Virus record (IMG/VR): IMGVR_UViG_3300032325_000464
Coordinates: 1-64,000 of that record
Direction: 5' to 3' (one strand)
DNA length: 64,000 bases
DNA from: a virus
Shown here: positions 1 to 64,000 of the stretch, one piece after another
Layout of the letters: the number at the start of each line of letters is the position of its first letter
Numbering within the stretch: position 1 is the first letter of the stretch
The notes under the pieces: generated by a model
What the model was told of the DNA's origin: nothing
What the model saw: only the letters and a program-made list of their open reading frames with translations
Database searches by the model: none
Program-made: the position numbers and the translations under genes

Positions 1-1871
1 GCTTCACATTGGAACACACCCTTAGTGTATCCCTCTGAAAGCATCTTGTAAATATTGGCATCTTCCATATTAACCTTAAGTAGATCAATACGCTTATTTC
101 CCTCACGCTCCTGAATAATCTTTAGAGTATCTTGCAATACGGACAGAGTCTTTAGGCCAAGTGCGTCAATCTTAATAAGACCAATACGCTCTGCTTCTGT
201 CATGTCTACCGCTACAACTGGAATACGTTCCTGTGATCCAGGTGCAGTACGAGTTTCTAGTGGAGCAAACTTAAAGATAGGCTCCTTAGAAGTTACAACA
301 CCAGCAGCGTGAATGCCCGTACCACGAATGCGCCCACGCAATTGCTCTCCATAAAGCTCAATCTCTGGATACTTTTCACGGAACTCTTCTGTAGACTTCG
401 ACATGCAGTACTCATCCCAAGTGTCTACAAGCTTTAGAACCTTGTTGACATCAGCCAGTGGAATATTTAGAACACGTGCAATGTCACGGACAACACCCTT
501 ATCTTTAAATTCTAAGAATGTTGCAATGGATGCTACGTGACGATACTGACGAACTAGATAGTCCTTAACCTCTTCACGTCTTGAGTCCTGAATGTCCGTA
601 TCAATATCTGGGAAGTCATTACGCTCGGGATTGATAAATCGGAAAAACAGTAGGCCATGTTGAATAGGGTCAATGTCAGTAATGCCCAATGCATAGCAAA
701 GCAAGGAGCCAGCAGAAGATCCACGTCCTGGCCCAACCATGATATCTTCTTTTTTAGCCCACGCAATCATAGATCGTACAACTAGGAAGTATGGGCCAAA
801 GTTCTTGTCCTTAATTACCCTAAGCTCTTCATCAAGCCGATCTAGGTAATCTTTCTTTCCATCAAGACCACGCTCTTTTAGTCCAGCTATTGCTAATTCG
901 TATAACTCTGCATCTGGGTCTTGGTACTGAACTGGAAGAAGGTCCTGGTGGTCCTTGATATCATACTCACCAATCTTGTCTACAATCTCTAGGGTAGTTT
1001 CATACATGTCTTCACGGTCAATGCCCTGGGCCCTCATGGCCTTGTGCATCTCTTCGTCTGACAATAGGTGAATCTCAAACTTGTTAAATGACATCTGCCT
1101 GTCTTCGCCATACAGGTAATCAAGCTTATCCATTAGGTTGTCATAGTCTAGGGACCCTTCGTATGTAGACTCCTTGTCAACCTTATTTGAGTAAGAGTTT
1201 AGGATTAGTTTTAGCTCCTGAATCTCTTTCTGCTTTGGATCTGAATGGTGACAGTCTGGAGTAACTACTGGCTTAATAGAAAACTCATCTGCCAAATCCA
1301 AAATTATCTTATTAATTTCTGCTGGGTTGTGTGGCATAACCTCTAGGTAGTAGTCATCTCCAAATGTTTCTTTACACCACTGAATGTGCTTCTTAGCATA
1401 GGCAAGCTCATTTGCCTCAATGGCCTTAGCCAATACGCCAGACAAGCAGCCAGAGGTAATGATTAGGCCTTCTTTATACTCCTCTAAAATCTTCCAGTCG
1501 ATACGTGGCTTCTTGTAGAAGCCCTCAGTCCAGCCAAGCTCGTTTAGCTTGTTTAGGTTCTCTAGCCCCTTGGCATTCTTTGCCAAGATAATCAAGTGGT
1601 TATAATTAAGGTCTAGTGGATCATTCTTTTCTTTTTTGTCTGTGTGATCCAAGCGGTCTTTTGTAATGTACCCCTCAATACCCAGGATTGGCTTAATGCC
1701 TGCTTCCTTAGCAGCTCGGTACATCTCACGGTGGCCTGATAGCGAGCCGTGGTCTGTGATTGCAATAGCGGTCATTCCCAGCTCTACTGCACGATCTACA
1801 TATTCTTGTGGTGTAGCAATTCCGTCAAACAAACTATAGTGCGTGTGTACGTGTAGTCCTACGTAACTCAT
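1..1871 (-). CDS. dnaE: DNA polymerase III alpha subunit (5' part; runs off the left edge)
   Basis: Read manually: MSYVGLHVHTHYSLFDG (PHP), AIAITDHG, GPGRGSSAGSLLCYALGITDIDP, RFINPERNDFPDIDTD, GIHAAGVV, GLIKIDALGL. Absent from the ORF track, presumably because it is truncated. Confidence 0.97.
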   Translation of the reverse strand, partial: MSYVGLHVHTHYSLFDGIATPQEYVDRAVELGMTAIAITDHGSLSGHREMYRAAKEAGIKPILGIEGYITKDRLDHTDKKEKNDPLDLNYNHLIILAKNAKGLENLNKLNELGWTEGFYKKPRIDWKILEEYKEGLIITSGCLSGVLAKAIEANELAYAKKHIQWCKETFGDDYYLEVMPHNPAEINKIILDLADEFSIKPVVTPDCHHSDPKQKEIQELKLILNSYSNKVDKESTYEGSLDYDNLMDKLDYLYGEDRQMSFNKFEIHLLSDEEMHKAMRAQGIDREDMYETTLEIVDKIGEYDIKDHQDLLPVQYQDPDAELYELAIAGLKERGLDGKKDYLDRLDEELRVIKDKNFGPYFLVVRSMIAWAKKEDIMVGPGRGSSAGSLLCYALGITDIDPIQHGLLFFRFINPERNDFPDIDTDIQDSRREEVKDYLVRQYRHVASIATFLEFKDKGVVRDIARVLNIPLADVNKVLKLVDTWDEYCMSKSTEEFREKYPEIELYGEQLRGRIRGTGIHAAGVVTSKEPIFKFAPLETRTAPGSQERIPVVAVDMTEAERIGLIKIDALGLKTLSVLQDTLKIIQEREGNKRIDLLKVNMEDANIYKMLSEGYTKGVFQCE

Positions 1872-1906
1872 TAACATCCTTTATTAGTTTTATATTGTGT
1901 GTAAAG

Positions 1907-1942
1907 ATTATGACATATTTTTTATACATTGTCAAGGCGTGT
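1907..1942 (-). promoter_or_regulatory. Sigma-A-type promoter for dnaE
   Basis: Minus strand ACACGCC-TTGACA-N17-CATAAT. Confidence 0.7.
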
Positions 1943-1950
1943 AAAACAAA

Positions 1951-1977
1951 TGGGGGTACCATTTATAGATACCCCCA
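1951..1977 (-). terminator. Intrinsic terminator after the SSB-like gene
   Basis: TGGGGGTA...TACCCCCA hairpin with T-rich flank. Confidence 0.65.
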
Positions 1978-1988
1978 AAAGTTTTATA

Positions 1989-2645
1989 TTACCAGTCTGT
2001 GTTAGTAGAGGTAATGGACGAAGGTCCGTCAAAGCCGAAGTAGAATGCTTCCTGCTCTGAGTAAGGAACTTCACGAACAACCTTTTCAAGATTGAAGAAC
2101 TCGTGTTCTCCCCAGGTGAATGGCTCTGTATCTGGCTTGCTTGGTAGCAAGGTGTAGTTGGTCTCAGTTCCCTGACCATTACGCTTTAGCTTCCACTCAA
2201 GATTTGAGATAGAACCAGTGTCTAGCGCATACTCACGAATGTTATTAAAAGCAGACTGCTTTGAAATACCCTGTGACCAAACAGCAACGTATGGATCCTC
2301 AGTTCCGTCATCCACTAGCACGTTACAGTAGAAACGTAGGCGTGAGCGCCATCCTGACTTTGGCTCCTTACGAGCCATCTCACAACCAAAGCAACGACCC
2401 TCTGAGTCTACGGTACATGCAGCTTTACGCTTAAAGTCCTTTGGGTTAGTGTGCTCTGAAATTACTACAGAGAGACCACGGCTCTCTGAATAGCTTGCTG
2501 AATCTGAGTCTAGCTCTTCAACAAAACGAATCTTTGCTGACTGTCCGTCTGCCAACTTGACCCAACGAACCTTTGCTCCTGTGCTTTCATATTTTGGCTT
2601 ATCGACTAATGCACCGATATCTTTTAGCCCTCTAACTATGCTCAT
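1989..2645 (-). CDS. Phage single-stranded DNA-binding protein (gp32-like, Zn-binding)
   Basis: Lies between primase and DnaE; KLADGQSAKIRF, H..C..CFGC, LKRNGQGTETNYTL, acidic/aromatic C-terminus. Confidence 0.7.
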   Translation of the reverse strand: MSIVRGLKDIGALVDKPKYESTGAKVRWVKLADGQSAKIRFVEELDSDSASYSESRGLSVVISEHTNPKDFKRKAACTVDSEGRCFGCEMARKEPKSGWRSRLRFYCNVLVDDGTEDPYVAVWSQGISKQSAFNNIREYALDTGSISNLEWKLKRNGQGTETNYTLLPSKPDTEPFTWGEHEFFNLEKVVREVPYSEQEAFYFGFDGPSSITSTNTDW

Positions 2646-2673
2646 TATTTCTCCTTGTTTTTATAATAGTTTA

Positions 2674-3603
2674 TTATTGTAGCATACTAGCAATCGCATT
2701 GTCAAATGACTCATCAAGATTTTTGATTTCCTCATCCGACATATCACCAATATCCTTATATTGTTTATCTAGTTTAATCACGCTAACACGAGATCCAAGA
2801 CGTTCAACAATCTTGTCTTTCATATTACCGCCTGCTTCATCATTGTCTGCAATAACAATAATGTTATTGAAGTATTTTTGTAGTAGGTCTGTTTGCATAT
2901 TGGACACATTAGCACCCAATGTAGCTACCGCTGGAAATCCACACTGATCTAAGCGAATAGCGTCAAAAGACGATTCTACCACATAAACACGATCTGCAGT
3001 CTTAACACGGTGAATATTAAATAAGGTCTTGCTTTTCGGCAAGCCTGGAGTGTTTTTAAACTCTTTGCCCTCAATAGATCTACCAACAAAGCCTATCTCT
3101 ATGCCGTCTGGTGAGTGAACGGGGATGGTAACCATATCTTGCTTTTCAGAAAAGCCTAGTGCAAACTTCTTTACGGACTCCTCTGTAATAAGTCTGCCAG
3201 AATAGTATCTCATTGCGCGTGGCGACTCCAGAGCCTGCTGGTTTAAACGCTTAATCAAAACCTGGTCGTATTGAACATACATGGGCTTGTCTACCAGCTT
3301 ACGACTTATATCCTGATCAAAGTTTCCCTCTTGCTCTTTGCTCTTAATAAAACGAACTGCTTCAAAGTATGTTCTAGAAGTCATGTGCATTATGAATTGA
3401 GTTAGGTCTGCAACCTTGTGGCAAGAGAAACAAAAAAATGTTCCCTTGAACTTATCGACCTCTCCAGCTGGTGAGCGAGAATTATTGTGATATGGGCAAA
3501 AGATAATGTAGTCGGAATCAATCTCTGACTCAATGGTTACCCCAGAGCCAATGAGAATACGCTTAACCTGATCTGGTGTGTAAGCTGATTTAGAATGCTT
3601 CAT
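2674..3603 (-). CDS. DNA primase (CHC2 zinc finger + TOPRIM)
   Basis: CPYH...CFSC, GFVGR, VVESSFDA, ADNDEAG. Confidence 0.92.
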   Translation of the reverse strand: MKHSKSAYTPDQVKRILIGSGVTIESEIDSDYIIFCPYHNNSRSPAGEVDKFKGTFFCFSCHKVADLTQFIMHMTSRTYFEAVRFIKSKEQEGNFDQDISRKLVDKPMYVQYDQVLIKRLNQQALESPRAMRYYSGRLITEESVKKFALGFSEKQDMVTIPVHSPDGIEIGFVGRSIEGKEFKNTPGLPKSKTLFNIHRVKTADRVYVVESSFDAIRLDQCGFPAVATLGANVSNMQTDLLQKYFNNIIVIADNDEAGGNMKDKIVERLGSRVSVIKLDKQYKDIGDMSDEEIKNLDESFDNAIASMLQ

Positions 3604-4823
3604 TACTTGTCCTCGAAGTCCTTGTACTTGTACCAGCCCTTGTCAAAGTCAGCCTGCACTAAAAACTCTCCCATAAATCCATTACGGTTTTTGCGGAATA
3701 CACATTCAATGATATCAGAATTTGCAGCACGTCCTAGGGCAAGAACCCAGTCAGCATCATAGGCAATCTGACGGGACCAAGCAGTCTGCCCAAGTGTAGG
3801 AACGGTATCTAGCTTATTGACGTCATCTGGGGTAGCTGATGAAATTGCAATGATTGGCATCTCTTCACCAATAGCCATTAGCTTTAACTCACGAGACAGG
3901 TTCTTCATACGAACAGTTTCATTGTCTGACTTTTGATTAGGAGACATTAGCTGCAAGTAGTCAACAATAATTAAGTCTGGCTTATATTGATCAATCTTTC
4001 CTCTAATAACGCTTGGCGTTACTTCTCCACCTGAGTCATTCGAAATAATATGAAACTCTGGCTTTCCAGCAAGATCTTTTTTGTGCCAACGCTTTAGGTC
4101 TTCTACGTCAATATTTCCGTTGCTAAGCTTTCTATGTGACCAAAGACCTTCTCCCATAATAGTAAATACACGGTTACGAACTTCTGTCTCAGACATTTCT
4201 AGAGATATTACTAGTGGGGACTTCCCAGCCTTCCATGCCTGTACTGCAAAATATAAAGCCATCCAAGACTTACCAATACCTGGGTAAGCAAGAAACACCC
4301 CAAGCTGTCCTGGCATAATTCCAGCAGGCAAGTAATTATCAAAGCCTGCTAGGCCAGTCTTGATGCCAACCGACCCCAACGCATTTTGCCTTTGAACATT
4401 TTCATAATATGCAACTGCATCTTCAAGGTCTGTTGCATCAATATCACGGATAGTTGATGTGTTTTTCTTAAGAGTAGATGTCTTTGTAATTAGATCTTCT
4501 AGGGCCTTTACGCCTTCTCCAGACTGAATCTCTCCAGCTGCTTCTCGGATAATATCTTTAAGACTATCGTTTAGATACTCAACCTGTAGCTCTTCTAAAT
4601 GATGCTTAGTTGCACCAATTCCATCTACTGGCTGAAAGTCACGAAACTTATCGACAACTAAATTTACTGGCGGAACGGATCCATTATTTTCAGAGTAGTT
4701 ACGAATAAACTGCCAGATGTCATTATGAGTTCGTAGCAGGTTGTCAACATTTGCCTGAAGCAATACGTGTATCTGCTTGTCCTGCAATACCGCTGTAATT
4801 AATTTGGATTCTGTATTATTCAT
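3603..4823 (-). CDS. dnaB: Replicative DnaB-family helicase
   Basis: Walker A AYPGIGKS, SLEMS, IIVDYLQLM, YDADWV, KNRNG. Confidence 0.93.
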   Translation of the reverse strand: MNNTESKLITAVLQDKQIHVLLQANVDNLLRTHNDIWQFIRNYSENNGSVPPVNLVVDKFRDFQPVDGIGATKHHLEELQVEYLNDSLKDIIREAAGEIQSGEGVKALEDLITKTSTLKKNTSTIRDIDATDLEDAVAYYENVQRQNALGSVGIKTGLAGFDNYLPAGIMPGQLGVFLAYPGIGKSWMALYFAVQAWKAGKSPLVISLEMSETEVRNRVFTIMGEGLWSHRKLSNGNIDVEDLKRWHKKDLAGKPEFHIISNDSGGEVTPSVIRGKIDQYKPDLIIVDYLQLMSPNQKSDNETVRMKNLSRELKLMAIGEEMPIIAISSATPDDVNKLDTVPTLGQTAWSRQIAYDADWVLALGRAANSDIIECVFRKNRNGFMGEFLVQADFDKGWYKYKDFEDK

Positions 4824-5127
4824 TTAGCCACGCCTTAGCTGCCTTACGGCGCTCAGCTCTCTCCTCTAGGTCTCGTTTATAGTCTTGCCTTGCTTCAATA
4901 ATCTTATCAGCATAGTTGGCAAAATACTTCCAACTTGGTGTTTGTGCTGTGGTGAAATAATATTCTAGCAGATCGTAGCAAAAAGGTAAAGTGTAAGATT
5001 CAATAAGTGCGTCTGCAGCCCATTGCTCTACGTTTAAATTTAATAGTGGCTTTTCTTCGTATCTAGCAGTATGAAATTTGCTATATCGTGAAAGCAAAGC
5101 CATTCGGTCTTTGCGTTCTACAGCCAT
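4816..5127 (-). CDS. Hypothetical protein, coupled to helicase
   Basis: ORF overlapping the helicase start within the operon. Confidence 0.7.
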   Translation of the reverse strand: MAVERKDRMALLSRYSKFHTARYEEKPLLNLNVEQWAADALIESYTLPFCYDLLEYYFTTAQTPSWKYFANYADKIIEARQDYKRDLEERAERRKAAKAWLNE

Positions 5128-5324
5128 TAGTCTTCCTGGCTCTCGGCAATCTTTTCTGTAAGCTTTGCCTCTACGTATTTATATACGCGCTCAAATGCGT
5201 CATTAGTCATTTCTCCATCTCTCTTGGAGTCTTCTACGCCAATATCAATGCGTAGCGACTGGAAATTACCCAGGTTTAATGTATAACCTAGAGACACCTT
5301 TACTTTTGTTTCGTCCATACCCAT
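5127..5324 (-). CDS. Small hypothetical protein (TLNLGNFQSLRID motif)
   Basis: RBS and translational coupling. Confidence 0.7.
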   Translation of the reverse strand: MGMDETKVKVSLGYTLNLGNFQSLRIDIGVEDSKRDGEMTNDAFERVYKYVEAKLTEKIAESQED

Positions 5325-5333
5325 ACCTCTTAA

Positions 5334-5876
5334 TTAAATTGATTCTCCCCAAATAGGGATAAACCTTCCATCTTCAGTTCTTGTATAAGTCAGTATACCA
5401 TCGCCCATACGCCTTGTCAACTCTTGTGATGAAGGAGTTATATCATTAGTTACCAGCTTATCTTTTCTTGGTCTGCCCATATGATAGGAAGCAAGTATAT
5501 CACGAATTTCTCTTACCTGGGATTCTGAGTAATAGGACCTTACTTGCCAACCTCGTGCCCCACCTTTTTGGCTGCCCATTGGAAATGGAATAATTCCCCT
5601 TTTCATTAGGGACGGCATATACTTCTTATGTCTATTGATAAGATCTGCAGTTTCTCCCACAGTAAAAGCTCTTTCACGACCTTTTTTAAAATCATTAATT
5701 AAACAGCTTTCAATTTGATCTTTTGTAATATTATAAACAGACATTATGCCATTTGATTTATTTAGGTGGTGAATTCTAACCAAGTGACCATTTAAAAACC
5801 AAACCTTTTTGTTTCCAGGTATTACTGGTAATGAGTTATAGCCTTCTTTTTCTATGCTACCCTTTTTGATAGACAT
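5334..5876 (-). CDS. MerR-like HTH DNA-binding protein
   Basis: FTVGETADLINR...GIIP...RSYYSESQV pattern. Confidence 0.6.
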   Translation of the reverse strand: MSIKKGSIEKEGYNSLPVIPGNKKVWFLNGHLVRIHHLNKSNGIMSVYNITKDQIESCLINDFKKGRERAFTVGETADLINRHKKYMPSLMKRGIIPFPMGSQKGGARGWQVRSYYSESQVREIRDILASYHMGRPRKDKLVTNDITPSSQELTRRMGDGILTYTRTEDGRFIPIWGESI

Positions 5877-5885
5877 TGGATATCC

Positions 5886-6332
5886 TTAGTTTGGGATGCC
5901 CACAATAATTAGGTTAACGGCCAAGGAAAGGTCTCCAGATGAATTAAACTTTACGATGCCATCTACCTTTGAGGTAGTTACATTTTTAATAACTACTGTA
6001 ACGTTCTTGCCAGCCTCAGTAGCATTTCCAACGATTACTGGTGTTGCAGTTACAATTGGAGCATATTTAAATTCTCCGCCAGTAAAAGAGTAAGAAAAAG
6101 ACTCCTCGTTTCCAGTGCTAACTGTTGCCCCAGATTTTACTGTAACATATCCAGCGATTATTCTTGCCTCAGATGCCTTTACGCTTTGCTTAGATCCATC
6201 AGTATCGATTGTAACGTACTTATAAGACGATGGTGAAACCTGGGATGATAGATTATTTACTGCATTAGCAATATCAGAGAGGTATGTTAGGTCTATTGGT
6301 TGACCTCGTTGTGGTAGTGGAATTTTAGCCAT
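5886..6332 (-). CDS. Virion/minor tail protein (beta-rich, H-type-lectin-like C-terminus)
   Basis: FKYAPIVTATP..VNLIIVG; end of tail operon; leaderless promoter. Confidence 0.55.
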   Translation of the reverse strand: MAKIPLPQRGQPIDLTYLSDIANAVNNLSSQVSPSSYKYVTIDTDGSKQSVKASEARIIAGYVTVKSGATVSTGNEESFSYSFTGGEFKYAPIVTATPVIVGNATEAGKNVTVVIKNVTTSKVDGIVKFNSSGDLSLAVNLIIVGIPN

Positions 6333-6346
6333 AGCCTATTATACCA

Positions 6347-6847
6347 TTAAACGGTCAGAGTGGTTGGACTATACACTCTTAGAGAGGTATTTGTTCTAGA
6401 TACTGGCACACTCTCTAGAAATATTTCAACAGTTAGCTGATTTGGCCTTAATTCCTGGTCAACTCCATTAATCGAATAGCTATCTGGAATAATAAAGTTT
6501 GTTGTGTTTGTTTGTGATTTACCGTCATATATCCAGTCACCGTTGCCTGATCTCCCCCACTTTATCCACACCTCATAATCCCTTACCTTTCCAAGAGACG
6601 CATCACCCTTTTTAATCTCTACTCTATCCCAGGTTGTAGTAACAATATCTACTGTTTTTGAAAATTTTATTTGTCCAGGAACATATGTATATTGCGCGTC
6701 TAGTAAATGTACTGGTGACCAATGTGAAATTCTGTTACGGTCTTCAGAGACTATCCTGTATCTAACACCATACCCAGCAATTTCTGAATTAATGATTGGC
6801 AAGTCTTCATTAAGAATAATTACTTTTTTAATTCCAATATCTGCCAC
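6347..6847 (-). CDS. Minor tail protein
   Basis: Tail-tip operon position; YRIVSEDRNRISHWSP. Confidence 0.55.
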   Translation of the reverse strand: MADIGIKKVIILNEDLPIINSEIAGYGVRYRIVSEDRNRISHWSPVHLLDAQYTYVPGQIKFSKTVDIVTTTWDRVEIKKGDASLGKVRDYEVWIKWGRSGNGDWIYDGKSQTNTTNFIIPDSYSINGVDQELRPNQLTVEIFLESVPVSRTNTSLRVYSPTTLTV

Positions 6848-8004
6848 TATTGCACATCCATTGCAAATCTAAACTCTATGAGGTTGGTTGTATTCGATAG
6901 CTTAGTTATAGTTTTTGAATCAATATTTTTAATTACAGAATATCCAGTTAGGCCGTATAGTGGATTTACAACAGATACGTTATCTAGTCTTAGGGCATCC
7001 AAGAATACATAAAAGTCTTCTGATACAGAGCCATTCTTCATTACAGATACATAAATTTTGGCAACGTCAACAGTGTTCCAGGTAAAGCCTGAACTTTTAT
7101 AAAGATCTTGAATATCTTTAGAAACAACTACATATCTGTTATTATTAAAGTTATGCTGCCCAGCTCCTGTTCCATTTGCTAGATTTATTTCAAACCTAGC
7201 ATACTGACCGCTAGAATCATTGTGCACGTCCGATGATGCAAACTCTAGTAATATTTTTACTGAGTCTGGAGCTGTTCCATCTGCATCTTTGCTCACTACA
7301 GAAAAAGCAAACTTTAGCTCATCTATGGGTGCATTTTTATTTAAATCAATATTTATTCCAGTTAGGTGTATGTGGCTAGACCCTGCTGCTGGCTGAAGAT
7401 GTCCGTCAACAACATTTAGTGTTGATGATGCACCAGACATTGCAATCACATTATTTAGAAATCTGCAATTCTCATATCTTGCAATTCTTGAATTATCTGT
7501 AAAAATTCTGTTGTCTGCATTTGTTTGAAATACTGGCTTTTGATATACTGGATCACCAGCCACTTCTCCGTGTATTGCGTTATCTGAATAAGTTCCATCT
7601 AGTGGTGCATAAACTGTTGGTATTAGTACTGCTGTAGTTGGATTATGATATTCCCAAGATTCGTTTTGTGTAAATGAATAAATCATTTTACTGTCGTATA
7701 GTCCAGCACTTGGGTTTGACCCTGCAGAATATACTCCTACCTCACTTATTTCATAACGCTCTTCTGTCGGTAGCTCTCCAGTAAATACAATTTTGGAAAC
7801 ACCATCCTCATTTACATATCCACGAGAAGTAATTGGAATACGAAACATCTCAAAGTCTAGTCTCTCCTTTGATGAGTAGTCACCCAAGGCTCCGTCAGAT
7901 GCCAGTGGGGTGGCTCCACAGCCAACAGCAATATATGAGGCATAGGCTGGTGCCTGACCAATTAAGTATTTTGCAAGAATGTTTTTCCCAGTATTAGTAA
8001 TCAT
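6847..8004 (-). CDS. Minor tail/baseplate protein
   Basis: MITNTGKNIL..YIAVG..ISEVGVY N-terminal pattern typical of tail-tip proteins. Confidence 0.6.
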   Translation of the reverse strand: MITNTGKNILAKYLIGQAPAYASYIAVGCGATPLASDGALGDYSSKERLDFEMFRIPITSRGYVNEDGVSKIVFTGELPTEERYEISEVGVYSAGSNPSAGLYDSKMIYSFTQNESWEYHNPTTAVLIPTVYAPLDGTYSDNAIHGEVAGDPVYQKPVFQTNADNRIFTDNSRIARYENCRFLNNVIAMSGASSTLNVVDGHLQPAAGSSHIHLTGINIDLNKNAPIDELKFAFSVVSKDADGTAPDSVKILLEFASSDVHNDSSGQYARFEINLANGTGAGQHNFNNNRYVVVSKDIQDLYKSSGFTWNTVDVAKIYVSVMKNGSVSEDFYVFLDALRLDNVSVVNPLYGLTGYSVIKNIDSKTITKLSNTTNLIEFRFAMDVQ

Positions 8005-8006
8005 AG

Positions 8007-8501
8007 TTATCCTTCATATATTGTATCATTAAGTAGCGACCCTCTAGCCACTATTTGTACTTCTACTTGTTCATCACTAGCCATATTAACAACATTAATT
8101 ATCAAATTTCCACTTGACTCATCCAGATATACTATTGGATATTCTGGGGCTGGTCCAGTGCCCTCTATTGGAATGTGGCTTTCTAGCTTAATTGGAAAAT
8201 TCTTAAAGTATGAATCTAAAGTATTTTCTAGATTAATAATATTGTTAGAGTTATATTGAGAATTAATTTTTGATAAGTTTTTTACTGGCCTATAAATAAC
8301 GCTTTGGCCATTAACCATATCATTTCTAACCATATTAATAATTTCCTGACCGCCAATATCTTCGAAAATTAAATCAGTCATTAGCTCAATTGGCAAAGAA
8401 TCATTGTCTACCAGCATTATGTCTGGTCTAGCAATTTTAATTGCTTCAGTTGCAGGAGAAATTTTAGCTGTCTCGGGCACATTAGGTGTTGACGATACCA
8501 T
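8007..8501 (-). CDS. Minor tail protein
   Basis: Coupled ORF in tail operon. Confidence 0.55.
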   Translation of the reverse strand: MVSSTPNVPETAKISPATEAIKIARPDIMLVDNDSLPIELMTDLIFEDIGGQEIINMVRNDMVNGQSVIYRPVKNLSKINSQYNSNNIINLENTLDSYFKNFPIKLESHIPIEGTGPAPEYPIVYLDESSGNLIINVVNMASDEQVEVQIVARGSLLNDTIYEG

Positions 8502-11500
8502 TAAAACACCTCGCTAAGATATAGTGTCATTTCTGGTCCCTCCGAGGATCTTGAAAATTGTATATTATAAACTACAAACCTAGTGTCAGAATCGGATATT
8601 TGCTCAAAGTCTGTTTTTGCAGTATAGTTTATTTTTACAATATCTCCCAGCTGAATGGTTGGCATTGAAAATACTTTTAGCCCAACAGCCTTTCTTGGCT
8701 TCATTACCTTTGATATTATCCACCCCATCAGGCTCTGCGCGTCATCATGGCTTTGAACATATGGTAGGTCCAAAGAAAAATCTTTTTTGCCATAAGTAGA
8801 TCTACTATTCTTAATGTCTAAATATTCTTTTTCTACTATTAGCGGTGACTTAATTATTGAGCTACCAACTAATTCTGGATTTGATAAATCACTATTTTTA
8901 GAGAAATACTCATCAACAGTTAGGTCGTGTGGCGATGCTTGAGTAAATGTTACGCCCTGGATTCTTAAATAGTTTCCACTAGAATCGTCTAGGCTTAATG
9001 CGGTATCTGTTGCATTAAAAATTAAAAACTCTGCCCCATATGGGCCAGCAATAAAACCAGAAGCGACATACCCCTTTAAATTATTATAGGTTGGTGATAG
9101 CTTTGCGTATAGTGCTGGATATGCCTTGTCATACCTTATATTGAGGTATGCTGCTTCACGCATAATTGTGCCAAATTCTTCAAAATATATTTTGTAGTCT
9201 GGCGGCTCTGATGGCTTTATTCCAGATAGGTAGGTAGACTGAATCATTCCGCTCATGGCATACTTTCTAAAAGACTCATCTACATTTATTTCGCTGTCAT
9301 CAAAAACTGCGCTAATTGGGGTGTCTAGAACATACCCAGTGCTTTTGCTATAATTGTTTGTAATAGCATAAATGTTTTCAAACATGCATCTTGCCGAACC
9401 ACGGACAAATAGTGCCATGTTATTATATATTGGCAAAGGATCATTATCATCTACGGTAGCAACAAGGCTATTGTTTATGTATAGAAAAAATCTTCTAGTA
9501 CCAGCTATTGTTTCATACTCTACTGCCAGGTCATACACTGTGGTGGCATCTTCTGCAGTTATTCTTGACTGACCAGTAAACTTTCCGCTGTCTACTATTA
9601 TTTGAGTTAGGCCAGCCCACAGCCTTACTGGTATTGCCTCAGAACTAGATGTTGTTCCAGGTGCAGCAGATTTTTTTATTTTGTAAAAAATAACATTATA
9701 AATATTTTCTGATCCAGTATAGCTGCTTGGATCATTTTCTGTTAATGCGGCAATCTCAAAATAATATCCGTTATTTGTTTCTGGATTAAGCATAACTGCA
9801 AGTCCTCCAGAGGCTGCATTGACATTAATATTTTGATCTGGAGATGAACTGTTTACAATGTAGTACGAGGTACTTCCAATAGGAGTCTGACCACGATTCT
9901 CGTTATTCTCTATTCTTCCTATAATTCTCATTCTTGTGCCAAAGTGTCTAAACTTTTCAGTTAGTGGTTTATACACATATGATATAAAATCTTTTGGAAG
10001 TGGCTTTTCTGTTGTTGCAAAAGCAGGACCATTCATTACTAATGCCGAAGACTGAATTGTTCCAGATTGAGTAGAGTATAGTCTTGCCAAATCTGTCTCA
10101 TTAACATAAGAGCTACTCATAAAGTTTTTAATTAATCCACTGCATGTAGTTTTGGCAGCAAGAATATTGTTAACTCCTGCAGCGCCAGTAGTTGTAGCTG
10201 GAACCTCTTCATCGCTAAAGAGATGAGATGACTTCATTGAACAACCTCTTAAGTTTTTGGGATCTGCCCAATATGGATCTAGCCCAGCCCTGTGCTCTAC
10301 AACATTTGTTCCAAACTGACCTCTGCCATGCTTTGCAATACTTTCTGGTATTGTTATTCCATTAACAATTTTATAGTTTGGCTCTGTATAAATTCTGACT
10401 AAGCCTGTAGGATATATTTTTCCGTTAAAAGATATTTTAGAAAAATAATTTTGATATTCTTCTACGCTTGATATCCAAACATTATTGTCAATGTAGCCCA
10501 GGCCAGTTGACTCAGATCCAGTTACAGAAGGAACGTTATACTGTACTGCATCAAATTTTATTACTTCTCCATTTGAATAGAAGTAACCGTTATACCTACT
10601 CAGCCAATAAATGCCCTCACCAAGATCCATAATGTTATTTTGAACTTTGTTGTTGGCTACATAAGGTATTTGTGCAGAAAGGTCAGAGTTGAGTGGAATG
10701 GCGCTCAGAACATACGACGACTGATTAGACAGCTCGTCATTAATTGACTTTGTGTTCTGTTCTCCCGCCACTTCCCAAAGCAGTACTGGCTTATATGTCC
10801 AGTCTTTTTCTCTATCTACCACAGCTGCTTGACCTATTGACCCATAAGTTTTTTGGATATACCTAGTTGTATATGTAATCTTTCCATCATTATAGACTTT
10901 ATTTTCATCTGATGATATCTCAGCTATATTTGAAGAGTTAATTACTCTATCAAAATCACCACCAACTACCCAGCGATTTTGACCGAAAGACCATACATAA
11001 ATTTTATTTTCTGAAAGAACCAAAAATCCCCCAGGCTGTCTGGATGTTGGTAGCTGGTCTACATGGTTTACGGAACCAGAGTATAGTATTCTACTACCAG
11101 TGGTTGAAACAATAACATCATTTCCGTATAGCGTTATGTCGGTAGCTCTGTCTGATTCTGACGGCATAATGTATCCCTTTGTCATCAAAACAAAGTTATT
11201 ATACTCATCAAAAAACATAGCCGTTTGAGTTGATATGGCTATGTCATTAAGAACTTGCGCTACAGTTTTATCTGGACCTATAAAGAAACTTGGAATTATC
11301 GGGTCTTTTTCTTCTGGTGCCCTTTTAAATACATAATTTGAAAATCCAATATTATCCAAAAGCAAAGACACGGCATAACTTACAGAAGCATTCTGAATAA
11401 ATATTTGTGGAGCAGTCAAAGACTCAAAATGAAAAAACATATCTCTTAGATCAACGTCTACCAACCTATTTGCATTATTAATTTTAGGCAATGTGTCAGA

Positions 11501-12973
11501 GTATAAAGTTTTAATGGGAACAAAATAGTCATATCCATTTACATCTAGGATAGACTCATAAAATTTTATTTGCATTGTTCTATTAGCGTAATCTTTTATT
11601 ATGCTTAGCGGATTGTTAGAATTAAATACTTGCTCTGGATCAAATAGGGATAGTGAGCCCGTTGAGGCAAGAAGCTGGCCGACTGGCATTCCACTAATTC
11701 CTAGATCTGATGCTGATTTTGTTACAACATAATCTTTTGTCATATCTGATATATCAGCTACTAGTCTAGGAGACATTTCAATTAAGTCAAAAGTTGAATC
11801 AAACTTGTTCATGGTTTCTACTACAACCCTTATTCCTGAGATGTATTCAAACTCTCTATATGTAAGATAACCAGTTCCAGGATCTATGTATGACAATGGA
11901 GAAGACATTTTAGTAACAAAGTTTGTTGAGGTAGTAACATCTTCGCTATGCAGATGCCAATCATATGTTGGAATAAAGTTTTCAAATAAATCTGAGTCTG
12001 AATTCCAAACATAATATGTTCCAACACTTAGCTCATTTTCTTTTACAAGATAGGCATGTCCATCTAGAGATACTGTCGGCAAGCTATTAACGCCTGGTAA
12101 TATTGCTATTTCTTTAAAGTTATCCTGATATTTTTCTGGAATAATTAGTCCGTAAGATAGCTCAACGTATCCGTCTTGAGATATAACAGGAGTACCATCT
12201 GGTCTAGTAGACATCTGGTTAAAAGATTTTGCATCTATCCAACTATTATTTTTTAGTATTTGAACTTTCCATTTTATAGGAGTAGTTTTATTTAAGTCTC
12301 CAAAAAATGGATCTAAAAATGATCCAGACGAATCTGCAAATGGCCCAAGATTAATGCTTCCAATATTTGTCTGCATTTTAATTACTAGCCTGTTTGCAGG
12401 AACCTCTTTTTTATATACAACATATGGGGCTGCATCGTCTATATAGAATTGCCCATTTACCTGATGGCTTGCGACTCCTCTTTCAATACCGTTTTCAGTT
12501 CTATATGATGTCCAGTATTTAAAAGTATCATTTTTGTCTGACATGTAATATCTTGGCCTGTTAGCCATTTCAATGTTGGTGTGGTGACTAAAATTGTTGC
12601 CAAAAAATCTAAGCTTATTTATCCCAGATCTAGGTCTAAACTTTCCCAAACAGTCTTCTAGAGAATATAGTGATTTTTCCTTTTCTCTAATTGATTGAAA
12701 GGCTAGGGGCTCTTCATTATCTTTTAGACCACCATCAATTGTTATGTCTGAATCTGTTGCACCAGTATAAAAATTACCAGAATCATTTATGTCAAAGCCG
12801 CCAGGTACTGTCCTGTATATTTCATTAGAGTCTGCAGTTGGCCTATATCTATAATTTCCCAATGCCTCTACATTGTCTAAATAATTTAGGTTCCACTCTG
12901 CTAAAATTAGAGACTGGGATCTTATTGTTGATGCCGTCTCTAGATGTTCTTTTAGTTGATCATCTATGAACAC
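8501..12973 (-). CDS. Large minor tail protein (hub/central fibre)
   Basis: 1490 aa, second gene after tape measure, C-terminal PTIQLGDIVKI motif. Confidence 0.7.
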   Translation of the reverse strand: MFIDDQLKEHLETASTIRSQSLILAEWNLNYLDNVEALGNYRYRPTADSNEIYRTVPGGFDINDSGNFYTGATDSDITIDGGLKDNEEPLAFQSIREKEKSLYSLEDCLGKFRPRSGINKLRFFGNNFSHHTNIEMANRPRYYMSDKNDTFKYWTSYRTENGIERGVASHQVNGQFYIDDAAPYVVYKKEVPANRLVIKMQTNIGSINLGPFADSSGSFLDPFFGDLNKTTPIKWKVQILKNNSWIDAKSFNQMSTRPDGTPVISQDGYVELSYGLIIPEKYQDNFKEIAILPGVNSLPTVSLDGHAYLVKENELSVGTYYVWNSDSDLFENFIPTYDWHLHSEDVTTSTNFVTKMSSPLSYIDPGTGYLTYREFEYISGIRVVVETMNKFDSTFDLIEMSPRLVADISDMTKDYVVTKSASDLGISGMPVGQLLASTGSLSLFDPEQVFNSNNPLSIIKDYANRTMQIKFYESILDVNGYDYFVPIKTLYSDTLPKINNANRLVDVDLRDMFFHFESLTAPQIFIQNASVSYAVSLLLDNIGFSNYVFKRAPEEKDPIIPSFFIGPDKTVAQVLNDIAISTQTAMFFDEYNNFVLMTKGYIMPSESDRATDITLYGNDVIVSTTGSRILYSGSVNHVDQLPTSRQPGGFLVLSENKIYVWSFGQNRWVVGGDFDRVINSSNIAEISSDENKVYNDGKITYTTRYIQKTYGSIGQAAVVDREKDWTYKPVLLWEVAGEQNTKSINDELSNQSSYVLSAIPLNSDLSAQIPYVANNKVQNNIMDLGEGIYWLSRYNGYFYSNGEVIKFDAVQYNVPSVTGSESTGLGYIDNNVWISSVEEYQNYFSKISFNGKIYPTGLVRIYTEPNYKIVNGITIPESIAKHGRGQFGTNVVEHRAGLDPYWADPKNLRGCSMKSSHLFSDEEVPATTTGAAGVNNILAAKTTCSGLIKNFMSSSYVNETDLARLYSTQSGTIQSSALVMNGPAFATTEKPLPKDFISYVYKPLTEKFRHFGTRMRIIGRIENNENRGQTPIGSTSYYIVNSSSPDQNINVNAASGGLAVMLNPETNNGYYFEIAALTENDPSSYTGSENIYNVIFYKIKKSAAPGTTSSSEAIPVRLWAGLTQIIVDSGKFTGQSRITAEDATTVYDLAVEYETIAGTRRFFLYINNSLVATVDDNDPLPIYNNMALFVRGSARCMFENIYAITNNYSKSTGYVLDTPISAVFDDSEINVDESFRKYAMSGMIQSTYLSGIKPSEPPDYKIYFEEFGTIMREAAYLNIRYDKAYPALYAKLSPTYNNLKGYVASGFIAGPYGAEFLIFNATDTALSLDDSSGNYLRIQGVTFTQASPHDLTVDEYFSKNSDLSNPELVGSSIIKSPLIVEKEYLDIKNSRSTYGKKDFSLDLPYVQSHDDAQSLMGWIISKVMKPRKAVGLKVFSMPTIQLGDIVKINYTAKTDFEQISDSDTRFVVYNIQFSRSSEGPEMTLYLSEVF

Positions 12974-13648
12974 TTAAACCTCTTCCAAGGTCATGGATAT
13001 GTTCCAAAGATCATGATTGCTTCCGCCACGCTTAACAACTGAGTAGTTAAAGTCTGTAATAAACATTTCTAAAATATCATTGTATACGCCTAGCTTATTG
13101 TATGCAGATTCAGAATCTCCAAAATTTTTATAATTATCGTAAGCTAAAAATACCCAAAACGAGCCTTTGTGCTGGTTATACCAATCAAGAATCTCTGCAC
13201 CGCCAGCGCCACCGTCAGTTGTATATGAGGTATCTTGTGCGTTAGGCTTGCCAGAGCCTACATTATCTGATCTGCCAGAAACTGCATCGAATGCTGGTAA
13301 CTGAGAAAATGACCTAGATGGCAACATGTCCCACGAGACTGATAGCGTAGCTTTGTCTGCAATATGGTAAGAGCGCATTCTGCCATTAATCATTCTCTCA
13401 CGCTTTTCTATTCTTATTGATCCAAAATCTAGCGCTTTTCTATTATCATCTGAAAGTATTAAGAAGCTATTTAGTGGCGAACTGTCTATGGCTGTTTCTT
13501 CATCTATACCTATTTCGTAGCCAATTGGAAGTATGTTCCCATTTGAAATATAGCCAGAATTCTCTGAAAAAAGAATAGCCTGTGGCCTGTGGTATCTTTT
13601 TCTTCCAGTATTGGAATCTACACCATATAGATATCTTGAAGTTGCCAT
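12974..13648 (-). CDS. Distal tail (Dit-like) protein
   Basis: Immediately after tape measure; RMINGRMR..., WNISMTLEEV. Confidence 0.65.
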   Translation of the reverse strand: MATSRYLYGVDSNTGRKRYHRPQAILFSENSGYISNGNILPIGYEIGIDEETAIDSSPLNSFLILSDDNRKALDFGSIRIEKRERMINGRMRSYHIADKATLSVSWDMLPSRSFSQLPAFDAVSGRSDNVGSGKPNAQDTSYTTDGGAGGAEILDWYNQHKGSFWVFLAYDNYKNFGDSESAYNKLGVYNDILEMFITDFNYSVVKRGGSNHDLWNISMTLEEV

Positions 13649-16600
13649 TATAGCCTATTTCCTCTTATTCTCTGTGAATCAATTTGTTTAATTTGAGTCA
13701 TTACGCTTCTAGCAATTTCATCTGCGTTTGCATCTGACTTAACATTTAGGTTCAACTCATAATTATACACTGAACTGCCCTGGTATGTTCCATTATTTAT
13801 AGCCTTTAGGTTATCTACCCCGAAAGAATCTACGGCATACTTCTTGACCACAAACTCTCCTGGCGTTAGCATTGCTGGGACTGTGTCTGTGCCAAATGAT
13901 GAGAAGTCAATTAGACCTCCAGAAGCCTTCTTTGTTGGAATGGTAATTTTTGATCCAGAGTATATAAGATTAGGATTTGTTATCTTTGGGTTAGCAGTCA
14001 GTAGTTTTGCTACAGTCGTGTTATTTTTACCAGCAATTCCAGAAAGAGTGTCTCCAGGCTTAACAGTATATACTACTGGTTTTACAGTGGTAGTAGTAGT
14101 TACTGGCTTTACTGGAGTGACAGGAGCAACAGGAGCCAATGGCTTTGGGGCAGACTGCTCTGCTATTGCGGCGGTGGCTAAAGCTTGGGCGGCTGTGAGA
14201 GTTGCCAAATAGGTAGAGGCAGAGGCTGCAGCCAAATCAACACTGATCTTTAACTGATCCCACTTGTTTTTTTCATCATCTAGCGCATCTAGCTTTATGT
14301 CTCTTGCAACTGTTGCTAGTCGTATTGACTCTTTGGCTGGCTCAAGCCTAGATTCTTCTATTAAGAAAATTTCTTTTTCAATTTTTAGAATGTCATCTTC
14401 AATTTGTTTTCTGGTTTTCTTAACTCCGTTTACCGTAGCACTTAGGCCACCAAGCTCTGTTTCTCTAGATTTCTCAATTAAATCTCTCTGTGTTTGAGAA
14501 GACTCTTTAGCCTCTAAGCTTCTAAACTCTTGTGCTGCCTTTGCTGCTGCAGCTATGTCACCACGAGAAAGGGCTTCTGCAAGTCCAAGCTGAGCTTTTT
14601 GCGAGTTAGCTATTCTTTCATTTGCCTTTTCAACTTTATCTAGAGCTTCTAGTCTTTCATCATAAGTTTTATTTATGGCATCTTCTTGCCAAGTAATTTG
14701 CTGCAGACCTGCCTGAAGGTCATCTAGTCCGCCAGGCTGATTTACCTTCTTGTCAATGTCTGCCTGTGCAGAAGACACTGCATCATTAAAAGGATCTGTT
14801 GCAATATCAAACTCGACCTGTATAGTTGCTTCCTTAGCATTAATCAGATCCATCTGTGCATTATAGGTGTCATCAAACTTCTCTTGCATTGTCCTTGCTG
14901 ACTCTACTGCTGCCTTTTCTTGCTTGTACAGACTAATAGCTTCTTTTATTGCCTTGTTTTTATCTTTTATTGCAGTGTTTGATTTTATTGCAGCAATAGC
15001 TTCGGCTAGGCCTGAGTCTCTAGCTGCCTCGGCTGCCTCTTTGTAAGACATGGTTGTAAGGCTTAGAATTGTTTTCCTAGCACTAAGCTCTTTATTTATA
15101 GCACCAATAGACTCTCTAATGCCTCTTTCAAAGTTTCCCAAAGTTACTGCAGCAAATAGGTTTTGTAAGGCCTTTCCAGAATCTTTTAGTTTTACAACGC
15201 CCTTGTCGATGGTCATAAAACGTTTTTGATCTGCTTTGTCGGCATCGGCCATAAATCTTATAAACTCTTCACTGTATCCTTTTAGGCTAAGCTGTTGCTC
15301 AATACCACTAAAGCCAGTAAAGTTTTTACCACTTTGCAGTAGAGACATTAGTTCTTTTATTCCGCCATTAACATCTACAGAAGCTCTTCTAACATTCTGA
15401 AGTTTCTTTAATAGTTCGTCTAAGACATCTGTCTTTTTACTTCCGCCATCTTCTTCATCTGGATCTGGATTTTCATTTGTTTTAGTGTTTGGATTCTCTT
15501 GCCCGTCTGCAAAAAATTGTGCCCTAGCTGCTGGCATCAATGAGGTCTGTACTGAAATGGTGGCGTTTGCCAAAGCAGGGTTTTTTGATATATAGTATGC
15601 CCAGATTGCTGCGTCACTAGCTTTTCCAATTACATAGTCGACCATTACCTGGTAGTTAACCTTGTTGTCTCCACCTGTGAGAACATCCCAGTTTGAAAGC
15701 ATTTCTTGTAGATTTGCTTTTTGTACAGGGTCCATTCCTGGATTATTTGCTATATAGTTTGTTACAATTTCTCTTGTAACTGGCTTACCCTTAAGTCCCC
15801 CAGTTGCCTGCAAGAAGGCACTAACATCTTGAAGCTTCTTTGCTCCGTTAACATTTAGGTCTATCTCAATACCATATTCTGCCTGCATGTTTGCAATTTG
15901 AGCGAGAGCCTCTTGGTCTTCTTTAAAAGTCTGTGGATTTTTATTTATGTAGTCTAGAATTACTCCATAGTTTTTAGAAGATACTCCAGCTTTTCCTATT
16001 AGCTGAAGAAGCTGGTTAGCTTCTGCAGTTCCTTGGGCAGATGTAATTAGGTTAAAGTTTGTTTCAATTGTTTTATCTTCCGCTGCAGCATTTGCTAAGT
16101 TTAGTGCAGCCATTGGACTAAATTCTCCAGATGCTAGACCAAACTGTACTGTTGCCTTAAAGGTATTAAATTTACCGTCAGTCCCAGTAGTAGGAATTGC
16201 TGCAAGGGCTTCCTTTGCCATGGTTGCCGAAAGCTTTAGAGATCCTGTTGCATCTTTAAATCTTTCATCAATTGCTAACCCAACAGAATCGTTAAAGGCG
16301 GGCCCCATGGCCTCTGCTTGCTTAATTAGCTCACTAAAGACTTCTTCATTTGCTTTTTTCTGGCTAGCAATTGCAGAACTTCTATCTCTAATTTTTTGAG
16401 TAATTTTATCTTCTATTTCTAATTTTTCTTTATCGGTTTTTGCATTTTCTTTTTTAAGCTCAAGCTCTTTTATTTCTGTATTATATCTGTCATTTAGGGA
16501 GTCCAATAATCCCTGATTTTGTGCAATCTGCTCAACACCCAAAGAAACTGCTAGGCCACGCGCCTTGTTATTTTCTTGCTTGTCTCCCTCATTTGCAAGC

Positions 16601-19600
16601 TCTCCACCAATAAGCATTCCTCCACCTGCAAGGCCAGTAAGGGCTCCTGCTGCAGCAATAAATGGTGCAGCAACTGCTCCTATTCCAGTAACAGCAGCGG
16701 CGCCCGAGGCCACAAATAGACCTGCAGAAAGGCTAGTTAGTGCACCGCCGACATCAGCCACCCAGTCATTTGCAGCATTTTCGTTTATTGCTTGAACTGC
16801 ATTTTCGTATGCAGCAAGCTGTTCCGTTGAAGAATCTTTTTGAATCTTTAGTGCTATCTGTAGTGGATCAGTTAGTAGGTTTTCTCCGTTTCTGCCATAA
16901 AGAGCTGTAAGGTTTCCAACTATATTTGCAGAAATAGAATAGTCTTGAAGCTTTTCTCCTAGAGCTGCGGCAATTGACGCTGCTTGCTCTTGAGTAACAG
17001 CACCTTGCAAAACAGCATAAGAAAGCTGATTAGAAAAGTTTTCAGCAATTTCTTTGTTGCTTTGACCGTTACTGGTCATAGACTCTGCGTCTGCAAGCAT
17101 GGACTTTCCAGCATCTGATTCTAGGAAATTTTGTCCGTAGTACCTCTTTTTTGCAGACTCACCAGTTAGCTGATTATCTCTTGTTTTTATTGCTTCTTGA
17201 CTAGAGGTAACTACACCGTTCAAGGAAGCAAACTCATCAAGTTTTTTATTAGTCATGGACATTGACTTGCCCAGCTTTATACCAGACTTAGTGGCCTCAT
17301 CTGCTTGAATCTTAAAGTAAACCATAGCTCCGACAAATGATGCAAGGCCAGCCACAATTAAGCCAATTGGGTTTGCGATCATTGGCAAAATCATTGATAG
17401 CATCATTAGTGGCATAGCTACCTGGCCAGCAATGTCGGCTCCTGGGCCACCAGACATTCCATACATCATTGCGCCCATTCCAGCAACGCCACCAACTGCT
17501 CCAAGTTTTCCAGCCACTGCTCCTGAAGTTTTTTGCTTTGGCTCGGCCCCTGCGGCAGCAGCGTTATTTTTGTATCTAGCCTCTGCCTCTTCTTTAGAAA
17601 TTTTTCCTTCGCCCTTGGCGCCTACAAAGTATTGTCTACCGTTCTTGTCGGTTTTTGTTTCTACACCGTTATCAAACTCTCTACCATTTTTACTAACAAC
17701 TGTTGCGGTTCCACCATTGAGCAATGAAAGAGCTTTTCCAACTGTTGCAGAATTTCCAATAGCATTTCCAATAGAGGTGCCTAGAATCTTAGACCTTCCA
17801 AGAACCTGTCCAAGACCTTTTCCAATAATTTCTGCAGCACGGTCACTGAAGCCACCTCCACTAGAGTTTCCAGCTGCTCCAGCCCTACCCTTAAAGTATC
17901 CTGGGACGTTTCCAGAAATCATAGAACTAATTAATGGACTATACTTCTTTGTCATCTCAGCAGGGATTACCGCCTCTCCTGGAGACAGCATCGCTGGAAT
18001 TACATCGCCAGCACCCTTTGGACCAGGAACGCTAACTACCCCGTCCTCAAATCCAAATATCTTGGCCATAATTCCAGAACGCTGGCCACGCACTGGAATC
18101 TTTAATCCCTGTGCTTTTAGGGCTGCCCTGATAAGCGGAATAGCTTCTGGGTTTTTTGTAATAATTTTTGAAATTTCTCTTAGGTCAAATCCACCTGGAG
18201 TGTAAGTCTCTATATAAGGGATTCCTGGATTTGATGTATATGGCTGATTTCCCCACTTGTCTGGTGGACCAGACTTGTAGCTTGTTCCAAATTGGTGAGA
18301 AAGTGTTGACTTTAGATTACCAGAATCTCTACCAAAGTCTTTTGCACCGTAAAGATTTTGTAATTGTGGTGCGTATTTACCACTAAATCCTTGTGGAAAC
18401 TTAAGGTACTGATTTAATATGTCATTACCATAAAATTTTGATCTTCGGCCAATAGAGCGTTTACCAATTAGAGATGTATCTCCGTACAGATCTAGATTAC
18501 TATTTAGGGGATTAGTAACATCAAGGAACTGTTTACCAGTTAGTCTTCCAAACAACTTGGCAAGAATTTTAGCAGCTGGACTAACGGTTGCTGCGGCACC
18601 ATATGTTGGCCTATCTAAAGAGTTGGCTCCATACGGAATTCCAAATACATCGCTCTCAAGCTTGCTTCTTTGCTGCTTCCCATACTTATTTTCTGATCCC
18701 CTACCAGCTGAAGATCTATTCTTTGTAAAATCTGCACCATATCCAGTATCAAAGGCAGTCTTGTACTTGGTGTCACCCTTGCCCAGCATTTCAGTAAGCA
18801 TGTCGCTAGGCATTCTAGTAGAAACTCTAGATTTTTTGAGCAATTCAGATAGCAGTTTTGATTGAGTTGTTGACTTTGCTATACCACCAAAACGTGCTCG
18901 TACGCCAAATAGTTTTGCTATTAACCCAGCTTTTCCAGGTGTCACACTCTTCGATGTAGATCCAAGAATTTCAGACATGTTAAACGTTTGAGCACCCTTG
19001 GTAGCTTTTGCTGCTTGCTTAACAACTTCTTTTTTAAGCTCTGGAGTTTTTAGAGTTTTATTATTAGCATCTTTAATAATTTTTGAAACATCTTCTTTAC
19101 TTCCATCACTAGCAGATAGTGACAACATAAGCTTTTTGGCTTCATCTTCTGGCAAGGTTTTAAACAGATTTTTAATTGCGTCTCTGTCAGCCTGAGATGC
19201 TTTAGTTTTCATAGAATTCTTTGTAGCCCAGGTATCGGCTATCTTTGCAAAGCTCATTAACCTTTTTCTAGTCTCTGGAGATCTTAGCTGTTTCTGAGTA
19301 TCTTGATATTTAATGTATGGGTTGGGAAGATTTGTTCTTCCTGACTTTTCAGACCCTGGAACTACTGGGCTAGTCTTGGCTCTGCCAAAAACATTTGCCT
19401 TTCTAATACTTTCCTTTTCGTCAAACTTTACAATCTTTTTCTCTGCCTCGTCTTGAGCCTTTACAAAAATGTCTTGCAACTGTCTTTCAGAAAGGGCTTT
19501 TGACTTAGAGTTTGAAATCATTGATCTAAAGGTTTTGTCCAAGTCCTCTAGGTATTTTGTAGTTGTTGAATCACTGACCTTTCCAACCATACCATTTTTA

Positions 19601-22152
19601 ACAAGGTAATCCATGTTTGGAATTAGGCTGCCTCCAGAAAGTGCCTTTGTTTTTGAAAGCTCGTTAAGAATACTAGTGACATCTTTTACAGCTCTTTTAT
19701 CTGTAAAAAATTGATTAAATGTTTTGGTCAGCATTCCAGCTGTTTGGCTATTTAGTCTAACTTCTTTAGATATTCTTGAAATTATTGACCTATCTACCAT
19801 AGATTCTTTTATAATTCCTTGTTTAATCAAATCATCAATTTCAGCATTCATGATCTGCTTGGCCTTATTAGAACTTAAGACATCTGTTCCAGGAGACATG
19901 TGAGAAGCTTCTAACAAGAATTTTGCAGGAAATGATATAGATGGGTCTGCAACACTATACTTAAGCTTTGCAGGCTTGCCGCTCTCATAACCAGGGACAT
20001 TGCCGCTAATCATAGAGTTGATTAGTGGACCATATTTTTGAGCCATCTTTGTTGGAATAACTGCTTCCCCTGGTGAAAGCATGGCTGGGACAACATCGCC
20101 AGCGCCCTTTGGACCAGGCACAGAAACAACTCCAGTTTTATACTTCTTAACATTTGGAGTCTTTGGTAAAGTTTTTCCTCCAGCCCCAAGTGGAACACCT
20201 AAAAGCTTTGATTGGGCGATAATGGCCCTACCATAAGCAGAAGCTAGATTATTTACAGCACCAGTTTCTGAAGTAAAAGTTTGAATAAGTTTTGCATGTT
20301 TTTGATCTAGTGAGGATGCGACTGCGGCTGCTTCAAGCTGTTGCTGAGTCAAATATTCTGTCTGAGAGCCAAGAGTGTTGGACTGTCCACCCAACCCAGA
20401 AAATACATTTCGAAGCCCTGCAAAAAGTTTTATAATGTTTGCTGCACCGTTAGCTATTAGACCAAATGTCATTAGCAATATTGGACCAATTCCAGCAACA
20501 ACAGTTGTTATAAGCACCGTAAACTGCTTAGCCCCATCGCTCATTTCATTAAACTTGTCTAAGAAGCCCTTTACAAATTCAACAATAGGAGTTACAGCCT
20601 TTAGGAATGCCTCTCCCAGTGGAACCAAAGAAACCCTTATGTCTTCAACAGCCTTTTTAAACTTATACATTGGTGAATCTTCAATGCGCTTTAGCTCTCG
20701 CTCAGATAGTATTGCAAGCTCTTCTGCTGTAGATGAAGATAGCTTTAAGACTCGCTCTGCCTGCGTACCCTCTTTTACAACGTTCTGAAATAGTGTTGAT
20801 AGTCTTGAGAACTGAAACTTTCCAAATAGTTGCTCAATAGCTCTAGACCTATTTAGTGGGTCTAGTGTATTCAGGGCGTTAGCTAGCTCAATAACTGTGG
20901 CAGTTACATCTCCTGCATTAGAGTCTACAATTTGTTTAATATTTACACCCAGGCTAGCCAAAAACTTGCTAGTTTTTTCTGCTGGATTAATCATGGATGC
21001 AAGGCCAGACTTAAGTGCGTTTGCACCCTCAGAGGCGTTTATTCCACCTTCTCGCATGGCAGTAAGGAAGAAGGTTAGGTCTTCGACGTCTCCTCCAAGC
21101 TGCTGAATAACTGGACCAGCTTTTGGAACTGCAATTGTCAGGTCTTCAATGGAGGTTACAGTTTGGTTTTCAACTGCGTTAAGGAAGTTTATTTTACCAG
21201 TCAGGTCTTCTGCTGCAAGACCGAAGGCGTTGGTCAGAGATATTGTTGTTTGTAGAGCTTGGTCTTGTTCTACGCCACCAAGAACTGCAAGCCTTGTTGC
21301 CTGGCCTACCTGGGCCAACAGGTCTGCACCCATCTGTCCCATAGCTGCAGCGTCGGCTGCCATCTTCATTGTTTTTTCTACAGCAACGCCATATTTTGTA
21401 AACTCGTTTGCTAACTCTTTAATCTGAACGACCATCTTGTCTGTCTCAGAAGATGCTGTAAATGAGTCTCCATATACACGCTTAAATCTAATTGCCTGCT
21501 CTTCCATTTCCATGAAAGTTTTTGCCGCAATAGTTCCTATGTATGCAAGAGGAATAGAGAATCCAACCATAAGCTGGCGACCAGCCCACTGAGTATTTTT
21601 ACCAAAATTTAGTAGGTTGGTAGATCCCTGTTTTACTAGTTGATTGAAGATCTGCTGTTTTTGAGCGGCCATCTCAGTTTTTGTAGCCAGGTTATTCATA
21701 TCCAAAGCCAAAGGCCGCACTGCTATGGCTTGAAGAGATCCATTTGCATTACGGCCTAGCTTTGTGAACTGAGTTTGAATAGTCTTTACTCTTTCACGAG
21801 CAACCTTTTCAATTGTGTCAAATTCATTTCTAAAAAGTTTACCAAAAGTTTTACTGGCTCCGCCAGCATAGCGGAAATACTCACCTAGGCCAAGCTTATT
21901 TTTTTCTAGCCTATTTGTAAAATTTTCTGTAGTATTAGTTATATTTTTTACATTTGCAGCAAACTGACCAGTAGCATTTATATTATTTAATAGATTTCGC
22001 TGAACGTTTTCTGCAGCACGTGCTTGAGCTGCTCCACTTTTCAGTAGCTGCGCATTAAGGGAAGCAACCTGCCTTTGCAGATTCTTAATCTCTGCGATAC
22101 CAATTTTGGTATCAACATTTATAATTATGTTTGACTGTATGTTTTCAGCCAT
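13648..22152 (-). CDS. Tape measure protein with inserted domains and a C-terminal LysM
   Basis: 2834 aa; TP901-like TMP core, Ala/Gly-rich hydrophobic segments, coiled coils, LysM YTVKPGDTLSGIA..NPNLIYSGSKITIP, GTDTVPAMLTPGEFVV. Confidence 0.93.
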   Translation of the reverse strand: MAENIQSNIIINVDTKIGIAEIKNLQRQVASLNAQLLKSGAAQARAAENVQRNLLNNINATGQFAANVKNITNTTENFTNRLEKNKLGLGEYFRYAGGASKTFGKLFRNEFDTIEKVARERVKTIQTQFTKLGRNANGSLQAIAVRPLALDMNNLATKTEMAAQKQQIFNQLVKQGSTNLLNFGKNTQWAGRQLMVGFSIPLAYIGTIAAKTFMEMEEQAIRFKRVYGDSFTASSETDKMVVQIKELANEFTKYGVAVEKTMKMAADAAAMGQMGADLLAQVGQATRLAVLGGVEQDQALQTTISLTNAFGLAAEDLTGKINFLNAVENQTVTSIEDLTIAVPKAGPVIQQLGGDVEDLTFFLTAMREGGINASEGANALKSGLASMINPAEKTSKFLASLGVNIKQIVDSNAGDVTATVIELANALNTLDPLNRSRAIEQLFGKFQFSRLSTLFQNVVKEGTQAERVLKLSSSTAEELAILSERELKRIEDSPMYKFKKAVEDIRVSLVPLGEAFLKAVTPIVEFVKGFLDKFNEMSDGAKQFTVLITTVVAGIGPILLMTFGLIANGAANIIKLFAGLRNVFSGLGGQSNTLGSQTEYLTQQQLEAAAVASSLDQKHAKLIQTFTSETGAVNNLASAYGRAIIAQSKLLGVPLGAGGKTLPKTPNVKKYKTGVVSVPGPKGAGDVVPAMLSPGEAVIPTKMAQKYGPLINSMISGNVPGYESGKPAKLKYSVADPSISFPAKFLLEASHMSPGTDVLSSNKAKQIMNAEIDDLIKQGIIKESMVDRSIISRISKEVRLNSQTAGMLTKTFNQFFTDKRAVKDVTSILNELSKTKALSGGSLIPNMDYLVKNGMVGKVSDSTTTKYLEDLDKTFRSMISNSKSKALSERQLQDIFVKAQDEAEKKIVKFDEKESIRKANVFGRAKTSPVVPGSEKSGRTNLPNPYIKYQDTQKQLRSPETRKRLMSFAKIADTWATKNSMKTKASQADRDAIKNLFKTLPEDEAKKLMLSLSASDGSKEDVSKIIKDANNKTLKTPELKKEVVKQAAKATKGAQTFNMSEILGSTSKSVTPGKAGLIAKLFGVRARFGGIAKSTTQSKLLSELLKKSRVSTRMPSDMLTEMLGKGDTKYKTAFDTGYGADFTKNRSSAGRGSENKYGKQQRSKLESDVFGIPYGANSLDRPTYGAAATVSPAAKILAKLFGRLTGKQFLDVTNPLNSNLDLYGDTSLIGKRSIGRRSKFYGNDILNQYLKFPQGFSGKYAPQLQNLYGAKDFGRDSGNLKSTLSHQFGTSYKSGPPDKWGNQPYTSNPGIPYIETYTPGGFDLREISKIITKNPEAIPLIRAALKAQGLKIPVRGQRSGIMAKIFGFEDGVVSVPGPKGAGDVIPAMLSPGEAVIPAEMTKKYSPLISSMISGNVPGYFKGRAGAAGNSSGGGFSDRAAEIIGKGLGQVLGRSKILGTSIGNAIGNSATVGKALSLLNGGTATVVSKNGREFDNGVETKTDKNGRQYFVGAKGEGKISKEEAEARYKNNAAAAGAEPKQKTSGAVAGKLGAVGGVAGMGAMMYGMSGGPGADIAGQVAMPLMMLSMILPMIANPIGLIVAGLASFVGAMVYFKIQADEATKSGIKLGKSMSMTNKKLDEFASLNGVVTSSQEAIKTRDNQLTGESAKKRYYGQNFLESDAGKSMLADAESMTSNGQSNKEIAENFSNQLSYAVLQGAVTQEQAASIAAALGEKLQDYSISANIVGNLTALYGRNGENLLTDPLQIALKIQKDSSTEQLAAYENAVQAINENAANDWVADVGGALTSLSAGLFVASGAAAVTGIGAVAAPFIAAAGALTGLAGGGMLIGGELANEGDKQENNKARGLAVSLGVEQIAQNQGLLDSLNDRYNTEIKELELKKENAKTDKEKLEIEDKITQKIRDRSSAIASQKKANEEVFSELIKQAEAMGPAFNDSVGLAIDERFKDATGSLKLSATMAKEALAAIPTTGTDGKFNTFKATVQFGLASGEFSPMAALNLANAAAEDKTIETNFNLITSAQGTAEANQLLQLIGKAGVSSKNYGVILDYINKNPQTFKEDQEALAQIANMQAEYGIEIDLNVNGAKKLQDVSAFLQATGGLKGKPVTREIVTNYIANNPGMDPVQKANLQEMLSNWDVLTGGDNKVNYQVMVDYVIGKASDAAIWAYYISKNPALANATISVQTSLMPAARAQFFADGQENPNTKTNENPDPDEEDGGSKKTDVLDELLKKLQNVRRASVDVNGGIKELMSLLQSGKNFTGFSGIEQQLSLKGYSEEFIRFMADADKADQKRFMTIDKGVVKLKDSGKALQNLFAAVTLGNFERGIRESIGAINKELSARKTILSLTTMSYKEAAEAARDSGLAEAIAAIKSNTAIKDKNKAIKEAISLYKQEKAAVESARTMQEKFDDTYNAQMDLINAKEATIQVEFDIATDPFNDAVSSAQADIDKKVNQPGGLDDLQAGLQQITWQEDAINKTYDERLEALDKVEKANERIANSQKAQLGLAEALSRGDIAAAAKAAQEFRSLEAKESSQTQRDLIEKSRETELGGLSATVNGVKKTRKQIEDDILKIEKEIFLIEESRLEPAKESIRLATVARDIKLDALDDEKNKWDQLKISVDLAAASASTYLATLTAAQALATAAIAEQSAPKPLAPVAPVTPVKPVTTTTTVKPVVYTVKPGDTLSGIAGKNNTTVAKLLTANPKITNPNLIYSGSKITIPTKKASGGLIDFSSFGTDTVPAMLTPGEFVVKKYAVDSFGVDNLKAINNGTYQGSSVYNYELNLNVKSDANADEIARSVMTQIKQIDSQRIRGNRL

Positions 22153-22174
22153 ACATCCGCACTTCCCTTTTTAA

Positions 22175-22486
22175 CTATTTAATAGATGTTGGAAGAAATG
22201 CTGTGTTTCCAGATGCCTCTTCAACAATCTTATATACTGTTGGCAAGTCAAGAATTTCTTCTAGCTTTGCCCTATCTTTTGCAAGATCGGGGTTAAATTG
22301 CTCCATAGCAATCATCACGCAATCCAGTAGTAAGTCCATGGACTTGTCGTTGTCTTCTGCCACATCTTGAATCGCAACAAACTTTTTCATAAATGTTCTT
22401 AGTAGCGAAATCTTTAGTGGTCTAACTGTTAAATCTGTTCCATCAAGTAGTTTAATTACTTTTTCTTCACTTATTGTAGTTGCCAT
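22175..22486 (-). CDS. Tail assembly chaperone (short, G-like)
   Basis: Between major tail and TMP; paralogous to the N-terminus of the neighbouring gene. Confidence 0.7.
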   Translation of the reverse strand: MATTISEEKVIKLLDGTDLTVRPLKISLLRTFMKKFVAIQDVAEDNDKSMDLLLDCVMIAMEQFNPDLAKDRAKLEEILDLPTVYKIVEEASGNTAFLPTSIK

Positions 22487-22522
22487 TATTATTTTCCTCT
22501 CGATAATGCTTGTTTAATTATA

Positions 22523-23230
22523 TCACAGGGGCTTTTGTTTTTTCTCAATTTTTTCATAGCCAAGCCCCATGCCAATTCCGAATCCAGCCTTGGCAGCATT
22601 AACACCTTGAAGAGCTGTAATGTCATTGGGGTTACTCGTTCCTCCGCCAGAAAATACCCTGGCCTTCATCTTTTCCCAAGCATCGGAATTGTTTTTGCCA
22701 GAATGCTTGTCAAGATCTATCCCCTGAATAGATGCCTGAAACTTTTTATCTGAGTATTCTAGCTCTCTTTTTGCAGTTAGTGTTGCAGTTAACTCTGACA
22801 TAGAAAGCGACATCTCTAGGTCCTCGTAGTCTTTCCAAATGCCAAGCAAAAATACCTCTGACTCTAACTTTGCTAAGTCTAGGTCATCCCAAGAAGCCCC
22901 ACTATCTTCTGCCTGTTTCTTTACAGTTTCTTCAGTTTTTTCTTGATTTATTTTAATACCAGCTGCAATGTTAATTATTTTATATATGGTCTGAAGATCA
23001 AAACTGTCGCCTACATCATCTATTGTTTTTATTTCTGGATAATACTGTTGCATAGCTATTCTTGTGCAATAAAGCAATCTTTCTATAGCGCCGTCATCAT
23101 CTTTAGCTAATTTAACAGTTTCAAATTCTTCTAAGAACATCCTTAGATATTTTATCTTTAGAGGGGTTATGTATATCTCTACCCCGTCTATAGTCTTTAT
23201 GACTTCAGAATCATATATTTTAGTGGCCAT
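22523..23230 (-). CDS. Tail assembly chaperone (long, GT-like)
   Basis: Position after major tail; G-like N-half plus extension. Confidence 0.7.
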   Translation of the reverse strand: MATKIYDSEVIKTIDGVEIYITPLKIKYLRMFLEEFETVKLAKDDDGAIERLLYCTRIAMQQYYPEIKTIDDVGDSFDLQTIYKIINIAAGIKINQEKTEETVKKQAEDSGASWDDLDLAKLESEVFLLGIWKDYEDLEMSLSMSELTATLTAKRELEYSDKKFQASIQGIDLDKHSGKNNSDAWEKMKARVFSGGGTSNPNDITALQGVNAAKAGFGIGMGLGYEKIEKKQKPL

Positions 23231-23250
23231 CTTATAAGTATACCAAATAC

Positions 23251-23283
23251 AAAACCGCCCAGCTATTAAACTGGACGGTTCTG
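23251..23283 (-). terminator. Terminator after major tail gene
   Basis: AACCG(C)CCAG...CTGGACGGTT hairpin with T tract on minus strand. Confidence 0.6.
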
Positions 23284-23305
23284 CTATTAAGTTATTATTT
23301 AGTTA

Positions 23306-23950
23306 TTACGATACTAATGATAGGGTACGATCTACGATCTTACCGTATGATGCATCGTCGTTTGGTAGTAGACGGAATGAGACCTCAAACATTGTTGCCT
23401 CATCGCGCTTTGCTGATACTGTAACGCTCTCGATTGAAAGTGCACGGTATGCAACATAGATACGCTCTAGTGAGCTTCCTACTGCACAGTCACCTGTACC
23501 TGGACCAACTGCAACTAGACCACGCTCAACTGGACATTCTCCAATGTCACCAGCTGAAAGATTTAGGGCTGGGTTACCAGCACCGAAAGATCCATTTGGA
23601 ACGTTTGCTAGATCTGAGTCCTTGCCTGCAAGAGAGAACAGCAAGTTCTCTAGTGTAGATTCAGCAAATGTAGTATTCAGGTTAACCTGCATACCTTGCT
23701 TGTATAGCTTGGCTACGTCTAGAACCTGATCGACCTGTACCTCACCAAAATCAGGCTGGAACTGAATCTCCAGACCGTTCATGGTGTATCCGACGTTGCG
23801 GAAGTCTGCATCTGCTGACAAGGTTGTCTTGTAAGATACATCTTCAACTAGCGTTGGTAGGTCTGCATCTGTTAGCGTACCTGCCTCATATGTCCATAGT
23901 GCTGCTGCTCCAACAATAATGTTAGAACTTGAACCACGTGTATATGCCAT
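23306..23950 (-). CDS. Major tail tube protein
   Basis: NIIVGAA, VGYTMNG, ESTLENL, strong RBS, own promoter and terminator. Confidence 0.85.
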   Translation of the reverse strand: MAYTRGSSSNIIVGAAALWTYEAGTLTDADLPTLVEDVSYKTTLSADADFRNVGYTMNGLEIQFQPDFGEVQVDQVLDVAKLYKQGMQVNLNTTFAESTLENLLFSLAGKDSDLANVPNGSFGAGNPALNLSAGDIGECPVERGLVAVGPGTGDCAVGSSLERIYVAYRALSIESVTVSAKRDEATMFEVSFRLLPNDDASYGKIVDRTLSLVS

Positions 23951-24021
23951 AATTATTTCACCTCTTTTTCTTTAGAATAATAGGCGTGTTTCCTCAATTA
24001 TAAGTATACCAGCCTTTATTG

Positions 24022-24663
24022 CTATAGTGTCGTTCCGTTATATGTTTCTGTCGGAACTGGAATGTCGTTGTTTTGATTATTATCGTTATTGAGGGCTGTA
24101 GCCTCATCCCTGGCTGCTTTATTATATCCGACTGTGTGATAGCAATAATCAATAATTATCTTATTTCCAGCAAAGGTTCTTGCTGTTCCAAAATCAATAA
24201 TGTCCCTGGTTTCTTCTAGCTGATAGATTTTTATATCGTGAAAGTATACTAACGGGTACTGGTCGCCCCTGTCGTCCAGTAGTGGATTTGCTGAAGCTTG
24301 TTTATTTTTAATCCATTCGTTTACCTCTTGGGCTGACTCATCTCCACGATCTAAAAGATCCTGGACAATCTGTGAGGTTTCAATTAGGGCCACTGGGTCG
24401 CCGTGCATTTTATAAAAATAGTACAGTAGCTGCTCATCTTTAATATGAGGAAATGCACGTCTTCTCATCTTAAACATTCTGTCATATACCGCAAAAACAT
24501 CATTTGCAACATCTGGAAATGTTTCTGTCAATGAGTTTATGTCTGTAGGAAGTGTAGGGAAAAACCTCATTGTATCTTTTGAAAATCTACCAGAGCCCAA
24601 GGCTGCTGGAACCTTCTCTGATAAATAAGCATTTATAAAAATTGGTGGGTATGAAATTGCCAT
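24022..24663 (-). CDS. Putative tail terminator/completion protein
   Basis: Synteny upstream of major tail. Confidence 0.5.
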   Translation of the reverse strand: MAISYPPIFINAYLSEKVPAALGSGRFSKDTMRFFPTLPTDINSLTETFPDVANDVFAVYDRMFKMRRRAFPHIKDEQLLYYFYKMHGDPVALIETSQIVQDLLDRGDESAQEVNEWIKNKQASANPLLDDRGDQYPLVYFHDIKIYQLEETRDIIDFGTARTFAGNKIIIDYCYHTVGYNKAARDEATALNNDNNQNNDIPVPTETYNGTTL

Positions 24664-24664
24664 G

Positions 24665-25336
24665 TTAAATTATACCAGCCTTTGCAATCCACTGTTTCCC
24701 AATAGAAATGCCAAGGGCACGTCCTCCAGACTTACCCTTAGAAAAGTTCTTTTTAAAATCTGTTGGATTTTCTAAATATGATAAAATACCAGTTGATGCT
24801 AAAAATGATTGCTTAAAGTAAAGATTAAAAAAGCTATCAAATACTCTTTCGTACTCGCCCTGTACATTACCTCCAGGGTTTGTTACAGTAACTGGTGAAG
24901 AGGTAAAAACATCTTCTCCGTCAACATTAAAGGCTAAAACTCTATTTTTAGGAACTATTGTTACTGGAATTCCGTTTTCCATAATTCTAGCCTTATCGTA
25001 AAAAGGAACTCTAGAACCATCCTTAATACTTCTTGACTGTTTAAATTTTGAATCAAAAGATAGCCCAACTCCGTTTACGGCATATCTAATATCAAACAGT
25101 CTTGCCTCTGGAGACCCTGTCTGATTCCATTCATAAACATGGTGCAATAATTCTGAAGAGACTCTGGCGTTAGAATCAATATAGTGTTTTAGTGATTCTA
25201 GAACTGTAAGACCAAAGCCCTTTAAAAACACTCCCTGTCCCTGCTCTACTCCAGTCAAAAACCCCACACTATAACCCATAAGGTTATTCATCTGTTTTTG
25301 AAATTTCTTGTTATTTACTTTAATTGAAATCATCAC
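24665..25336 (-). CDS. Putative neck/tail completion protein
   Basis: Synteny; ARIMENGIPVTIVPK motif. Confidence 0.5.
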   Translation of the reverse strand: MMISIKVNNKKFQKQMNNLMGYSVGFLTGVEQGQGVFLKGFGLTVLESLKHYIDSNARVSSELLHHVYEWNQTGSPEARLFDIRYAVNGVGLSFDSKFKQSRSIKDGSRVPFYDKARIMENGIPVTIVPKNRVLAFNVDGEDVFTSSPVTVTNPGGNVQGEYERVFDSFFNLYFKQSFLASTGILSYLENPTDFKKNFSKGKSGGRALGISIGKQWIAKAGII

Positions 25337-25782
25337 ACATCTGCTGACTGGTTTTCTGATCTGCGCAAAATAACCTTATAATATTCTACAGCTCCAAATG
25401 GTCCAACAAATGGCTCTACTGTCGCCACCTCAAAAATTGTTGCTTTCCCAGATCTTGGACCAGAAGTCTCAATATAGACCTGCTCGGAGTTTCGATCTTT
25501 AATATTGCTTACAACAATATTAGTAATGGCATTTTTTGCATTTTTAGAAGATATTCTAATGTCTGTTTTAAGTCTTCCAAGCAATATCGATTCTTGGGTG
25601 ATATTTACATTTGGAGTAACTTCTTCTTTAAAGGCAGATCCAGCATGAACTAGAGAACAAGCTATCGTTCTATCGTGAATCCACTGTTTCACAATGTTTC
25701 CCAACGAGCCCTGCTCTACAATTGGGTAAAAAACGTCTGCACACATTGGAAAAGTAAAATCTGTTGTCTCATAAACAGTCAT
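25333..25782 (-). CDS. Putative head closure protein
   Basis: Synteny and size. Confidence 0.5.
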   Translation of the reverse strand: MTVYETTDFTFPMCADVFYPIVEQGSLGNIVKQWIHDRTIACSLVHAGSAFKEEVTPNVNITQESILLGRLKTDIRISSKNAKNAITNIVVSNIKDRNSEQVYIETSGPRSGKATIFEVATVEPFVGPFGAVEYYKVILRRSENQSADV

Positions 25783-26696
25783 TATAATACTCCGACTTTA
25801 GTAATAGACTTGGCATACTTATTAAGTACCTTGTCCACTATTACGTTTCCTGTTCCGCTTAAGATGCTTTTATCAAATTGAATTCTAAACTGATCAGTAT
25901 TGTAGGATGTTACATAGCGCTGATAGTAGTCAAGTCTGCCGCATTTTAGGTCATCGATTAGCATCTCTGCTGCATGCTTGATGTCTGATGGAAGTCTTAC
26001 AAATCCTTCATCTAAAATAAAATTATAGTTATATCTTTCTGGGAATGAGCCGTAATTGTATACCCCACTTGCAATGTCACCACTGGAGGCTGGAAGCTTG
26101 ATTGTTGGGGATGCTATTCTATTTACCTCTCCAGACTCTACCCTATAAATAGCAGACTTGTCTAGAGTTATTTGAAACACATACTCATAGTCTTCTGGAT
26201 TTTCAGCGTCATAAATAAGAACATCATTTTCATACACCTTTAACACAGAGTTAGCATTTAGCCATACTGGGACATAGTCTGCGCCAGTCCCCTTTGTCTC
26301 TAAAGATCTTTTACGATTATAAAACTCTACTGGGCTAGAATAGTTGTCGATAATAGCTCTAGCTATTAGCTCCCACTTTTTATACTCTGCAATTTCAGAT
26401 GCTGTTGTCCCAAGTGTATTTGGATTTACATATGGTCGTACAATGTCATAGGTTTCTGAGAATATCGACACGCCATTTCTAGATAGGTCTACTAGATAAG
26501 AGTTATCATAGTTTTTATTTAGGTAAAATGTTAGGTCGGAACCGCCAGAAGTTTGAACCTCTAGGGTAGAAATTGAGAGGTCGCCAAGGTCAGTAATAGA
26601 CAAGATATGCTCAGACTGTGCGTGGGCCCCTGGTACTTCAATGGTTACCCCAATTCCAGCTGTGGTAATGTTCTCAGCAACTCTCAAAATTTCCAT
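25782..26696 (-). CDS. Head-tail adaptor (start probably MEILRV at 26696)
   Basis: ARAIIDNY..GF..LPSDIKHAAEMLI..VDKVLNKY adaptor pattern. Confidence 0.65.
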   Translation of the reverse strand: MEILRVAENITTAGIGVTIEVPGAHAQSEHILSITDLGDLSISTLEVQTSGGSDLTFYLNKNYDNSYLVDLSRNGVSIFSETYDIVRPYVNPNTLGTTASEIAEYKKWELIARAIIDNYSSPVEFYNRKRSLETKGTGADYVPVWLNANSVLKVYENDVLIYDAENPEDYEYVFQITLDKSAIYRVESGEVNRIASPTIKLPASSGDIASGVYNYGSFPERYNYNFILDEGFVRLPSDIKHAAEMLIDDLKCGRLDYYQRYVTSYNTDQFRIQFDKSILSGTGNVIVDKVLNKYAKSITKVGVL

Positions 26697-26697
26697 A

Positions 26698-27171
26698 TTA
26701 CTTACCGTACTCCCTGGCAACCTCTTCTGGGGTTGCAATACGGATATGGTCACGCTTGGCCCACTTGTCAGCGGCCTCTTTGGTTACAATATTATAGCCG
26801 ATATATACTTTTCCAACACCGCTCCAGGTTACGTTGCGTGTTGAATGAACAGCAACGGTGTCCTTCTTATTTTCTTTATTTGGTGTTGCAGCCTTTTGTT
26901 TACTGGCTGCTGAAGAAACAGTAGTAGAGCCCATAGCTCCATTTCCAACAAAACCCAAAGCTGGTTTTTCTTCTGCTGGTTTGGGTGAGGTAATCAAAGA
27001 CTCAGTCTTTGCCTCTTTTTCTTCAGTCAAGTCTTTCACTGAATCTTTATACTTTTCAACCAATTCATTTATGGCATCCCTATTATTATCTATGTACTCT
27101 TTTGAGATAACTGGCTCTCCAGGCTGCAAAGTTGCTAGTGTAATATTTTCGTTATTTGTATTTTCAAACAT
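26698..27171 (-). CDS. Hypothetical head-associated protein
   Basis: AGGAGG RBS; follows capsid; RIATPEEV. Confidence 0.65.
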   Translation of the reverse strand: MFENTNNENITLATLQPGEPVISKEYIDNNRDAINELVEKYKDSVKDLTEEKEAKTESLITSPKPAEEKPALGFVGNGAMGSTTVSSAASKQKAATPNKENKKDTVAVHSTRNVTWSGVGKVYIGYNIVTKEAADKWAKRDHIRIATPEEVAREYGK

Positions 27172-27206
27172 AATAACCTCCTAAACTATAATTATAACAG
27201 ATATTG

Positions 27207-27243
27207 AAAAAGAGGGCAGGAGCCGAAACCCCTGCCCCCTCTA
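27207..27243 (-). terminator. Terminator after major capsid gene
   Basis: AGAGGG(G)GCAGG..CCTGCCCTCT-TTTT. Confidence 0.75.
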
Positions 27244-27259
27244 AAGGTCAAGCTAAGAT

Positions 27260-28411
27260 TTATGAATCTGAGCTGTCTGAGTCAGCGAATGCAATTGCAT
27301 CCTCTTCTTCCCACTGAACGCCGAATCTTACGAATACGGTGTACTCAATGGTGTCCTTCTTTGGCTTGTACTCACGGTTTACTGTGATGTCGCGCTGGAA
27401 TCCCCAGATACGGTTCTGTGGGAATGTAAGGTCTACATATCCTGCAGGGAAATAAGGAACTTCCTGAACATCAACGCCTAGAACACGTGTTGTACGTGCT
27501 CCACCGAATGTCTGACCGACACCGTCAAGGTAGTCCTGACGGTTAGCCTGAGTTGATCCTGGAGTCATTCCTGCGAATGCCTCAGCAACAGCGTCAGCTA
27601 GGGTACCATTGTGCTTAACAATGCCCTGGAATGCATCAGTACCTGCGTAGAACTTAAGGTTGTTCTTAAGTGCGCGGTACTTACGAGGCATAGCCAAGAT
27701 AATGTTCTGCATAACATCTGGAGTCCAAGCGTTGTCAGTTACTGTAACAACTGACTCGTGTGCATCTCCAGTCTTTGCTCGGTTAACGAAACCCTGCAAG
27801 ATAGATAGGAATGCATCTGAACCTGTACCAGTACCGTTGATCGCTAGATCTTCGATGTCATTAGCAAAAGCGTTTGTCATCAAACGTACTAGGTGGTCTT
27901 CAAGTGCACCTCCTTCAATTCCATCTTCAAGTGCTTCAGCAGTTACTTCCCAGTCAAGACGAATCTTCTTGGTAGTAAGCTCAACCTTTGTAAACTGAGC
28001 TCCTGCGTTAGAGTAGTCTCCAACAGCCTGTGTGGCCGCACGGATAACACGCTCTCCGACATTAACCTTCTCAAGTTCCATGGTGTTGGCTCGCATTGTT
28101 ACTCTGCGTCCATCCTTGGCGAGAACTGTGGCATCCCACACGTAGTCAATAAAACGACGTGCTTGCTCTGGGCGTAGGATACCTGAACCTGCATCACCTG
28201 AAGGGTTAATAGCATTAGCCCCATTAGTATTGCCAAGGTAGGCATTGTCAATGTTTCCAAGAACACCAGCTGTGGTGTAGTTTCCTGGAATGTTCTGGCC
28301 AGCCTCTGACCCAGACGCAAATGATCCCTGGCCCTGATATAGACCTGGAGTAGTTCCGCCTAGCTCACCAGCCTCGCCTGGCTGATTTTTAATAATTTCT
28401 TGTTCCGACAT
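27260..28411 (-). CDS. Major capsid protein (HK97 fold)
   Basis: GILRPEQARRFID, EALEDGIEG, NDIEDLAING, REYKPKKD; AGGAGGTG RBS before MSEQ. Confidence 0.92.
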   Translation of the reverse strand: MSEQEIIKNQPGEAGELGGTTPGLYQGQGSFASGSEAGQNIPGNYTTAGVLGNIDNAYLGNTNGANAINPSGDAGSGILRPEQARRFIDYVWDATVLAKDGRRVTMRANTMELEKVNVGERVIRAATQAVGDYSNAGAQFTKVELTTKKIRLDWEVTAEALEDGIEGGALEDHLVRLMTNAFANDIEDLAINGTGTGSDAFLSILQGFVNRAKTGDAHESVVTVTDNAWTPDVMQNIILAMPRKYRALKNNLKFYAGTDAFQGIVKHNGTLADAVAEAFAGMTPGSTQANRQDYLDGVGQTFGGARTTRVLGVDVQEVPYFPAGYVDLTFPQNRIWGFQRDITVNREYKPKKDTIEYTVFVRFGVQWEEEDAIAFADSDSSDS

Positions 28412-28437
28412 AATTGTCACCTCCTAAGTGATTTTGT

Positions 28438-28995
28438 TTATTTGAATAAATCGGCAGTTTTGAGGAAACGTCCGCCCCATAGGGATTTCTCAACCTGTTC
28501 TGGCTGAGTTTCCTGAATGATCTCGCCTAGATCACCAGACTTGCGGAAAGCTGTATCTGCCTCTACGGCGTCTACTCTCTTTCCAAACTCGTTAAATACG
28601 TCCTTGCTTGCAGTTACCTCATTTTTTACTGCTGCAATAGACTTGTGTAGTTCTGAAATTTGCTCTGCTTGTGCACGAACAACTTCAGTTAGATCGCTAA
28701 AGGCTTTTGTAACAACATCCTTAACATCTGCAATAGATGCCTCAAGGGTGTTGTCTGACTTAGACACTTCTTCCTCCGCAGCCTCTTCCTTCATGTCGTC
28801 AGACTTTAGAGTTTCCTCGTCATCTTCGTCCATGTCGTCAGACTTCTTTTCTTCCTTCATAGACTTTTCTTTCTCGTCCATGTCGTAAGACTTTTCTACT
28901 GCATCTTCGTTTGTAGCATCTGCCTCTGGAGCGACCTGTGATTCTTCAACCACATCATCAGACTTTTCTGTGATGTCATTTGTTGTTTCAGTCAT
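28438..28995 (-). CDS. Nested scaffold protein (internal in-frame start)
   Basis: AAGGAGGT RBS at 29003-29010 before in-frame ATG (MTETTNDIT). Confidence 0.65.
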   Translation of the reverse strand: MTETTNDITEKSDDVVEESQVAPEADATNEDAVEKSYDMDEKEKSMKEEKKSDDMDEDDEETLKSDDMKEEAAEEEVSKSDNTLEASIADVKDVVTKAFSDLTEVVRAQAEQISELHKSIAAVKNEVTASKDVFNEFGKRVDAVEADTAFRKSGDLGEIIQETQPEQVEKSLWGGRFLKTADLFK

Positions 28996-29751
28996 AAGAC
29001 CTACCTCCTTGTTAATCTCAGTCTTAATGCCTTTAGCACTATCAACCAAGAACTTTATCATATCTGTTTTTTCGTTATCTGATTTTTCAACGAAACCTAT
29101 ATTTTGCATTGGGGCTCCTGAAGTAGGGCTTACCTCTACTTCTTTTTCAGAAAGCATTATAATTTGAGACTCTGGATCCCAAAAAACGTTTTCAATTTCT
29201 GTATTTACGCCATCACCTTTGATAACGTCTACTCCATCTACTTTTTCAACAGACAAAATGTTCGCAAATTGGTTTGCTGGGGTATCTACCAGGGAAAGTT
29301 CCACTAGATCATACTCCTTAATAATGCGAATTGTAGAGTCCATTTTTTCATCATATGCGTCATCCCACTTGTTCATCTTGCCGCCAATAGAAAAACCTGA
29401 AAGAGTTCCATCTAGAACCTTTTCCCAGGTATCTTGTGCGCCTTTTGAAACATATGCAGACACATAGACTCCGCTGTAAAACTTTTTTGTTTCAGGATCA
29501 AAATACTTGTCTTCTTTGAACGCTACCATTTTACCAACGGCTAGTGGTTGGTGCATCTCACGGATATTGCCACGAAACTTTGAGAATGCCTTTACGGATG
29601 CCTCAGTTGTGACGATATCTTTTTGACGATCAACGTTGTCAAGTGTGGCAAACCCAGAAACGATACGACGTTCCTTGTCTACTTTAGAGAATGGCATAGA
29701 GAGGCGAACGTTGTCGCCCTCTGAATTCCAATGTGCTTTTGCTATAGTCAT
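28438..29751 (-). CDS. Prohead protease fused to scaffold
   Basis: RIVSGFAT, IREMH, GFSIGG, ELSLVDTPAN followed by an acidic coiled coil. Confidence 0.9.
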   Translation of the reverse strand: MTIAKAHWNSEGDNVRLSMPFSKVDKERRIVSGFATLDNVDRQKDIVTTEASVKAFSKFRGNIREMHQPLAVGKMVAFKEDKYFDPETKKFYSGVYVSAYVSKGAQDTWEKVLDGTLSGFSIGGKMNKWDDAYDEKMDSTIRIIKEYDLVELSLVDTPANQFANILSVEKVDGVDVIKGDGVNTEIENVFWDPESQIIMLSEKEVEVSPTSGAPMQNIGFVEKSDNEKTDMIKFLVDSAKGIKTEINKEVGLMTETTNDITEKSDDVVEESQVAPEADATNEDAVEKSYDMDEKEKSMKEEKKSDDMDEDDEETLKSDDMKEEAAEEEVSKSDNTLEASIADVKDVVTKAFSDLTEVVRAQAEQISELHKSIAAVKNEVTASKDVFNEFGKRVDAVEADTAFRKSGDLGEIIQETQPEQVEKSLWGGRFLKTADLFK

Positions 29752-29807
29752 GGTACTTTAATTATACCCCCGTTTTAATAACATGTTAATAACTATGTTA
29801 ATAACTT

Positions 29808-31433
29808 TTATTGTGAGGATCTTCCCTCTCCTTGAGCATTGCGCCCAGAGATGGTGGCAGTATTGTCAGAGGAGTTGTTTGCTCTCTCTGAATCCCTAGT
29901 TTTATTGCCAGCCATGTTACCCTTGGCATCAGCAGCGGCCCTAGCATTAAGCTCTAGAGGCTCATCGCCATCTGGTCTTTGAGGTAGTCCAAGGATTGTT
30001 CTAGCCTCATTAGGAACCATAATCTGATTCTTTACGTAACGCTCTAGAATTTGAGATTGTGCAATCTCGTCAGTAAGTGTGAGCTCATTAAATTTAAGCT
30101 CAAGAAGATCTGTCTTTTCTTTAATAATTTTGCTCAAAAGCTTCTCAATGTTTCTTTGAGCTGGCCTAGCAACCTGCTCCTTAAAAGTACGATCCTGTGC
30201 TAGAGCAGCAGCAATAGCAGAAGAATCTCCACCACCAATCTTAGATAGTGGAACTTGGTGAGCAACAAGAATGTCATCACGATTACGGATGCGGTAATCA
30301 TTGAAAGACGCCTCTTGAACACCATTTTCAATTGGTTCCATCTTAAACTCAACCTTGTTTGTATCTGAGTCTGCTGGCAAAGGAATATATAGTGTTCTAT
30401 GGTTTTGGCCTTTTAGGCTAGTTTGCAAGAAGCGGAACATCTTGTCCTCTGCCTCTTCAGAAAGCTTTGCACCCTTTAGGGTTACTACATACCTAGGCAC
30501 TGCCTTGTTTCCAAAGAAGTCAATGTTATATTGTGATGCTAGCTGGTCTCCATGTAAGGCTGAGATTGCCGACATAATGTCTGGAACGCCGTAAAAAGTG
30601 TTTAGTGGGGAGTATTCCTTAAAGTGAATAATCTCGTTTGGCCTATTATCTGTTGTTAGTGGGTTTTGGTTTTTTGCCCCAAAGTTTCTAAAGTAAACAA
30701 CTTTCTGACCAATAATCTGTACATATCCATCACGCAATCTACGTGCTCGCATAGTTGTTGAAGGAATGTGCCCTAGATATCCAATCTCTCCAGCAGTAGT
30801 TCTACCAATTTCTAGATAACCATTTCCCGTGGCCTGTACATCAGTATATACCTTTTCCATCGTTAGGTTAAATGAATCATCATCATTTAAGCTTTCTAGC
30901 CAATCCTTTAACTCTACTTTTGCGCGTTCAATACGCTTTCTAGCCTTATCGGTTGCTGACTCATTGGTAGATGCCTCGATAGCCATAAGAGTTTTTTGTG
31001 TTGGCTTAAACTCATAGCCTAGCCCAACAATGTTTTCAACTTTTGCATCGATGGCAGCGTGATTAGCAAATGAGGTGTCATAATAGTTTGCAAGCTCGTA
31101 AAGGTTCCATGGTGGGGTAATAACATCGAATAGTCCGTAGCCATTGCGATATACAACGCCAGGGTTGATTTCTTTTGAATATGCCCCGTTTATTCCACGG
31201 CTAGTGGTCAATGCGCTATCTTGGTATTCTGGCCTTGTCGTGTCTACATTGTTTCCTATGGCTGATATGTCTGCCTTAGAGATGCGATCTGATCTGCGCT
31301 TAAAGTTTTTTTCTAAACCAGACAAGGACTTCAAATCATCCCAGGTTTTTGCAAATGGGTCTTGATCCTTAAAAATGTTGTTTTCTAGCTCCAACCTATC
31401 AAGGCCGAGGTCTCTAATATACTGTTCTGACAT
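29808..31433 (-). CDS. Portal protein
   Basis: GNGYLE, EIIHFK, YGVPD, FFGNKAVP, HQVP, PNEARTILGL. Confidence 0.93.
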   Translation of the reverse strand: MSEQYIRDLGLDRLELENNIFKDQDPFAKTWDDLKSLSGLEKNFKRRSDRISKADISAIGNNVDTTRPEYQDSALTTSRGINGAYSKEINPGVVYRNGYGLFDVITPPWNLYELANYYDTSFANHAAIDAKVENIVGLGYEFKPTQKTLMAIEASTNESATDKARKRIERAKVELKDWLESLNDDDSFNLTMEKVYTDVQATGNGYLEIGRTTAGEIGYLGHIPSTTMRARRLRDGYVQIIGQKVVYFRNFGAKNQNPLTTDNRPNEIIHFKEYSPLNTFYGVPDIMSAISALHGDQLASQYNIDFFGNKAVPRYVVTLKGAKLSEEAEDKMFRFLQTSLKGQNHRTLYIPLPADSDTNKVEFKMEPIENGVQEASFNDYRIRNRDDILVAHQVPLSKIGGGDSSAIAAALAQDRTFKEQVARPAQRNIEKLLSKIIKEKTDLLELKFNELTLTDEIAQSQILERYVKNQIMVPNEARTILGLPQRPDGDEPLELNARAAADAKGNMAGNKTRDSERANNSSDNTATISGRNAQGEGRSSQ

Positions 31434-31816
31434 TAGTCATCACTTCCATATTTAGCTAGGGTTTCTTTAGCTGCCATTACTGCACCAAGATCATTCATGC
31501 TTGGAATTAGGCCTTGCTTCATTCTGTCTAGCTGTTCGCTATACTCTTCTTCGGAAACTCTTTCTACCCCTGGCATAAACTCGTATGAGCCGTCGCCTTG
31601 GCCAAGAGCCGTAGCCTCCTGTTGCAATTTATGAATCTGAAGTGCGTCACCCCTATGGGACGGAATGTTTAGAACATTACCACTACCATCTGTAAAAGCT
31701 TTGCCGTTAGCCTTTTTCCAGAAATAAATACCCCAGTCATACTGCTTATCTAAAACTGTAAGCTTTGACTCGCCAACCTGACCAGGAACTCTAAATTTTT
31801 CATCATTCATAACCAC
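31433..31816 (-). CDS. Hypothetical protein upstream of portal
   Basis: Coupled ORF with extended -10 promoter. Confidence 0.7.
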   Translation of the reverse strand: MVMNDEKFRVPGQVGESKLTVLDKQYDWGIYFWKKANGKAFTDGSGNVLNIPSHRGDALQIHKLQQEATALGQGDGSYEFMPGVERVSEEEYSEQLDRMKQGLIPSMNDLGAVMAAKETLAKYGSDD

Positions 31817-31828
31817 CAGTATACCATA

Positions 31829-34800
31829 TTATACTGCTGATATTGTTTGTGTTTGCCAAGAAATATCCTTTAACACGTTATACTCATAAGACTTTAGCGT
31901 CAATGGTCTTGTATCATCAACAATTATTTTGTTAGTTCCAGTATAGGTTTTGTATATGTCTGACGGATCAACTCCGTAGTAGCTTCTTGAAGAAAGTATC
32001 AGAACTCCATTCCAAATATATGATGTATCCCAATATTCCCAGTCAAAGTCTAATGATCCAGAGGTTTTAACCTTTATCCATGGCCTTGAGGTAATCTGCT
32101 GCACCTCTTGTAGGTTTGTTGATTGATAGTGAGAAAGCATATTTATTAAAATTGGACCAGATATTCTTAAAAATCCTATGTAATTATTTAAATTAAGAGT
32201 ATTAGAAAAGCTGATTCCAAGCATACCCCACTGTTTCACAGTTATGTTTGGCTCTTTTACAATTTTCCCATTCCAGTAAAAAGCTATTCCATTCTCAAGC
32301 AGTCCAGTCTTAGCATTAACTGCATAAATTTTTGCTCTTTTGCCGCCTGGATGGTTGGCCACTAGATAAAACTTTAGCAATGATCCCCTTGACTCAATTT
32401 GAAAAATTTCTGTTGGGGCAAATGGGAAGAAGTCTTCGTCGTATCTTATAGCCATTTGAGAGGCTATTATCTTATAGTCTGACGACCTACCCTCATTTAA
32501 TGGTATTGATAGGCCACGGTCTACTAGGGGATCGTAGTCGCCCCTTACCTGTATGCCACTTGTTCTTGTAAGATATAGGTAAGGAGAGCTTCCTTTATAA
32601 ATACTAAATGGGTTTCTGCTCTTGTAGTCATAGTAAACTCCAGACTTCTTGTATGGATATATTTTTGTTCCAAACCTGGTTCCAACCCCTACTGGGGTAG
32701 TGTCATTAAGTGCCTGGGACGAGTACTGAAGCTTTTTAATCTTAATTGGGTTATAACTTAAACCATCTACAATAAACTCTATATGGGTTACTAGAGCCAA
32801 CTCACTAAAGTTAACCCCAGACGGTGGATAAATTATCATATTGTCTACTACCTCATATTTTGTGCTAGACCAGTCTTCTAGAGAGCTTCCTGGAATAATT
32901 ACCCCATTTTTAGGTGCAGGTATTGTGCTTGTAAAGTATTCAGAAGACTCGTTAGCTCCGTTTTTTAAATACTGAAAAGTTATGTATGTCTTTACTAGTG
33001 ATGAAGATGTGTCATAGCTGTAGGACTTGATTGCTTTATTTTTTAGATCAAGGTAGTCCTGATATCCAGTAAACAACTGATTATCTAAAGAAGAGTATGT
33101 TCTTTGTACTGGAACAGCATATTGCGATTGTAGCTGATCGTAGGTCCATGAACTGGATGTTTCGTCTTCAGAAAATATTGATGGTGCTGGGTAGTTTATA
33201 TTAAACTGAATAAAGTCCAGCTCGTATCTAGATTGATTGTTTGCGTCTGTTACATATTTGGCAAAATAGCTAAGTGGAATGTAGTCTTCCCAATAAGAGT
33301 CTGCAGAAATATCTAGCACAAAATTGCCAAAATATGATTTGGGAGATATGGTGTAGCTTGCAATATGTGGCTGTAGGTTAGCTGTTGCTATTGTTGCTGG
33401 AGTTCCACCATCATAAAGAATAGTCCAAAATGTTGTTGATGCCTCCCCGCCGTCGAGCTCTAATCCATCCAGCAAATACTGAAGGTCTTGCTGATCAACA
33501 ACTATACCTCTATTGCTAAACAGGTGAGATATTTTCTTGAGGTTTCTTTTAGTACAAAATCCAACATTATATATATGGCCCAAGAATGTTTTGTCAAATT
33601 CTTTATTTCCACCAACAGACATGCTTAAGAGTGACTTTTTTCCAAAAAATGATGCAAGGTTGCCGCCAAAATAACTAACAAATGACTGTATATTTATACC
33701 AACAGAAAAGTCTTCACCAAGATAATGTTTTTGCGCTCTATAGATTATCTCTTCTTGTGAATTAAAATATAAAATATAATCTATCGAGTCTGACGCAAGT
33801 TTTATTTGAAAATAATTAGAGCTAGACACGTCATCTATCTGAAAAAGTATCTGCTCTCTATTTGCTGAATCTATTTCACGAAAAACGCCGTAGAAGCCTT
33901 TTACATCTTCTGAAAGAACACTGAGCCTATCTACCAAAACATATCCCTGAGTTTGATCCCATTGAGAGTTTGGGTATAGCGACACAAAGCTATCAGACAT
34001 TTCTGACTGGGCTAGTGCTATATCAATATTCCACTCATCCCTTGTTTTATTGTTAAATATAACTTTAGGCTCTGGCAGAGTTGGAGAAGATAGCATACCA
34101 TTATCAACAGATAGGTTTTCAACTATGGCCTGATCCCACTTACCGATATCTGGATAGCTATAGCTATTTGCATAATTTGCAAACGGATAGTCTATAAAAA
34201 CTGAGGTTCCGCTATATGCAGTATTAATGTTTTCTGGAAACTCTACGCCCTGGCCATAAATCCATCTACGCTTTAGCATTATTTGAGATGTCTTGTATGG
34301 ATATATTGCTATGCAGTCTATTTCTATTGGGGATACATCCTGATAAGAATAAAATCCAATCCAGTCCTGACTTTTACCAGAAGAATTTGTTTTATCTGGA
34401 AAATTTAAAACACTATTTGCTATATTTAATGACACTACCTCTTCGCCATTTATAAGTAAGCTAGCCGAAGATCTTGAATAATTAATATTAATAAGCATAG
34501 GCCTTTGCCATTCACCAACAAAGTAGGACCCAAAAAGATCTCCAATTTTTAAAATAATCAACGGACCGTGAACATACACCCCATCTTCAGAAGATATTGG
34601 CCCTAGGATTCTTTTTTCTATTGGACTATCTGAGCTTATTCTTAGCCATGCCTCAAAGGTATAGTCACGATACTCTCCAGATGAATTCAAAAATCCGTAT
34701 CCAGGAACAATTAAAGATGGACCAGCACTTGGAGACAAAATTGTTACGTTTGAAGCACCATAAACCATAGGCATTCCAGTATTTTTTGCTAAAAGTGCAT

Positions 34801-35533
34801 AGTCGTCAATAAAGTAATATCCAGGAGATTCCTGAATTCCATAAGCATTTGCCTCTACCACCTTGGATGCAGGGAGGGCTATAGATGATGGAAGATTTTG
34901 TTGAGCAACCCCTAGGGAAACAGAGTTAAACTCTTCTGACCATTGTCCTACAGATAGTCCATTTATTAAAAATTTATAGTCTTCTACTGAGGAGGCGCCA
35001 CCGATATAGTTAATTTTAAACAATATTCTCATTGTAGAATTATCGCTTGGAATATCAAATGTTTCTGCAATAAACATCCATTTTTGAGAAACACTTGTAT
35101 CAAATCTTTTTGTTTTTTGAACATTTTCTGCTGATACAGAGTCGTAATACTCGTATCCTATTTCTATGCTATCTAGGTATGCCCCATCAGAATAAACATA
35201 GGCTCCAATGGCAAAGGTTGAAAGATCAGAGTTTAGTAATGAAAAATTAATGCCGTCTGGTCCACCGATATTGTCTGGACTAATACATACAACCTGTCCA
35301 AAATCTTGATCAGTCAAACTTCCAGTTATTTCTGTTGTGTAACTGGCGCTAAATGGCTCGTCTACAACTGATGATTTTAAAATTGCTGAGCCACCAGAAA
35401 TATTCCAATCAGAGATGTCTCTGTCTTGCTCTGATATTAATGATACAAAGTCTGCTACGTCATCAAGTGCCCACAAAGCCAGTGGGTGTTCGCTAAATAT
35501 TTTTTCAGCATATACATTTGATGGGCTAGACAT
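31829..35533 (-). CDS. Large virion structural protein (LamG/ConA-like beta domains)
   Basis: 1234 aa; PLALWALD, YTFEAWL, SLLINGEEV, IDCIAIY. Confidence 0.65.
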   Translation of the reverse strand: MSSPSNVYAEKIFSEHPLALWALDDVADFVSLISEQDRDISDWNISGGSAILKSSVVDEPFSASYTTEITGSLTDQDFGQVVCISPDNIGGPDGINFSLLNSDLSTFAIGAYVYSDGAYLDSIEIGYEYYDSVSAENVQKTKRFDTSVSQKWMFIAETFDIPSDNSTMRILFKINYIGGASSVEDYKFLINGLSVGQWSEEFNSVSLGVAQQNLPSSIALPASKVVEANAYGIQESPGYYFIDDYALLAKNTGMPMVYGASNVTILSPSAGPSLIVPGYGFLNSSGEYRDYTFEAWLRISSDSPIEKRILGPISSEDGVYVHGPLIILKIGDLFGSYFVGEWQRPMLININYSRSSASLLINGEEVVSLNIANSVLNFPDKTNSSGKSQDWIGFYSYQDVSPIEIDCIAIYPYKTSQIMLKRRWIYGQGVEFPENINTAYSGTSVFIDYPFANYANSYSYPDIGKWDQAIVENLSVDNGMLSSPTLPEPKVIFNNKTRDEWNIDIALAQSEMSDSFVSLYPNSQWDQTQGYVLVDRLSVLSEDVKGFYGVFREIDSANREQILFQIDDVSSSNYFQIKLASDSIDYILYFNSQEEIIYRAQKHYLGEDFSVGINIQSFVSYFGGNLASFFGKKSLLSMSVGGNKEFDKTFLGHIYNVGFCTKRNLKKISHLFSNRGIVVDQQDLQYLLDGLELDGGEASTTFWTILYDGGTPATIATANLQPHIASYTISPKSYFGNFVLDISADSYWEDYIPLSYFAKYVTDANNQSRYELDFIQFNINYPAPSIFSEDETSSSWTYDQLQSQYAVPVQRTYSSLDNQLFTGYQDYLDLKNKAIKSYSYDTSSSLVKTYITFQYLKNGANESSEYFTSTIPAPKNGVIIPGSSLEDWSSTKYEVVDNMIIYPPSGVNFSELALVTHIEFIVDGLSYNPIKIKKLQYSSQALNDTTPVGVGTRFGTKIYPYKKSGVYYDYKSRNPFSIYKGSSPYLYLTRTSGIQVRGDYDPLVDRGLSIPLNEGRSSDYKIIASQMAIRYDEDFFPFAPTEIFQIESRGSLLKFYLVANHPGGKRAKIYAVNAKTGLLENGIAFYWNGKIVKEPNITVKQWGMLGISFSNTLNLNNYIGFLRISGPILINMLSHYQSTNLQEVQQITSRPWIKVKTSGSLDFDWEYWDTSYIWNGVLILSSRSYYGVDPSDIYKTYTGTNKIIVDDTRPLTLKSYEYNVLKDISWQTQTISAV

Positions 35534-35609
35534 GATAGTCTATTTTATCACACTATGAGCGAAAACCATCTAGGAATTGTATAAGCGGTCATTTATGAAT
35601 CTAATTGTC

Positions 35610-35762
35610 TTAAGAAAATGACATTGATCCGTGTGAGGAATGAGACCCATTTTTGCATCTACTACATGAGCTAAGGGTTGCCTCAGTAACAGGACATTTA
35701 GCAGTTACAATATTGTGACCACGAAAAAAGCATATTACTTTATTTTTTAGATTCTTGTTCAA
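35610..35762 (-). CDS. Small Zn-binding protein (C..GH...C..CxRC)
   Basis: Manual translation MNKNLKNKVICFFRGHNIVTAKCPVTEATLSSCSRCKNGSHSSHGSMSFS; overlaps upstream stop. Confidence 0.6.
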   Translation of the reverse strand: MNKNLKNKVICFFRGHNIVTAKCPVTEATLSSCSRCKNGSHSSHGSMSFS

Positions 35763-36403
35763 TTTAAAGGTATCCAATGCTGTTCATGCTTTATGCCTGC
35801 GCCCATTAAATCTTTGAGTGGAATTATGTCATAAGCTATTGTTATTCTAGGACCATCCCAACTCCAATCACCCATTGCATGAGGGTGTCCCATTTCTGAG
35901 AGAACTGCACGATTATCTAAATTCACGTTAGTCTTTGGACCCTGTGTAGTGATATAGTGAGTTTCTGATGGCTCTGCCTTGACGCAGTAATATCCGTGAA
36001 AATTAGGAGCACCTTCGTGACCATGCTCATGCCAATCAAGTTTCCCGCTACCTGCATGATTAATGTTAAACCATCCTTGCAACATAAATCGTTGATCTTC
36101 AAAATTTAATTCATAATATTCGCAGGCTTCACGAACCATTTGCCCAACGGCCTTATATAATGAATAGATTTCCTTGGTATGGAATTGAAAAACATTATAC
36201 TGTGACCACTTCATTGTAGAAATGCTTCCAGATGATTTCCAAACTTCATTATCTGTTTCTGGAGTCACACCGATAATTTCTGCATTTTTTATTAATTCAT
36301 ATCTTTTTGTTAAATCATTCGATAACTTTTCTAGATTATTATCTAGAAAATATTCAAAGAATTTATGTGGCTGTGATGATTTACTTACTGGTGCTAAACT
36401 CAT
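35759..36403 (-). CDS. 2OG-Fe(II) oxygenase family protein
   Basis: WFNIN, WHEH, GYYCV, HPH, RITIAYD double-stranded beta-helix motifs. Confidence 0.75.
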   Translation of the reverse strand: MSLAPVSKSSQPHKFFEYFLDNNLEKLSNDLTKRYELIKNAEIIGVTPETDNEVWKSSGSISTMKWSQYNVFQFHTKEIYSLYKAVGQMVREACEYYELNFEDQRFMLQGWFNINHAGSGKLDWHEHGHEGAPNFHGYYCVKAEPSETHYITTQGPKTNVNLDNRAVLSEMGHPHAMGDWSWDGPRITIAYDIIPLKDLMGAGIKHEQHWIPLN

Positions 36404-36485
36404 TATTTTCCCATCTGTAATAATATTGCTTTTTCTATAACAATATTATACACCATACGGAGATAATTACAAAAGGTATTTTATT

Positions 36486-37163
36486 TTAGAAAAAATAGAA
36501 ATAGGCTGGTGCAAAACCAAATACACCAAAGAAGCTAAATACCGAAAATGGAACAAAAGAGAATGTTGTAACGCTTGGAGATGCGGCTGATGCCAGAGAT
36601 CTACCATTAGCATTATCTGCATAAACAGTATATGTTTGTGCAGTTCCTGCCTCCTGACCAACATTTTTTGTTGTTGTTGCACTATTGTCAACTTTTCCAT
36701 CAGACGATGTTATGTAGTAATTAGTTATTGCCTTACCACCATTAGCGCCTGCCGTCCAAGAAACAGTGTCATAGTTAGCTCCTCCTGGAGACGTTGCAGT
36801 AACTGAAGTTGGTGCTGCTGGAACAGTTGTTGCTGTTACTGAAGAGGATGCTGAAGATGTTCCAGAAACTCCCTGAGCATTTGCTGCAGTTACAGTAAAA
36901 GTATACGCAGTATCTGACTGTAGTCCTTCGACCGTTAAAGGCGAAGCTGAGCCAGATGCAGTGTATGATCCTGGTGAAGATGTAACTGTATAGCTAGTTG
37001 CTGCTGGTGAGTTAGCAGGCAAAGAGAATGATACTGATGCTGCTCCATTGTTAAATGCTCTTGATGTTCCGACATCTGTAGCCACAACGTTTATTGGGGT
37101 AGCTGGTTGCAAAAAGTCGTTTTGTGCAAGAGACTTTTTACCTACTCTTTTATTTGCTGCCAT
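36486..37163 (-). CDS. Two-FN3-domain virion protein with Phe-rich tail
   Basis: GLQSDTAYTFTVTAANAQG, VSWTAGANGGKAITNY. Confidence 0.8.
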   Translation of the reverse strand: MAANKRVGKKSLAQNDFLQPATPINVVATDVGTSRAFNNGAASVSFSLPANSPAATSYTVTSSPGSYTASGSASPLTVEGLQSDTAYTFTVTAANAQGVSGTSSASSSVTATTVPAAPTSVTATSPGGANYDTVSWTAGANGGKAITNYYITSSDGKVDNSATTTKNVGQEAGTAQTYTVYADNANGRSLASAASPSVTTFSFVPFSVFSFFGVFGFAPAYFYFF

Positions 37164-37185
37164 TTATTATATTCCCCTTCTAGGA

Positions 37186-38586
37186 TTAAGCTGATAGATC
37201 TCCGAAAACAACCCAAGTGTTTTCAGCTCTCTTGAATAATGTAGCAGATGACCACTGGGTACGTAGTTTTAGACCTGGAGTAGCGTTAACTGTAACTCCA
37301 CCTGCACCTGCGATAGTAACCTGTCCAGCACCTGTCTGTAGGATATCAATAGACGTTCCTACTGGGTATGCAACAGATGAATTTGTAGGGATAGTAATAG
37401 TAACCCCTGAAGCCGAAGAGACCTCTACGAGCTTGTCACGGTCTGTGAGGACTGTTGTGTAAGCAGATGTCTTCTGATTGATTTCAGTAAGTGATGGTAC
37501 ACCCTGCTTAACCTGGGTTCCGTCAGCATATTCGATTCCGCCTACCTTTAGAGTATCGTAAACAGCCTGTGAGAAGTTAACTGTAGTTGTTGGCTCATCC
37601 TCAACGCTTGAGAATAGCTTCCAAACACCATCAGAGGCGTCACGAACGATACCTGCATGCTGGTATGAACCATTGTTGAATGATGAAACAAGACCAAGGT
37701 CTACAATGTTTGCCTCGTTTCCTTCACCGATATAGATCAGTGGGTCAGTTACAACTAGGTCTGTTGCGTTAACAGTAGTTGTAGTTCCGCCAACAGTTAG
37801 ATCTCCAGTAATAGAGATATCTCCAGCTGCTAGTGTACCAGTAAATGTTGGGTTAGCTAGTGGTGCCTTTGCATCTAGCTGAGTCTGAATAGCTGATGTA
37901 ACTCCATCAACATAGTTTAGTTCTGTAACTGTTAGGGTAGCGCCATCAAGAATATTTAGTTCTCCTGCTGAAGCAGTTACGTCAATAATGTCTGCTGCAT
38001 TTACTGTTACGGTATTATTTGCTGCAGAAATTGTCTTTCCAGTAAGTGTCTGAGTTCCAGTTAGAGTTACCAAAGCTGAGGTGTCTGAGATACCGTGAAC
38101 ATCTGTAGTGTCTGCTGCGTGAGTAGATACATATCCAGAAGCAGTAGTTTCTGCACCAGATTTAGCATTATTAGCCTTTGTAGTTGCATCTAGCGCTGCT
38201 GCAGAAGCAGTGGATGTGTCACCGCCAGAGATAGCAGTTGAAAGAACAGTGTAAACTTTGCTAAGGGTATTGATTGTATCCCCTGCACCACCACGAACGT
38301 CGTTGAGGATTGCGGTACCATTTGCAACTGGAACCTGTCCACTTGAATTTAGTGGTGCAACACCGCTATTGGCACCAACCGAAGTTAGCAGAACATAGTC
38401 ATCTAGATTGCCACCAAGGTCTTCTAGGTTCTTAAAGTATGAAAGGTCTGCCCAGTGATTGGTTCCGTCACCAATCTTGAACTGACCAGTATCTGATTCA
38501 AATCCGATTTCACCAGCAGCGAGAATTGGATCTGCTGTTGTCCACTGAGAGGCTGTTCCTCTTCTTTGCTGCATTCTTGTTGCCAT
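37186..38586 (-). CDS. Tail fibre/appendage protein
   Basis: RRGTASQW..PILAAGEIGFESDTG.FKIGDG N-terminal module; fibre repeats; WVVFGDLSA end. Confidence 0.8.
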   Translation of the reverse strand: MATRMQQRRGTASQWTTADPILAAGEIGFESDTGQFKIGDGTNHWADLSYFKNLEDLGGNLDDYVLLTSVGANSGVAPLNSSGQVPVANGTAILNDVRGGAGDTINTLSKVYTVLSTAISGGDTSTASAAALDATTKANNAKSGAETTASGYVSTHAADTTDVHGISDTSALVTLTGTQTLTGKTISAANNTVTVNAADIIDVTASAGELNILDGATLTVTELNYVDGVTSAIQTQLDAKAPLANPTFTGTLAAGDISITGDLTVGGTTTTVNATDLVVTDPLIYIGEGNEANIVDLGLVSSFNNGSYQHAGIVRDASDGVWKLFSSVEDEPTTTVNFSQAVYDTLKVGGIEYADGTQVKQGVPSLTEINQKTSAYTTVLTDRDKLVEVSSASGVTITIPTNSSVAYPVGTSIDILQTGAGQVTIAGAGGVTVNATPGLKLRTQWSSATLFKRAENTWVVFGDLSA

Positions 38587-38651
38587 GGTAATTGTCTCCT
38601 AATTGGGTTGGGGTGTTTCCCTTTTATAATTATAACATCTATTTTAGATGA

Positions 38652-39251
38652 TTAATTAAAGTTGTCTATTGCAAGACCTCCATCATAGGAGTTATCCCAT
38701 GATTCGGTATTGTAAAATCCTGCTGAAACTAGAGATCCATCTGTATTTAGATAAAACCCAGAATCTACAAAAGTCGATACAACCATTCCATTTCCGCCAA
38801 TTGACGTGTCATGGATGTGTTGAGGTATTTCAGTAATTCCTGCGTCCGTAAGGTTTGCAAGAATAAACCATTGATTGTTATAAAAAACCGAAAGTCTGTT
38901 GGTTTCGGTATTAAAGTAAAGATCTCCATTTTGTCCAGTTTCAGGGGCTGTAGGATAAGTTCCTACAACGCTAGCAACGCCGATGCCACCTGCATCTATG
39001 ATGGCATTCCATGAGATTGTTCCTGGGGTGCCGCCGTCATAGGTATCATCCCATGATTCGGTATCTGCAAATCCTGCATCTTTATAGAGTACACCCTGAA
39101 CGGCAGCGTTAACCTGGGTATCTACATATAGCTTAGTTGTTGCTTCATTAGAAAATTGAGCCTCGGCAATCTGAACAGTACCGCCAAAGCGACCACCTGC
39201 TGCTACCAGCAGTCCATTTTTGACCTTAAAGTCTTTTTCGACCGATGCCAT
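38652..39251 (-). CDS. Virion fibre-associated protein
   Basis: KDFKVKNGL, ATTKLYVD, GDLYFNT, repeated W..YDGG. Confidence 0.65.
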   Translation of the reverse strand: MASVEKDFKVKNGLLVAAGGRFGGTVQIAEAQFSNEATTKLYVDTQVNAAVQGVLYKDAGFADTESWDDTYDGGTPGTISWNAIIDAGGIGVASVVGTYPTAPETGQNGDLYFNTETNRLSVFYNNQWFILANLTDAGITEIPQHIHDTSIGGNGMVVSTFVDSGFYLNTDGSLVSAGFYNTESWDNSYDGGLAIDNFN

Positions 39252-39280
39252 CTAATTCTCCTAATTAAAACTTTTTGAGT

Positions 39281-39307
39281 GGGGGGGGTTTTTAAGGAAC
39301 CCCCCCA
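39281..39307 (-). terminator. Probable terminator after 753-aa fibre gene
   Basis: G-run/C-run hairpin GGGGGGGTT..AACCCCCCC. Confidence 0.55.
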
Positions 39308-39323
39308 TAAACCTTTAATTCAA

Positions 39324-41585
39324 TTATACTAGCAATGTTCCAACAACAGTAACTGTAGAGCTATTGTTGGCAGTTGTTGCTAGCAGTCTTACGTTTGAGC
39401 CTGAAATATCTGCTGAAATTGTTGATGCTGAACCATTGGTTCCAACAATTCCATACTCGGTGATTGCAATGTTGTCTGAGGTATCTAGGGTCAAAAGAAC
39501 CTTGGAAATCTCTGTGTGGGTTCCGTATGCAACCTTAACCAGGAATTCTGCTGAACGGTATTCTGCCTTAGCAAAAGAGTAAGCTGTCTGAATACCTGCA
39601 GTTGGTGCTGAAAGAGTTGCTGCGACCTGCTTAGCAACTGAGTTTAGCTCAACTGCATCAAAGTCTGGAACAACTGCCTCAAGAGCGGTTACTGCACGAG
39701 CATTTGTAAAGTAAAGGTTTGTACCTTCTGCAAGATCAGTGGTTGTAGAATCTGCAACACCGTTTTCTGCAGTAATTGTAAGTCCTGAACCATTGCCAGT
39801 GATAGTAATGTTAGTCTTTGAAGCACCAGTCAACAACTCAGCAGCTGCAGTCTTAGCACGAGCAGCTGTAAAGTACTCATTAGTACCCTCTTCAATAACT
39901 GTGGTAGTCAGTGCGTCAATTGCTGTTGTGATGTTTGCAGGTGTAGCCTTGGCATCCAACTGAGTCTGGATAGCAGAGGTTACGCCATCTACATAGTTAA
40001 GCTCTACTGTAGAAGCAGTAATACCATCAAGTACGTTTAGCTCAGATGCTGATGCAGTCAAGTCAGAAACATCTGCAACCACAACAGTGATGTCGTTGCT
40101 TGCAGTGTTAATTGTCTTGTTGATTAGTGTCTCTGTCTTAGATGCAGTTGACTTATCGTCCAACTGTGTCTGGATTGCAGAGGTAACTCCATTAAGGTAA
40201 CCAATTTCAGTGTCTGTTACATCTGCCACACGGGTCTGAGTAATTGCTGTGTCAATTGTAAAGGTGTTACCAGTTAGAGTCAGACCATTGCCTGCTAGGA
40301 ATGTTCCAGCACCAGAGAACTGAGTAAAGCTAATTGCATCTGTACCGATTATAGCTGGCTTGTTTGTCTGTACCCATCCAGTACTTGCGTTTACTGTACC
40401 TGAGTATACGAATATAAAGTCACCGCCGTCAACTTCTTGTGCGGTGTCAAAATCAGTTGCACGAGTTGGTTGACCCGAAGCCTGAACAACGTAGATACCG
40501 TTTTCTGAAGCGGTTGTCTGATTCTTGACAAGAACACGGTTGCCAGTAGCAAGAGTAATTCCGTCAAGAACGTCTCCATTTTCAAGAGCATTTGCAAGGT
40601 TAACGTTTGCAGTTGTTGCTGCAATTGCAGCCTCATGAATGTGAAGACCCTCTGATACTGAGTCTACATATGCCTTTGTTGCTGCGTCAGCTGAATCTGT
40701 TGGTGTGCCAAGACCAGTGATCTTGTTTGTGCCCATTGCAATGGCACCAGTCATGGTACCGCCAGCTAGGGCTAGCTTTGCGTCGAGCTGGGTTTGAATT
40801 GCAGAGGTTACGCCGTCAACATAATTAAGCTCAGTGGTGCTTAGAGTTGCACCATCTAGAATATTTAGCTCAGTAGCAGTAGCGGTAAGAGCAACATCCT
40901 CGTTAATCTTTGGTGAGGTTAGTGTCTTGTTAGTTAGTGTCTGAGTGTCGGTAGTTCCAACAATTGCACCAGTAACACCGTGAGTTGAAGTGTCTGACAT
41001 GTGAGTAGTCAGGTCGCCAGCAACTGCAGAAGCTGAACCATATGCATCATATGTATTTGCAGTTACAGAGATTGCACCAGTTGTATCGTTGTAGGTAAGA
41101 CCAGTTCCAACTGCGTTACCCACTGCATCTTGTGCTCTTTCGACTGTGAAGTACTCGTTTGTTCCTTCTTCAATAACGCTTGTTGTAATTGCATCTACTG
41201 CTGCAGTGATGTCTGAAGTAAGTGCTACTGTTCCAGTTGCGTTTGGAAGTGTAATTGTACGGTCTGCTGTTGGGTCTACTACTGCAAGAGTTGTTTCGTA
41301 ACCATCTGCTGTAGCACCTTCAAAAATAATGCTTTCTGTAAATACGCCAACTGCTGCTGGGTCTGACCACTCAACTCCATATGTTGCACCTGAATTTGCT
41401 GTAAGAACCTGACCATTTGTTCCAACTCCTAAAGGAGCAACTGCATCATCTGCACTACCTACAATCAAATCACCCTTGGCATTAGAAATGCCTGCTGTGA
41501 TAATTGATTTTCCATTAATGGTACCTGTGGTACCTTCTACGACTAGACCACTTTTGATCTTAAAGTCTTTATTTACTGTTGCCAT
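39324..41585 (-). CDS. Long fibre/decoration protein
   Basis: KDFKIKSGL, DAATKAYVD, RVLVKNQT..ENGIY, EGTNEYFT repeats. Confidence 0.75.
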   Translation of the reverse strand: MATVNKDFKIKSGLVVEGTTGTINGKSIITAGISNAKGDLIVGSADDAVAPLGVGTNGQVLTANSGATYGVEWSDPAAVGVFTESIIFEGATADGYETTLAVVDPTADRTITLPNATGTVALTSDITAAVDAITTSVIEEGTNEYFTVERAQDAVGNAVGTGLTYNDTTGAISVTANTYDAYGSASAVAGDLTTHMSDTSTHGVTGAIVGTTDTQTLTNKTLTSPKINEDVALTATATELNILDGATLSTTELNYVDGVTSAIQTQLDAKLALAGGTMTGAIAMGTNKITGLGTPTDSADAATKAYVDSVSEGLHIHEAAIAATTANVNLANALENGDVLDGITLATGNRVLVKNQTTASENGIYVVQASGQPTRATDFDTAQEVDGGDFIFVYSGTVNASTGWVQTNKPAIIGTDAISFTQFSGAGTFLAGNGLTLTGNTFTIDTAITQTRVADVTDTEIGYLNGVTSAIQTQLDDKSTASKTETLINKTINTASNDITVVVADVSDLTASASELNVLDGITASTVELNYVDGVTSAIQTQLDAKATPANITTAIDALTTTVIEEGTNEYFTAARAKTAAAELLTGASKTNITITGNGSGLTITAENGVADSTTTDLAEGTNLYFTNARAVTALEAVVPDFDAVELNSVAKQVAATLSAPTAGIQTAYSFAKAEYRSAEFLVKVAYGTHTEISKVLLTLDTSDNIAITEYGIVGTNGSASTISADISGSNVRLLATTANNSSTVTVVGTLLV

Positions 41586-41604
41586 TTTTATCTCCTAGGG
41601 TTAA

Positions 41605-42051
41605 TTAAGCCTTGAGTCCAATACGAGCAAATCGTACTGTGACTGGCTTTATGATTGAGTCTGGGGTAACAGTTAAAGCAACTGTATTCCCAGCTCTAGA
41701 GACGCTAACGGTGCCAATATTCCCATCGTTGTCTATTGTTCCATACTCAGAGACGTTAACATTTGTTCCGTCTACAAGAATGGTAAGTTCGGTTGCATAG
41801 AATTTGTTATCCCCTGCTGATGTTTTTGAAATTGAAACAAGGTACTTAACCATACGCCATACAGTTGCATCAAATGAGTCAATAACTGTTGGGTTCTCGA
41901 CACCGCTAATGGTGTTTTCGTTATTACCAAAAGTACCCAAATCAGTTGATTGGGCAGATGAGGTATCAATAAGATCTACATAGTCCTGTTCTTCAGGACG
42001 GTCGCCAGTTTGAAACTTGTTTTTTACATAAGATAGGGTTTGTCTAGACAT
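41605..42051 (-). CDS. Virion structural protein
   Basis: FQTGDRP..DYVDLID; C-terminal domain resembles end of the 753-aa fibre (EYG). Confidence 0.6.
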   Translation of the reverse strand: MSRQTLSYVKNKFQTGDRPEEQDYVDLIDTSSAQSTDLGTFGNNENTISGVENPTVIDSFDATVWRMVKYLVSISKTSAGDNKFYATELTILVDGTNVNVSEYGTIDNDGNIGTVSVSRAGNTVALTVTPDSIIKPVTVRFARIGLKA

Positions 42052-42075
42052 GTAATAATTATATCAGCTTTTATT

Positions 42076-42300
42076 CTACATTACATAATTGTTTACGCCA
42101 ATAACGGCAATGCCAATTGGGGCTGGCTGTGAGGAGCCATAGCTTGTAATTCCAATATTTATAAACTTAACCTTAAATGGCAAAGTGTGACTAATTTTTA
42201 CATTGCCAGACTTATACTTTATTTTTGAGTTAAAAAAATCTGCTAGCTTTATTGACCTAGTTATATGTTTTGTCTTATTGCTAATTACTGCCTTGGACAT
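42076..42300 (-). CDS. Small basic protein
   Basis: Coupled ORF; APIGIAVIG end. Confidence 0.6.
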   Translation of the reverse strand: MSKAVISNKTKHITRSIKLADFFNSKIKYKSGNVKISHTLPFKVKFINIGITSYGSSQPAPIGIAVIGVNNYVM

Positions 42301-42686
42301 TAATCAGTCACGTCTTCAATAATTATCATTTTACCCTGGGCAACTGTCCAAACAGTGCCAGGCTGAGATAGTTGGATATCGAAAATGTCTCCTGTTTGCA
42401 AAATCAAAGACTGTGATGCAGTAAGTGATACTGTAAACTCTCCAGCTAAATCATCTGGGTCGGCAACTGGCGAAAGCGTTAAGACTACTGTGGCATCGTC
42501 AGTTATAATTCCAAGATTTTTTGCAAGGTTTGGACGCTTGACCTTCATAGAAATTGTCCAGTCTGAAATTGTCAGTGCTGATTTTGCATCGTCTGTTACA
42601 TATACCTTGAATGCTGCGGTATCTCCACGAACTACGGTCCATGCTACTTGTGGCGGTACGTTGCCAACGCTATATCCTCTAGCCAT
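42300..42686 (-). CDS. BppU-N-like virion adaptor domain protein
   Basis: RGDT..FDIQL..TVAQG..DVT; paralogs at 48497 and 51345. Confidence 0.6.
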   Translation of the reverse strand: MARGYSVGNVPPQVAWTVVRGDTAAFKVYVTDDAKSALTISDWTISMKVKRPNLAKNLGIITDDATVVLTLSPVADPDDLAGEFTVSLTASQSLILQTGDIFDIQLSQPGTVWTVAQGKMIIIEDVTD

Positions 42687-42721
42687 TTTATAATTATATC
42701 ACGATTAAGCTAAGATAAAGG

Positions 42722-43285
42722 CTAAACAATAAAGTTGGATAATTCTTTAGTTTTATCAAACGTTAGAAAAGAAGTTAAGGTATACCTGACCGCATTTTCT
42801 ATTTTTGTAACCCCATGCATATGATCTGCACTTGCTGGGTGTACGGCCATCTTTCCAGGCTCTGGGGTAATTTCAAAACTATGTTGTGGATAAAATGTTT
42901 TTCCTCCAGAAAAATCATCATTTAGATATATAACAATCCCATACTCCCTATGCTTATGTATTTCATGATCGTTAGTGTTTTCCATGTTGTCTGAATGAGG
43001 TGACTGTGCCATGCCAGGAAACCATCTGGTTATGCTTAACAAGTCTGCATATAGCTTTTGGTCTAGCCCATAAGTATCTTGCACTGCATCAACAATTCTA
43101 TGTTTTATAATATCTAGCGTCTTTCCTAGCTCATGATTTTCTAAATAGATTGAGTGTGCACCCAGAACACGATTATCCCAAAATGATTCTGGAATGCGAG
43201 ACCAAAGATCTGTATTTTTTGCAAAAGTTAAAATATCTTCAATTTCTTTTTTAGTTAAGAAATTAGAAAATTCTTTGGCTATCAT
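42722..43285 (-). CDS. Prolyl 4-hydroxylase-like 2OG-Fe(II) oxygenase
   Basis: PHSD, IYLNDDFSGG, HGV, RYT. Confidence 0.85.
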   Translation of the reverse strand: MIAKEFSNFLTKKEIEDILTFAKNTDLWSRIPESFWDNRVLGAHSIYLENHELGKTLDIIKHRIVDAVQDTYGLDQKLYADLLSITRWFPGMAQSPHSDNMENTNDHEIHKHREYGIVIYLNDDFSGGKTFYPQHSFEITPEPGKMAVHPASADHMHGVTKIENAVRYTLTSFLTFDKTKELSNFIV

Positions 43286-43304
43286 TTTTATGACTATATC
43301 GCTA

Positions 43305-43808
43305 TTAGCTTAGTCCAGCTTTTAGTGCACCCCAAGTACCATTTCCCTTTGAGTCAACTGAGATTATTCCATTTTCTGAAGCATAGACAACTACTGCTAC
43401 TGCTCCACCAATATCCTGAGTAGTAGTCAGTCCTCCAGATGTACCAGCATATAAAATATTACCAGCAGAAAATCCAGACGTATTAATGTTTTCTAAAACT
43501 CCAGAAACAACAATAATGCCATTTGCCCCATTAGGAATTGAGGTTTTTGCTAAACCAAGAATTGGCTGAGTAGTTGAAGAGGTTGCTTTGCTTACTGTAG
43601 TTGCAGTAGTATATCCAGTTACAAATACTGGGTCGCCTGCAGAAATTAATACACCGCTATTATTTAACACTCTAATTTGAGAATATGATGACAGCGGAAG
43701 AACAGCTTCTAGCTTTTCAACTAGTTGCTTAATATCTCCATGAACATTAACACTATCTTCTGCTAATGGGTATGGTAAGTCGTAAGAGTTTGATTGTCCT
43801 GTAGCCAT
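43305..43808 (-). CDS. Virion structural/decoration protein
   Basis: LPYP..VHGDI; GDPV..G....NTSGF.AG.ILY. Confidence 0.6.
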   Translation of the reverse strand: MATGQSNSYDLPYPLAEDSVNVHGDIKQLVEKLEAVLPLSSYSQIRVLNNSGVLISAGDPVFVTGYTTATTVSKATSSTTQPILGLAKTSIPNGANGIIVVSGVLENINTSGFSAGNILYAGTSGGLTTTQDIGGAVAVVVYASENGIISVDSKGNGTWGALKAGLS

Positions 43809-43908
43809 TCAATAATTATACCACGCAAAAAGTTTGAATACAGGGTAAAAAACTGGTATAATTGTAGTTAACTTCTTGAAAAAGAAGTTTTTGTTCTAAG
43901 GAGGACAA

Positions 43909-43986
43909 ATGATTAAACAGAGTAATAACAAAGTGAAAATCAGCATTAACTCTAAAAGACAGACAATTTTATTGCTATCGCACTAA
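43909..43986 (+). CDS. Leader uORF (MIKQSNNKVKISINSKRQTILLLSH)
   Basis: AAGGAGG RBS; lies between the TGGTATAAT promoter and the NlpC/P60 gene. Confidence 0.5.
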   Translation: MIKQSNNKVKISINSKRQTILLLSH

Positions 43987-44056
43987 TAAAAATATTGTCG
44001 CCAAGGTATTGAAACTGGTACCGTAACAACGAAAAGAATAAAAAGGAGGTAGCAAA

Positions 44057-44806
44057 ATGAATAAAAAATTTGCTGCAATTAGTACTATCGCACTATTAAC
44101 TACTGGATCTGGGGCTGCATTTGCTCAGATGTCAGATTTGTCCAGTTCAAAAACTGAACAGATAATAACAGAAGTAACAAAACCAGCCCCAATAATTAAC
44201 TCCCCAATAATAAAAGAAGTTCTTTTTTCTGGGCCAGTCAGGTATATAAGCCTAGAGGATGGACCAGTACTTACTTCAGATGCCCCACTTATTGGCTCTG
44301 TTGACTGGATGGCTCAGGAAAAAGCTGCCAAGGATAGACTTAAGCTTGAGGCTCAGAAAAAACAAGACGAGCTAGAAGCAGAGATTTCGAAACTAGAAAA
44401 AATTGCTAGTGATACTAAGACGCTAAATGAAACTTTGATCTTGGTAAAAAAGCAAATTGGCAAAACCCCCTGGGTGTTTTCTGGATCTACTCCAGCAGCC
44501 TGGGATTGTTCAGGCCTAGTTATGTGGACATATGCTCACTTAGGTGTTGACCTAGAGCACAGCGCAACAAAGCAAAGAGTGTCGGGTAAGTTCGTCACTG
44601 AACCCAAAATTGGAGACCTGGTGTCTTTTAATCATCGAAGCTATGGAAGTGCATATCACATTGGAATCTATATAGGTCCTGATGAAATGATACACGCAGG
44701 GGGCAAGCCAGGGGATAGGACCGAAGTACGTTCAATCAAGGGCTGGGCCAAGGGCAATGGTGGTAGCGAGATTACATATACTAGAATTATTGAAACTAAT
44801 AACTAA
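44057..44806 (+). CDS. Secreted NlpC/P60 peptidoglycan endopeptidase
   Basis: Signal peptide, coiled coil, WDCSGLV, HIGIY, MIHA. Confidence 0.92.
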   Translation: MNKKFAAISTIALLTTGSGAAFAQMSDLSSSKTEQIITEVTKPAPIINSPIIKEVLFSGPVRYISLEDGPVLTSDAPLIGSVDWMAQEKAAKDRLKLEAQKKQDELEAEISKLEKIASDTKTLNETLILVKKQIGKTPWVFSGSTPAAWDCSGLVMWTYAHLGVDLEHSATKQRVSGKFVTEPKIGDLVSFNHRSYGSAYHIGIYIGPDEMIHAGGKPGDRTEVRSIKGWAKGNGGSEITYTRIIETNN

Positions 44807-44879
44807 AAATACGCTTTATTTTATTGACTTTAACCATACAACACTATATAATATTAAATAATAATAACAAAAGGAAAAA

Positions 44880-45122
44880 ATGAAAAACATATATAAAAGC
44901 ATAGTTGTTTCTGTTGTATTTGGAAATATAATTTCGTTTTCGGCAGTGGCCTGGACTTTCCCATGGGATACCTATCTTATTGATCCAACACCATATTACA
45001 TTGTTGAGTCTGGAGCACTTGGATTGCTTATTGCCAGCTGTATATTTATTTATGAATGGGTAAGATATGGCGAGAAGAAATGGCTTACCAAGATCACTGC
45101 TAGCGCAAAAATAAAGAAATAG
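44880..45122 (+). CDS. Small two-TM membrane protein
   Basis: Hydrophobic segments; TTGACT..TATAAT promoter and AAGGA RBS. Confidence 0.6.
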   Translation: MKNIYKSIVVSVVFGNIISFSAVAWTFPWDTYLIDPTPYYIVESGALGLLIASCIFIYEWVRYGEKKWLTKITASAKIKK

Positions 45123-45130
45123 CATTAAAA

Positions 45131-45170
45131 CAAAAAGATACCCTCGGTTAATTCTGAGGGTATTTTTTTA
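45131..45170. terminator. Bidirectional terminator
   Basis: AAAAAG-ATACCCTCGG..CTGAGGGTAT-TTTTTT between convergent genes. Confidence 0.75.
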
Positions 45171-45197
45171 ATATTTGTAAAGATATACAAATATTAT

Positions 45198-45488
45198 TTA
45201 CCATTTCCCTAAAGGGCATGTAGCTTTCTCTAGTTTTGTTTTTAGATTCATAAAGCAGCCGCACTTCTTACACTGATTTGTCAAAGATATAAGTTCTGGA
45301 CATAGTTTACAAATTTCTAACCTATACAAAGCCTTTTCGTCAGTAGACTTTTCGGATTTTGGATTTATAAGATCTAGAGGTGTGACTCTTGAAGCCCTAT
45401 TATCTTTAGATGCACTAACTGCATCCAAGAAACTAGAAGACTTTTTAAGATCCTTGTATTTTTTCCAAGGACTTTTACTTTCTTCCAT
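45198..45488 (-). CDS. Cys-rich metal-binding protein (DUF6171-like)
   Basis: RLEICKLC..CKKCGCFM..KT.L..ATCPLGKW; paralog at 52525. Confidence 0.75.
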   Translation of the reverse strand: MEESKSPWKKYKDLKKSSSFLDAVSASKDNRASRVTPLDLINPKSEKSTDEKALYRLEICKLCPELISLTNQCKKCGCFMNLKTKLEKATCPLGKW

Positions 45489-45493
45489 TTTAC

Positions 45494-45886
45494 CTACTCT
45501 GTTCCGCTAAGCCTAATTGTTGGATTGCTCTGTAGTGCCGCAATTAATGCACTCATTGGGCCGCCGTCGTCTTGCCTAAGAATTAAATTTCCATAAACAG
45601 TTTCTCCAACCAAGTATACAAATCTAAATGTTCCATCTAGAGAGTCTGGAATTGTGATATTTTCTGAATTATCCAGATTAGTAAAAGTATTGGACTCTTC
45701 GCTATACACACTCATTTTTTGAGGCACGTAGTTTAAATCAGTAACTTCTACTACCCTGGCATTATTCTCAAATGCGTATATTTTATCTTCCATGTATGGA
45801 TTTACTGCAGTACCATCTTGATTACAGTCATAGGCAAAAAATGGAAGAACGTCTTCTCCAACCACTAATTCAAATATTTTTTTCAT
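45494..45886 (-). CDS. Hypothetical protein (possible fibre chaperone)
   Basis: Follows the PASTA protein; IAALQSNPTI. Confidence 0.6.
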   Translation of the reverse strand: MKKIFELVVGEDVLPFFAYDCNQDGTAVNPYMEDKIYAFENNARVVEVTDLNYVPQKMSVYSEESNTFTNLDNSENITIPDSLDGTFRFVYLVGETVYGNLILRQDDGGPMSALIAALQSNPTIRLSGTE

Positions 45887-45914
45887 AGTATATTATCTCA
45901 TACTTTCTCTATTT

Positions 45915-46547
45915 TTAACATGGGCAACAGTATCCGCTGCCAGTTACAATACTTCTATTTTGGTATCCACAGTTAGTGCTTATTTCATAGTATCCAACTT
46001 CATAGTAAAGCGATCCGTTAATACATGTTTCACTGTCATAGTAGTTTCCAAAGCTCCACGTTGGCTCACATGCTGGCGGTGGCGGTGGTGGTGGCGTACA
46101 AGAGCAACAATACTGATATGGATAGGTTACTATATCTCTAGTTTCGTAGCCAGTTATGCTACAGTTTCTGAATTCATAGTATCCAGCCTCTGAGTAAAGA
46201 CTTCCATTAATACATTCTTCACGATCCCAATAGTTTCCAAATGTCCAATCTGAACATTCATTTGTTGGAGGTGGTGGTGGAGGTGGTGGAGGTGGTGGTG
46301 CTGAATAAGAGTATAACACAATAGAAATTGATGTTTCATAATCGACTAGTGTCCCACTGGCTATTGAGCTACTTGAAACTGTTCCATTATTACCAGAGCT
46401 TGCTCCGCTAGATGTAGTGGTAGCTTGATCAAAAGTAAGACCAGCAGAAATAATGGCTGATTGTGCTGCTGATGAGCTTAGCCCAGAAAGATTTGGCACA
46501 GTAGTCATGCCCTTAGATGAAAAAAGTCCAGATGATAGCCCAAGCAT
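45915..46547 (-). CDS. PASTA-domain protein with poly-Pro linkers and duplicated Cys-rich modules
   Basis: VPNLSGLSSSAAQSAIISAGL..GTLVD; two poly-Pro runs; two WxFGNY.D.E.CINGSLY.E.GYYE repeats. Confidence 0.75.
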   Translation of the reverse strand: MLGLSSGLFSSKGMTTVPNLSGLSSSAAQSAIISAGLTFDQATTTSSGASSGNNGTVSSSSIASGTLVDYETSISIVLYSYSAPPPPPPPPPPPTNECSDWTFGNYWDREECINGSLYSEAGYYEFRNCSITGYETRDIVTYPYQYCCSCTPPPPPPPACEPTWSFGNYYDSETCINGSLYYEVGYYEISTNCGYQNRSIVTGSGYCCPC

Positions 46548-46550
46548 TTA

Positions 46551-47183
46551 TTAGGCCTTAAGGTCACCTATGATTAGCCACTCATTCGTGCCAATTTTAG
46601 TTAGGGTTGCGCCAGTATATTGTGAAGAAAGCTTTTTATTTGAGTTCTTGCTTCTAATTGTAACTCCCACGCCTTCTCTAAAGGCTACTTCCCCAGTGCC
46701 TAGCCTCATGACTTCTAGTCTTGTGCCTACTGACAGTGGAACAGATGAATTAGGTGGTATGTCCAAGAAAGTGTCTGAAGAAGAGCTAATATTTATAGTT
46801 TTACCAAAGTCTGAAGCAACTAGTACGTATGTGCCTGTTTTTGTTGCTATCTGAACGTCATTAGCCGAAACCCATGTAGATAGAGTAAGGGAATAGTAAA
46901 ATATTTGATTAATTACGTTTCCAGAAGAGTCTTCTCTTATAAAACAAACTGCACCATTTTGTGGCGTTGGTATTGCCGCATCTCTAGCAGCTGGATTTTG
47001 AAAATTGTTAACTCCAGCTTTTGAATTTACGACATCTCTAAAAGATACTGAGGCAGAAAATGAATGATCTCCAGTCCAGTCGTAATCAGCTGATGTGCTG
47101 GCACTTCCTGATACTGGATACCAGGTATCTGTTGGTTCATCGTAAATATAAGCTAATTTACCGCTAGTGCTAACCGTTGCCAT
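46551..47183 (-). CDS. Fibre adaptor protein (GDL-ending module)
   Basis: AARDAAI; C-terminal module homologous to end of 37186 ORF. Confidence 0.65.
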   Translation of the reverse strand: MATVSTSGKLAYIYDEPTDTWYPVSGSASTSADYDWTGDHSFSASVSFRDVVNSKAGVNNFQNPAARDAAIPTPQNGAVCFIREDSSGNVINQIFYYSLTLSTWVSANDVQIATKTGTYVLVASDFGKTINISSSSDTFLDIPPNSSVPLSVGTRLEVMRLGTGEVAFREGVGVTIRSKNSNKKLSSQYTGATLTKIGTNEWLIIGDLKA

Positions 47184-47908
47184 TATCTATAGCTCCAAAC
47201 TTCATATGTTCCACCGTCAAAACTAGCTGTTGGGGTCAGCGATAGCTGTACTGAGGATATTTCATTAGTATTTTTGTAATAACCAAAATATTGACCAGCT
47301 TCAGTGCTAGCACTAGTAGATACTGGCTTTAGGGATGCAGCGGTATTTGCCAAATCAACTGATATAGTTATGTCTTGAGTGTCAGTATTTGAAAAAAGCG
47401 GAGAGTATAATGCTCCAGCAGATAGCAATCCACCAGTATTTACATAGTTTGGCCCTGCATCATTATTAAACTTAATTACTAGCCCAGATGTTGCTGAAGA
47501 GTTATTGTGACTCCAGTCTTTTAATACTATAAAAAATTTATCGGCATCTAGCCCTGTAACACTTATAGACAATCCAGAAAGCGATCCACTGGCTGACAAC
47601 ACCCAAGTAGCTTTTTCAACCAAAGGGGCAATAACTGATGTTGAATCTACCCAAATAAATCCGTCTTGTGGAGAAGATGGCTTAGTAGATCCGTAATCAG
47701 ATCCAATACCTGTGGACTCTACTGCGTCAATTCTTGTATCTAATGCTTTTATGTGACCAACAACAGAGTTTGCCACAATTTGTGATTCTTGGCTAATTGG
47801 GGTGGCTGTTCCATAGTGATAAAGTTTTAGTGCAGCTTGAATATCTGCAGCATCCTCGTATCCTGGGATTTGCGTTTTATATATAGTGCCGATGTCTTCA
47901 GATGCCAT
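47183..47908 (-). CDS. Virion fibre protein
   Basis: ADIQAALKLYHYG, P.DGFIWVD. Confidence 0.6.
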   Translation of the reverse strand: MASEDIGTIYKTQIPGYEDAADIQAALKLYHYGTATPISQESQIVANSVVGHIKALDTRIDAVESTGIGSDYGSTKPSSPQDGFIWVDSTSVIAPLVEKATWVLSASGSLSGLSISVTGLDADKFFIVLKDWSHNNSSATSGLVIKFNNDAGPNYVNTGGLLSAGALYSPLFSNTDTQDITISVDLANTAASLKPVSTSASTEAGQYFGYYKNTNEISSVQLSLTPTASFDGGTYEVWSYR

Positions 47909-47927
47909 TTTTTATCACCATTTTAAA

Positions 47928-48497
47928 TTATACCACAGTAATGAATACGTGGACTATCTTTGTTCCAGATAAATTTGACCAAGAACTGCCAGAGTATTCC
48001 ACTGCCTTTATTGTAATAGGCAATACCTGACTTCCATCAACTATTTGAATTGTTCCAATAGTTAGTGATGCTGAAACTGGGTTACTGTTAATAATATTTA
48101 ACTGAATATTAAAGTTTGTTGCTGTAAGATTTTGTTTTTCTGTAATACTTGAAATTGGAATATTGATCTGTGTTTGACCACTAACAAAAGATTTGCTATA
48201 GTTCTGACTGTAAGTATTTGGTATTAGTTTAAATAGTGGAACCCAAGCATTCGCAGCACCAAGATTTTGATACTGATACATAAACAAATATTCTTCATCA
48301 GAGGTTAGTGTGTTTATGCAAAGATCAAATACTTCTGGAGTCTGCCCTAATACAGTTAACGGATCAGTTGGATCGCCAGCTGCAATAAAAATTTGACTGC
48401 CACGTTTACCAGTTGCACCAAGATCAACATTTACGTTAATAGAGGATGGTCCACCAAGAACTACCAAGTCATCGTTGGCTATTAAAACTTCTGGCAT
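47928..48497 (-). CDS. Virion structural protein
   Basis: GATGKRGS..GDP; coupled ORF. Confidence 0.6.
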   Translation of the reverse strand: MPEVLIANDDLVVLGGPSSINVNVDLGATGKRGSQIFIAAGDPTDPLTVLGQTPEVFDLCINTLTSDEEYLFMYQYQNLGAANAWVPLFKLIPNTYSQNYSKSFVSGQTQINIPISSITEKQNLTATNFNIQLNIINSNPVSASLTIGTIQIVDGSQVLPITIKAVEYSGSSWSNLSGTKIVHVFITVV

Positions 48498-48841
48498 TAA
48501 ACTGCTCCAGTGACATCTGCGGTAACAGAGATTGTCCCAGTAAGTAGTGTGTGTACGACTGAATCACTGCTTTTGGCAATTTGAACATCATAGAAATAAG
48601 TAACTCCTGGAGTTAGACTTCTACCTCTTGCTGGAAGAATAGTACAAGTTATTACTCCATTTGAAATTGAAGATGTGGCCTCATACTGAGTCGCACCAGT
48701 GCCTCTCTTAGTTGCAATAAAGAATTTGCTTGAGTATCCAGCTAGGCTGAATGCTGAGCCGTCTGATGCTTTTGGGGTAACGGTGAACTCAAAAGTATCA
48801 CCGTGATAGTATGAAATATTATAGGTTCCTGGAAATGCCAT
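48497..48841 (-). CDS. BppU-N-like protein (start MAFPG)
   Basis: HGDT..YDVQI..TLLTG..DVT; TATAAT 6 nt before ATG. Confidence 0.6.
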   Translation of the reverse strand: MAFPGTYNISYYHGDTFEFTVTPKASDGSAFSLAGYSSKFFIATKRGTGATQYEATSSISNGVITCTILPARGRSLTPGVTYFYDVQIAKSSDSVVHTLLTGTISVTADVTGAV

Positions 48842-48855
48842 AAGTTTATTATACA

Positions 48856-49569
48856 CTAATTAACTGATATATATATTGATTTTATTTTCACTTCGGAATC
48901 AAGATCTGTCCTTATTTGTGGGACAATTCCTGCATTTTTATGTGCCTCTGAAAATATTGCCATGTTATGGGTTATTGACATTTCATAAGTATGCTGATAT
49001 TTTAAATTTGCACAAAATGTTGTGACCGAATCATCTAATCCAAAAAATTGAGATCTCATCCATACTTCTGTATTTGAACTAAAAGTTGTAATCTCAATAT
49101 CATAGGTTATCTGTACTTGAGCACCTACCTTTAGTCCTCTTGTATTTATTTTTCTGGTATCTTTAATGTAAAGACTTACTGAATCTTCTGGTAGAAAATC
49201 TTCGATAGATGCTTCTGAATCTACATAAAGATCAACCCAACCATCTACCCCCCTAGAAGCGCCTGCAGCGGTGGCTTTAGGCTTTTTATTTTTATAAAGT
49301 GCCCAGCCAACATTTTGATTATATTTTGGAAAATACGATTTACCATCTTTACCATCTTTTCCAGGAATCCCGCGCTCACCCCTAGGTCCAGTAATGCTTT
49401 CTCCAGGATCTCCATTTTTTCCAGGATCTCCCTTTGGTCCTATTGGACCTGGAGGGCCTTGAGGACCAGGAACAGCAAAAAATACTCCTTCTTGTGGTGT
49501 TTCGACGGATTGTTTTACTTTTGAGGCATACCCAGATGTGGGGAAATCGATGTTAGATGAAGTTGCCAT
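48856..49569 (-). CDS. Collagen-like virion protein
   Basis: GPQGPPGPIGPKGDPGKNGDPG. Confidence 0.75.
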   Translation of the reverse strand: MATSSNIDFPTSGYASKVKQSVETPQEGVFFAVPGPQGPPGPIGPKGDPGKNGDPGESITGPRGERGIPGKDGKDGKSYFPKYNQNVGWALYKNKKPKATAAGASRGVDGWVDLYVDSEASIEDFLPEDSVSLYIKDTRKINTRGLKVGAQVQITYDIEITTFSSNTEVWMRSQFFGLDDSVTTFCANLKYQHTYEMSITHNMAIFSEAHKNAGIVPQIRTDLDSEVKIKSIYISVN

Positions 49570-49586
49570 ACATCTATTATCTCAGA

Positions 49587-50975
49587 CTATTCGGCAGCTA
49601 TGTAAGTACCGCTAACATAAAAATAATTTGCTGTTGTTAGCGTTATCGGTGTATTGTGATCAAATGCTATATCTCTAGCACTTGAGCCTGGGTGCCATAA
49701 AGTCATTTGCACAGTTCCATCTTCTGCATCTGCTGATATTGCATGGTGATTTCCAGTTGATGTATCGTGGAACCCACCGTCTCTAAATATATAGTCTGAA
49801 ATTGGAGCAAACGGCAAAGTTAGGGAGTACTGGCCAGTTCCAAAGTTTGTAACATTTGTTAAAGTAACTTTAATATTAAAGCTAACCAAGTCACCAATTC
49901 TAACATATGAGCCAACCGCTGGAGTGCCAGTATACGCTAGACCAGTTCCAGTCCAACTAGGGGTATAGGATGATGTGGTTGTTCCAATAGCATCTACGTA
50001 ACCACGAGTAGCAATTCTTGTTTCTCCACCAACAGTTGGCGTACCAAGATAGGCATATGAACTTCCTGGGTAAAGAATAATATCATTATCTGCTTCAATA
50101 GTTAAATTAGATCCATCTGATGCAATTTTTTCAGTTTCATTATCACCAAAAACAATTCCTCCTTTAGATGAATCTTGATTTCCTTGGATAGAAATATGAT
50201 TGGCCTCATTTACGTCACCAATCCAAGCATCGTCACCGATCTTAACATTTTGCCCATCGCCATTGTGAGTTACATAAAGTTTGTCATAGCTATTCCCTGC
50301 AATTGCACCAGTGTCTGTTAGATAAAGTCCGTATTCGTTTTCATCTGTAATGCCAGATGCAATAGCGTTGTAGGCAGTAGAGTTATACTCTAAGACCCAA
50401 ATTTCTTTGTTTGGAGCAGTATTCTCTACGTTTGGTACTGGGACACCTAGTGTCAGAGTAAAACTTTCATCGGATCCGAAAGACTTAAATGTCCAGGATT
50501 GAGGAACACCTTTTGAGATAGCATAATTAATGTAAGCATCTACCTGTGGAGTTCTTGCAATTGCAATTGAATTACCATATGTAGCATGGCTAAAGTATCC
50601 ATAGTCAACAGAATAGTCGCTTGCTTCTTGAAAAGCCTTTAATGGTAGATAAGCTGAAAGACCTGCAACTATAAGACCATTTGTGTATTCTGTCCAAGAA
50701 TCGGTTCCTGGCGGATACCCTGGATTGCCTGGGTTGGTGGCTCTTATAAAAAGTTGTCCTGGATTTCCATATGGACTTCCAACTGGAATACTTACGATCG
50801 CACCAATTGGATAGCTTGCTCCGTTGTTATATTCACCTAAGTAATTAGGATATTGACCATCTGCACCATCGGCACCTGGGGCACCGTCAGCGCCATCTGC
50901 TCCGTCAGCACCTGCTGGCCCCTGTGGTCCTGGAGTTCCTTCTCCACTACCACCTATAGTAGTGAAACGTGCCAT
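49587..50975 (-). CDS. Collagen-like fibre/receptor-binding protein
   Basis: GPQGPAGADGADG repeats; YVRIGDLV..Y.LTLPF C-terminal tip domain. Confidence 0.75.
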   Translation of the reverse strand: MARFTTIGGSGEGTPGPQGPAGADGADGADGAPGADGADGQYPNYLGEYNNGASYPIGAIVSIPVGSPYGNPGQLFIRATNPGNPGYPPGTDSWTEYTNGLIVAGLSAYLPLKAFQEASDYSVDYGYFSHATYGNSIAIARTPQVDAYINYAISKGVPQSWTFKSFGSDESFTLTLGVPVPNVENTAPNKEIWVLEYNSTAYNAIASGITDENEYGLYLTDTGAIAGNSYDKLYVTHNGDGQNVKIGDDAWIGDVNEANHISIQGNQDSSKGGIVFGDNETEKIASDGSNLTIEADNDIILYPGSSYAYLGTPTVGGETRIATRGYVDAIGTTTSSYTPSWTGTGLAYTGTPAVGSYVRIGDLVSFNIKVTLTNVTNFGTGQYSLTLPFAPISDYIFRDGGFHDTSTGNHHAISADAEDGTVQMTLWHPGSSARDIAFDHNTPITLTTANYFYVSGTYIAAE

Positions 50976-51259
50976 TAGCTGCCAGCCTCTAGGCTAGTCT
51001 TAAGAATAGCAACAGTCGAACCATTGGTTGCAGAAATTGCGTATAGTGGGCTTGGCCCAGAAAGCTCTACAGACCAGGCTGTCCCTGGTGCAAGGCGGAA
51101 TCCAAAGCTTGAAGATGTTACGCCTTCTCCACCAAGATATACATATGCTGATTCGTGCAGATTCTGTACTGTAATGTCAGTTCCAGTGTGCAAACCATTT
51201 GGGGTAAGTCTGGTTGCTGTTGAGTTACTCAAAGTAACTATTGCATGTGTAGTTGCCAT
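50975..51259 (-). CDS. Small virion protein
   Basis: QN...VYLGG..V...GFRL.PG...LYAI. Confidence 0.6.
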   Translation of the reverse strand: MATTHAIVTLSNSTATRLTPNGLHTGTDITVQNLHESAYVYLGGEGVTSSSFGFRLAPGTAWSVELSGPSPLYAISATNGSTVAILKTSLEAGS

Positions 51260-51345
51260 TATTTATTCACCTTATATATTTTAGACCCAATTTTAATAAC
51301 TGGGGGTAGTGCTAAATTGTTTGTAGTAACCTTAATAACTGGCAT
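51259..51345 (-). CDS. 28-aa peptide MPVIKVTTNNLALPPVIKIGSKIYKVNK
   Basis: TAATG-coupled on both sides. Confidence 0.55.
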   Translation of the reverse strand: MPVIKVTTNNLALPPVIKIGSKIYKVNK

Positions 51346-51737
51346 TATAGACTTCCTCCAGTTACATCACCAATAACAGTAATTGTTCCTAATACTGGTG
51401 TCCAGACAGTATCATCAATGATAATTTCTAGGTCAAAGGCTAGCTCTGCAACTACAGATCCAGATCCAGTACCCCAATTTGCAGTAATGTCAGAGGATGC
51501 TACAATATCTACATATCCTACGCCCTCAATAACCTCTAGTTCGTCAAGTAGGTCTCCTCTGGTATCATATGCAGAAGATGCAAATTCCCAGTCAGATGTG
51601 TCAAAAAAAGTTACCTCATCGTTATCAAGAAACTGGACACGGAGTTTGGCGGTATCGCCTCGGACTATATTCCATTTAATAACAATAGGATTTGATCCAA
51701 AATATTCATCAGGGCAGCAGGTTGCAGAAGTAGTCAT
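51345..51737 (-). CDS. BppU-N-like protein
   Basis: RGDT..FDLEI..TPVLG..DVT. Confidence 0.6.
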   Translation of the reverse strand: MTTSATCCPDEYFGSNPIVIKWNIVRGDTAKLRVQFLDNDEVTFFDTSDWEFASSAYDTRGDLLDELEVIEGVGYVDIVASSDITANWGTGSGSVVAELAFDLEIIIDDTVWTPVLGTITVIGDVTGGSL

Positions 51738-51764
51738 AGTAATATAATTATACATCAATATAAG

Positions 51765-51819
51765 AAAAAACTAGCACCCAAGGAGGTGGGTATGAGAGAC
51801 ATCCCTGGGCGCCAGTCTA
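51765..51819 (-). ncRNA. Candidate ~55-nt hairpin sRNA carrying anti-SD/anti-AUG sequence
   Basis: TGATATAAT promoter (51825-51833), 15-bp stem, loop UGUCUCUCAUACCCACC, U6 tail. Confidence 0.55.
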
Positions 51820-51835
51820 TATAGATTATATCACA

Positions 51836-52040
51836 TTATCCACAGATTTTTTGTAGTTATTCACAGTTTTGTATTAGTTATCCACAGTTTTTTAATAGTT
51901 TTAAAAAATTTACACAATCGTAACAATTGATTTTATATATTTTGTTGCTTTTGGCTTTTTTATGTGTATAATATCTATATATATTAAATAATAAAAGATA
52001 TGTTAACTAGCTTTATAGCTTTATATATTATATATAATAA
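51836..52040. promoter_or_regulatory. oriC-like element: three DnaA boxes, an OmpR-type box and an AT-rich tract
   Basis: TTATCCACA 51836, TTATTCACA 51857, TTATCCACA 51878; TTTACA-N5-GTAACA 51909-51925; very AT-rich to 52040. Confidence 0.65.
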
Positions 52041-52062
52041 TCGGTTTTAAGTTTTCGCAGTT

Positions 52063-52347
52063 TTACTTCTGACGAGATACGTAGTTGATAAACATTTCTG
52101 TTAGATGATCTAGTTTAGAATCTAGCTTTTCGTGATATTCTTCACCTTTTATATTTTGATTCTTTAGACTAACTATATCTCGTTCTAGCCTATTAACCTG
52201 ATCTTTCATTGATGATCCACCGTTAGGCTTTAGCTCTTGAAGCACGTCTTTTAGATAGTGGCGTATCGCCCACCTGACAGAAACACCGATGATTGTTAAA
52301 ATTGATAGGGTTGTAAGGGTTAGGCCTAGCCAGTCTTGAATTGTCAT
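52063..52347 (-). CDS. Single-TM holin-like membrane protein
   Basis: N-terminal TM then ELKPNGGSSMKDQVNRLE, a motif common in actinophage lysis-region proteins. Confidence 0.6.
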   Translation of the reverse strand: MTIQDWLGLTLTTLSILTIIGVSVRWAIRHYLKDVLQELKPNGGSSMKDQVNRLERDIVSLKNQNIKGEEYHEKLDSKLDHLTEMFINYVSRQK

Positions 52348-52524
52348 GATAATACAATTATAAGTGATTTTTTTTATATATAGAATATAAAGTTCGCGGC
52401 TATAAGTTCAAAATTAAAAACGAAAAATTCGGCGGAATAAGAGATACTACACACATATCTACAAGTAATGAATGCAAGCATTCTCTATGTAGACAAGGTG
52501 AGAATTTTATGGTATTATTGCTGT

Positions 52525-52743
52525 ATGGCTTCTGGAGACGATAAGAAAAAAGATGTGGTGTTCTTTGACTTATTTGATCCGAGGCAGCCTAGAAGCGACA
52601 GAGAGCTAATAGAGGCACGTTTAGCAATTTGCAATGAATGTCCCTGGCTAGATAAAAGATTAACAAAATGTCGACAGTGTGGCTGCTTTATGAAACTAAA
52701 GTCTACATTAAAACAGGCCTCGTGCCCTTTAGAGAAATGGTGA
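52525..52743 (+). CDS. Cys-rich DUF6171-like protein (leaderless start MASG)
   Basis: RLAICNEC..CRQCGCFM..CPLEKW; TGGTATTAT 6 nt before ATG. Confidence 0.75.
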   Translation: MASGDDKKKDVVFFDLFDPRQPRSDRELIEARLAICNECPWLDKRLTKCRQCGCFMKLKSTLKQASCPLEKW

Positions 52744-52934
52744 GTATGGAAAAAGAAAAAGTAGTCGAAATGATGACTAATTTTGTAATTAATCTAAATA
52801 GAGAAGAAATGGCTAAAACTGGTCAACTAAATCAAACCCAGATAGATCAAATGATTCAGCAAGTAACAGAGTCAATCTATATGATTAACTCAAAAATATA
52901 TGATCTGCTAGATGATAATGGAATTATTTCATAA
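52737..52934 (+). CDS. Hypothetical protein
   Basis: Coupled ORF. Confidence 0.55.
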   Translation: MVSMEKEKVVEMMTNFVINLNREEMAKTGQLNQTQIDQMIQQVTESIYMINSKIYDLLDDNGIIS

Positions 52935-53116
52935 TGGTAGATAAGGTCCCATATGTAAAAGATTATCAGAATAAAGCAGTTCTGGAATCATATCTAGTAA
53001 AAGGTTATGGATCAAGAGAGATTGCTAAAGACTATCATGTATCATATAAGCTTGTTAATTTATGGTTGTTACAACATGGACTCATCAGACCAACGTCAGA
53101 GCTGGCTCTTCCGTAA
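52934..53116 (+). CDS. Small HTH DNA-binding protein
   Basis: SREIAKDYHVSYKLVNLWL..HG. Confidence 0.65.
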   Translation: MVDKVPYVKDYQNKAVLESYLVKGYGSREIAKDYHVSYKLVNLWLLQHGLIRPTSELALP

Positions 53117-53137
53117 TACCGTTGAAAATTAAAAACT

Positions 53138-53233
53138 ATGTTTAATAAGATATTATATATTGCAGGAGCTGTTATTGTTCTATACCTATGGATAGGCACA
53201 TTCCATAGTTTTGTTAACTATTTAGCATTTTAG
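53138..53233 (+). CDS. Small membrane peptide
   Basis: MFNKILYIAGAVIVLYLWIGTFHSFVNYLAF. Confidence 0.4.
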   Translation: MFNKILYIAGAVIVLYLWIGTFHSFVNYLAF

Positions 53234-53354
53234 TTGTTTTTGCATTTGCAATTATCGCATTTGCATTCAGACTTAATTTCATTAGCAACATCTGGTATAG
53301 ACATTATTTGCTTCCAGGGTTATTCTTGCCACAAGTGCAGTTACCATCACACAT
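53230..53354 (-). CDS. Two coupled Cys-rich micropeptides
   Basis: MCDGNCTCGKNNPGSK (53304-53354) and MSIPDVANEIKSECKCDNCKCKNN (53230-53304); GAAAGGA RBS and TATAAT promoter. Confidence 0.55.
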
Positions 53355-53602
53355 AATAGATCCTTTCGTTAGTTCTATTATACATCAGAGCTGATTCGTA
53401 TACCGCCAAAATCTGAAAAATTTTAAATTTACCAAAATCTGAATATTTTGTAGTTATGTATGATACATGATCGGTATAAGAAACACAAACTTTTTTAGTG
53501 CGCACACATTTACGGGCTTGTTTTTATTTTATCCTTGCGCTACCCGTACGACCCTTTTGTTTAGCAGTAGTGCCACCCTTTTCTATGCGACTACCGCCAG
53601 CC

Positions 53603-54168
53603 CTAACTTTTTTGCTTACGCAATTCACCACACTTGACTAGGTCGTGTCCCTTGTTCCATTGCTTACGGTCAAGGTAATAACTCAGAACAGTAGTCTGTT
53701 CGTATTCGCAATTTGAACACTTAGTTTTTCTCCACATTGTTGTTGTTGTCATTAGTTATTTTCCTTTTCTGTTAGTGCGATTGTTAGTGAGGTGATACCG
53801 CTAATGGCTTGGTCAAATTCTTCCCAAGTGTCGAATGTTAGGACTACCATTTTCTAATTGACCCCTTTGCTTTTGCTAATGATGTGAGCATTGACAATTC
53901 ACGCTCAAACTCTGATGTGATGTTCCAATCACTATCTTCTGCTATCTTGAGATAAGCCTCTAGAGTTTTCTCTAGTTGGGCTAATGACATCTTCATAAAA
54001 TCTGATGAAGTAGCGTATCTGTTCATACTAATTACACTCTCCATAAGCCTCGAAGCAGTATTCGCAACATTCCTGCTGGAATTCTTCTACATACACTCTT
54101 GGAGTGTAGTTGTCGCAGATTTCACACATTGCTACATCTGCTACATTTATCTTTAGTAAGTTCATCAT
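53603..54168 (-). CDS. Leftward early operon of four small ORFs
   Basis: 54028-54168 (CxxC..CCxxC), 53844-54026, 53752-53850, 53603-53752; AAGGAG RBS; tight coupling. Confidence 0.65.
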
Positions 54169-54443
54169 TCTGAACTCCTTTCTTTCTAACTACTTATACA
54201 CTATCACCACCTACCGACATTTATGCTCATTTTACTAAACATTTTTATACAAACTTTTGCCCTCTTTTTTGTAGGGTATCTACAAGAACGACACGCCCGA
54301 GTGAGCGCGGGCCTGTGGATAACTATGTGTATAACTCTTTATAAGAACGTTATAAAAAACCCCCTAATTCCTGGCGTGTCGCTTGACAAATGTCGTAGGC
54401 CTATGATAGATTTTTACTAACAACAAAAGAAAAGGATAATCAA

Positions 54444-54858
54444 ATGACAGTAGAAGTAATGTTTCACGATGGTTCAGCAATCTACCCTAGCTATGACCCA
54501 GAACACCGCAAAACTATTTTAGAATTCTACGCTAACCTTTTTGATAAGGGTGAAATTATGTCTTGGAAGGTAATCTAATGATGAGTCGCAAAGACTATGA
54601 GGCAATTGCCGAAATAATCAAAACATACAATCTACAACTTCCAGAAATTACTTTGGAAAGTATTGTGAATGACTTTTGTGAAATGCTAACAGAAGATAAC
54701 CCACGGTTTGACGCTAACCGTTTTCGTGTTGCTGCTATGGAGGTAAACTAATGATGTTTTACAACGGATTCAATCTAATGATTGACCTAATACTAATTGC
54801 TGTTGTGTATGTAATTGCTCACGGCATTGGATACCGCAAAAATAAAACACCATTCTAA
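54444..54858 (+). CDS. Early module 1: three small ORFs
   Basis: 54444-54578, 54578-54751 (MSRKDY..DNPRFD.NRF), 54751-54858 (TM peptide ending KTPF); TAATG coupling. Confidence 0.7.
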
Positions 54859-55020
54859 CGGCGTGTTGATTTGACAGATCCCTCGAAAGAGGGCGCGGGC
54901 CTGTGGATAACCCTGTGAACAACTCCGTTATGAACTTGTTATGAAACACCCCAAAAGTATGCCAGAAATGTCAGTGGTTTGTGATAGGGTTTTTAGTAAG
55001 CCAAAAGAAAGGAATACCAA

Positions 55021-55589
55021 ATGGATAAGATGTGTGTTTACTGCGAGAGTGTTTTCACTAACGATACTATTGTTTGCCACAACTGTAATGAGTATGACGG
55101 AATGATGCCGTTGGAAAAAGCGGTTGACTATCTCAACCTTGACCCTAATGACTTTTACTAAAATGTCAGACCCCTATACTAAGTTTATAGTAATCAGAAA
55201 GGATAACAGATGAAGCAATCAGTAATCACAGACACCACCATAAGCACTATTGTTGCTAAGGCAGAAGATGTCATTGACAGACCTCTAACCTACATGGAGA
55301 ACGCACTTATAGAGTATGTAGTTGACCAGATTCGTTTAGGGTTGGTAGAGAAATGACAATCGAAGAACTAGAAACTTTGATTTACCAAATTGACCTAATG
55401 CTAACTGAAAGTGTTAGCCAACTATTCACAACACCAGAGGAGAAATAAATGGAACTAGGTTTGATTCTTATTTTTATTGCTGTTGGCGTTTCAATTTTTG
55501 TTGGAACTTCGGTTGCCACAATTTTATTTTTGCTACAAGAAAATAACAGACTTGGCGAAGAGCTAGAAAAAAACGAAACCCCATTCTAA
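55021..55589 (+). CDS. Early module 2: four small ORFs
   Basis: 55021-55161 (CxxC..CxxC), 55210-55356, 55353-55448, 55449-55589 (TM peptide ending ETPF); AAAGGA RBSs. Confidence 0.7.
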
Positions 55590-55713
55590 ACGACACGCCC
55601 GAGAGGGCGCGGCCCATCGCAGGATAATAAATAACCTTAAGAATATTTTAAGATCTCCCCCAAAATGTCCTAGGTTAGTGATAAGATAATCTTATTAACG
55701 AAAGGAAACCCCA

Positions 55714-56235
55714 ATGACTAACCATGTAGAGATTTATTCAGAGATTGCAAGTCGTGCAACATTCGGCCAGGTAGAGCAGGCAACTAAGTGGTACCTTGAC
55801 GCAGAGACAGTAGCACGTGAAGTTGCAGCCAACCTAGGCGTGACACTTGAAGTAGGTGCAACTATTGTTTCAGCATTCAGCCCTCGTGAGCGCTGGGCAC
55901 GTAATGTTTCTAATGCTATCAAGTTTTCACTAGGCGAACATGTTACCGCTCTAGGCAATAACATTCGCATGGCTAACGCTGCATTTGACTTAGGCTTCAA
56001 GGCTTTGAATGGTCAGAAGACTAATGCATTTGCTAAGGCTATTGCAGGCAATGAAGAATCAGTTGTGATTGACGTATGGATGTTGCGAGCAGTTGGTATT
56101 GAGAAGAAGACACCTAACCAGTCTGGCTATAACGAACTTGCTAAAGCAGTGACTACTGTTGCAGTTAAGCATGGCATGACACCACGTGCAATGCAAGCCC
56201 TAATCTGGATTGTTGTTAGAGGAAGTGGAGAGTGA
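55714..56235 (+). CDS. Alpha-helical DNA-glycosylase-like (DUF7178-like) protein
   Basis: WY..A, SAFSPRERW..N, KT.AF, VIDVWMLRA, QALIW. Confidence 0.6.
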   Translation: MTNHVEIYSEIASRATFGQVEQATKWYLDAETVAREVAANLGVTLEVGATIVSAFSPRERWARNVSNAIKFSLGEHVTALGNNIRMANAAFDLGFKALNGQKTNAFAKAIAGNEESVVIDVWMLRAVGIEKKTPNQSGYNELAKAVTTVAVKHGMTPRAMQALIWIVVRGSGE

Positions 56236-56272
56236 TTGACAACAAAACCCTAGTATGGGATAATGGTAAGTA

Positions 56273-56407
56273 GTGGAGTATTATATTTGGTTGCCAGTAT
56301 TTGTTTTGTTGTTTTTACTTTTGCTTTTTGCCCTGCTTCCAATTTTTGTTGGCATAATTTTCTTTCTAGAATATTTGGCAGAAATATTTAGCAAAATAAA
56401 AAGCTGA
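56273..56407 (+). CDS. Very hydrophobic membrane peptide
   Basis: MEYYIWLPVFVLLFLLLLFALLPIFVGIIFFLEYLAEIFSKIKS after a TTGACA-N17-GATAAT promoter. Confidence 0.5.
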   Translation: MEYYIWLPVFVLLFLLLLFALLPIFVGIIFFLEYLAEIFSKIKS

Positions 56408-56526
56408 CAGACACTCACCGATCTGGAGGGCGCGGCACTTTTTCTATCAGAAGTCAATTACGTTATGCATTAAAAATCTCCTAGAATATCCCCCAAAATG
56501 TCTGATGGTCATGCTAAGATAAATCT

Positions 56527-56682
56527 ATGAAGCTAGGAAAAGGTAATGAGGCAAGACGTAAGGCAGAAAGCCAAGCGCTATTCTTTACTATGCTCAAAGC
56601 CCCTCACCTAGTAGCAACCCCCAAGAAATACAAAGGAAGCCGTCAGTCTAACAAGGCTAAGGCAATAAAGGAAAGTGAATAA
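56527..56682 (+). CDS. Small basic leaderless protein
   Basis: MKLGKGNEARRK...PKKYKGSRQSNK; ATG 6 nt after TAAGAT. Confidence 0.6.
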   Translation: MKLGKGNEARRKAESQALFFTMLKAPHLVATPKKYKGSRQSNKAKAIKESE

Positions 56683-56822
56683 TGTACAGTTATATCTGTC
56701 AGGATTGTAATCGCTTTATCAACGGAGTTGAGACAATTTACTCCTATGCCCTCAAAAATGTCTGTGGCAGATGTTATGCTATTCAGGCAGGACACCCCTC
56801 AACAAGAAAGCTGGTAAAGTAA
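56682..56822 (+). CDS. Small zinc-finger protein
   Basis: CQDC..CGRC; coupled both sides. Confidence 0.55.
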   Translation: MYSYICQDCNRFINGVETIYSYALKNVCGRCYAIQAGHPSTRKLVK

Positions 56823-57016
56823 TGCCAAAGTATAATGTAGCAGTTCAGTTATCAGGTAATGATGGAAACGCATTCTCAGTAATGGGAGCCGTAAAGTCTG
56901 CCCTCAAAAAAGCTGGAGCAAGTAGAGAAGAACTTGACGAATACGTATCAGACTCAATGTCTGGCGACTATGACAACTTATTGCGTGTAGCAATGGAATG
57001 GGTAAAGGTAAAGTAA
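56822..57016 (+). CDS. Small protein (DGNAF..SGDYDNLL motif)
   Basis: Motif recognised from phage/ICE hypothetical proteins; coupled start. Confidence 0.7.
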   Translation: MPKYNVAVQLSGNDGNAFSVMGAVKSALKKAGASREELDEYVSDSMSGDYDNLLRVAMEWVKVK

Positions 57017-57297
57017 TGGGAATGATGACAGCAATGGACTTGGCAGGTAGCGAAGTCTCATTAGAGCAACAACTATCAATTCACTTTAGTAGCAACTGTT
57101 ATCCACCAATTCCACAACAGATGATTCCAACAGCTATTGCAGCGATTGACGCTTGTTGGGAAGAAGACTATGACTTGATGATACCGTTGCCAGATGGAGT
57201 ATCTTTCAGAGGACAGACTGAAGTGTCTGCTAGAAATGTTGTTGAGTCTTACAGGCTTGACGCCTGGTTGGTTGATTACTACGAAGATGAAGAGTAG
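57016..57297 (+). CDS. Acidic hypothetical protein (H..NCYPPIP)
   Basis: Coupled ORF. Confidence 0.7.
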   Translation: MGMMTAMDLAGSEVSLEQQLSIHFSSNCYPPIPQQMIPTAIAAIDACWEEDYDLMIPLPDGVSFRGQTEVSARNVVESYRLDAWLVDYYEDEE

Positions 57298-57507
57298 CTA
57301 ACGCTGCCCCAGAAATGGGGCGCGGCCCAGGATCAGTCAAAAGTCAAACCGACACGCCCTTAAGAAGATAACAATTTATTCCCCAAATCGTTATAATTAT
57401 TTTGCCTTTGGGGGTAGATAAATGTCGGTGGTTAGTGGTAAAATAAACCTATCAACAAAAGTTGGTAATAAAAACAAAACAGTCCCTCTGGGGCGGAACG
57501 GAAGCAA

Positions 57508-57660
57508 ATGTCAAACGCAACTCTAACTGTTGGCTCACAGTTCACCACTCTAAAGTCTGGAGTATCAGGCACAATTCAGGAAATCGTAAACAACAAGAAC
57601 GGCACTCAGCGTGTTCGCCTTGATGTAAACGGACAGCCACGCTGGACTACTGTAAAGTAA
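57508..57660 (+). CDS. Small beta-barrel (SH3-like) protein
   Basis: MSNATLTVGSQFTTLKSGVSGTIQEI...RWTTVK. Confidence 0.6.
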   Translation: MSNATLTVGSQFTTLKSGVSGTIQEIVNNKNGTQRVRLDVNGQPRWTTVK

Positions 57661-57808
57661 TAAACTAATTATTGTTGTGGCGTTAGACTACATAAAAGGG
57701 TGAATCAGAGTCTAGTTGAGAACCCCTGCCACTAACAATAAATGTCAGACCCTAATGATAAAATAATGAAGTAAACAAAACCCCACAAGTAAAGGAAGCA
57801 ATAAAATT

Positions 57809-58258
57809 ATGGCTAGAACTATGTCAGTAAAAATCCCTGTATCCGCACTAATCTCAGACATTGAGAAGTCTATTGCCAAGATTGACGAAGCAATTACAAA
57901 CTACGCATCAGACCGAAAGAAGTATGAGGTAGATGTTGCCGCATACAAAGAAAGTGTTGCTGAGTTTGTTTCTAATTTCATTAGCAAGAACGCATCAAGC
58001 ATTGGCTATGACTACGAAAGTCTAATCCGTATCAACCACGCTTACAATGGCAAGGTAGAGTTGATACTTGACAAGGACTCCATTGAGGGTTTCCCTGAGA
58101 AGCCAGAAGAGCCAAGCAAGCCAAATGAGAAAGAGTGGTTTGGTCGTGAACACCAGACACGCAAACAAATCCTAGAGCGTAATCTCAAGGTGCTGCGTAT
58201 GACTACACAGGAAGAAGTTTCTGCTAGTTCATACTCCTCAGTAATGGAACTAATCTAA
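57809..58258 (+). CDS. Hypothetical protein
   Basis: AAAGGA RBS; own TGTC promoter. Confidence 0.75.
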   Translation: MARTMSVKIPVSALISDIEKSIAKIDEAITNYASDRKKYEVDVAAYKESVAEFVSNFISKNASSIGYDYESLIRINHAYNGKVELILDKDSIEGFPEKPEEPSKPNEKEWFGREHQTRKQILERNLKVLRMTTQEEVSASSYSSVMELI

Positions 58259-58506
58259 ATAATCAAACAACCTGAGCAAGTTGTAAAACTGCTTCCCGAA
58301 TTGGGGTAGCGACTAGACGGGTAAAATAATTTCGCTCCACATCCCCCTCACAAAAGCTGAAGATCGCAAGATCACAAATACTGAGAGGGGGAAAAGGTGG
58401 GCGCGGCCCCCATAACGAATTGGTAACAAGTTTAAGAAACACTATTAAGAGCCCTTGTAAATGTCAGTGGTTGGCTGTAAAATATAGCTATAACGAAAGG
58501 AACCCC

Positions 58507-59309
58507 ATGGACGAGCAAGCAGAAGAAATCAAACAGGACCTAGCCGACTACTATGCTAACCCACAAGAATACACACTCTTTGACTTTGAGGAAATCTTTC
58601 AGGACAGGGACCCATTTGAATTCCTATAATGTCGTAGGGTCCTGGTAGAATTCAAACAAATAACGAAAGGAAAATAATGAGCTTACTAAATAACATTGGA
58701 TACGTTTCCTATGACGGAAACTATGGAGCTGAAGCGGACCTACTAGTTTTCGACAGCAATGACCTCACTCTACAACAGTGGGAAACCCTAGGTGAGATAA
58801 ACGACAACTCTAGGTATGAGTATGTTGAAGCTATTTTTGCAGGTAAAGACCTATCTGAGTGGGAGGGCTAATGCTACGTACAGATGAGACTTACTGGAAA
58901 ATCAAAGAGTACACAGATGAGGCCAAGGGTATAGCTTGGGACACATGTCACAAAATTTATATTCTTATGGATGACAATCAGGTAGCGCTAATGCGTGAGT
59001 ATGAATATGACCCAATCATCACGTCAGAACAAATAAACCCAGCCGAAATGGCAACGGTTGCAGCTGTTTGGTTTGAAAAGTCTTGTGCACTAAGATTTGT
59101 AAATGCAGTCTACAGTGATACTTCAATTGGACACGAGGGTTTTGTCAACGTCATTGCGCAGTTTGAAGGCGATGAAGAAGAAGACGATGAATATGATGAG
59201 GATGAAGATGAGTAATATTTGGGAGCCAGCTCCAGGTGGAGTCTGGGATAGCTTCTTCCGTGAAGCAGGCTTTGACAATGGAGATAGCGAAGACGACGAA
59301 GACCTGTAG
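58507..59309 (+). CDS. Cluster of four highly acidic small proteins
   Basis: 58507-58629, 58677-58871, 58871-59215 (WDTCHKIY), 59208-59309. Confidence 0.7.
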
Positions 59310-59501
59310 TGCATTCCCTTACTTCCTTTCTGGAATGTACTACCGTCCTGGCCATGACGTAAATCTGGCCACCTTTTGTGCGCGGCCCACTTAACAGATC
59401 CATAACAACTTTAAGAAGAATTAAGATGTTTCCCTAAAACCCCTTGTAAATGTCGGTGGGTAGCTGTAAAATGATACTACCCGAAAAGAAAGGAACCCCC
59501 A

Positions 59502-60005
59502 ATGGGAACCAGAAACCTAACAGTAGTAAAGAATAAAGCAGGGAAAAACAAGATTGCTCAATACGGACAATGGGACGGCTACCCAAGTTATTCAGGTGTT
59601 CAAGCCCTAGCATTTCTAAGAGACGAAGGCAACCAAGCCCTGCTACAAGCAAAGCTAGACCTTGTCCAGTTTGTTGGTGATGAGGAAGTAGATACCCTGT
59701 ATAAGCAGTATGAAACTACCGATTGGGAGAATAAAGATTTCCTAAACGCATACCCTGGACTTCACAGAGATACTGGTGTTGGTATCCTATCAGTAGTTGC
59801 TAACGCTGTTGCTCCTGTCAAGACTGTTGATAACACAGAGTTTGCTAAAGATGAATTGTTTTGTGAAGGTATCTTTGAGGTAGACTTCAAGACTAACAAG
59901 TTTATTACTGTCTATGCTGACAAGAAGGTTGAGTTTGACCTTGCCACTCTACCAACAGATGAAGAATACCTAGCCCAGTGGGAAGTGCAGCAAGTTGCTT
60001 CATAA
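59502..60005 (+). CDS. Phage protein with MGTR...QY.QWDGYP motif
   Basis: Motif recognition; RBS. Confidence 0.75.
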   Translation: MGTRNLTVVKNKAGKNKIAQYGQWDGYPSYSGVQALAFLRDEGNQALLQAKLDLVQFVGDEEVDTLYKQYETTDWENKDFLNAYPGLHRDTGVGILSVVANAVAPVKTVDNTEFAKDELFCEGIFEVDFKTNKFITVYADKKVEFDLATLPTDEEYLAQWEVQQVAS

Positions 60006-60602
60006 TCTAGATACCAAATACCTAACAGGGGACATCGCAAAGGATGTTCAGTTTATAAAAGATAACCTTAGTATTGATGACGAAGAGTTCTTTAGAAGGG
60101 CTATGGCTAACATAATGTCTGAGGGTAATGCTAGAATTGACTTACTTACTGGAGAGGAACTAAACAAACTATGAAGAAAACTTGGCAAGTAGAGTATAGT
60201 GCTACCTATTGGGTAGAAGCAGAAACAGAAGATGAAGCAATTGAATTGGCTATTGAATCACACGCTGACCTACCAGACGGTAGTTGGGAAGCAATGATTG
60301 ACCCCTATGATAGCAACAACTTCAATACGCTAGGAGAAAAGTGATTATCGAATGCCCCAACCATGAGGGCAACTTTGACTGTACACCATTTTGCAATTTG
60401 TGTGAAGGAGAACAAGAGTATGTCAGTGAGTGAACTAGAACAAATCGGGTATGAAGAAGGAATGAAGGATACCTATGCTTACATTATCAATACTATACGT
60501 AAGGCAATAGAGAATCCTTCACTTGATGTCATACCGTCAAAAATGGCACTACAAGTCCTGTTGGCAAGTTTAGAAGCTGACAGGGAAGAGAGCACGGTCT
60601 AA
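59995..60602 (+). CDS. Four small coupled ORFs
   Basis: 59995-60174, 60171-60344 (VEAETEDEA), 60341-60433 (C-P-H/C..CxxC), 60420-60602. Confidence 0.6.
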
Positions 60603-60752
60603 GCTCCCCGAAAGGGGCGCGGCCCCAATATAACAGATCTATAACAACTTTAAGAACCTTAAGAATGTTTCCCCAGATGGCTTGACATTGTCGGTGGGTC
60701 ATGGGATAATAGTCTTACTAAACATTCACCCCTAAAAGAAAGTTGAACACAA

Positions 60753-61766
60753 ATGGCTCATGACCTAGAATCCGCAAACGGCCAGACTGCTTTTGCTTCA
60801 TTGCGACAGCCAGCTTGGCATGGTCTTGGAACTGTTTTCCAAGACGAGGTAGACACATCAGAAATGTTGTCTCTGGCTCACCTAAACGATTGGAACGTCC
60901 GTCTTGAAGATGTAGAGACTCCAGAGGGTTTCAACAGCGACAAGTCTTATTCATTCGTGACAAGAACTAACCCATTCGACAGAAACACTAACGACATTCT
61001 TGGTGTTGTTGGTGAACGCTATGTCCCTCTTCAGAATGAGGACTTATTTTCATTCGGAGACAACCTGCTAGACGGCGGAGGTCGTTGGGAAACTGCTGGC
61101 TCTATCAAGGGTGGGCGTGTTGTCTTTGGCTCTATCGCATTGGATAACTCAATTACCCTAGACCCAAATGGCATTGCTGATAAGATTGATAACTATCTTC
61201 TAATCAACACTAGCCACGACGGCTCTATTGCGATTCAGGCTTCTATCACACCTGTTCGTGTTGTTTGTGCCAACACTCTAAACCTTGCTCTATCTTCATT
61301 CAAGGGCAAGAAAGATGTCAAGCAAACTTTCAAGATTCGCCACACACAGACTGCCGAAGGTAAAATTGCGGTTGCTCGTGAGGCTCTTGGACTTGCTCAC
61401 AAATACATTGACGAGTTCTCAACTATGGCTAACGAAATGATTCAGACTGAAATTACTAAGGCTCAGTTTGATAAGATTGTTGAACTTGCCTACCCTGCCC
61501 CTGCTAAGGACGCCAAGGGTTCACAGAAAAAGTATGACAGCAAAATTGATTTGCTTCAGTCTATTTATGTTGGCGATTTCAATAACACCATTAGCGGAAC
61601 TGCTTGGGGTGCTTTCAATGCTCTAACCGAAAGACTAGACTGGTATCGCAATTCCCGAGGCGGAAAGAACGAAAGCATTCTTGCTTCTGCTTCTGGCTTT
61701 GACCCAATGATAAACGCTGAGAAGAATCGTTTGATGAAAGTTGTTCGCCAAGCCGTAATGGCATAA
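60753..61766 (+). CDS. DUF932 phage/plasmid-like protein
   Basis: AWHGLG, LGVVG.RY.PLQN, ETAGS..GG, SHDGS, TPVRVVCANTL, IRHT, GTAWGAFNA. Confidence 0.88.
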   Translation: MAHDLESANGQTAFASLRQPAWHGLGTVFQDEVDTSEMLSLAHLNDWNVRLEDVETPEGFNSDKSYSFVTRTNPFDRNTNDILGVVGERYVPLQNEDLFSFGDNLLDGGGRWETAGSIKGGRVVFGSIALDNSITLDPNGIADKIDNYLLINTSHDGSIAIQASITPVRVVCANTLNLALSSFKGKKDVKQTFKIRHTQTAEGKIAVAREALGLAHKYIDEFSTMANEMIQTEITKAQFDKIVELAYPAPAKDAKGSQKKYDSKIDLLQSIYVGDFNNTISGTAWGAFNALTERLDWYRNSRGGKNESILASASGFDPMINAEKNRLMKVVRQAVMA

Positions 61767-61929
61767 GCGACACGCAGACCTCCTGGCTTGACAGCTGGGA
61801 GGATCTGTGGCGCGGCCCCCTTATCACTAATAAGATATTAACTTATAAAAAACCTATTAAGAAGTCCTTGACTTTTTCCCCAAAACGTGAGAGAATATAT
61901 TTATCAAACCATTCAACCCTAGGAGATAA

Positions 61930-62436
61930 ATGCCTTATTTCAAAGTACAAAGAGAATATACTAACTGGGAACAGATTACAGTTGAAGCTGATTCAAAAGA
62001 GCATGCAGAAGAGCTTGCAGAAGATGATGAGATATGGGATAATGCCTATGATGTAAACTCATATAACTACACTGGAGATACATGGGTAGGAGAAGCAGAT
62101 GAGTAAAAAGCACACGCATTACTATACTTATGGAGCCTGCACATGGTGCGGTAAGAAAATAAATAAAGGATTGGGCGTAGACCTATACAAGGGAAAGAGA
62201 GTCTAATGCAGATTTATGCTGACAAGAAGCCTAGCGTAAAAGATACTACTTGGACCAGGATCTATCACTACAACACCGTCCAGGTTATGGAGTCCGATCG
62301 CTACTACGACTTTTATAAGTTAGTTATTGATGGCCAGAGACCTAAGTATTTCTTTGGTGAGGCAGCGTGGATGGATTGCCAGAGAGCAGCTGTTGACAAA
62401 GTAGGCCTTTCAGGCTATAATATATTTAGAAGATAA
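61930..62436 (+). CDS. Three small ORFs
   Basis: 61930-62106 (VEADSKEHA), 62099-62206 (H.H..CxxC), 62206-62436; TTGACT-N17-GAGAAT promoter. Confidence 0.6.
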
Positions 62437-62457
62437 CCCTAAAAGAAAGAACCCCAA

Positions 62458-62976
62458 ATGCACGTATTACAATACATAGCAGTACAATCAGATGACCAAG
62501 ACATGGCCTTTCGTACAGTCAAAGACACATTAGAATCAGAGCTGGGTGGTATTGAATCTACGACTAACTCTTGGTTTGATTGGTTTGTAGCAGGTGGTGG
62601 TAGATTTGTAGAGGGCGACCCATATAAAGAATCTACTAATAATATAATCTCATATGATGAAGACCCTAAGACGTTTCTCAAACAGGTTGAGGTTTCTATT
62701 GAATCTCGTATGGATGAGTTCAGGGCCTATCGCAAACAGTTTGAGGAAAAGAATGTTGACCTCAATGATAAGTTAGATAACTATAAAGGTATCATGAACT
62801 ATGATTTTGAGCTGTACCCTTTGAAAAAGATGATTGATATGATTCAGGGTACATGGGATTTCAATTCCTACTTCTATGACATGCACCACGCCAGTACTAA
62901 CCCTGAACACATGTATAAGTCTATTGACACAGGCAACAAGAACTGGTATGCTGTACCTGTAGACTTTCACTTCTAA
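62458..62976 (+). CDS. Phage protein (WFDWFV.GGR..VDFH motif)
   Basis: Motif recognition. Confidence 0.75.
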   Translation: MHVLQYIAVQSDDQDMAFRTVKDTLESELGGIESTTNSWFDWFVAGGGRFVEGDPYKESTNNIISYDEDPKTFLKQVEVSIESRMDEFRAYRKQFEEKNVDLNDKLDNYKGIMNYDFELYPLKKMIDMIQGTWDFNSYFYDMHHASTNPEHMYKSIDTGNKNWYAVPVDFHF

Positions 62977-62985
62977 GGAGACCAA

Positions 62986-63381
62986 ATGACTAACTATGTA
63001 TCACTAACTTGGAAAGAATGGCAAGAGCGCTTCAAGCCTATCAAGAATCATTTTGCTAAGAACGACCCAGACCTAGAGATGTTTGAGACTTATGGCGAAG
63101 AGGTAGATTTTGTTATCTCTAAAGCCGAGGAAAATAAAGTTTGGACTTGGGGAGATGGAGACTTTGCTAGCTACATTAGCAATGGCTATCACTATGTAAA
63201 TAGGATTGGCTATTATGTTTGTGAGGTTCCTTATGACGAGGATACCGAATACGAAATAATCATAAGTACCGAAGAAGAGTGTAAGTGCTATCTTGAAGAC
63301 GGCTATGACGACGGAGAGTATGGACGCTCAGACTGTGAAGAATGTGAGGGTAGTGGGTATGTCACAAGATACAATGATTAG
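62986..63381 (+). CDS. Phage protein (FETYG..GYHYVNRIGY) with C-terminal zinc ribbon
   Basis: AAGGAG RBS; CEECEGSG. Confidence 0.75.
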   Translation: MTNYVSLTWKEWQERFKPIKNHFAKNDPDLEMFETYGEEVDFVISKAEENKVWTWGDGDFASYISNGYHYVNRIGYYVCEVPYDEDTEYEIIISTEEECKCYLEDGYDDGEYGRSDCEECEGSGYVTRYND

Positions 63382-63712
63382 AAACAAGAACAAGGATAAG
63401 ACTGAGATTATCTATGACCTGAACATCTATCAGCTGGAGGACCTAGACGCCGATGGTGAGTATCGACACATGGGGCCATGGTACATTCATGTCTACGAAT
63501 ACGACGGTAGAACAACTGAGGAAGTTACAGCTCCTATAGAATTAACTGAAGATGAGTATAACAGTCTTATTAGGGATGATTCATACTATGATGAGCTAGA
63601 CGTCTGGTATGGCCTGCAAGGGTTTATCTTTGAAAAGTGGGATGTGCTCAGCGATCGTCTTAAGTATGCATTCGAATGCCTGCCCAAGTACAAGGAAGAT
63701 GTTTTGTTCTAA
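63374..63712 (+). CDS. Acidic hypothetical protein
   Basis: Overlapping start MIRNK. Confidence 0.6.
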   Translation: MIRNKNKDKTEIIYDLNIYQLEDLDADGEYRHMGPWYIHVYEYDGRTTEEVTAPIELTEDEYNSLIRDDSYYDELDVWYGLQGFIFEKWDVLSDRLKYAFECLPKYKEDVLF

Positions 63713-63769
63713 CCCTTGTGTTATCCCCCCATTTTTGATACAATAGAAGATTGTAAGTGAGTAGGAGTT

Positions 63770-63964
63770 ATGCCTAGAAAAGAATCAGTAGAGCAGAAAA
63801 TAGTAGCAAAAGTGTCCAACCTGATAAATGATTTGACCGTGGACTTAGAGCAGACAGGTATTTACTTTGGAAGAACAAATGGAACGACCTATCGTAGACT
63901 AATGACTATTGCCGAATCAGCAAAGTATGAGAGAGAAGAAGAAAAAGATGACTACACCTATTGA
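63770..63964 (+). CDS. Hypothetical protein
   Basis: AGGAG RBS; TGATACAAT promoter. Confidence 0.65.
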   Translation: MPRKESVEQKIVAKVSNLINDLTVDLEQTGIYFGRTNGTTYRRLMTIAESAKYEREEEKDDYTY

Positions 63965-64000
63965 GAATAAAACAGCAATCCTTGCGGACTTGTTTCTGAA

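Follow-up and report, generated by a model that had tools for sequence, protein, structure and literature searches.

A predicted small RNA gene with a conserved, strand-specific hairpin ahead of the tail-fibre genes of an uncultured phage clade

Comparison of a phage locus with its relatives identified what appears, by its sequence conservation, to be a real and new phage small RNA gene, encoded on the minus strand and formed by a conserved hairpin with its own predicted promoter and terminator. The gene is located ahead of the tail-fibre genes in this phage and in most of the sampled relatives, and most sampled members of a large uncultured clade of freshwater phages of about 110 kb carry it. 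The locus lies in a stretch of 64,000 nt (hereafter the window, to which coordinates refer unless stated otherwise) of an IMG/VR virus record of 77,957 bp that is estimated to be 69% complete. Genes in the window point to the minus strand from its left end to about 52,350 and to the plus strand from about 52,470, and the predicted RNA gene sits on the minus strand between a 94-aa gene and a 130-aa gene of the same strand. The features of the locus, in the order of transcription, are:

52063 to 52347, minus strand: upstream gene, 94 aa (phrog_9869), the second syntenic anchor of the RNA.
51836 to 51886, minus strand: three DnaA-box-like 9-mers (TGTGGATAA, TGTGAATAA, TGTGGATAA) with a 21-bp period, ending 2 nt before P1.
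51825 to 51833, minus strand: predicted promoter P1, extended -10 TGATATAAT, 7 nt before the hairpin.
51802 to 51818, minus strand: 5' arm of the hairpin, 17 nt, from the predicted fold and covariation.
51785 to 51801, minus strand: 17-nt loop UGUCUCUCAUACCCACC, with the core AUACCCAC at 51793-51786 and a variable pyrimidine tract as its 5' half.
51768 to 51784, minus strand: 3' arm of the hairpin, holding a lineage-specific CCUCCUU.
51765 to 51770, minus strand: U6 tract (T6 in the DNA), which with the hairpin forms an intrinsic terminator; predicted 3' end of the RNA.
51747 to 51752, minus strand: P2, the -10 (TATAAT) of the 130-aa gene, whose ATG follows 9 nt on at 51737 (near-leaderless mRNA).
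51345 to 51737, minus strand: downstream gene, 130 aa (phrog_1084), with a KWxVVRGDT motif; syntenic anchor of the RNA.

An earlier reading of the letters alone (the preliminary description) had pointed to an extended -10, a hairpin and a U-run on the minus strand, all of which are present at 51833-51765, and the self-terminating transcript of about 55 nt without a protein product that it proposed agrees with our prediction of a small RNA that runs from promoter to terminator and holds no conserved ORF. Since the promoter lies at the foot of the stem and the T-run at its end, the predicted RNA would start at the helix foot and end in the U-tract; the transcript start is predicted at about 51818/51817, and the product should be an RNA of about 52-56 nt, nearly all of it one helix with an open loop. 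The 17-bp stem (-28.2 kcal/mol) followed by U6 has the form of an intrinsic terminator, and a terminator scan also lists the inner part of the hairpin as a terminator. With its own promoter at a fixed short distance and no conserved ORF on either strand, the element is built as an independent RNA gene.

Relatives were collected by three routes. The downstream protein alone led to 12 close loci, and the element is present in all of them (12/12). Use of the loop as a DNA pattern led to 81 loci on contigs of 4 to 125 kb (complete ones are about 110-125 kb), with one copy each. The third route is independent of the RNA: searched with an alignment (A2) of the protein encoded downstream, IMG/VR yields no fewer than 588 relatives of that 130-aa protein, and the best 80 of these were kept, which gave 64 distinct upstream contexts (protein-ascertained below). 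The hairpin is found at the same place in 60 of the 64 contexts and is absent from 4. Altogether, around a hundred contigs of related phages have the element, with a covarying stem, at an unchanged genomic position, which by sequence comparison looks far beyond chance. In three of the four contexts without a hairpin (L351, L353 and L364) P1 and the hairpin are cleanly lost, whereas the T-run, P2 and the downstream gene are retained. Judged from these losses, the RNA appears to be dispensable in a few relatives and not to be needed for the promoter of the next gene, and because some relatives lost it, it would be an accessory function. The three loci (at about 600-700 in each) are also useful natural controls.

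The architecture is shared across the family, which has a stem of 15-20 bp, an open loop of 14-20 nt and a promoter 6-7 nt ahead of the stem foot. TGnTATA(A/C)T is found in 73 out of 79 distinct family contexts (56 of these end 6-7 nt before the first paired base), and 71/79 contexts have at least five T in the 9 nt 3' of the stem. The RNA locus is invariably flanked by the same two genes, with one copy per genome; the 130-aa gene lies downstream in 81/81 loci, and the 94-aa gene upstream in 77/79 loci. P2 is outside the RNA yet invariably 3' of it; from the end of its -10 to the ATG, 26 contexts have 6 nt and 34 have 9 nt.

The minus-strand RNA folds at -28.2 kcal/mol, as compared to -13.3 +/- 2.5 for shuffled sequences (z -6.0; 0/200 shuffles as good), whereas the plus-strand copy folds at only -17.8 kcal/mol (z -2.1). 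In an alignment of 26 sequences, 96.8% of stem cells are in standard pairs and 11/16 stem pairs have changed on both sides in a compensatory way. Covariation scores 0.52 (shuffles: 0.31 +/- 0.02; 0/500 as high), and sliding the partner by 1-3 columns brings stem pairing down to 30-50%. Among 52 distinct protein-ascertained hairpins, there are 655 Watson-Crick, 91 G-U and 4 A-C stem pairs; use of both strands or of the plus strand would equalise the last two numbers, so the selected fold is that of the minus-strand copy. Such strand-specific compensatory base changes are those of a structured RNA family. Wholly different stems are found in three loci (L139, L109 and L312), all of which retain the loop core. 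As far as these comparisons go, selection appears to keep the helix as a structure and the loop as a sequence. Using the hairpin alignment, we built a covariance model (R1), which scores 78 bits on the window copy (E about 1e-18) and finds one copy per genome.

AUACCCAC is found in 60/60 protein-ascertained loops, of which 47 read UCAUACCCAC and 13 read (U/C)UAUACCCAC. A pattern scan that held the 3' half of the loop constant recovered several forms of the 5' half (UGUCUUUCAU, UGUCCUUCAU, AGUC.., CUCUCUCUCAU, CCCCACUCAU and a deletion of 2 nt), whereas the converse scan, with a constant 5' half, turned up no true variant of the 3' half. From the scan variants and the 60 loops, the universal part is AUACCCAC(C) after a pyrimidine tract of 5-9 nt. 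Changes in the 5' half are mostly C/U transitions, with indels and a few other changes as well, and that from CAU to UAU is also such a transition. The complement of the universal part is GUGGGUAU plus purines rather than a GGAGG site of the textbook kind. The single-stranded loop is presumably the conserved, active part of the RNA. Conservation of the loop and covariation across related phages had both been put forward beforehand as checks on the RNA; the invariant core speaks for it, as do the 11 stem pairs with compensatory changes and the score of R1.

With regard to the surroundings, the 130-aa protein has the invariant motifs W..RGDT and WTP..G, and in distant phages (L014-L017) its domain forms the C-terminus of a larger protein whose N-terminus is typical of tail fibres. 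The 94-aa protein, as read from its sequence, has a hydrophobic N-terminal stretch followed by a charged, possibly coiled part, and it gives a weak match to the Gp5.9-like RecBCD inhibitor family. The DnaA-box-like 9-mers upstream of the RNA occur in 9/61 family contexts and are confined to the lineage of the window; other lineages (among L006-L096) have 3-5 repeats of ATAACAAT/GATAAC type in their place, and an extremely AT-rich block of about 100 nt lies farther upstream of the repeats in all lineages. Repeats and AT-rich block may be an origin or a repeat-controlled regulatory region, with binding sites swapped between lineages.

The record has 11 extended -10 sites that lie 5-8 nt ahead of the start codon of an ORF with 40 codons or more (for example, on the minus strand of the window, at 6346, 23245, 24677, 42066, 42701 and 43823), which bears out the remark in the preliminary description that leaderless genes are common here and that others are SD-led. 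The genes at 27199 and 38637 have short leaders with AGGAGG/AGGG-type sites. Since leaderless genes and genes with short SD leaders co-occur, two modes of initiation are mixed within one gene block. Outside the window, five tRNA genes (Arg-TCT, Lys-TTT, Leu-TAA, Ile-TAT and Met-CAT) are found at 74005-75609 of the record (G000) on the minus strand; the related genome G003 has 24 tRNA genes and G001 and G004 have 4-6, so that tRNA load varies widely within the clade.

The nearest isolated relatives of the portal protein (about 47% identity) are those of large Streptomyces siphophages of the Stanwilliamsviridae (such as Coruscant and Tomas); the RNA is absent from the Streptomyces phages Coruscant, Daubenski and Mandalore. 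Promoters with only a -10 and leaderless genes are typical of actinobacteria. One family copy is on a 1.6-kb contig binned into a 1.5-Mb Actinomycetota MAG, and another is in a Lake Mendota MAG. Taken together, the kinship of the portal, the -10-only promoters with leaderless genes and the copies in MAGs make a low-GC freshwater actinobacterium the likely host. WhiB, looked for as a host marker, is not present in the record.

As to what the RNA does, we tentatively favor an RNA that acts in trans and pairs, through its loop, with a site rich in G and purines (5'-GUGGGUAU-3' plus purines), a reading to which we give a little less than an even chance. The predicted RNA would be transcribed from P1 and terminated at the hairpin and U-tract; its loop would act in trans by base-pairing with a single-stranded 5'-(G)GUGGGUAU(G/A)RRR-3', most likely on a host mRNA and possibly in a G-rich ribosome-binding or start region, and the pairing would work without a chaperone, as for the small RNAs of actinobacteria with C-rich loops. 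Base pairing is favored because the changes that the loop tolerates are for the most part C/U transitions, under which pairing to G is retained, because the loop is large and open, and because C-rich loops of the 6C type pair with G-rich ribosome-binding sites in actinobacteria without a chaperone, as described for the mycobacterial 6C sRNA (PMC6486639). There is also precedent in phage small RNAs that retune host mRNAs, such as lambda LPR1/PreS, which pairs with host mRNAs (dnaN) and helps the lytic cycle (bioRxiv 10.1101/2024.10.31.621285). Against base pairing stands that no target was found in the phages or candidate hosts that we searched, and that the invariant 8-10 nt of the loop equally resemble a protein-binding site.

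The search for a partner covered phages and potential hosts. The complement of the 17-nt loop, with up to 3 mismatches, matched only the gene itself in the record and five complete relatives, and duplex-energy scans of four genomes with a filter for homologous position returned only weak coincidences in coding sequences; no conserved complementary site was found in this phage or in three complete relatives. A search with the exact 16-mer in one genome per species (185,579 species) gave 48 scattered matches, two of which are phage-derived RNA copies; eight other matches that we inspected (including a homologous pair in two Caulobacteraceae MAGs) have no hairpin context and look like chance. In a complete 1.5-Mb actinobacterial genome (G048), the best pairing with the rRNA operon is interrupted (-20 kcal/mol), and all 13 of the 13 GGTGGGTRT sites are inside long open frames, none at a clear gene start. 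The 11-mer complement GTGGGTATGAG occurs 22 times in 41 small actinobacterial genomes of the order of G048, as compared to 7 times for the reversed control; the sites fall at a few orthologous positions, never at a gene start, and the excess is probably due to shared ancestry of conserved sequence, not to targets. Since the host is itself deduced, these negative results on host targets carry little weight. A search of 61 small actinobacterial genomes for a copy of the RNA encoded by a host found none.

Some other candidates were set aside. A second copy of UCAUACCCACC in the same sense, at 24654-24644 on the minus strand (codons 4-7 of the leaderless gene 24663-24022), is absent from three complete relatives and was taken as chance. 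Mimicry of a tRNA 3' end or of the (initiator) anticodon arm was rejected as well: no phage tRNA in four genomes ends in ATACCC, TCTCTCATACCCA is found in only 2/301 actinobacterial genomes (one of the two is the phage-derived contig in the MAG), and none of the 38 tRNA/tmRNA genes of G048 matches the loop.

Several other explanations need to be weighed against pairing of the loop in trans. The preliminary description had the element act as an antisense repressor of SD-led mRNAs that presents an anti-SD and an anti-AUG sequence, with the internal scaffold RBS as the closest match that it noticed in the window; we weighed this as a general repressor with that RBS as the likely target. In the lineage of the window, the loop and 3' arm do read ...CAUACCCACCUCCUU, and the scaffold site pairs with them at -22.3 kcal/mol if the 3' arm is counted as free. 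However, CCUCCUU is base-paired within the 3' arm of the stem, at a cost of about 9.6 kcal/mol to open, and is found only in the lineage of the window; most relatives have unrelated letters in its place (..CCAGCC.., ..CCGCCC.., ..CCACUCC.. and others), so the anti-SD is neither accessible nor conserved. The scaffold site CAAGGAGGTAGGTCTTATGA is present as described (29011-28992, minus strand), but pairing of the loop alone with it, at -9.1 kcal/mol, is no better than the background of random 61-nt windows of the same strand (-7.4 +/- 2.9). Of the anti-AUG, it holds that CAU is common, but it is not universal, as 13/60 protein-ascertained loops have UAU. The complementarity to a ribosome-binding site plus start codon is exact in its letters, but AAGGAGGUGGGUAUGAGAGA is nothing other than the element read on its opposite strand; the 20-mer AAGGAGGTGGGTATGAGAGA has a single occurrence in the window, on that opposite strand, and its exact complementarity is therefore uninformative. 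Comparison across the available sequences thus appears largely to refute the general anti-SD reading, and we hold a repressor of this kind to be highly improbable. A 10-codon ORF on the plus strand (MRDIPGRQSI), named beforehand as what might be conserved instead of the RNA, has next to no probability left: it has a perfect AAGGAGGT 4 nt before its ATG in the window, but most relatives have lost this SD, 13/60 have ATA in place of the ATG, and past Met-Arg-Asp the peptide tracks the covarying stem and changes freely, with the excess of G-U over A-C pairs (91 to 4) pointing to selection on the minus-strand fold. That neither this ORF nor its SD is conserved favors the RNA.

An RNA that binds a protein is an unlikely but coherent alternative, in which a very stable hairpin with a paired 5' end would show its pyrimidine tract and AUACCCAC to a conserved protein of host or phage and titrate or recruit it; this protein might be an RNase, a toxin endoribonuclease, a sensor of a defence system, or a factor in translation or transcription. 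An invariant loop on a freely varying stem is a classic form of protein-recognised hairpin, no RNA target was found anywhere we searched, and loss in a few relatives fits an accessory, host-directed function. However, no candidate partner is apparent (the neighbors are a small protein with a hydrophobic N-terminus and a protein with a tail-fibre domain), the loop changes are mostly the C/U transitions expected for pairing with G, and an open loop of 14-20 nt is large by the standard of known protein-operator hairpins. A cis element would fit the position of this canonical intrinsic terminator, which heads a run of structural genes in the same orientation: a terminator or attenuator that would close the upstream unit and gate read-through from P1 into the minus-strand block of about 50 kb, with a factor on the emerging loop deciding between termination and read-through as at a promoter-proximal terminator under antitermination. 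The hairpin is also downstream of the 94-aa gene and can thus end its transcript, and three loci with a weak T-run (L139, L109 and L031) would read through. We find both this gating and a factor that decides it decidedly unlikely, since a separate P2 within about 20 nt serves the next gene as a (near-)leaderless mRNA, natural deletions of P1 and hairpin retain P2 and the gene, P1 would have no purpose beyond feeding a terminator, and with at least 11 genes of the record having an extended -10 and then a start codon 5-8 nt on, long-range antitermination is not obviously needed. Still less probable is a single-stranded-DNA element of the adjacent origin, with a hairpin loop recognised by a primase, an initiator or a nicking enzyme. 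In every lineage the element does adjoin repeats, DnaA-box-like or other, together with a very AT-rich block, DNA hairpins tolerate G-T pairs too, and rolling-circle nick sites can also show an invariant loop on a covarying stem; but the conserved flanks (a promoter at fixed distance and a T-run), needless for a DNA hairpin, argue for RNA rather than single-stranded DNA, no HUH/Rep-type gene is seen nearby, and some relatives dispense with the element.

With regard to known systems, a search of 51000-52600 in Rfam 15 (E up to 10) gave no match on the minus strand of the element; psRNA6 matches weakly on the plus strand (15.3 bits, as compared to a gathering score of 60) and touches the first few bases of the element. 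Among isolated phages, the locus has no blastn match (50,697 phage records), and neither the loop sequence nor its complement was found in any paper in a literature search. Within the known kind of phage-encoded small RNAs, this one is thus a new family. A close likeness is to the 6C sRNA (B11; Mycobacterium, Streptomyces, Corynebacterium; RF01066), also a small RNA in an actinobacterial setting with a C-rich loop, and we propose the same mode of action as for the 6C loops, which need neither Hfq nor ProQ to pair with single-stranded, G-rich RBS regions (PMC6486639). Unlike 6C, which has several hairpins and loops with runs of at least 6 C (L3 = UCCUCCCCCCCU), the RNA described here is a single hairpin with a mixed C/U loop that ends in AUACCCACC (9 C in the 17-nt loop, no run of more than 3), so that it is not of the 6C type. 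It is moreover phage-encoded, has no Rfam match and was not found in the 61 small actinobacterial genomes.

Lambda OOP, which adjoins the origin region, and LPR1/PreS are likewise short transcripts of a phage that have a promoter of their own and end at an intrinsic terminator (both predicted here), but they share no sequence or structural similarity with this RNA. OOP is cis-antisense to cII, whereas no conserved gene lies on the opposite strand here; that strand has only the non-conserved 10-codon frame, so the OOP/sar type of cis-antisense RNA does not apply. The lambda RNAs work with Hfq in E. coli, whereas the host here is probably an actinobacterium and thus Hfq-less, as actinobacteria lack Hfq. 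The lambdoid PR'-tR' region, with its '6S' RNA and Q antitermination, has a similar layout of promoter, short terminated RNA and long structural block on the same strand, and its promoter is constitutive. Unlike at PR'-tR', a second promoter follows at once here, the conserved part is the loop and not promoter-near DNA, and natural deletions leave the promoter of the downstream gene intact. RNA anti-CRISPRs (solitary repeat units) and phage decoy RNAs are also small self-contained phage RNA genes and act on host machinery by mimicry or titration; the RNA anti-CRISPRs, however, copy both the stem and the sequence of the CRISPR repeat, whereas here the stem varies and the loop alone is fixed.

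Very few phage-encoded regulatory RNAs are known to us outside the coliphages and their prophages, and to our knowledge none has been characterised in phages of actinobacteria; the results of our literature search on phage RNAs do not concern phages of actinobacteria. Comparison supports the present family unusually cleanly: the helix covaries and is specific to one strand, the 8-nt core of the loop is invariant, promoter and terminator are fixed in place, and synteny is strict. The family also offers a defined covariance model and, with 55 nt and a single loop, a simple object for tests. We suggest as a bolder and rather doubtful possibility that an abundant, nuclease-resistant hairpin serves as a counter-measure or take-over device of the phage, of a kind undescribed for actinobacterial phages, in which the AUACCCAC loop would silence one conserved host mRNA or titrate a conserved RNA-binding protein or defence nuclease. 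An RNA of 55 nt lets one ask how a lytic phage uses RNA against an Hfq-less host, and its target, if found, would be of further help in identifying the host that this clade infects.

Follow-up and report, generated by a model that had tools for sequence, protein, structure and literature searches.

We found that the phage DNA analysed here (the window, 64,000 nt, positions 1 to 64,000 of IMG/VR virus record IMGVR_UViG_3300032325_000464; the whole contig has 78 kb) contains 14 promoter-like sites, in which a TGTC box stands upstream of a -10 hexamer. We give a probability of roughly one half to the whole explanation that these sites are real promoters, that the upstream box is read together with RNA polymerase, and that PafBC of the host is the most likely reader. 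Each promoter would combine an ordinary sigma-A -10 (TAnAAT, mostly with TGn) with an AA-TGTC box that replaces the -35. The box occupies about -28 to -25, and exactly 12 nt separate it from the -10. RNA synthesis would begin 6-7 nt past the -10, so that an mRNA would either be leaderless or have a short leader containing a Shine-Dalgarno sequence. PafBC, once loaded with ssDNA, inserts between domain 4 of sigma-A and the DNA and reads GTC at the position that the box has here ('sigma adaptation'). The ssDNA, which would boost the block, may arise when nucleases attack the linear DNA as it enters or when it is first replicated; extended -10 elements and an occasional -35 would provide a basal level independent of PafBC. 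We infer both the presence of PafBC in the host and its role as the reader; what points to PafBC as a possible driver is the identity of the motif.

The motif TGTC-N12-TANNNT has 28 matches in the window compared with 11.6 +/- 3.3 in shuffled sequences, and none of 100 shuffles reached 28. An earlier sequence-only reading had listed 13 exact sites and one variant with GATAAT (60689) as promoters; all of them are present at the same positions, and the example sequences quoted there are correct. Twelve of the exact sites are on the plus strand and one is on the minus strand (54219). All 14 lie inside a single block of small genes, and a start codon follows each of them 7-63 nt downstream. Two minus-strand matches (58073 and 58806) and one plus-strand match (53829) look like chance and were rejected as promoters, because they have neither the flanking AA nor a suitably placed gene start. 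The putative promoters are as follows.

54198..54219, minus strand: TGTC-type, TGTCGG-N10-TAGTGT with TGn, leading leftward into small ORFs (ATG 54168)
54383..54412, plus strand: dual, TTGACA, 18-nt spacer and TAGATT, plus TGTCGT at 54391; it heads the first unit of the block that runs rightward
54969..54990, plus strand: TGTC-type, TGTCAG-N10-TAGGGT with TGn (ATG 55021)
55164..55185, plus strand: TGTC-type, TGTCAG-N10-TAAGTT without TGn (ATG 55210)
55666..55687, plus strand: TGTC-type, TGTCCT-N10-TAAGAT with TGn, preceding a DUF7178 gene (55714-56235)
56499..56520, plus strand: TGTC-type, TGTCTG-N10-TAAGAT; a leaderless mRNA is predicted, since ATG 56527 lies only 7 nt past the -10
56759..56780, plus strand: TGTC-type, TGTCTG-N10-TATGCT with TGn, within the end of the preceding small ORF
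57423..57444, plus strand: TGTC-type, TGTCGGTGG-N7-TAAAAT with TGn (ATG 57508)
57743..57764, plus strand: TGTC-type, TGTCAG-N10-TAAAAT with TGn (ATG 57809)
58462..58483, plus strand: TGTC-type, TGTCAGTGG-N7-TAAAAT, weak -35 TTGTAA
58630..58651, plus strand: TGTC-type, TGTCGT-N10-TAGAAT with TGn (ATG 58677)
59451..59472, plus strand: TGTC-type, TGTCGGTGG-N7-TAAAAT, weak -35 TTGTAA (ATG 59502)
60116..60137, plus strand: TGTC-type, TGTCTG-N10-TAGAAT with TGn (ATG 60171)
60682..60710, plus strand: dual, preceding the DUF932 gene, TTGACA, 17 nt and GATAAT, with TGTCGGTGG at 60689; most relatives have retained the orthologous promoter

The motif is under selection. Across 39 related IMG/VR contigs (loci), the coding strand has up to 31 matches per locus, compared with 0-7 on the opposite strand. 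The sites of this contig, like those of the complete genomes G001 and G005, are confined to one block of 10-15 kb, whose strand is opposite to that of the remaining genome. When sites were scored on all other positions, TGTC was present in 398 of 419, and variants with one mismatch were at background level. AATGTC-N12-TAnWWT occurs 243 times, whereas no other spacing from N8 to N17 gives more than 14 occurrences. With an unbiased anchoring on -10, Shine-Dalgarno sequence and ATG, 24.6% of the anchors had TGTC at offset -16. A search with AATGTCRGTGG-N7-TANAAT returned at least 119 IMG/VR loci, many with several matches, whereas the N8 control returned 36 loci with a single match each. The clade-wide consensus of the -10 is TAnAAT, and start codons peak 6-7 nt past it (57 of 363) and once more at 22-31 nt. 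These peaks indicate that the -10 and the position of the transcription start are real, and the nearer one would fit leaderless mRNAs.

It is very improbable that the pattern merely reflects chance or the recent duplication of a promoter cassette, with TGTC having no function. The intergenic modules do have further repeats in common, namely ttaagaa stretches and a GCGCGGCC element, which would favour shared ancestry. However, flanks and spacer are randomised while TGTC and the -10 are fixed. The motif, besides exceeding the shuffles and being specific for strand and block, has been preserved across 39 closely related loci and at least 78 that are more distant.

The statement of the sequence-only reading that most sites lack a good -35 agrees with our count, 12 of 14 being without a full one. 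A full -35 is present only at the sites 54391 (TTGACA, 18 nt) and 60689 (TTGACA, 17 nt), and those at 58462 and 59451 have a weak TTGTAA at this position. The clade-wide alignment holds no information at the -35 position: TTGACA matched at five of six bases or better, at 17-18 nt, is found in 17-21% of the sites, and 79-83% are without a five-of-six match. Two further features had gone unmentioned before, the extended -10 TGn in 11 of the 14 sites (clade-wide in 41% of 482 and in 53% of 734 sites) and AA directly 5' of TGTC in about 80% of the sites clade-wide. The first base after TGTC is A in 38%, T in 31% and G in 22%, and the second is G in 75%. About half of the clade-wide sites have neither TGn nor a -35. 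Orthologous DUF932 promoters retain TGTC and/or TTGACA, and either one can be lost; together with the rigid phasing, this argues for an upstream activating element that is read with RNA polymerase.

In many bacteria, a TGn extended -10 dispenses with an upstream element. Moreover, a -10 alone commonly suffices for actinobacterial promoters, and operators that overlap promoters for early shut-off are common in phages. The TGn in 11 of the 14 sites could hence make them sufficient for sigma-A, which counts against reading by PafBC, as does the near-consensus -35 in 17-21% of the clade-wide sites. It may thus be that RbpA and CarD are all that the host's sigma-A holoenzyme needs to transcribe from these promoters, by way of the -10 or extended -10, and that TGTC serves another purpose, either as the operator of a phage or host repressor that turns the block off or as a contact for another host factor, its phase being kept by selection at the level of the cassette. 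The joint presence of TGTC and a -35 in about a fifth of the sites would also be in line with this, but we regard it as unlikely. An operator would not need phasing to the -10 that is exact to 1 bp across hundreds of diverged promoters, and the half of the sites with neither TGn nor a -35 would be weak unaided. The loss of either TGTC or the -35 at orthologous promoters is what is expected of interchangeable activating elements, and no repressor candidate was detected.

In core sequence and spacing, the phage motif equals the published PafBC consensus tGTCgg(N10)tA(N3)T. The consensus and geometry had been correctly given in the sequence-only reading. The -26 element extends from -23 to -28, and PafBC promoters lack a -35 (PMC8635444). 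PafB makes contact with every base of the GTC triplet, which its R46/R50 read, and the element is near-absolutely conserved across actinobacteria (PMC8635444). Promoters of this type (RecA-NDp) reach beyond mycobacteria (PMC8223512). They share with the phage sites the GTC within TGTC, a box position of about -28 to -23, the exactly 10 nt from TGTCnn to TANNNT, an ordinary sigma-A -10, the mostly missing -35 and the actinobacterial host setting (PMC8635444; PMC11804915; PMC8223512). Unlike them, the phage sites are present in 14-31 copies on a lytic-type phage genome and precede small genes rather than DNA-repair genes. Many have an extended -10 and a fifth have a -35, the element described as missing from PafBC-type promoters. 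The first T is invariant in the phage sites, whereas the letters flanking GTC in the M. smegmatis consensus are each at most 50% conserved (PMC8635444); furthermore, AA is conserved upstream and the base after TGTC is variable instead of g. These differences in consensus (first T, AA, base after TGTC) count against PafBC as the reader, and its requirement for ssDNA (PMC11804915) is awkward for the very first genes. Caulobacter DriD and the WYL regulators of Acinetobacter/Moraxellaceae follow the same logic, in which an ssDNA-sensing activator switches on a regulon. However, they belong to other phyla and differ in DNA sites and in the mode of contact to RNA polymerase, and are not candidates for this host.

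An actinobacterial host is well supported by WhiB genes in all four complete relatives and by the kinship to Streptomyces phages, to which the portal is 47% and the DUF932 protein 55% identical. PASTA and NlpC/P60 proteins were also found. The phage is an uncultured low-GC actinophage and a distant relative of the Streptomyces Stanwilliamsviridae. The clade is large and abundant and is probably a freshwater one. Shared proteins among the relatives are only about 50% identical, yet the box is invariant. The Streptomyces phage Jay2Jay likewise has DUF932 and a layout of hairpin and conserved GC box followed by a promoter. Its promoters, about 11-15 in number, have a TTGyAy -35, a 17-nt spacer and TGnTAGACT; the box position shows only TGyC, and 4-5 of them have TGTC. 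The present clade, by contrast, has lost most of its -35 elements and has a fixed TGTC. The host of Jay2Jay is known to have PafBC. The DUF932-bearing arms of two phages of M. smegmatis, the organism in which PafBC was characterised, have 0 and 1 matches to GTC-N12-TANNNT. Both the TTGyAy promoters of Jay2Jay and this near-lack of the motif count against reading by PafBC. That the clade has swapped -35 recognition at its host-takeover genes for the 'sigma adaptation' of PafBC, so that the ssDNA alarm, set off by phage DNA that enters or replicates, became an on-switch or amplifier of the first programme of the phage, is in our view just short of an even chance.

Three canonical promoters, absent from the sequence-only reading, share the block with the TGTC class.

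56236..56264, plus strand: putative canonical promoter, TTGACA-17-GATAAT, no TGTC
62393..62421, plus strand: putative canonical promoter, TTGACA-17-TATAAT (12/12), no TGTC, preceding a conserved 172-aa gene
62924..62952, plus strand: putative canonical promoter, TTGACA-17-TATGCT, no TGTC, preceding a conserved 131-aa gene

The two classes coexist in the block of every phage examined; in locus L021, one clear TTGACA promoter heads 30 TGTC promoters. This coexistence would suit an activator encoded by the phage itself, in the manner of T4 MotA/AsiA. Canonical TTGACA promoters would fire first with the sigma-A of the host, and a small product, or a protein delivered with the virion, would then bind the -26 box and recruit or remodel sigma-A at promoters without a -35, which would make the TGTC class 'middle' rather than immediate-early. 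A -10 with an upstream box in place of the -35, alongside canonical early promoters, is indeed the architecture of T4 middle promoters, an analogy noted before (PMC8635444), and any of the many uncharacterised small proteins of the block could be the activator. We nevertheless consider a phage activator improbable. The MotA box (TTTGCTTTA) lies at -30, whereas TGTC lies at -26 here and, unlike the MotA box, equals the site of a host activator. This identity in box and spacing would need coincidence or an undetected mimic of PafB, and a box that is invariant across relatives with about 50% protein identity is more readily explained by a reader from the host, itself highly conserved, than by a phage protein that co-evolves with the box. 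T4 has MotA/AsiA ('sigma appropriation'), whereas searches of the early ORFs and of the four complete relatives detected no MotA/AsiA-like protein and no DNA-binding domain, be it HTH, WYL, sigma or another. The two conserved proteins behind canonical promoters gave confident models (pLDDT 90 and 88.5). The sequence-only reading had also considered a WYL activator of the phage's own, encoded outside the window. This idea is not supported, as genes for WYL, HTH_PafC or sigma70_r2 were found neither in the 78-kb contig nor in the four complete relatives; the same holds for HTH_11 above the cut-off.

We found no paper describing phage promoters of the PafBC type. If true, host PafBC as the reader would make this the first virus regulon wired to a WYL-type damage sensor, and an alarm that protects the DNA of the host would serve the virus as an ignition key. 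'Sigma adaptation', so far a matter of about 150 repair genes in mycobacteria, would come to include gene control in phages, and hundreds of natural PafBC-type promoters of diverse sequence would be available for dissecting the -26 element. DNA damage, or a nuclease defence that makes ssDNA, would then be predicted to help these phages and not to hinder them. Should a phage protein be the reader, a new factor that redirects sigma-A and copies the DNA specificity of PafB would be encoded in the block. Under either reader, the promoter class is well defined and abundant in aquatic viromes.

The block is rich in small ORFs without annotated function and is probably a multi-promoter module for host takeover or early expression; we infer its 'early' status from the gene architecture. 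Many small genes, a promoter for each unit and hairpins at the boundaries are also found in the terminal-repeat early genes of Jay2Jay and other Stanwilliamsviridae and in the terminal-repeat module of SPO1. The units are accompanied by a further repeat.

54305, 54893, 55607, 57320, 58401, 59380, 60617 and 61810 (span 54305..61817), plus strand: eight copies of GCGCGG(C/G)C

Most copies follow the stop codon of a unit and a short variable hairpin, and the next promoter lies 60-90 nt downstream. They are probably terminators without a U-tract, or else a protein site by which the units are delimited.

We found 28 matches to TGTC-N12-TANNNT in the window, compared with 11.6 ± 3.3 in shuffled sequences. 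The 14 sites at 54198-60710, in the block of small, probably early genes, agree exactly with the count of the sequence-only reading, namely twelve on the plus strand, one on the minus strand and one GATAAT variant. The promoters of the block are:

54391 to 60116, plus strand: TGTC promoters, 12 copies
54219, minus strand: TGTC promoter, running leftward from a junction shared with the plus-strand series
60689: fourteenth TGTC site, with GATAAT as -10
56236, 62393 and 62924: canonical TTGACA-17-TAnnnT promoters lacking TGTC

These canonical promoters are absent from the sequence-only reading, as are the AA upstream of TGTC and the TGn extended -10 that is present in 11 of the 14 sites. A full TTGACA -35 accompanies only the sites at 54391 and 60689. 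Past each of the 14 sites a start codon follows within 7-63 nt, mostly preceded by an AAAGGA-type Shine-Dalgarno sequence. An Rfam search of the block gave no meaningful match.

Using the DUF932 protein, we retrieved 39 related loci from IMG/VR (66-96% identity), each with up to 31 TGTC sites on the gene strand, compared with 0-7 on the opposite strand. In the phage contig (G000) and in two complete relatives (G001 and G005), the copies occupy a single 10-15-kb small-gene block on the strand opposite to the remainder of the genome, with chance level elsewhere. In a frequency matrix built from 480 unique sites, information is confined to (A/T)AAA-TGTC-nG-W-S-S, TGn and TAnAAT, with none at the expected -35 position. 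When anchors were chosen by -10, ribosome site and start codon alone, TGTC was found at offset -16 in 24.6% and TTGAC at the -35 position in about 10%. Sites scored without the four letters contained TGTC in 398 of 419 cases, one-mismatch variants being at background, and the N12 spacing accounted for 243 sites, while each other spacing from N8 to N17 gave at most 14. The conservation data contradict shared ancestry or chance as the source of the repeat, which we consider excluded, and on the comparative evidence the motif is strongly selected.

Across the whole of IMG/VR, AATGTCRGTGG-N7-TANAAT occurs in at least 119 loci, many with multiple matches, and the off-spacing control AATGTCRGTGG-N8-TANAAT in 36 loci with one match apiece. 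Among the matches listed, the N7 loci are nearly all of 34-44% G+C and strand-clustered, and some of their proteins are about 50-70% identical to those of the G000 phage family. Hence, the promoter class is the mark of a large, diverse clade. Two matches in isolate-type records of IMG/VR (L235 and L247), examined as possible host promoters, have no downstream gene and resemble chance matches.

The position of the start codons supports the assignment of the -10. In 57 of the 363 unique TGTC sites of the 39 relatives, the first ORF-opening start codon lies 6-7 nt past the -10, and in most others 22-31 nt past it. This bimodal spacing predicts leaderless and short-leader mRNAs, a pattern that fits actinobacterial biology. 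It is good, though indirect, evidence that TANNNT serves as a true -10 and that transcription begins 6-7 nt past it. One such case is the site at 56499, where an ATG 7 nt past the -10 opens a 51-aa ORF at 56527 (window 56520-56530) with a predicted leaderless mRNA.

Throughout the clade, about 17-21% of the TGTC sites have in addition a near-consensus TTGACA at 17-18 nt. The orthologous DUF932 promoter carries both elements in most relatives; in L006, L017 and L019 TTGACA is kept and TGTC lost, and in L021 TGTC is kept and the -35 lost. The more distant relatives L032-L037 use mainly canonical promoters with few TGTC sites, and L019-L021 and L036 almost only TGTC promoters. In the homologous terminal-repeat block of Streptomyces phage Jay2Jay, the promoters read TTGyAy-n-TGyC...TGnTAGACT, with a real -35 and a loose TGyC, whereas TGTC is fixed here. 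The repeated early-gene layout of Jay2Jay (1-11000, minus strand) consists of a GC hairpin, a CCGGACA box and the TTGyAy -35, followed by a 17-nt spacer opening with nTGyC and then TGnTAGACT; this cassette resembles an ancestral or sister version of the cassette of the G000 clade. Judged from these sequence patterns in orthologous promoters, relatives and Jay2Jay, the TGTC box behaves as an upstream activating element able to replace the -35. It is rather unlikely that sigma-A alone recognizes the promoters through the extended -10, with TGTC as an operator or other contact. The TGn at 11 of 14 sites would be consistent with this, but it fits poorly with the one-base-exact phasing, with the many sites in the clade that have neither TGn nor -35, and with the orthologous promoters, where box or -35 can be lost.

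The published in vivo consensus of PafBC promoters is tGTCgg(N10)tA(N3)T, with the 5' part at -23 to -28 and without a -35 (PMC8635444). In the GTC triplet, whose conservation across actinobacteria is almost absolute, the two guanines are read by R46 and R50 of PafB and the thymine methyl group by a hydrophobic pocket (PMC8635444). The RecA-NDp motif has also been found outside mycobacteria (PMC8223512). The phage box is identical to the PafBC element in core sequence, and the spacing is identical to the base. To our knowledge, no actinobacterial system besides PafBC places an element at the position of the -26 box. A coincidental match appears unlikely, even allowing for many comparable motifs, because three or four fixed letters match at one exact offset. 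The phage sites differ from the M. smegmatis consensus in an invariant first T, a conserved AA upstream, a variable letter after TGTC and the presence of TGn or a -35 at many sites.

As a control, the DUF932-bearing arms of two M. smegmatis phages, ChrisnMich and Athena, contain 0 and 1 matches to GTC-N12-TANNNT, respectively, so that the wiring is specific to the clade and no general actinophage habit. A motif common to DUF932-bearing early arms of mycobacteriophages was ruled out, since the right arms of both phages show no enrichment. These right arms are the small-gene arms of cluster B-type mycobacteriophages.

Judged from sequence, the promoters are real, and their -26 box is functional and agrees with the PafBC element. 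The sequence-only reading had proposed that the early genes are wired to host PafBC or to a WYL activator of the phage encoded outside the window. The promoters and their likeness to the PafBC element held up, but no phage WYL factor was found: matches to WYL, HTH_PafC and sigma70_r2 were absent from the 78-kb contig and four complete relatives, as were HTH_11 matches above cut-off. We estimate the probability that PafBC drives the TGTC promoters at about 0.5. PafBC binds promoter-bound RNAP-sigma-A only in its ssDNA-loaded state (PMC11804915). An alternative or phage sigma factor was rejected as reader, as the contig and these relatives yielded no sigma gene, the -10 belongs to the sigma-A type and a -35 would need a gap longer than 12 nt.

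By analogy with MotA/AsiA of T4, the box might instead be read by a phage-made activator, whose expression could be supplied by the canonical promoters inside the block. We regard this as doubtful, since neither Pfam nor PHROG pointed to DNA binding for any of about 25 early ORFs. Behind two of the canonical promoters lies a conserved gene pair without a known-fold match:

62458-62976, plus strand: 172-aa gene, canonical TTGACA promoter at 62393
62986-63381, plus strand: adjoining 131-aa gene, canonical TTGACA promoter at 62924

The pair is kept in 27-28 of the 39 relatives, with three almost invariant Cys in the 131-aa protein. AlphaFold modelled both proteins with confidence (pLDDT 90.0 and 88.5, respectively), and comparison with PDB folds gave no match to a known fold (Foldseek E > 0.2). 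The VIA-align hits of the two models (Z 3.6, rmsd 4.2 Å, 69 residues; Z 2.8, rmsd 2.7 Å, 45 residues) are too weak to identify the proteins and are neutral on a DNA-binding fold.

In the open literature searched on PafBC, RecA-NDp and sigma adaptation in connection with phages, no account of such phage promoters turned up. A 2025 paper, as cited in PMC12848934, links PafBC to mycobacteriophage resistance.

The contig is viral (IMG/VR), 77,957 bp long with 39% G+C and an estimated completeness of about 69%; the window is its first 64 kb. It codes for a DNA polymerase III alpha subunit and a prohead protease. Its portal and DUF932 proteins share 47% and 55% identity, respectively, with their counterparts in the Streptomyces phages of the Stanwilliamsviridae, whose genomes measure 120-135 kb. 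Three proteins of the window have functions related to the Gram-positive cell wall:

44057-44806, plus strand, opposite to its neighbours: NlpC/P60 peptidoglycan hydrolase
45915-46547, minus strand: PASTA-domain protein
48856-49569, minus strand: collagen-repeat protein

Past the window (64001-77957), the contig encodes Hsp20 and five tRNAs (Arg, Lys, Leu, Ile, Met). All four complete relatives (93-117 kb) possess a WhiB gene, the marker by which actinophages are called in the literature (PMC10914622), and we infer from this an actinobacterial host, probably a low-GC aquatic one. Homologue searches starting from the NlpC/P60 protein or from the WhiB of the relatives led to phage relatives only and to no host, and a near-identity search among cultured phages gave no match. 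The GDP-mannose dehydratase matched genome contigs at only 57-65%, spread across many phyla, and gave no host pointer. This GDP-mannose 4,6-dehydratase lies past the window in a sugar-modifying cluster that also holds a two-domain glycosyltransferase of 643 aa, along with weak matches of sulfotransferase-like and Stealth-like kind.

A second element, GCGCGG(C/G)C, occurs at eight sites (0.33 expected), on the plus strand only and all within the block (54305-61817). Most follow the stop codon of a unit and a short variable hairpin, 60-90 nt before the next promoter, and none has a U-tract. The element could be an actinobacterial-style terminator or a near-palindromic protein site (GGGGC-GCG-GCCCC); its analogue in Jay2Jay is a hairpin with the CCGGACA box. 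Directly past the first two GCGCGGGC lies the perfect DnaA-box sequence TGTGGATAA (54314-54322 and 54902-54910, plus strand), and each TGTGGATAA is followed by a second box-like sequence, TGTGTATAA or TGTGAACAA.

Follow-up and report, generated by a model that had tools for sequence, protein, structure and literature searches.

Why does one short GC-rich word recur at the boundaries between the early genes of this phage? The window, by which we mean the whole stretch of 64,000 nucleotides that was analysed, belongs to the 77,957-bp record of an uncultured siphovirus with an actinobacterial host. GCGCGG forms the core of a GC-rich linker word of 9–11 bp, (G)GGCGCGG(C/G)CC. Our recount places it on the plus strand at 54305, 54893, 55607, 56430, 57320, 58401, 59380, 60617 and 61810, in full agreement with the positions, the shared strand and the intergenic placement given in a preliminary description of this DNA. 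A tenth co-oriented copy follows at 64405, just beyond the window. Outside the array the window holds two more copies: one at 27672 (plus strand, within the minus-strand capsid ORF), which is the single additional plus-strand copy already noticed by eye, and one at 49370 (minus strand). With both strands of the window counted there are 11 matches, compared with 3.4 ± 1.8 in dinucleotide shuffles, and at least 11 were found in none of 100 shuffles. The longer core GGCGCGG has eight copies in the whole record, all within the array.

All 10 array sites are intergenic and lie between plus-strand ORFs, and the next host-type promoter is found 75–120 nt downstream of each word. Each cassette runs from one or more genes through a 3′ stem-loop, the word and host-factor-like boxes to the following host-type promoter. 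The word keeps one form throughout the genome and is restricted to the early block. The earlier view that this is a real, non-random element that marks boundaries in the early region is correct. The co-orientation of the 10 sites is largely a consequence of their location in a single plus-strand gene block (52.4–65 kb).

Around the uniform word, the neighbouring features vary from site to site (all coordinates are on the plus strand). At site 54305 (54295–54313) a hairpin GCCCG-N8-CGGGC overlaps the word A-GCGCGG-GCC, two DnaA-box-like TGTGGATAA-type repeats come directly after it, and the next promoter (54383–54412) reads TTGACA-18-TAGATT with a TGTCG box in its spacer. Site 54893 (54871–54901) begins with TTGACA (54871–54876), followed after N15 by the word GGCGCGGGC and by further DnaA-box-like repeats; the hairpin CCCTC-GAAA-GAGGG (54880–54893) sits between TTGACA and word. 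The hairpin CGCCC-GAGA-GGGCG overlaps the word GGCGCGGCC at site 55607 (55594–55615). A weak hairpin precedes the word GGCGCGGCA (56429–56437) at site 56430 (56418–56457), where a GTCAA arm lies 15 nt further on (56453–56457). Site 57320 (57302–57347) likewise has a GTCAA arm 15 nt after its word GGCGCGGCC (57319–57327), which is preceded by the hairpin GCCCCA-GAAA-TGGGGC. The same word at site 58401 (58399–58409) is part of a mini-palindrome GGGC-GCG-GCCC flanked by GGGGG...CCCCC, and the promoter after it (58455–58483) is TTGTAA-17-TAAAAT with the spacer TGTCAGTG-N8. Site 59380 (59337–59388) combines a long imperfect hairpin (TGGCCA...TGGCCA) and the word T-GCGCGG-CC with a promoter (59444–59472) that has the same TTGTAA-17-TAAAAT boxes and the spacer TGTCGGTG-N8. 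At site 60617 (60596–60625) the hairpin CCCC-GAAA-GGGG and the word GGCGCGGCC are followed by TTGACA-17-GATAAT with TGTCGGTG in the spacer (60682–60710). Finally, site 61810 (61767–61818) follows the DUF932 gene and has a long hairpin whose loop contains TTGACA (61788–61793), then N15 and GGCGCGGCC; its promoter (61868–61896) is TTGACT-17-GAGAAT.

The most informative comparison is with related phages, which span uncultured lake and soil phages as well as cultured Streptomyces phages of the BE cluster. GCGCGG is absent from 39 related loci and 34 whole contigs (1.64 Mb), where about 80 copies would be expected. Instead, each relative has a repeated GC-rich 7–10-mer of its own in the corresponding place of the linker, and nowhere outside the early block; in the complete relatives, all word copies (16/16 and 8/8) fall into a single block. 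Comparison of the orthologous linkers downstream of DUF932 shows conserved flanks and a word that alone differs between genomes. Cultured Streptomyces phages have this design in their terminal-repeat region; examples are Yaboi and Bmoc (CCGCCCCGG, 22 and 16 copies) and Navo and NootNoot (CCCGGACA, 11 copies). Yaboi and Navo have the same isolation host strain but different extended words, which is weak evidence for a phage-borne determinant. The words of the Streptomyces phages do have a CCCGG core in common, and this leaves room for a host reader. To judge from these comparisons, the word appears to be a fast-changing DNA address that is private to each lineage.

The relatives also tell us in what form the word is probably read. 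Linkers of the same kind contain it in either orientation, and this holds even for orthologous sites in closely related phages. The orientation bias suggested earlier, although it applies to 10 of 10 sites here, is not shared by the family, most members of which have words in both orientations. Furthermore, in relatives the word often forms the centre of a dyad, TTGAC-N16-word-N16-GTCAA, and occupies the place where a promoter −10 would be. The register between the inverted −35-like arms is fixed at 16 ± 1 bp. Of 215 sites, 76 have a TTGAC whose end is 15–17 nt upstream of the word, 43 have a GTCAA that begins 15–17 nt downstream of it, and 22 have both arms in register. In the window, four sites have one arm in register. 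We also considered whether TTGACA and word together make a sigma70-type promoter; the −35 and the spacing are present, but the GC-rich word replaces the −10. A GC-rich word at this position is hard to melt. Both orientations in the same context, together with the dyad, suggest that the word is read as duplex DNA rather than as RNA or as a polar signal.

Our preferred explanation, to which we assign a probability of roughly 45%, is that the word is a lineage-private protein-binding site that marks the boundaries of early cassettes. A sequence-specific trans factor would recognise it as duplex DNA; this factor would change its specificity between lineages and would most likely be encoded by the phage. 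For the mode of action we lean, slightly more tentatively, towards simple occupancy by a DNA-binding protein, that is, towards a boundary element similar to an operator or stoperator. Docked on a dummy promoter just past a hairpin that lacks a U tract, the protein would insulate one cassette from the next, and it could switch off early transcription or keep RNA polymerase at the boundary. Several observations count against this explanation. Among them, a TTGACA arm is present at only about a third of sites (and at only 2 of 10 in this phage), and a site of 8–9 bp is short for a classical operator. We are more doubtful about an elaborate version, in which a lineage-private protein would sit at the −10 of two-faced dummy promoters (TTGACA-N15-word-N15-TGTCAA) at every early cassette boundary and either capture or block host RNA polymerase, or make nicks that feed single-stranded DNA to PafBC-type promoters.

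One could also argue that the word is a polar signal determined by the host, similar to Chi or KOPS, or a site that paces injection, in the DNA that enters first. The word is indeed short, GC rich, asymmetric and co-oriented in this genome, and the array block lies in the terminal repeat of cultured relatives (PMC5764925). Spacing seems to fit as well. The gaps between the nine sites (588, 714, 823, 890, 1081, 979, 1237 and 1193 bp) widen almost monotonically, as described before, and including the gap of 2595 bp to the tenth site Spearman's rho is 0.97. The expectation that relatives share this gradient stood up in part: of 19 related arrays, which share synteny and are not independent, 17 show the trend (mean rho 0.48), but the cultured phage Yaboi does not (rho 0.03). 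The widening is real but tracks cassette length, with, for example, the 1-kb DUF932 gene late in the array. Chi- or KOPS-type signals depend on orientation and are not tied to intergenic positions, whereas this word is bound strictly to linkers, is free in its orientation among relatives, varies between lineages (even between phages from one host strain) and keeps a fixed register with promoter-like arms. We therefore regard a polar role, one of the functions initially proposed, as very improbable.

Hairpins provide the next line of evidence. One abuts or overlaps the word at every site, with loops of GAAA, GAGA or TTGACA, and is weak at 56430. The 40 nt upstream of the word fold at −12.3 kcal/mol, compared with −5.1 kcal/mol at random positions (p = 1e-39). 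In the hairpin of site 61810, pairing is kept through compensatory changes in orthologous linkers. Across the 215 sites the word stands between a G run and a C run, in this order, while the main hairpin is separate and variable. As in intrinsic terminators, a stable GC hairpin with a GNRA loop ends each transcription unit. Intrinsic terminators, however, have a U tract, and here the exact GC-rich word comes after the hairpin instead: a T run follows the hairpin at none of the sites, and a terminator scan calls none of them. The earlier observation of hairpins without U tracts beside the words, several of them with GNRA loops, is correct, and so is the conclusion that they are not ordinary U-tract terminators.

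Downstream duplex sequence affects termination efficiency. Could the word then be a purely cis-acting GC clamp, a duplex past the hairpin that is hard to melt, slows RNA polymerase and strengthens U-poor terminators? Concerted evolution of the repeated linkers would keep such a clamp uniform within a genome without any reader. In support, the word always adjoins the 3′ side of a hairpin or tRNA, and in the relative L140 and the Streptomyces phages it comes directly after hairpin-plus-T-run terminators. A clamp, however, needs GC content and not one exact word. Concerted evolution also fits poorly, in that the adjacent hairpins are not homogenised within a genome and between genomes the word alone is replaced while orthologous flanks are kept. 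Neither does a clamp explain the register with the TTGAC arms, which is also seen where a separate canonical terminator precedes the arms. We think this explanation is quite unlikely. Even less probable is an element that acts in the transcript, with hairpin and word serving as a nut-like antitermination signal, a processing site or a 3′-end protector. GNRA loops, compensatory changes in the hairpin and the position of the word on the coding strand of this genome speak for such an element. Yet relatives use both strands of the word in the same context and so would produce different RNAs, the word lies beyond the release point where canonical terminators precede it, and there is no match in Rfam.

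Programmed nicking deserves more attention. As happens in T5, tf and phiKMV-like phages, a lineage-specific phage nickase could open one strand, here at every word; the resulting nicks might be a source of single-stranded DNA close to the PafBC-type promoters next to them. The major-nick consensus of T5, R/GCGCRGG (Glukhov 2012, PMC3517423), nearly equals the word of this phage: sites 54305 and 54893 match it at 8 of 8 positions and the other eight sites at 7 of 8. Nick sites of T5/BF23, tf and phiKMV-like phages have a short consensus, private to each phage group, that is present in several to 14 copies on one strand, and their function is unclear too (PMC3517423, PMC10644984). All 10 words are on one strand here, and a promoter with a TGTC(A/G)GTG-N8-TAnnnT box follows every word at the distance given above. 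On the other hand, the nick sites of the known systems are distributed over the genome and occur strictly on one strand, whereas the words are limited to early linkers and have mixed orientation in most relatives. The words of relatives do not resemble the T5 consensus, and given that the family has about 15 GC-rich words, one of them is likely to match it by chance. Nicking leaves the fixed register with the inverted TTGAC arms unexplained, and an HNH gene is absent from a complete relative with 16 sites. All in all, we consider nicking unlikely, although less so than a GC clamp.

Recombination is a marginally better, though still unlikely, alternative. The words could be crossover cores of linkers between which cassettes are deleted, inserted or exchanged; exchange needs identical cores and would keep the word uniform within a genome. 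By analogy, the closest published counterpart of the word linker seems to be the PeSL (promoter-early stem-loop) of the T4-type phages RB49 and phi1, a repeated intergenic cassette in a hyperplastic early region (Arbiol et al. 2010, PMC2839356). PeSLs, too, place a terminator-like stem-loop and a strong host-type early promoter around small ORFans, and our repeated intergenic element has a hairpin at every site with a sigma70-type promoter downstream. The PeSL stem-loop is often GGGG...CCCC, for which the authors speculated on a protein target, and PeSL recombination deletes or inserts ORFan cassettes and forms mini-circles (PMC2839356); here, the G run comes before the word and the C run after it. 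Strains differ in the presence and absence of cassettes in both groups. The preliminary description had proposed T4 PeSL-like anchors, and part of this idea stands: gene content is highly mosaic between relatives, relatives encode RecA, and one metagenome contig, from the study that yielded the record of this phage, has 54305 joined to 54900 and lacks exactly one cassette (54305–54893), the two linkers flanking which have a 19-nt identity, GCGCGGGCCTGTGGATAAC, in common.

Breakpoints of homology, however, are not sharp at the word: homology between relatives stops at about −50 and resumes at +30 to +130. Homologous exchange would need more than an 8–9-bp core. If the core were a directional, site-specific one, its mixed orientation should lead to inverted cassettes, yet the early genes are all co-oriented. 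No recombinase was identified, either. Unlike in PeSLs, the GC core is a separate exact word beside a variable hairpin, private to a lineage, free in its orientation and in register with inverted −35-like arms. Our phage, known from sequence alone, is also an actinobacterial siphovirus and not a T4-type phage.

Returning to the protein-binding site, the stoperators of cluster A mycobacteriophages (L5 gp71) offer the nearest precedent for simple occupancy. They, too, are many short, asymmetric intergenic sites in an actinobacteriophage; from one related phage to another their consensus changes along with a reader that the phage encodes, and the duplex site stops transcription (PMC6550527, PMC9283540). 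In this genome the word is likewise an asymmetric site repeated in short intergenic regions, and all 10 copies point one way, as they do not in most relatives. Stoperators, however, are 13 bp long, occur genome-wide, always point the same way with respect to transcription and are a feature of temperate phages whose repressor is known, whereas the word has 8–11 bp, is limited to the early block, has mixed orientation in relatives and comes with no repressor gene that we could find.

A co-variation screen of 3,034 ORFs from 35 genomes gave no convincing candidate for the reader, and neither this screen nor family scans produced a stoperator-type cognate repressor, in a contig that is only about 69% complete. 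No Pfam or PHROG function could be assigned to the conserved early proteins, most of which are strongly acidic. Sigma70 region 4, ParB_N and C5 or N4/N6 methylases were absent from the five genomes scanned, and HNH from the complete relative G001. DUF932 is the sole universal early protein, but it is too conserved to carry the specificity.

To account for the pattern as a whole, one needs a DNA reader that can be re-targeted rapidly, or some equivalent constraint, of a kind so far undescribed. If the word is indeed part of an addressing system, then word switching would isolate lineages, much like immunity groups. Cultured relatives with the same design, such as Yaboi with its 22 word copies, make the question open to bench testing. 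No part of a phage genome is less well understood than the early region, and the words give a handle on how genes for host takeover are insulated, timed or reshuffled.

All nine GCGCGG sites that the preliminary description reported on the plus strand (54305, 54893, 55607, 56430, 57320, 58401, 59380, 60617 and 61810) are present, and a tenth, co-oriented site lies beyond the window at 64405 of the full contig. This IMG/VR contig, of which the window covers the first 64 kb, is 77,957 bp long, has a GC content of 39% and is about 69% complete. We call the conserved core of the repeat, (G)GGCGCGG(C/G)CC, the word, and the series of words the array. Every site is intergenic, as claimed, and falls between plus-strand ORFs in a single block made up of small genes (the early block, 52.4–65 kb). 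Both flanks of the block are on the minus strand; the left one holds structural genes, the right one glycosyltransferase, HSP20 and tRNA genes. The only copies in the window outside the array are one at 27672, which is the plus-strand copy already noticed in the capsid gene and lies inside the minus-strand capsid ORF, and a minus-strand copy at 49370. GCGCGG thus occurs 11 times in the window, compared with 3.4 ± 1.8 times in dinucleotide shuffles; none of 100 shuffles reached 11.

The surroundings of the words also agree with what had been described. A hairpin with a GAAA, GAGA or TTGACA loop adjoins or overlaps each word (it is weak at 56430), no T run follows, and a terminator scan calls none of these hairpins. 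The promoter said to follow each site is of the host type and lies 75–120 nt downstream of the word. An Rfam search returned tRNAs as its sole matches; five tRNA genes (Arg, Lys, Leu, Ile, Met) are found on the minus strand at contig positions 74005–75609, beyond the window. Scanning viral contigs for the pattern GCGCGGCC-N12-42-TTAAGAA yielded just scattered single matches in unrelated contigs.

The word is private to its lineage. With the array's DUF932 protein (60753–61766) we retrieved 39 related viral loci of 66–96% identity, and GCGCGG occurs in none of them on either strand. It is also absent from 34 whole related contigs (1.64 Mb), where about 80 copies are expected under a dinucleotide model. 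Each relative repeats a GC-rich 7–10-mer of its own at the same place in the linker. Examples are GGGGCGGCC, GGTCGGCC / GGCCGACC, GGTCGGGC (16 copies), GGTGCCCC, GTGCGCCCC, GAGCGCC, GGCGAGCC, GGCGCACC, GTCGAC, TGCGCA, GCCTAGGC and GCATCGG. The word of L149, the nearest relative in this region, is GGCGCACC, one small step from GGCGCGGCC. In the orthologous linker 3' of DUF932, the hairpin and flanks are kept and the word alone is swapped between genomes. All copies of the word in complete relatives sit in a single block of 8–11 kb (16/16 in a 92.9-kb genome, 8/8 in genomes of 111 and 117 kb). The 127-bp terminal repeats of these "complete" relatives resemble assembly overlaps, not true genome ends.

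The same design extends to distant kin. Cultured Streptomyces phages of the BE cluster, whose capsid is about 45% and DUF932 54% identical, carry such words in early genes at the genome ends. In the BE1 genome paper (PMC5764925) this region is described as terminal repeats of roughly 11 kb. Yaboi has 22 copies of CCGCCCCGG and Bmoc has 16, while the word of Navo and NootNoot is CCCGGACA, present as (CCG)CCCCGGACA in 11 copies. In all four phages a UUCG-loop hairpin leads directly to the word, which is followed by a promoter.

The relatives could not have used the word of the source lineage, because they are nearly devoid of CGCG (2 observed vs 898 expected in the 1.64 Mb of the 34 relatives) and all ten CGCG copies in the source's early block are inside words. 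The source genome tolerates 20 copies of CGCG in total, unlike its relatives. CCGG is depleted in the relatives (2 observed vs 1,507 expected) and does not occur in the whole 78-kb source genome, where about 67 copies are expected; GCGC reaches 0.19 of expectation in the relatives. The depletion of these tetramers points to strong restriction avoidance, and to a different host or some protection for the source lineage. Self-avoidance of the word outside the array was rejected: the depletion of sub-6-mers is no stronger for a genome's own word than for foreign words (observed/expected 0.48 vs 0.53).

We determined the anatomy of the element from 215 sites in 29 arrays. The 40 nt 5' of the word fold at −12.3 kcal/mol, compared with −5.1 kcal/mol at random positions (p = 1e-39), and in the hairpin 3' of DUF932 compensatory changes in 8 of 11 pairs preserve the pairing. 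Some relatives have the word after a canonical hairpin with a T run or after a tRNA 3' end. It is preceded by a run of G and followed by a run of C, and it forms the centre of a dyad. The arms of this dyad are −35-like: TTGAC ends 15–17 nt upstream at 76 of the 215 sites, with a peak at 16, and GTCAA begins 15–17 nt downstream at 43, with both arms at 22 sites. Arms in the window are all at N15, upstream at 54893 and 61810 and downstream at 56430 and 57320. In TTGACA-N15-word, the word fills the extended −10/−10 position of a promoter, from either side. Within one and the same linker context it can point either way, whether the sites compared belong to a single genome or are orthologous sites in close relatives. 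A directional −10 element was rejected, since the orientation of the word is independent of which TTGAC arm is present. A second motif, CGACACGC(C), is found at 54289, 55591, 57350 and 61768 on the plus strand and at 54381 on the minus strand. It is common to nearly all relatives in both orientations and, unlike the word, is not private; past DUF932, its ACACG pairs with CTGTG directly 5' of the word to give a longer hairpin.

Free orientation and the register of the dyad point to recognition of the word as duplex DNA; both speak against action as RNA, as a strand-polar signal or as a directional recombination core. The Chi/KOPS-like or pacing role suggested initially is disfavored by sites confined to linkers, freely oriented in relatives and in register with promoter-like arms. 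One could also argue that the word is a nick site. It is nearly equal to the T5 major-nick consensus R/GCGCRGG (PMC3517423), matching 8/8 positions at two sites and 7/8 at eight, and the ten words share one strand like the nick sites of T5, tf and phiKMV. We consider nicking quite improbable, however: the words of relatives differ and have mixed orientation, and a chance match to the T5 consensus is likely among about 15 GC-rich words. A complementary RNA guide was rejected as well, as CCGCGC occurs just once in the contig, within a tail-fibre gene.

The closest published analogue of the word linkers are the PeSLs (promoter-early stem-loops) of T4-type phages, cassettes with a stem-loop, often GGGG...CCCC, and an early promoter, between which recombination has been demonstrated (PMC2839356). 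That the word is a similar recombination anchor would fit a metagenome contig of the source study that lacks exactly the cassette between 54305 and 54893. It is nevertheless unlikely, since homology between relatives does not break off sharply at the word and a directional core in mixed orientation would invert cassettes. When BLAST HSPs against the 34 relatives are mapped, their ends gather at promoters and at the ends of genes, not at the word.

Between word and promoter lie further boxes. Two tandem DnaA-box-like repeats, TGTGGATAAC ... TGTGTATAAC / TGTGAACAAC, begin directly after the word at 54314–54336 and 54902–54925, and 1–4 nt past it at 17 sites in relatives. Paired TTAAGAA / TTAAGA boxes (55637, 57360, 58432, 59411, 60650, 60659 and 61857), about 10–13 nt apart and TTACGA in relatives, look like a putative binding site of a tandem or dimeric factor. 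Early promoters at 54967, 57421, 58460, 59449 and 60689 carry TGTC(A/G)GTG-N8-TAnnnT in the spacer, a frequent feature of promoters after words, usually with a TTGACA-like −35. Actinobacterial PafBC (RecA-NDp) promoters have the same geometry. Past the tenth word, a TTGACA-N17-TACAAT promoter precedes about 250 nt with no called ORF (contig 64485–64736, or L162:2485–2736), which may be a candidate small RNA with no Rfam match.

The conserved early proteins (52000–66000, plus strand) are mostly small and very acidic (pI about 4.1–4.6) and belong to no known family; a DNA-mimic or host-takeover role would suit them. The first gene of the array, DUF6171 (52468–52743), encodes 8 cysteines. Assemblies of the source study (runs X1–X4) fragment 52000–64000 into numerous short contigs, in which joints occur at the level of cassettes and linkers are replaced. 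This pattern suggests that strains with different early cassettes co-exist.

The widening of the gaps along the array is real in this genome (rho 0.97 including the tenth site), and 17 of 19 related arrays show it too, but it is absent in Yaboi (rho 0.03). The mean rho of 0.48 across the 19 arrays does not come from independent cases, as they share their gene order. Behind the gradient is an increase in cassette size, from one or two tiny genes to 1–2.6 kb, and we saw no evidence for spacing as a device in its own right.

Each genome keeps its word uniform, genomes that share linker boxes differ in the word, and at orthologous linkers the word is the sole part replaced. To account for this, one needs either a trans-acting, lineage-specific reader, that is, a protein recognizing the word, or some constraint that forces all sites to have the same sequence. 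Neutral concerted evolution is at odds with the neighbouring hairpins, which have not been homogenized. Our search for the reader was based on 3,034 clustered ORFs from 35 genomes, scored by comparing the identity among same-word genomes with that among different-word genomes. A GDP-mannose dehydratase and small acidic proteins ranked highest in this co-variation screen; no credible reader was among them. DUF932, the sole universal early protein, was rejected as too conserved, with just scattered differences across different-word genomes. Pfam, PHROGs and PDB sequence searches assigned no function to the early proteins. Among five genomes scanned, HNH was found in two and was absent from G001, a complete relative with 16 sites; HNH_3, ParB_N, C5 and N4/N6 methylases and sigma70 region 4 were found in none. 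The phages encode Pol III alpha, RecA and RNR, and ten large ORFs scanned in G001 include no phage RNA polymerase.

That the word is a private site recognized in duplex DNA has, in our estimate, a probability of about 0.65. The word is best read as a putative binding site of a phage-encoded, sequence-specific protein. That it acts through occupancy by this protein is a more tentative proposition, to which we give somewhat less than even odds. Under this proposition, a dummy promoter at every cassette boundary would serve as the docking site of the phage protein, which may control early transcription there by insulation, by shut-off or in some other way.

Follow-up and report, generated by a model that had tools for sequence, protein, structure and literature searches.

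Cell-cycle-regulator motifs (DnaA, WhiA and MtrA-type) that probably tie early phage gene expression to the state of the host

Related control regions in phages and actinobacteria

In Bacillus phage phi29, a lytic phage, Spo0A boxes are found at early promoters and origins, and such host master-regulator sites in early control regions let the state of the host gate development. That system relies on one regulator and few sites, whereas the early region described here combines motifs of several regulators in a repeated cassette. DnaA and MtrA bind jointly at the mycobacterial oriC. In the first-step-transfer region (the left terminal repeat) of T5-like phages, DnaA boxes are always paired with a 3-bp separation (Davison, bioRxiv 10.1101/866236); the eight boxes of T5 lie at one locus, are tied to inverted repeats, and were proposed to act as an injection-stop signal (bioRxiv 10.1101/866236).

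WhiA and WhiB co-activate sepX of S. venezuelae (PMC10243135) and a regulon of M. tuberculosis (PMC13473873), WhiB bridging sigma-A region 4 and WhiA (PMC10243135; PMC13473873), and WhiA acts from either strand at a variable distance upstream of the -35 (PMC10243135). For M. tuberculosis, ChIP-seq and IDAP-seq gave the WhiA/WhiB2 consensus GACACGCC (earlier form CGACACGCCGn), 149-379 chromosomal WhiA sites, and a WhiA peak 42 bp upstream at the damage-inducible recA P1 (PMC13473873). The PafBC consensus is tGTCgg(N10)tA(N3)T (PMC8635444). C. glutamicum MtrA sites are 8-bp direct repeats with a 3-bp linker, (A/G)TAACAATttn(A/G)TAACAAT, according to Brocker 2011 as cited in PMC3353115.

The window that we analysed, a stretch of 64,000 nucleotides, lies within a 78-kb IMG/VR contig (39% GC, 69% complete) of an uncultured phage that is distantly akin to the BE-cluster phages of Streptomyces. 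An earlier note on this DNA had suggested a search for a phage whiB. WhiB scores above the Pfam cut-off in four of five large relatives, with S. venezuelae WhiB in the WhiA/WhiB complex (8dy7_H, E 1e-6) as its best solved-structure match, while no whiB gene was found in the 69%-complete contig. The whiB genes of the relatives, together with the kinship to Streptomyces BE phages, make an actinobacterial host very probable. The BE phage Jay2Jay (NC_029098) carries a homologous block in its terminal repeat, with a DUF932 gene, many small genes, and a hairpin, GC-rich word and promoter in each gap; unlike here, its word is CCGGNCCGGACA, and its early linkers have neither DnaA boxes nor a regular PafBC-type element. 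We looked for the stretch in RNA runs, none of which contains it.

A common cassette plan upstream of the early operons

From 54.2 kb onward, short early operons form an array in the plus-strand block. In front of every operon stands a control cassette of 110-190 bp, and all cassettes follow one common plan. The cassette head is a hairpin, often with a WhiA-type box and TTGACA, and ends in a lineage-private GC word, here GCGCGGCC. The slots that follow are given relative to the predicted start. The distal one (about -128 to -95) can carry a pair of DnaA boxes separated by 3 bp; the middle one (about -90 to -60) carries 11-bp-period direct repeats (RTAACA / GTTAY, MtrA-like), TTAAGA pairs, or both; and the proximal one, with its centre near -42, is where a WhiA box can lie. 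The cassette ends in a sigma-A-type promoter that has a -35, a TGTCRG element 10 nt ahead of the -10 and, in many cases, an extended -10. We found no published description of such an architecture in the literature. The features are as follows.

51836..51886, - strand: three DnaA boxes at 21-bp period, origin-like
54289..54297, + strand: WhiA-type box CGACACGCC, forward, head of cassette 1; equals the M. tuberculosis WhiA consensus
54305..54312, + strand: GC word GCGCGGGC, cassette 1; in 0 of 39 relatives
54314..54334, + strand: DnaA-box pair TGTGGATAA-N3-TGTGTATAA, 12-bp period; invariant in alignment A1
54338..54355, + strand: weak 11-bp-period pair TTTATAA-N4-GTTATAA in the MtrA-like slot; GTTA core invariant in A1
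54373..54381, - strand: WhiA-type box (GGCGTGTCG on +), 1 bp from the -35 TTGACA, centre about -42 from the predicted start; invariant in A1
54383..54412, + strand: promoter 1, with TTGACA, TGTC element and -10 TAGATT; TGTC-N12-TAnnnT geometry
54858..54876, + strand: head of cassette 2, degenerate WhiA-type box ACGGCGTGTTG and TTGACA, followed after 17 nt by the CG of the GC word
54893..54900, + strand: GC word GCGCGGGC, cassette 2
54902..54922, + strand: DnaA-box pair TGTGGATAA-N3-TGTGAACAA
54924..54944, - strand: MtrA-like pair (GTTATGA-N4-GTTATGA on +); 4 mismatches to the C. glutamicum consensus
54969..54990, + strand: promoter 2, TGTCAG-N10-TAGGGT; PafBC-type geometry
55591..55599, + strand: WhiA-type box CGACACGCC directly after a stop codon; it forms the 5' hairpin arm
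55607..55614, + strand: GC word GCGCGGCC, cassette 3
55637..55653, + strand: TTAAGA pair, cassette 3
55666..55687, + strand: promoter 3, TGTC-N12-TAAGAT
56430..56520, + strand: cassette 4, with GC word variant GCGCGGCA, GTCAA box and promoter TGTC-N12-TAAGAT
57320..57327, + strand: GC word, cassette 5
57350..57358, + strand: WhiA-type box CGACACGCC, some 100 bp before the start of promoter 5
57423..57444, + strand: promoter 5, TGTCGG-N10-TAAAAT
58401..58408, + strand: GC word, cassette 6
58412..58430, + strand: MtrA-like 8-3-8 repeat ATAACGAA-ttg-GTAACAAG; 3 mismatches to RTAACAATttnRTAACAAT
58432..58450, + strand: TTAAGA pair, cassette 6
58455..58483, + strand: promoter 6, TTGTAA and TGTCAG-N10-TAAAAT
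59380..59387, + strand: GC word, cassette 7
59391..59409, + strand: MtrA-like repeat TTAACAGA-tcc-ATAACAAC; 4 mismatches; minus strand fits WalR-type TGTWAH-N5-TGTWAH
59411..59426, + strand: TTAAGA pair, cassette 7
59444..59472, + strand: promoter 7, TTGTAA and TGTCGG-N10-TAAAAT
60617..60624, + strand: GC word, cassette 8
60630..60648, + strand: MtrA-like repeat ATAACAGA-tct-ATAACAAC; 3 mismatches
60650..60664, + strand: TTAAGA pair, cassette 8
60682..60710, + strand: promoter 8, of the DUF932 gene, with TTGACA, TGTCGGTGG and TGGGATAAT
61768..61817, + strand: head of cassette 9, WhiA-type box CGACACGC and hairpin with TTGACA (61788) in the loop, followed after 17 nt by the CG of GC word GCGCGGCC (61810)
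61868..61896, + strand: promoter 9, TTGACT and extended -10 TGAGAGAAT

All the motifs listed in the earlier note are present where it had placed them, and different cassettes indeed carry differing box subsets; cassette 4 has none of the three claimed box types. What the note had missed is that its DnaA-type boxes and its 6-5-6 repeats belong to a single cassette design, in which one or the other fills adjacent slots. Positions in the design are fixed: the reverse WhiA box precedes TGTC by 17-20 bp, DnaA boxes lie between -100 and -70, and the repeat pairs between -60 and -30.

Enrichment, spacing and conservation of the boxes

The perfect DnaA box TGTGGATAA occurs 6 times in the window against 0.68 expected, and none of 100 dinucleotide-shuffled versions of the window has that many; the whole 78 kb has 7. 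Boxes with one mismatch are at chance in the window (23 versus 20.6), so that the partner boxes, TGTGTATAA at 54326 and TGTGAACAA at 54914 next to the perfect boxes at 54314 and 54902, count only through their fixed 12-bp register. Close same-strand boxes are spaced by 12 bp in 48 of 75 cases, and across 33 dereplicated related loci we counted 38+2 pairs with a 3-bp gap where 0 were expected. The DnaA assignment agrees with the published consensus, which, as for WhiA, is matched over 9 to 11 bases. DnaA input is dispensable, since one complete relative lacks the perfect box and the Jay2Jay terminal repeat has no DnaA boxes.

For WhiA the earlier note had relied on GACAC, and the match turned out to be far better: CGACACGCC(G) equals the M. 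tuberculosis WhiA/WhiB2 consensus in both its published forms, which may not be the consensus of the host. CGACACGC occurs 6 times in the window against 0.20 expected (6 reached in 0 of 100 dinucleotide shuffles). There are 8 copies of GACACGC in the whole 78 kb, including those at 54290, 55592, 57351 and 61769 and an inverted one at 54374-54381, 2 bp upstream of the TTGACA at 54383. As in WhiA/WhiB promoters, a GACAC(GCC) box on either strand can lie just upstream of the -35, and the centre of this proximal slot, about 42 bp upstream of the start, coincides with the WhiA peak at recA P1. Unlike those systems, the promoters are those of a phage and not of cell-division genes, the partial contig has no WhiB gene (relatives encode one), and the proximal slot holds only 1 of the 5 WhiA-type boxes of the array, the others lying far upstream in cassette heads (at least 100 bp), partly within hairpins. 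Among relatives, 25 of 47 copies of the reverse box GGCGTGTCG lie 17-20 bp upstream of the TGTC element. In four complete relatives all 5-8 copies of CGACACGCC cluster in the early block, over a span of at most 8 kb, compared with 0 in the reversed control.

The 6-5-6 repeats (ATAACG-aattg-GTAACA at 58412, TTAACA-gatcc-ATAACA at 59391 and ATAACA-gatct-ATAACA at 60630) are followed by a TTAAGA pair in each of modules 6-8. Such 11-bp direct repeats resemble the targets of many regulators of the OmpR family. The strict WalR pattern TGTWAH-N5-TGTWAH, which leaves out the site at 58412, occurs 3 times in the window versus 0.74 expected, and 5 of 100 shuffles reach 3; WalR itself, a Firmicute regulator, is inapplicable as the reader. 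The proposed MtrA/WalR-type reading held only at the level of the family, and for the A/T-rich C. glutamicum form of the MtrA consensus. The sites of the window differ from it by 3-4 mismatches and are not above chance for an AT-rich genome, and the G+C-rich Streptomyces consensus has zero matches in the phage family. Across the 33 related loci, sites with at most one mismatch number 16 versus 0 and those with at most two 46 versus about 3, while GTTAY-N6-GTTAY is found 76+45 times versus about 2 expected per strand. The family consensus of the 11-bp repeat, ATAACAaTTTGATAAC, fits the C. glutamicum site as quoted in PMC3353115, with its RTAACAAT-type half-site and 11-bp period. The repeats also resemble MtrA systems in lying upstream of the -35, where MtrA activates, and in co-occurring with DnaA boxes. 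TTAAGA-N3-7-TTAAGA occurs 4 times against 0.18 expected (4 reached in 0 of 100 dinucleotide shuffles); neither the TTAAGA/TTACGA pairs nor the GTCAA boxes have a candidate reader.

The earlier note had also overlooked that the array promoters carry a PafBC-type element, fitting the PafBC "-26 element". TGTCRG-N10-TAnnnT, which equals the PafBC consensus, occurs 6 times forward in the array against about 0.7 expected, and in the family 233 times forward versus 12 reverse. This is the geometry of PafBC-dependent (RecA-NDp) DNA-damage promoters, including recA P1 (PMC8635444; PMC13473873). Host promoters of this class have no -35. In the phage, TTGACA or TTGTAA and an extended -10 are retained by many promoters, and many that combine a good -35 with an extended -10 could fire without an activator.

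Modules 1 and 2 are paralogues, as are modules 7 and 8. Recurrences inside the window are thus not independent, and independence has to come from relatives. In the 33 loci (503 kb) we found TGTGGATAAC 70 times versus 0.6 expected, GGCGTGTCG 60 times versus 0.24 and CGACACGCC 43 times versus 0.4, counts that include orthologous copies and are not fully independent. Alignment A1, of cassette 1 with four relatives, has a mean column identity of 71%; the DnaA pair, the GTTA core, GGCGTGTCG and TGTC are invariant while the flanks diverge. The earlier note is supported in that the boxes are real and conserved as cis elements. Among relatives spanning 66-96% DUF932 identity the four host-type motifs do not vary. 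The GC word lacks conservation in A1, changes between lineages, and as GCGCGGSC is present in 0 of 39 relatives, as would be expected for a phage-specific reader.

Candidate functions of the cassettes

We consider it somewhat probable that the cassettes are regulatory inputs for host DnaA, an MtrA-type regulator, WhiA and PafBC at housekeeping-sigma promoters. Host RNA polymerase with the housekeeping sigma factor would transcribe the early operons, and the boxes would be read by host proteins: DnaA, a response regulator of the MtrA type, WhiA together with WhiB from host or phage, and PafBC. Operon outputs would then vary with the replication, division and DNA-damage state of the host, and operons would respond differently because their cassettes carry different box subsets. 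The presence, enrichment, fixed slots, conservation, early-block restriction and consensus identity of the boxes are direct observations; the binder of each box, and activation versus repression, we infer.

The boxes might instead be operators bound by proteins that the phage encodes, with mimicry or coincidence behind their resemblance to host motifs, which we regard as unlikely. Candidate readers are a small helix-turn-helix protein (52934-53116) and its relatives. Related phages encode a 57-78-aa protein with a sigma-region-4-like helix-turn-helix (below threshold), most small early proteins have no recognisable domain, and the behaviour of the GC word is clearly that of a phage-specific site. 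But three to four motifs, unrelated to one another, are each identical over 9-22 positions to a host consensus from the literature, a different one in every case, making coincidence improbable, and unlike the GC word they are constant between phage lineages; neither a DnaA C-terminal domain nor sigma region 2 was found encoded by the phage.

It seems rather unlikely that the DnaA pairs work at the level of the DNA instead of transcription, either at the start of replication or when the incoming genome end is handled, as proposed for the pairs of the T5 injection-stop region. The pairs share with T5 their same-strand consensus boxes, 3-bp gap, location in non-coding early or terminal-repeat DNA of a large lytic siphovirus, and host DnaA as presumed reader, and the homologous block of BE phages lies in the terminal repeat. 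The same genome also has an origin-like cluster at 51836-51886, whose three boxes adjoin 110 bp of very AT-rich DNA and lie outside the finding reported here. The pairs differ from T5 in recurring in many individual cassettes of an actinobacterial phage, where they follow immediately on the GC word and lie at a constant distance upstream of promoters, not at one site, and in being combined with WhiA-, MtrA- and PafBC-type elements; moreover, they are missing from one complete relative.

The earlier note had left open whether the array senses host state or is a decoy. The fixed box geometry favours regulatory input over a pure decoy, and we think it quite improbable that the array is mainly a sponge for DnaA, MtrA and WhiA that halts host replication and division, with incidental effects on transcription. 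Several sites of high-affinity type are indeed present (7 perfect DnaA boxes and 8 GACACGC in 78 kb), their copy number would climb with phage replication, and actinophages are known to interfere with the WhiB pathway, since TM4 WhiB reportedly antagonises host WhiB2 (cited in PMC10202952). A sponge, however, needs no fixed geometry, whereas the boxes sit in defined slots with a preferred strand relative to promoters; they are few (5-8 WhiA boxes per genome versus the 149-379 on the M. tuberculosis chromosome) and restricted to the early block, not genome-wide. Under the regulatory-input reading, titration during phage DNA multiplication would be a side effect and not the main purpose.

Chance resemblance or inherited sequence without a function of its own in AT-rich paralogous spacers is very improbable: modules 1/2 and 7/8 are obvious duplicates, and one-mismatch DnaA boxes and MtrA-like matches in this genome are at chance level, but the perfect-box counts exceed all shuffles, the boxes are invariant amid diverging flanks, and the enrichment across the 33 loci is at least 100-fold, which largely refutes this reading for both DnaA and WhiA boxes, with the exception of single MtrA-like sites in the window.

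The phage and its early gene array

The IMG/VR contig (77,957 bp, 39% GC, completeness 69% by CheckV estimate), of which the window forms the first 64 kb, encodes in that part a portal, a prohead protease, a capsid protein, a 2,834-aa tape measure and a PolIII alpha subunit. To the left of 54.17 kb the genes lie on the minus strand, and from 54.2 to ~65 kb runs a plus-strand array of small genes with spacers of 110-190 bp; for most of the small early proteins Pfam returned nothing. The DUF932 protein (60753-61766) shares 54-55% identity with proteins of Streptomyces BE-cluster phages, in which its gene is located in the long terminal repeat, and IMG/VR holds 39 related loci with DUF932 identities of 66-96%.

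WhiB, which counts as a marker of Actinobacteria and of the phages that infect them (PMC10202952), scores above the Pfam cut-off in four of the five large relatives. The phage whiB that the earlier note had suggested searching for is thereby present in the family, but none was found in this 69%-complete contig. Because of WhiB in these relatives and its standing as a marker, we consider the host very probably actinobacterial, and the phage's own composition points to a low-GC one. A bacterial-genome scan with the phage GDP-mannose dehydratase gave scattered phyla and no actinobacterial entry. A sugar-modification cluster lies at 68-74 kb of the contig (glycosyltransferase, GDP-mannose 4,6-dehydratase, Stealth-like and sulfotransferase-like proteins), and five tRNA genes follow on the minus strand at about 74.0-75.6 kb (L165:12006-13609, L165 being the contig DNA that reaches past the window).

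One cassette plan for the early promoters

The control spacers before the small early operons, numbered here as modules or cassettes 1 to 9, all have one order: a hairpin, a GC word, a distal repeat pair, a second repeat pair, a C-run and a promoter. The promoter part consists of a -35 (TTGACA or TTGTAA), a TGTCRGTGG element and a -10, often with an upstream TG.

Cassette elements, with window coordinates
54289, 55591, 57350 and 61768, plus strand: WhiA-type boxes, CGACACGC(C)
54373-54381, minus strand: WhiA-type box, CGACACGC(C)
55637-55653, 58432-58450, 59411-59426 and 60650-60664: TTAAGA pairs
54969, 55164, 57423, 57743, 58462 and 59451, plus strand: strict PafBC-type matches, TGTCRG-N10-TAnnnT
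54391, 55666, 56499 and 58630: looser matches, TGTC-N12-TAnnnT
54858-54900 and 61768-61817: cassette heads (plus more than 25 sites in the related loci L009-L040)

DnaA-type pairs (12-bp period) follow the GC word immediately and fill the distal slot. Modules 6-8 have 6-5-6 repeats (11-bp period) at that position, and such repeats occupy the next slot in modules 1-2 and in relatives. Relative to the TGTC element, family-wide positions are -100 to -70 for DnaA boxes, -60 to -30 for the 11-bp repeats as well as the TTAMGA pairs, and -20 to -17 for the GACACGCC box in inverted orientation. The DnaA-type and 6-5-6 repeats belong to one cassette plan and do not form separate arrays.

All motifs listed in the earlier note were found in place. 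The window holds six perfect DnaA boxes (TGTGGATAA) against 0.68 expected, six copies of CGACACGC against 0.20, and four TTAAGA pairs against 0.18. Modules 1 and 2 are paralogous copies, as are 7 and 8, so it is the relatives that supply the decisive evidence. Across the family, TTAAGA pairs (with TTACGA as the form in relatives) occur 69 times forward and once in reverse, against 1.4 expected, with spacing varying between 9 and 13 bp.

The cassette head consists of a WhiA-type box, TTGACA, 16-17 nt that often form a short hairpin, and a lineage-specific GC word, YCGNSC. This spacing places the GC word exactly at the position of a -10 hexamer, although it is not TAnnnT; neither this contig nor four complete relatives yielded a sigma-70 region 2. 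A further element, the GTCAA box, occurs at 56440-56470 and 57330-57350 (ATCAGAAGTCAA; GATCAGTCAAAAGTCAA), and its counterpart GATCCTGGATCAAATGTCAAG occupies the slot of the DnaA pair in several relatives.

Host-type boxes across the family

The published 5-bp motif of WhiA is too short for target prediction. We defined WhiA sites by the GACAC core and by the extended actinobacterial consensus, GACACGCC or CGACACGCCGn (PMC13473873). The 8-bp form is the ChIP-seq consensus of both WhiA and WhiB2 in M. tuberculosis, recovered for WhiA also in vitro by IDAP-seq, and other published motifs are the earlier CGACACGCCGn and the M. smegmatis cGACACGc (PMC13473873). Among words enriched in the 33 dereplicated loci (503 kb), the strongest were ACGGCGTGTCG, with 34 copies against 0.01 expected, GGCGTGTCG (60 copies) and CGACACGCC (43 copies); the family word goes beyond GACAC and equals all three published forms. 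In four complete relatives all 5-8 copies of CGACACGCC fall within at most 8 kb, and a reversed-pattern control gave none.

At 59 family sites the box is inverted, mostly 2-3 bp upstream of TTGAC(A/T), with its centre ~42 bp before the predicted start; 25 copies occupy the promoter-proximal WhiA slot. In M. tuberculosis the damage-inducible recA P1 has a WhiA peak 42 bp upstream (PMC13473873). The box at 54373-54381, 1 bp from TTGACA, is the only window copy in the promoter-proximal slot. Three others (54289, 55591 and 61768) open cassette heads just past stop codons and the copy at 57350 lies ~100 bp upstream of promoter 5; all four are at least 100 bp upstream. WhiA is effective in either orientation and at varying distances upstream of the -35 (PMC10243135), and WhiB bridges it to region 4 of sigma-A (PMC10243135; PMC3781837).

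DnaA boxes were taken as 9-mers fitting TT(A/T)TNCACA, with TTATCCACA as the high-affinity form. The first pair has a perfect box at 54314 and a consensus-fitting partner at 54326; in the second, the box at 54902 is perfect and its partner at 54914 (TGTGAACAA) has one mismatch, a class found at chance level in the window. In relatives TGTGGATAAC occurs 70 times against 0.6 expected and is present in 24 of the 33 loci, and pairs with a 3-bp gap number 38 forward and 2 reverse against 0 expected. The distance between same-strand boxes is most often 12 bp (48 cases) or 20-21 bp (15 cases), the 21-bp class representing origin-like clusters, with similar 20-21-bp clusters in relatives. In the window such an origin-like region spans 51833-52060: three same-strand boxes with a 21-bp period (51836, 51857 and 51878; cluster 51836-51886), a WalR/MtrA-type repeat at 51909-51925, and then ~110 bp of very AT-rich DNA. 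No C-terminal DnaA domain is encoded in this contig. One complete relative has no perfect box, and the terminal repeat of the BE phage Jay2Jay has neither the TTATCCACA nor the TTGTCCACA type, so DnaA input is optional. The Jay2Jay repeat gave no case of co-variation with the Streptomyces box.

The earlier note had also assigned the 6-5-6 repeats to MtrA or WalR. Actinobacterial MtrA binds a pair of direct repeats, each 6-8 bp long, whose period is 11 bp; its site is A/T-rich in C. glutamicum, (A/G)TAACAATttn(A/G)TAACAAT (PMC3353115), and G+C-rich in Streptomyces, KTRACC-N5-GTKAC (PMC5650626). Direct repeats of this period are indeed present at 58412, 59391, 60630 and 54927, and the family consensus, GTTATCaaa.tGTTATaaa (ATAACAaTTTGATAAC on the opposite strand), fits the C. 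glutamicum site: 16 family matches have at most one mismatch (0 expected) and 46 at most two (about 3 expected). The window sites themselves differ from that consensus by 3-4 mismatches, chance level for this genome, and the MtrA reading therefore leans on the family and the shared slot. The Streptomyces form had no match on either strand of 523 kb, with about one expected. The strict WalR pattern TGTWAH-N5-TGTWAH occurs three times against 0.74 expected, a count reached in 5 of 100 shuffles, and 58412 does not fit it. WalR is a Firmicute regulator, so its membership is not expected with an actinobacterial host; other OmpR-type regulators are possible readers of the 11-bp repeats. CRP-type palindromes gave a single match with one mismatch in the window, in coding DNA, against 2.6 expected.

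The spacer element fits the PafBC consensus, tGTCgg(N10)tA(N3)T (PMC8635444). Family-wide it is matched 233 times forward and 12 times in reverse, and this array has six strict matches where about 0.7 are expected. Host PafBC promoters are without a -35, whereas many of the phage cassette promoters retain one (TTGACA or TTGTAA at promoters 1, 6, 7 and 8). On the minus strand, a promoter of PafBC geometry at 54198 points leftward where the coding strand switches, and the minus-strand genes would be transcribed from it.

The GC word behaves differently from these boxes. GCGCGG(C/G)C is present in 10 co-oriented copies (54305-61817 in the window, and contig 64405), and GCGCGGSC occurs in none of the 39 relatives, which have GGCCGACC, GCGCCC, GGTCGGGC, GCTCGCC or GTCGACC at its position; Jay2Jay has CCGGNCCGGACA. 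Viral contigs scanned for GCGCGGCC-N20-50-TTAAGAA gave single, unrelated hits only, since the GC word is restricted to this phage. When cassette 1 was aligned with four relatives (mean column identity 71%), the invariant blocks were the DnaA pair, the GTTA core, GGCGTGTCG and TGTC, whereas the GC word was not conserved. The phage-specific type of site therefore changes fast and the host-type boxes do not, a contrast that offers a built-in control for experiments. Box sets differ from relative to relative even at orthologous promoters, for example at the one before the DUF932 gene, so boxes have been shuffled among cassettes. Just upstream of the array, a 60-aa ORF (52934-53116, plus strand) has a helix-turn-helix-like segment and no Pfam hit; its product is a candidate phage-specific DNA binder, perhaps the reader of the GC word. 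Relatives encode a 57-78-aa protein with a below-threshold sigma-region-4-like match.

Possible roles of the boxes

Combinatorial sensing of the host and a decoy sponge had both been offered to explain the boxes. Their fixed geometry argues for regulatory input into sigma-A promoters, and a pure sponge is the less favoured; titration of host regulators by the cassettes is plausible as a by-product. It is also possible that phage-encoded proteins read the boxes, as most of the small proteins are without annotation and relatives have the small protein whose sigma-region-4-like match is below threshold. By analogy with T5-like phages, in which DnaA pairs 3 bp apart, the spacing seen here, lie in the first-step-transfer terminal repeat (bioRxiv 10.1101/866236), the DnaA pairs may act in DNA entry or replication, as proposed for T5.

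Going beyond regulatory input as such, we tentatively suggest, as a possibility we would not yet bet on, that a widespread family of uncultured, probably freshwater, actinobacterial phages wires its early operons to host regulators, a phage WhiB included. Each small operon would be linked to its own combination of inputs: replication (DnaA), envelope and division (MtrA, WhiA/WhiB) and DNA damage (PafBC). The phage's own WhiB together with host WhiA would turn on promoters with WhiA boxes, and the phage would in this manner sense the stage of the host's cell cycle and imitate the way in which host recA P1 is controlled.

In our literature searches, no paper turned up that describes WhiA, MtrA or PafBC sites in phage promoters. 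If host WhiA, DnaA, MtrA-type and PafBC proteins are the readers, this would be the first phage early-gene system using the sites of several essential actinobacterial cell-cycle regulators. Its cassettes would amount to a small natural collection of high-affinity sites for proteins with regulons that are difficult to define. The system would also provide a testable model for how lytic phages are timed to host state in slow-growing, uncultured lake Actinobacteria, and would extend the T5 DnaA-pair idea, itself a proposal, to an unrelated host phylum.

Past the last cassette promoter and just outside the window, a strongly structured non-coding stretch lies at contig 64,535-64,660 (L165:2535-2660). 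It has no Rfam match, and its fold (MFE -61.5 kcal/mol, z = -7.0 versus shuffles) comprises three hairpins and closes with a terminator-like structure; it is a candidate small RNA.
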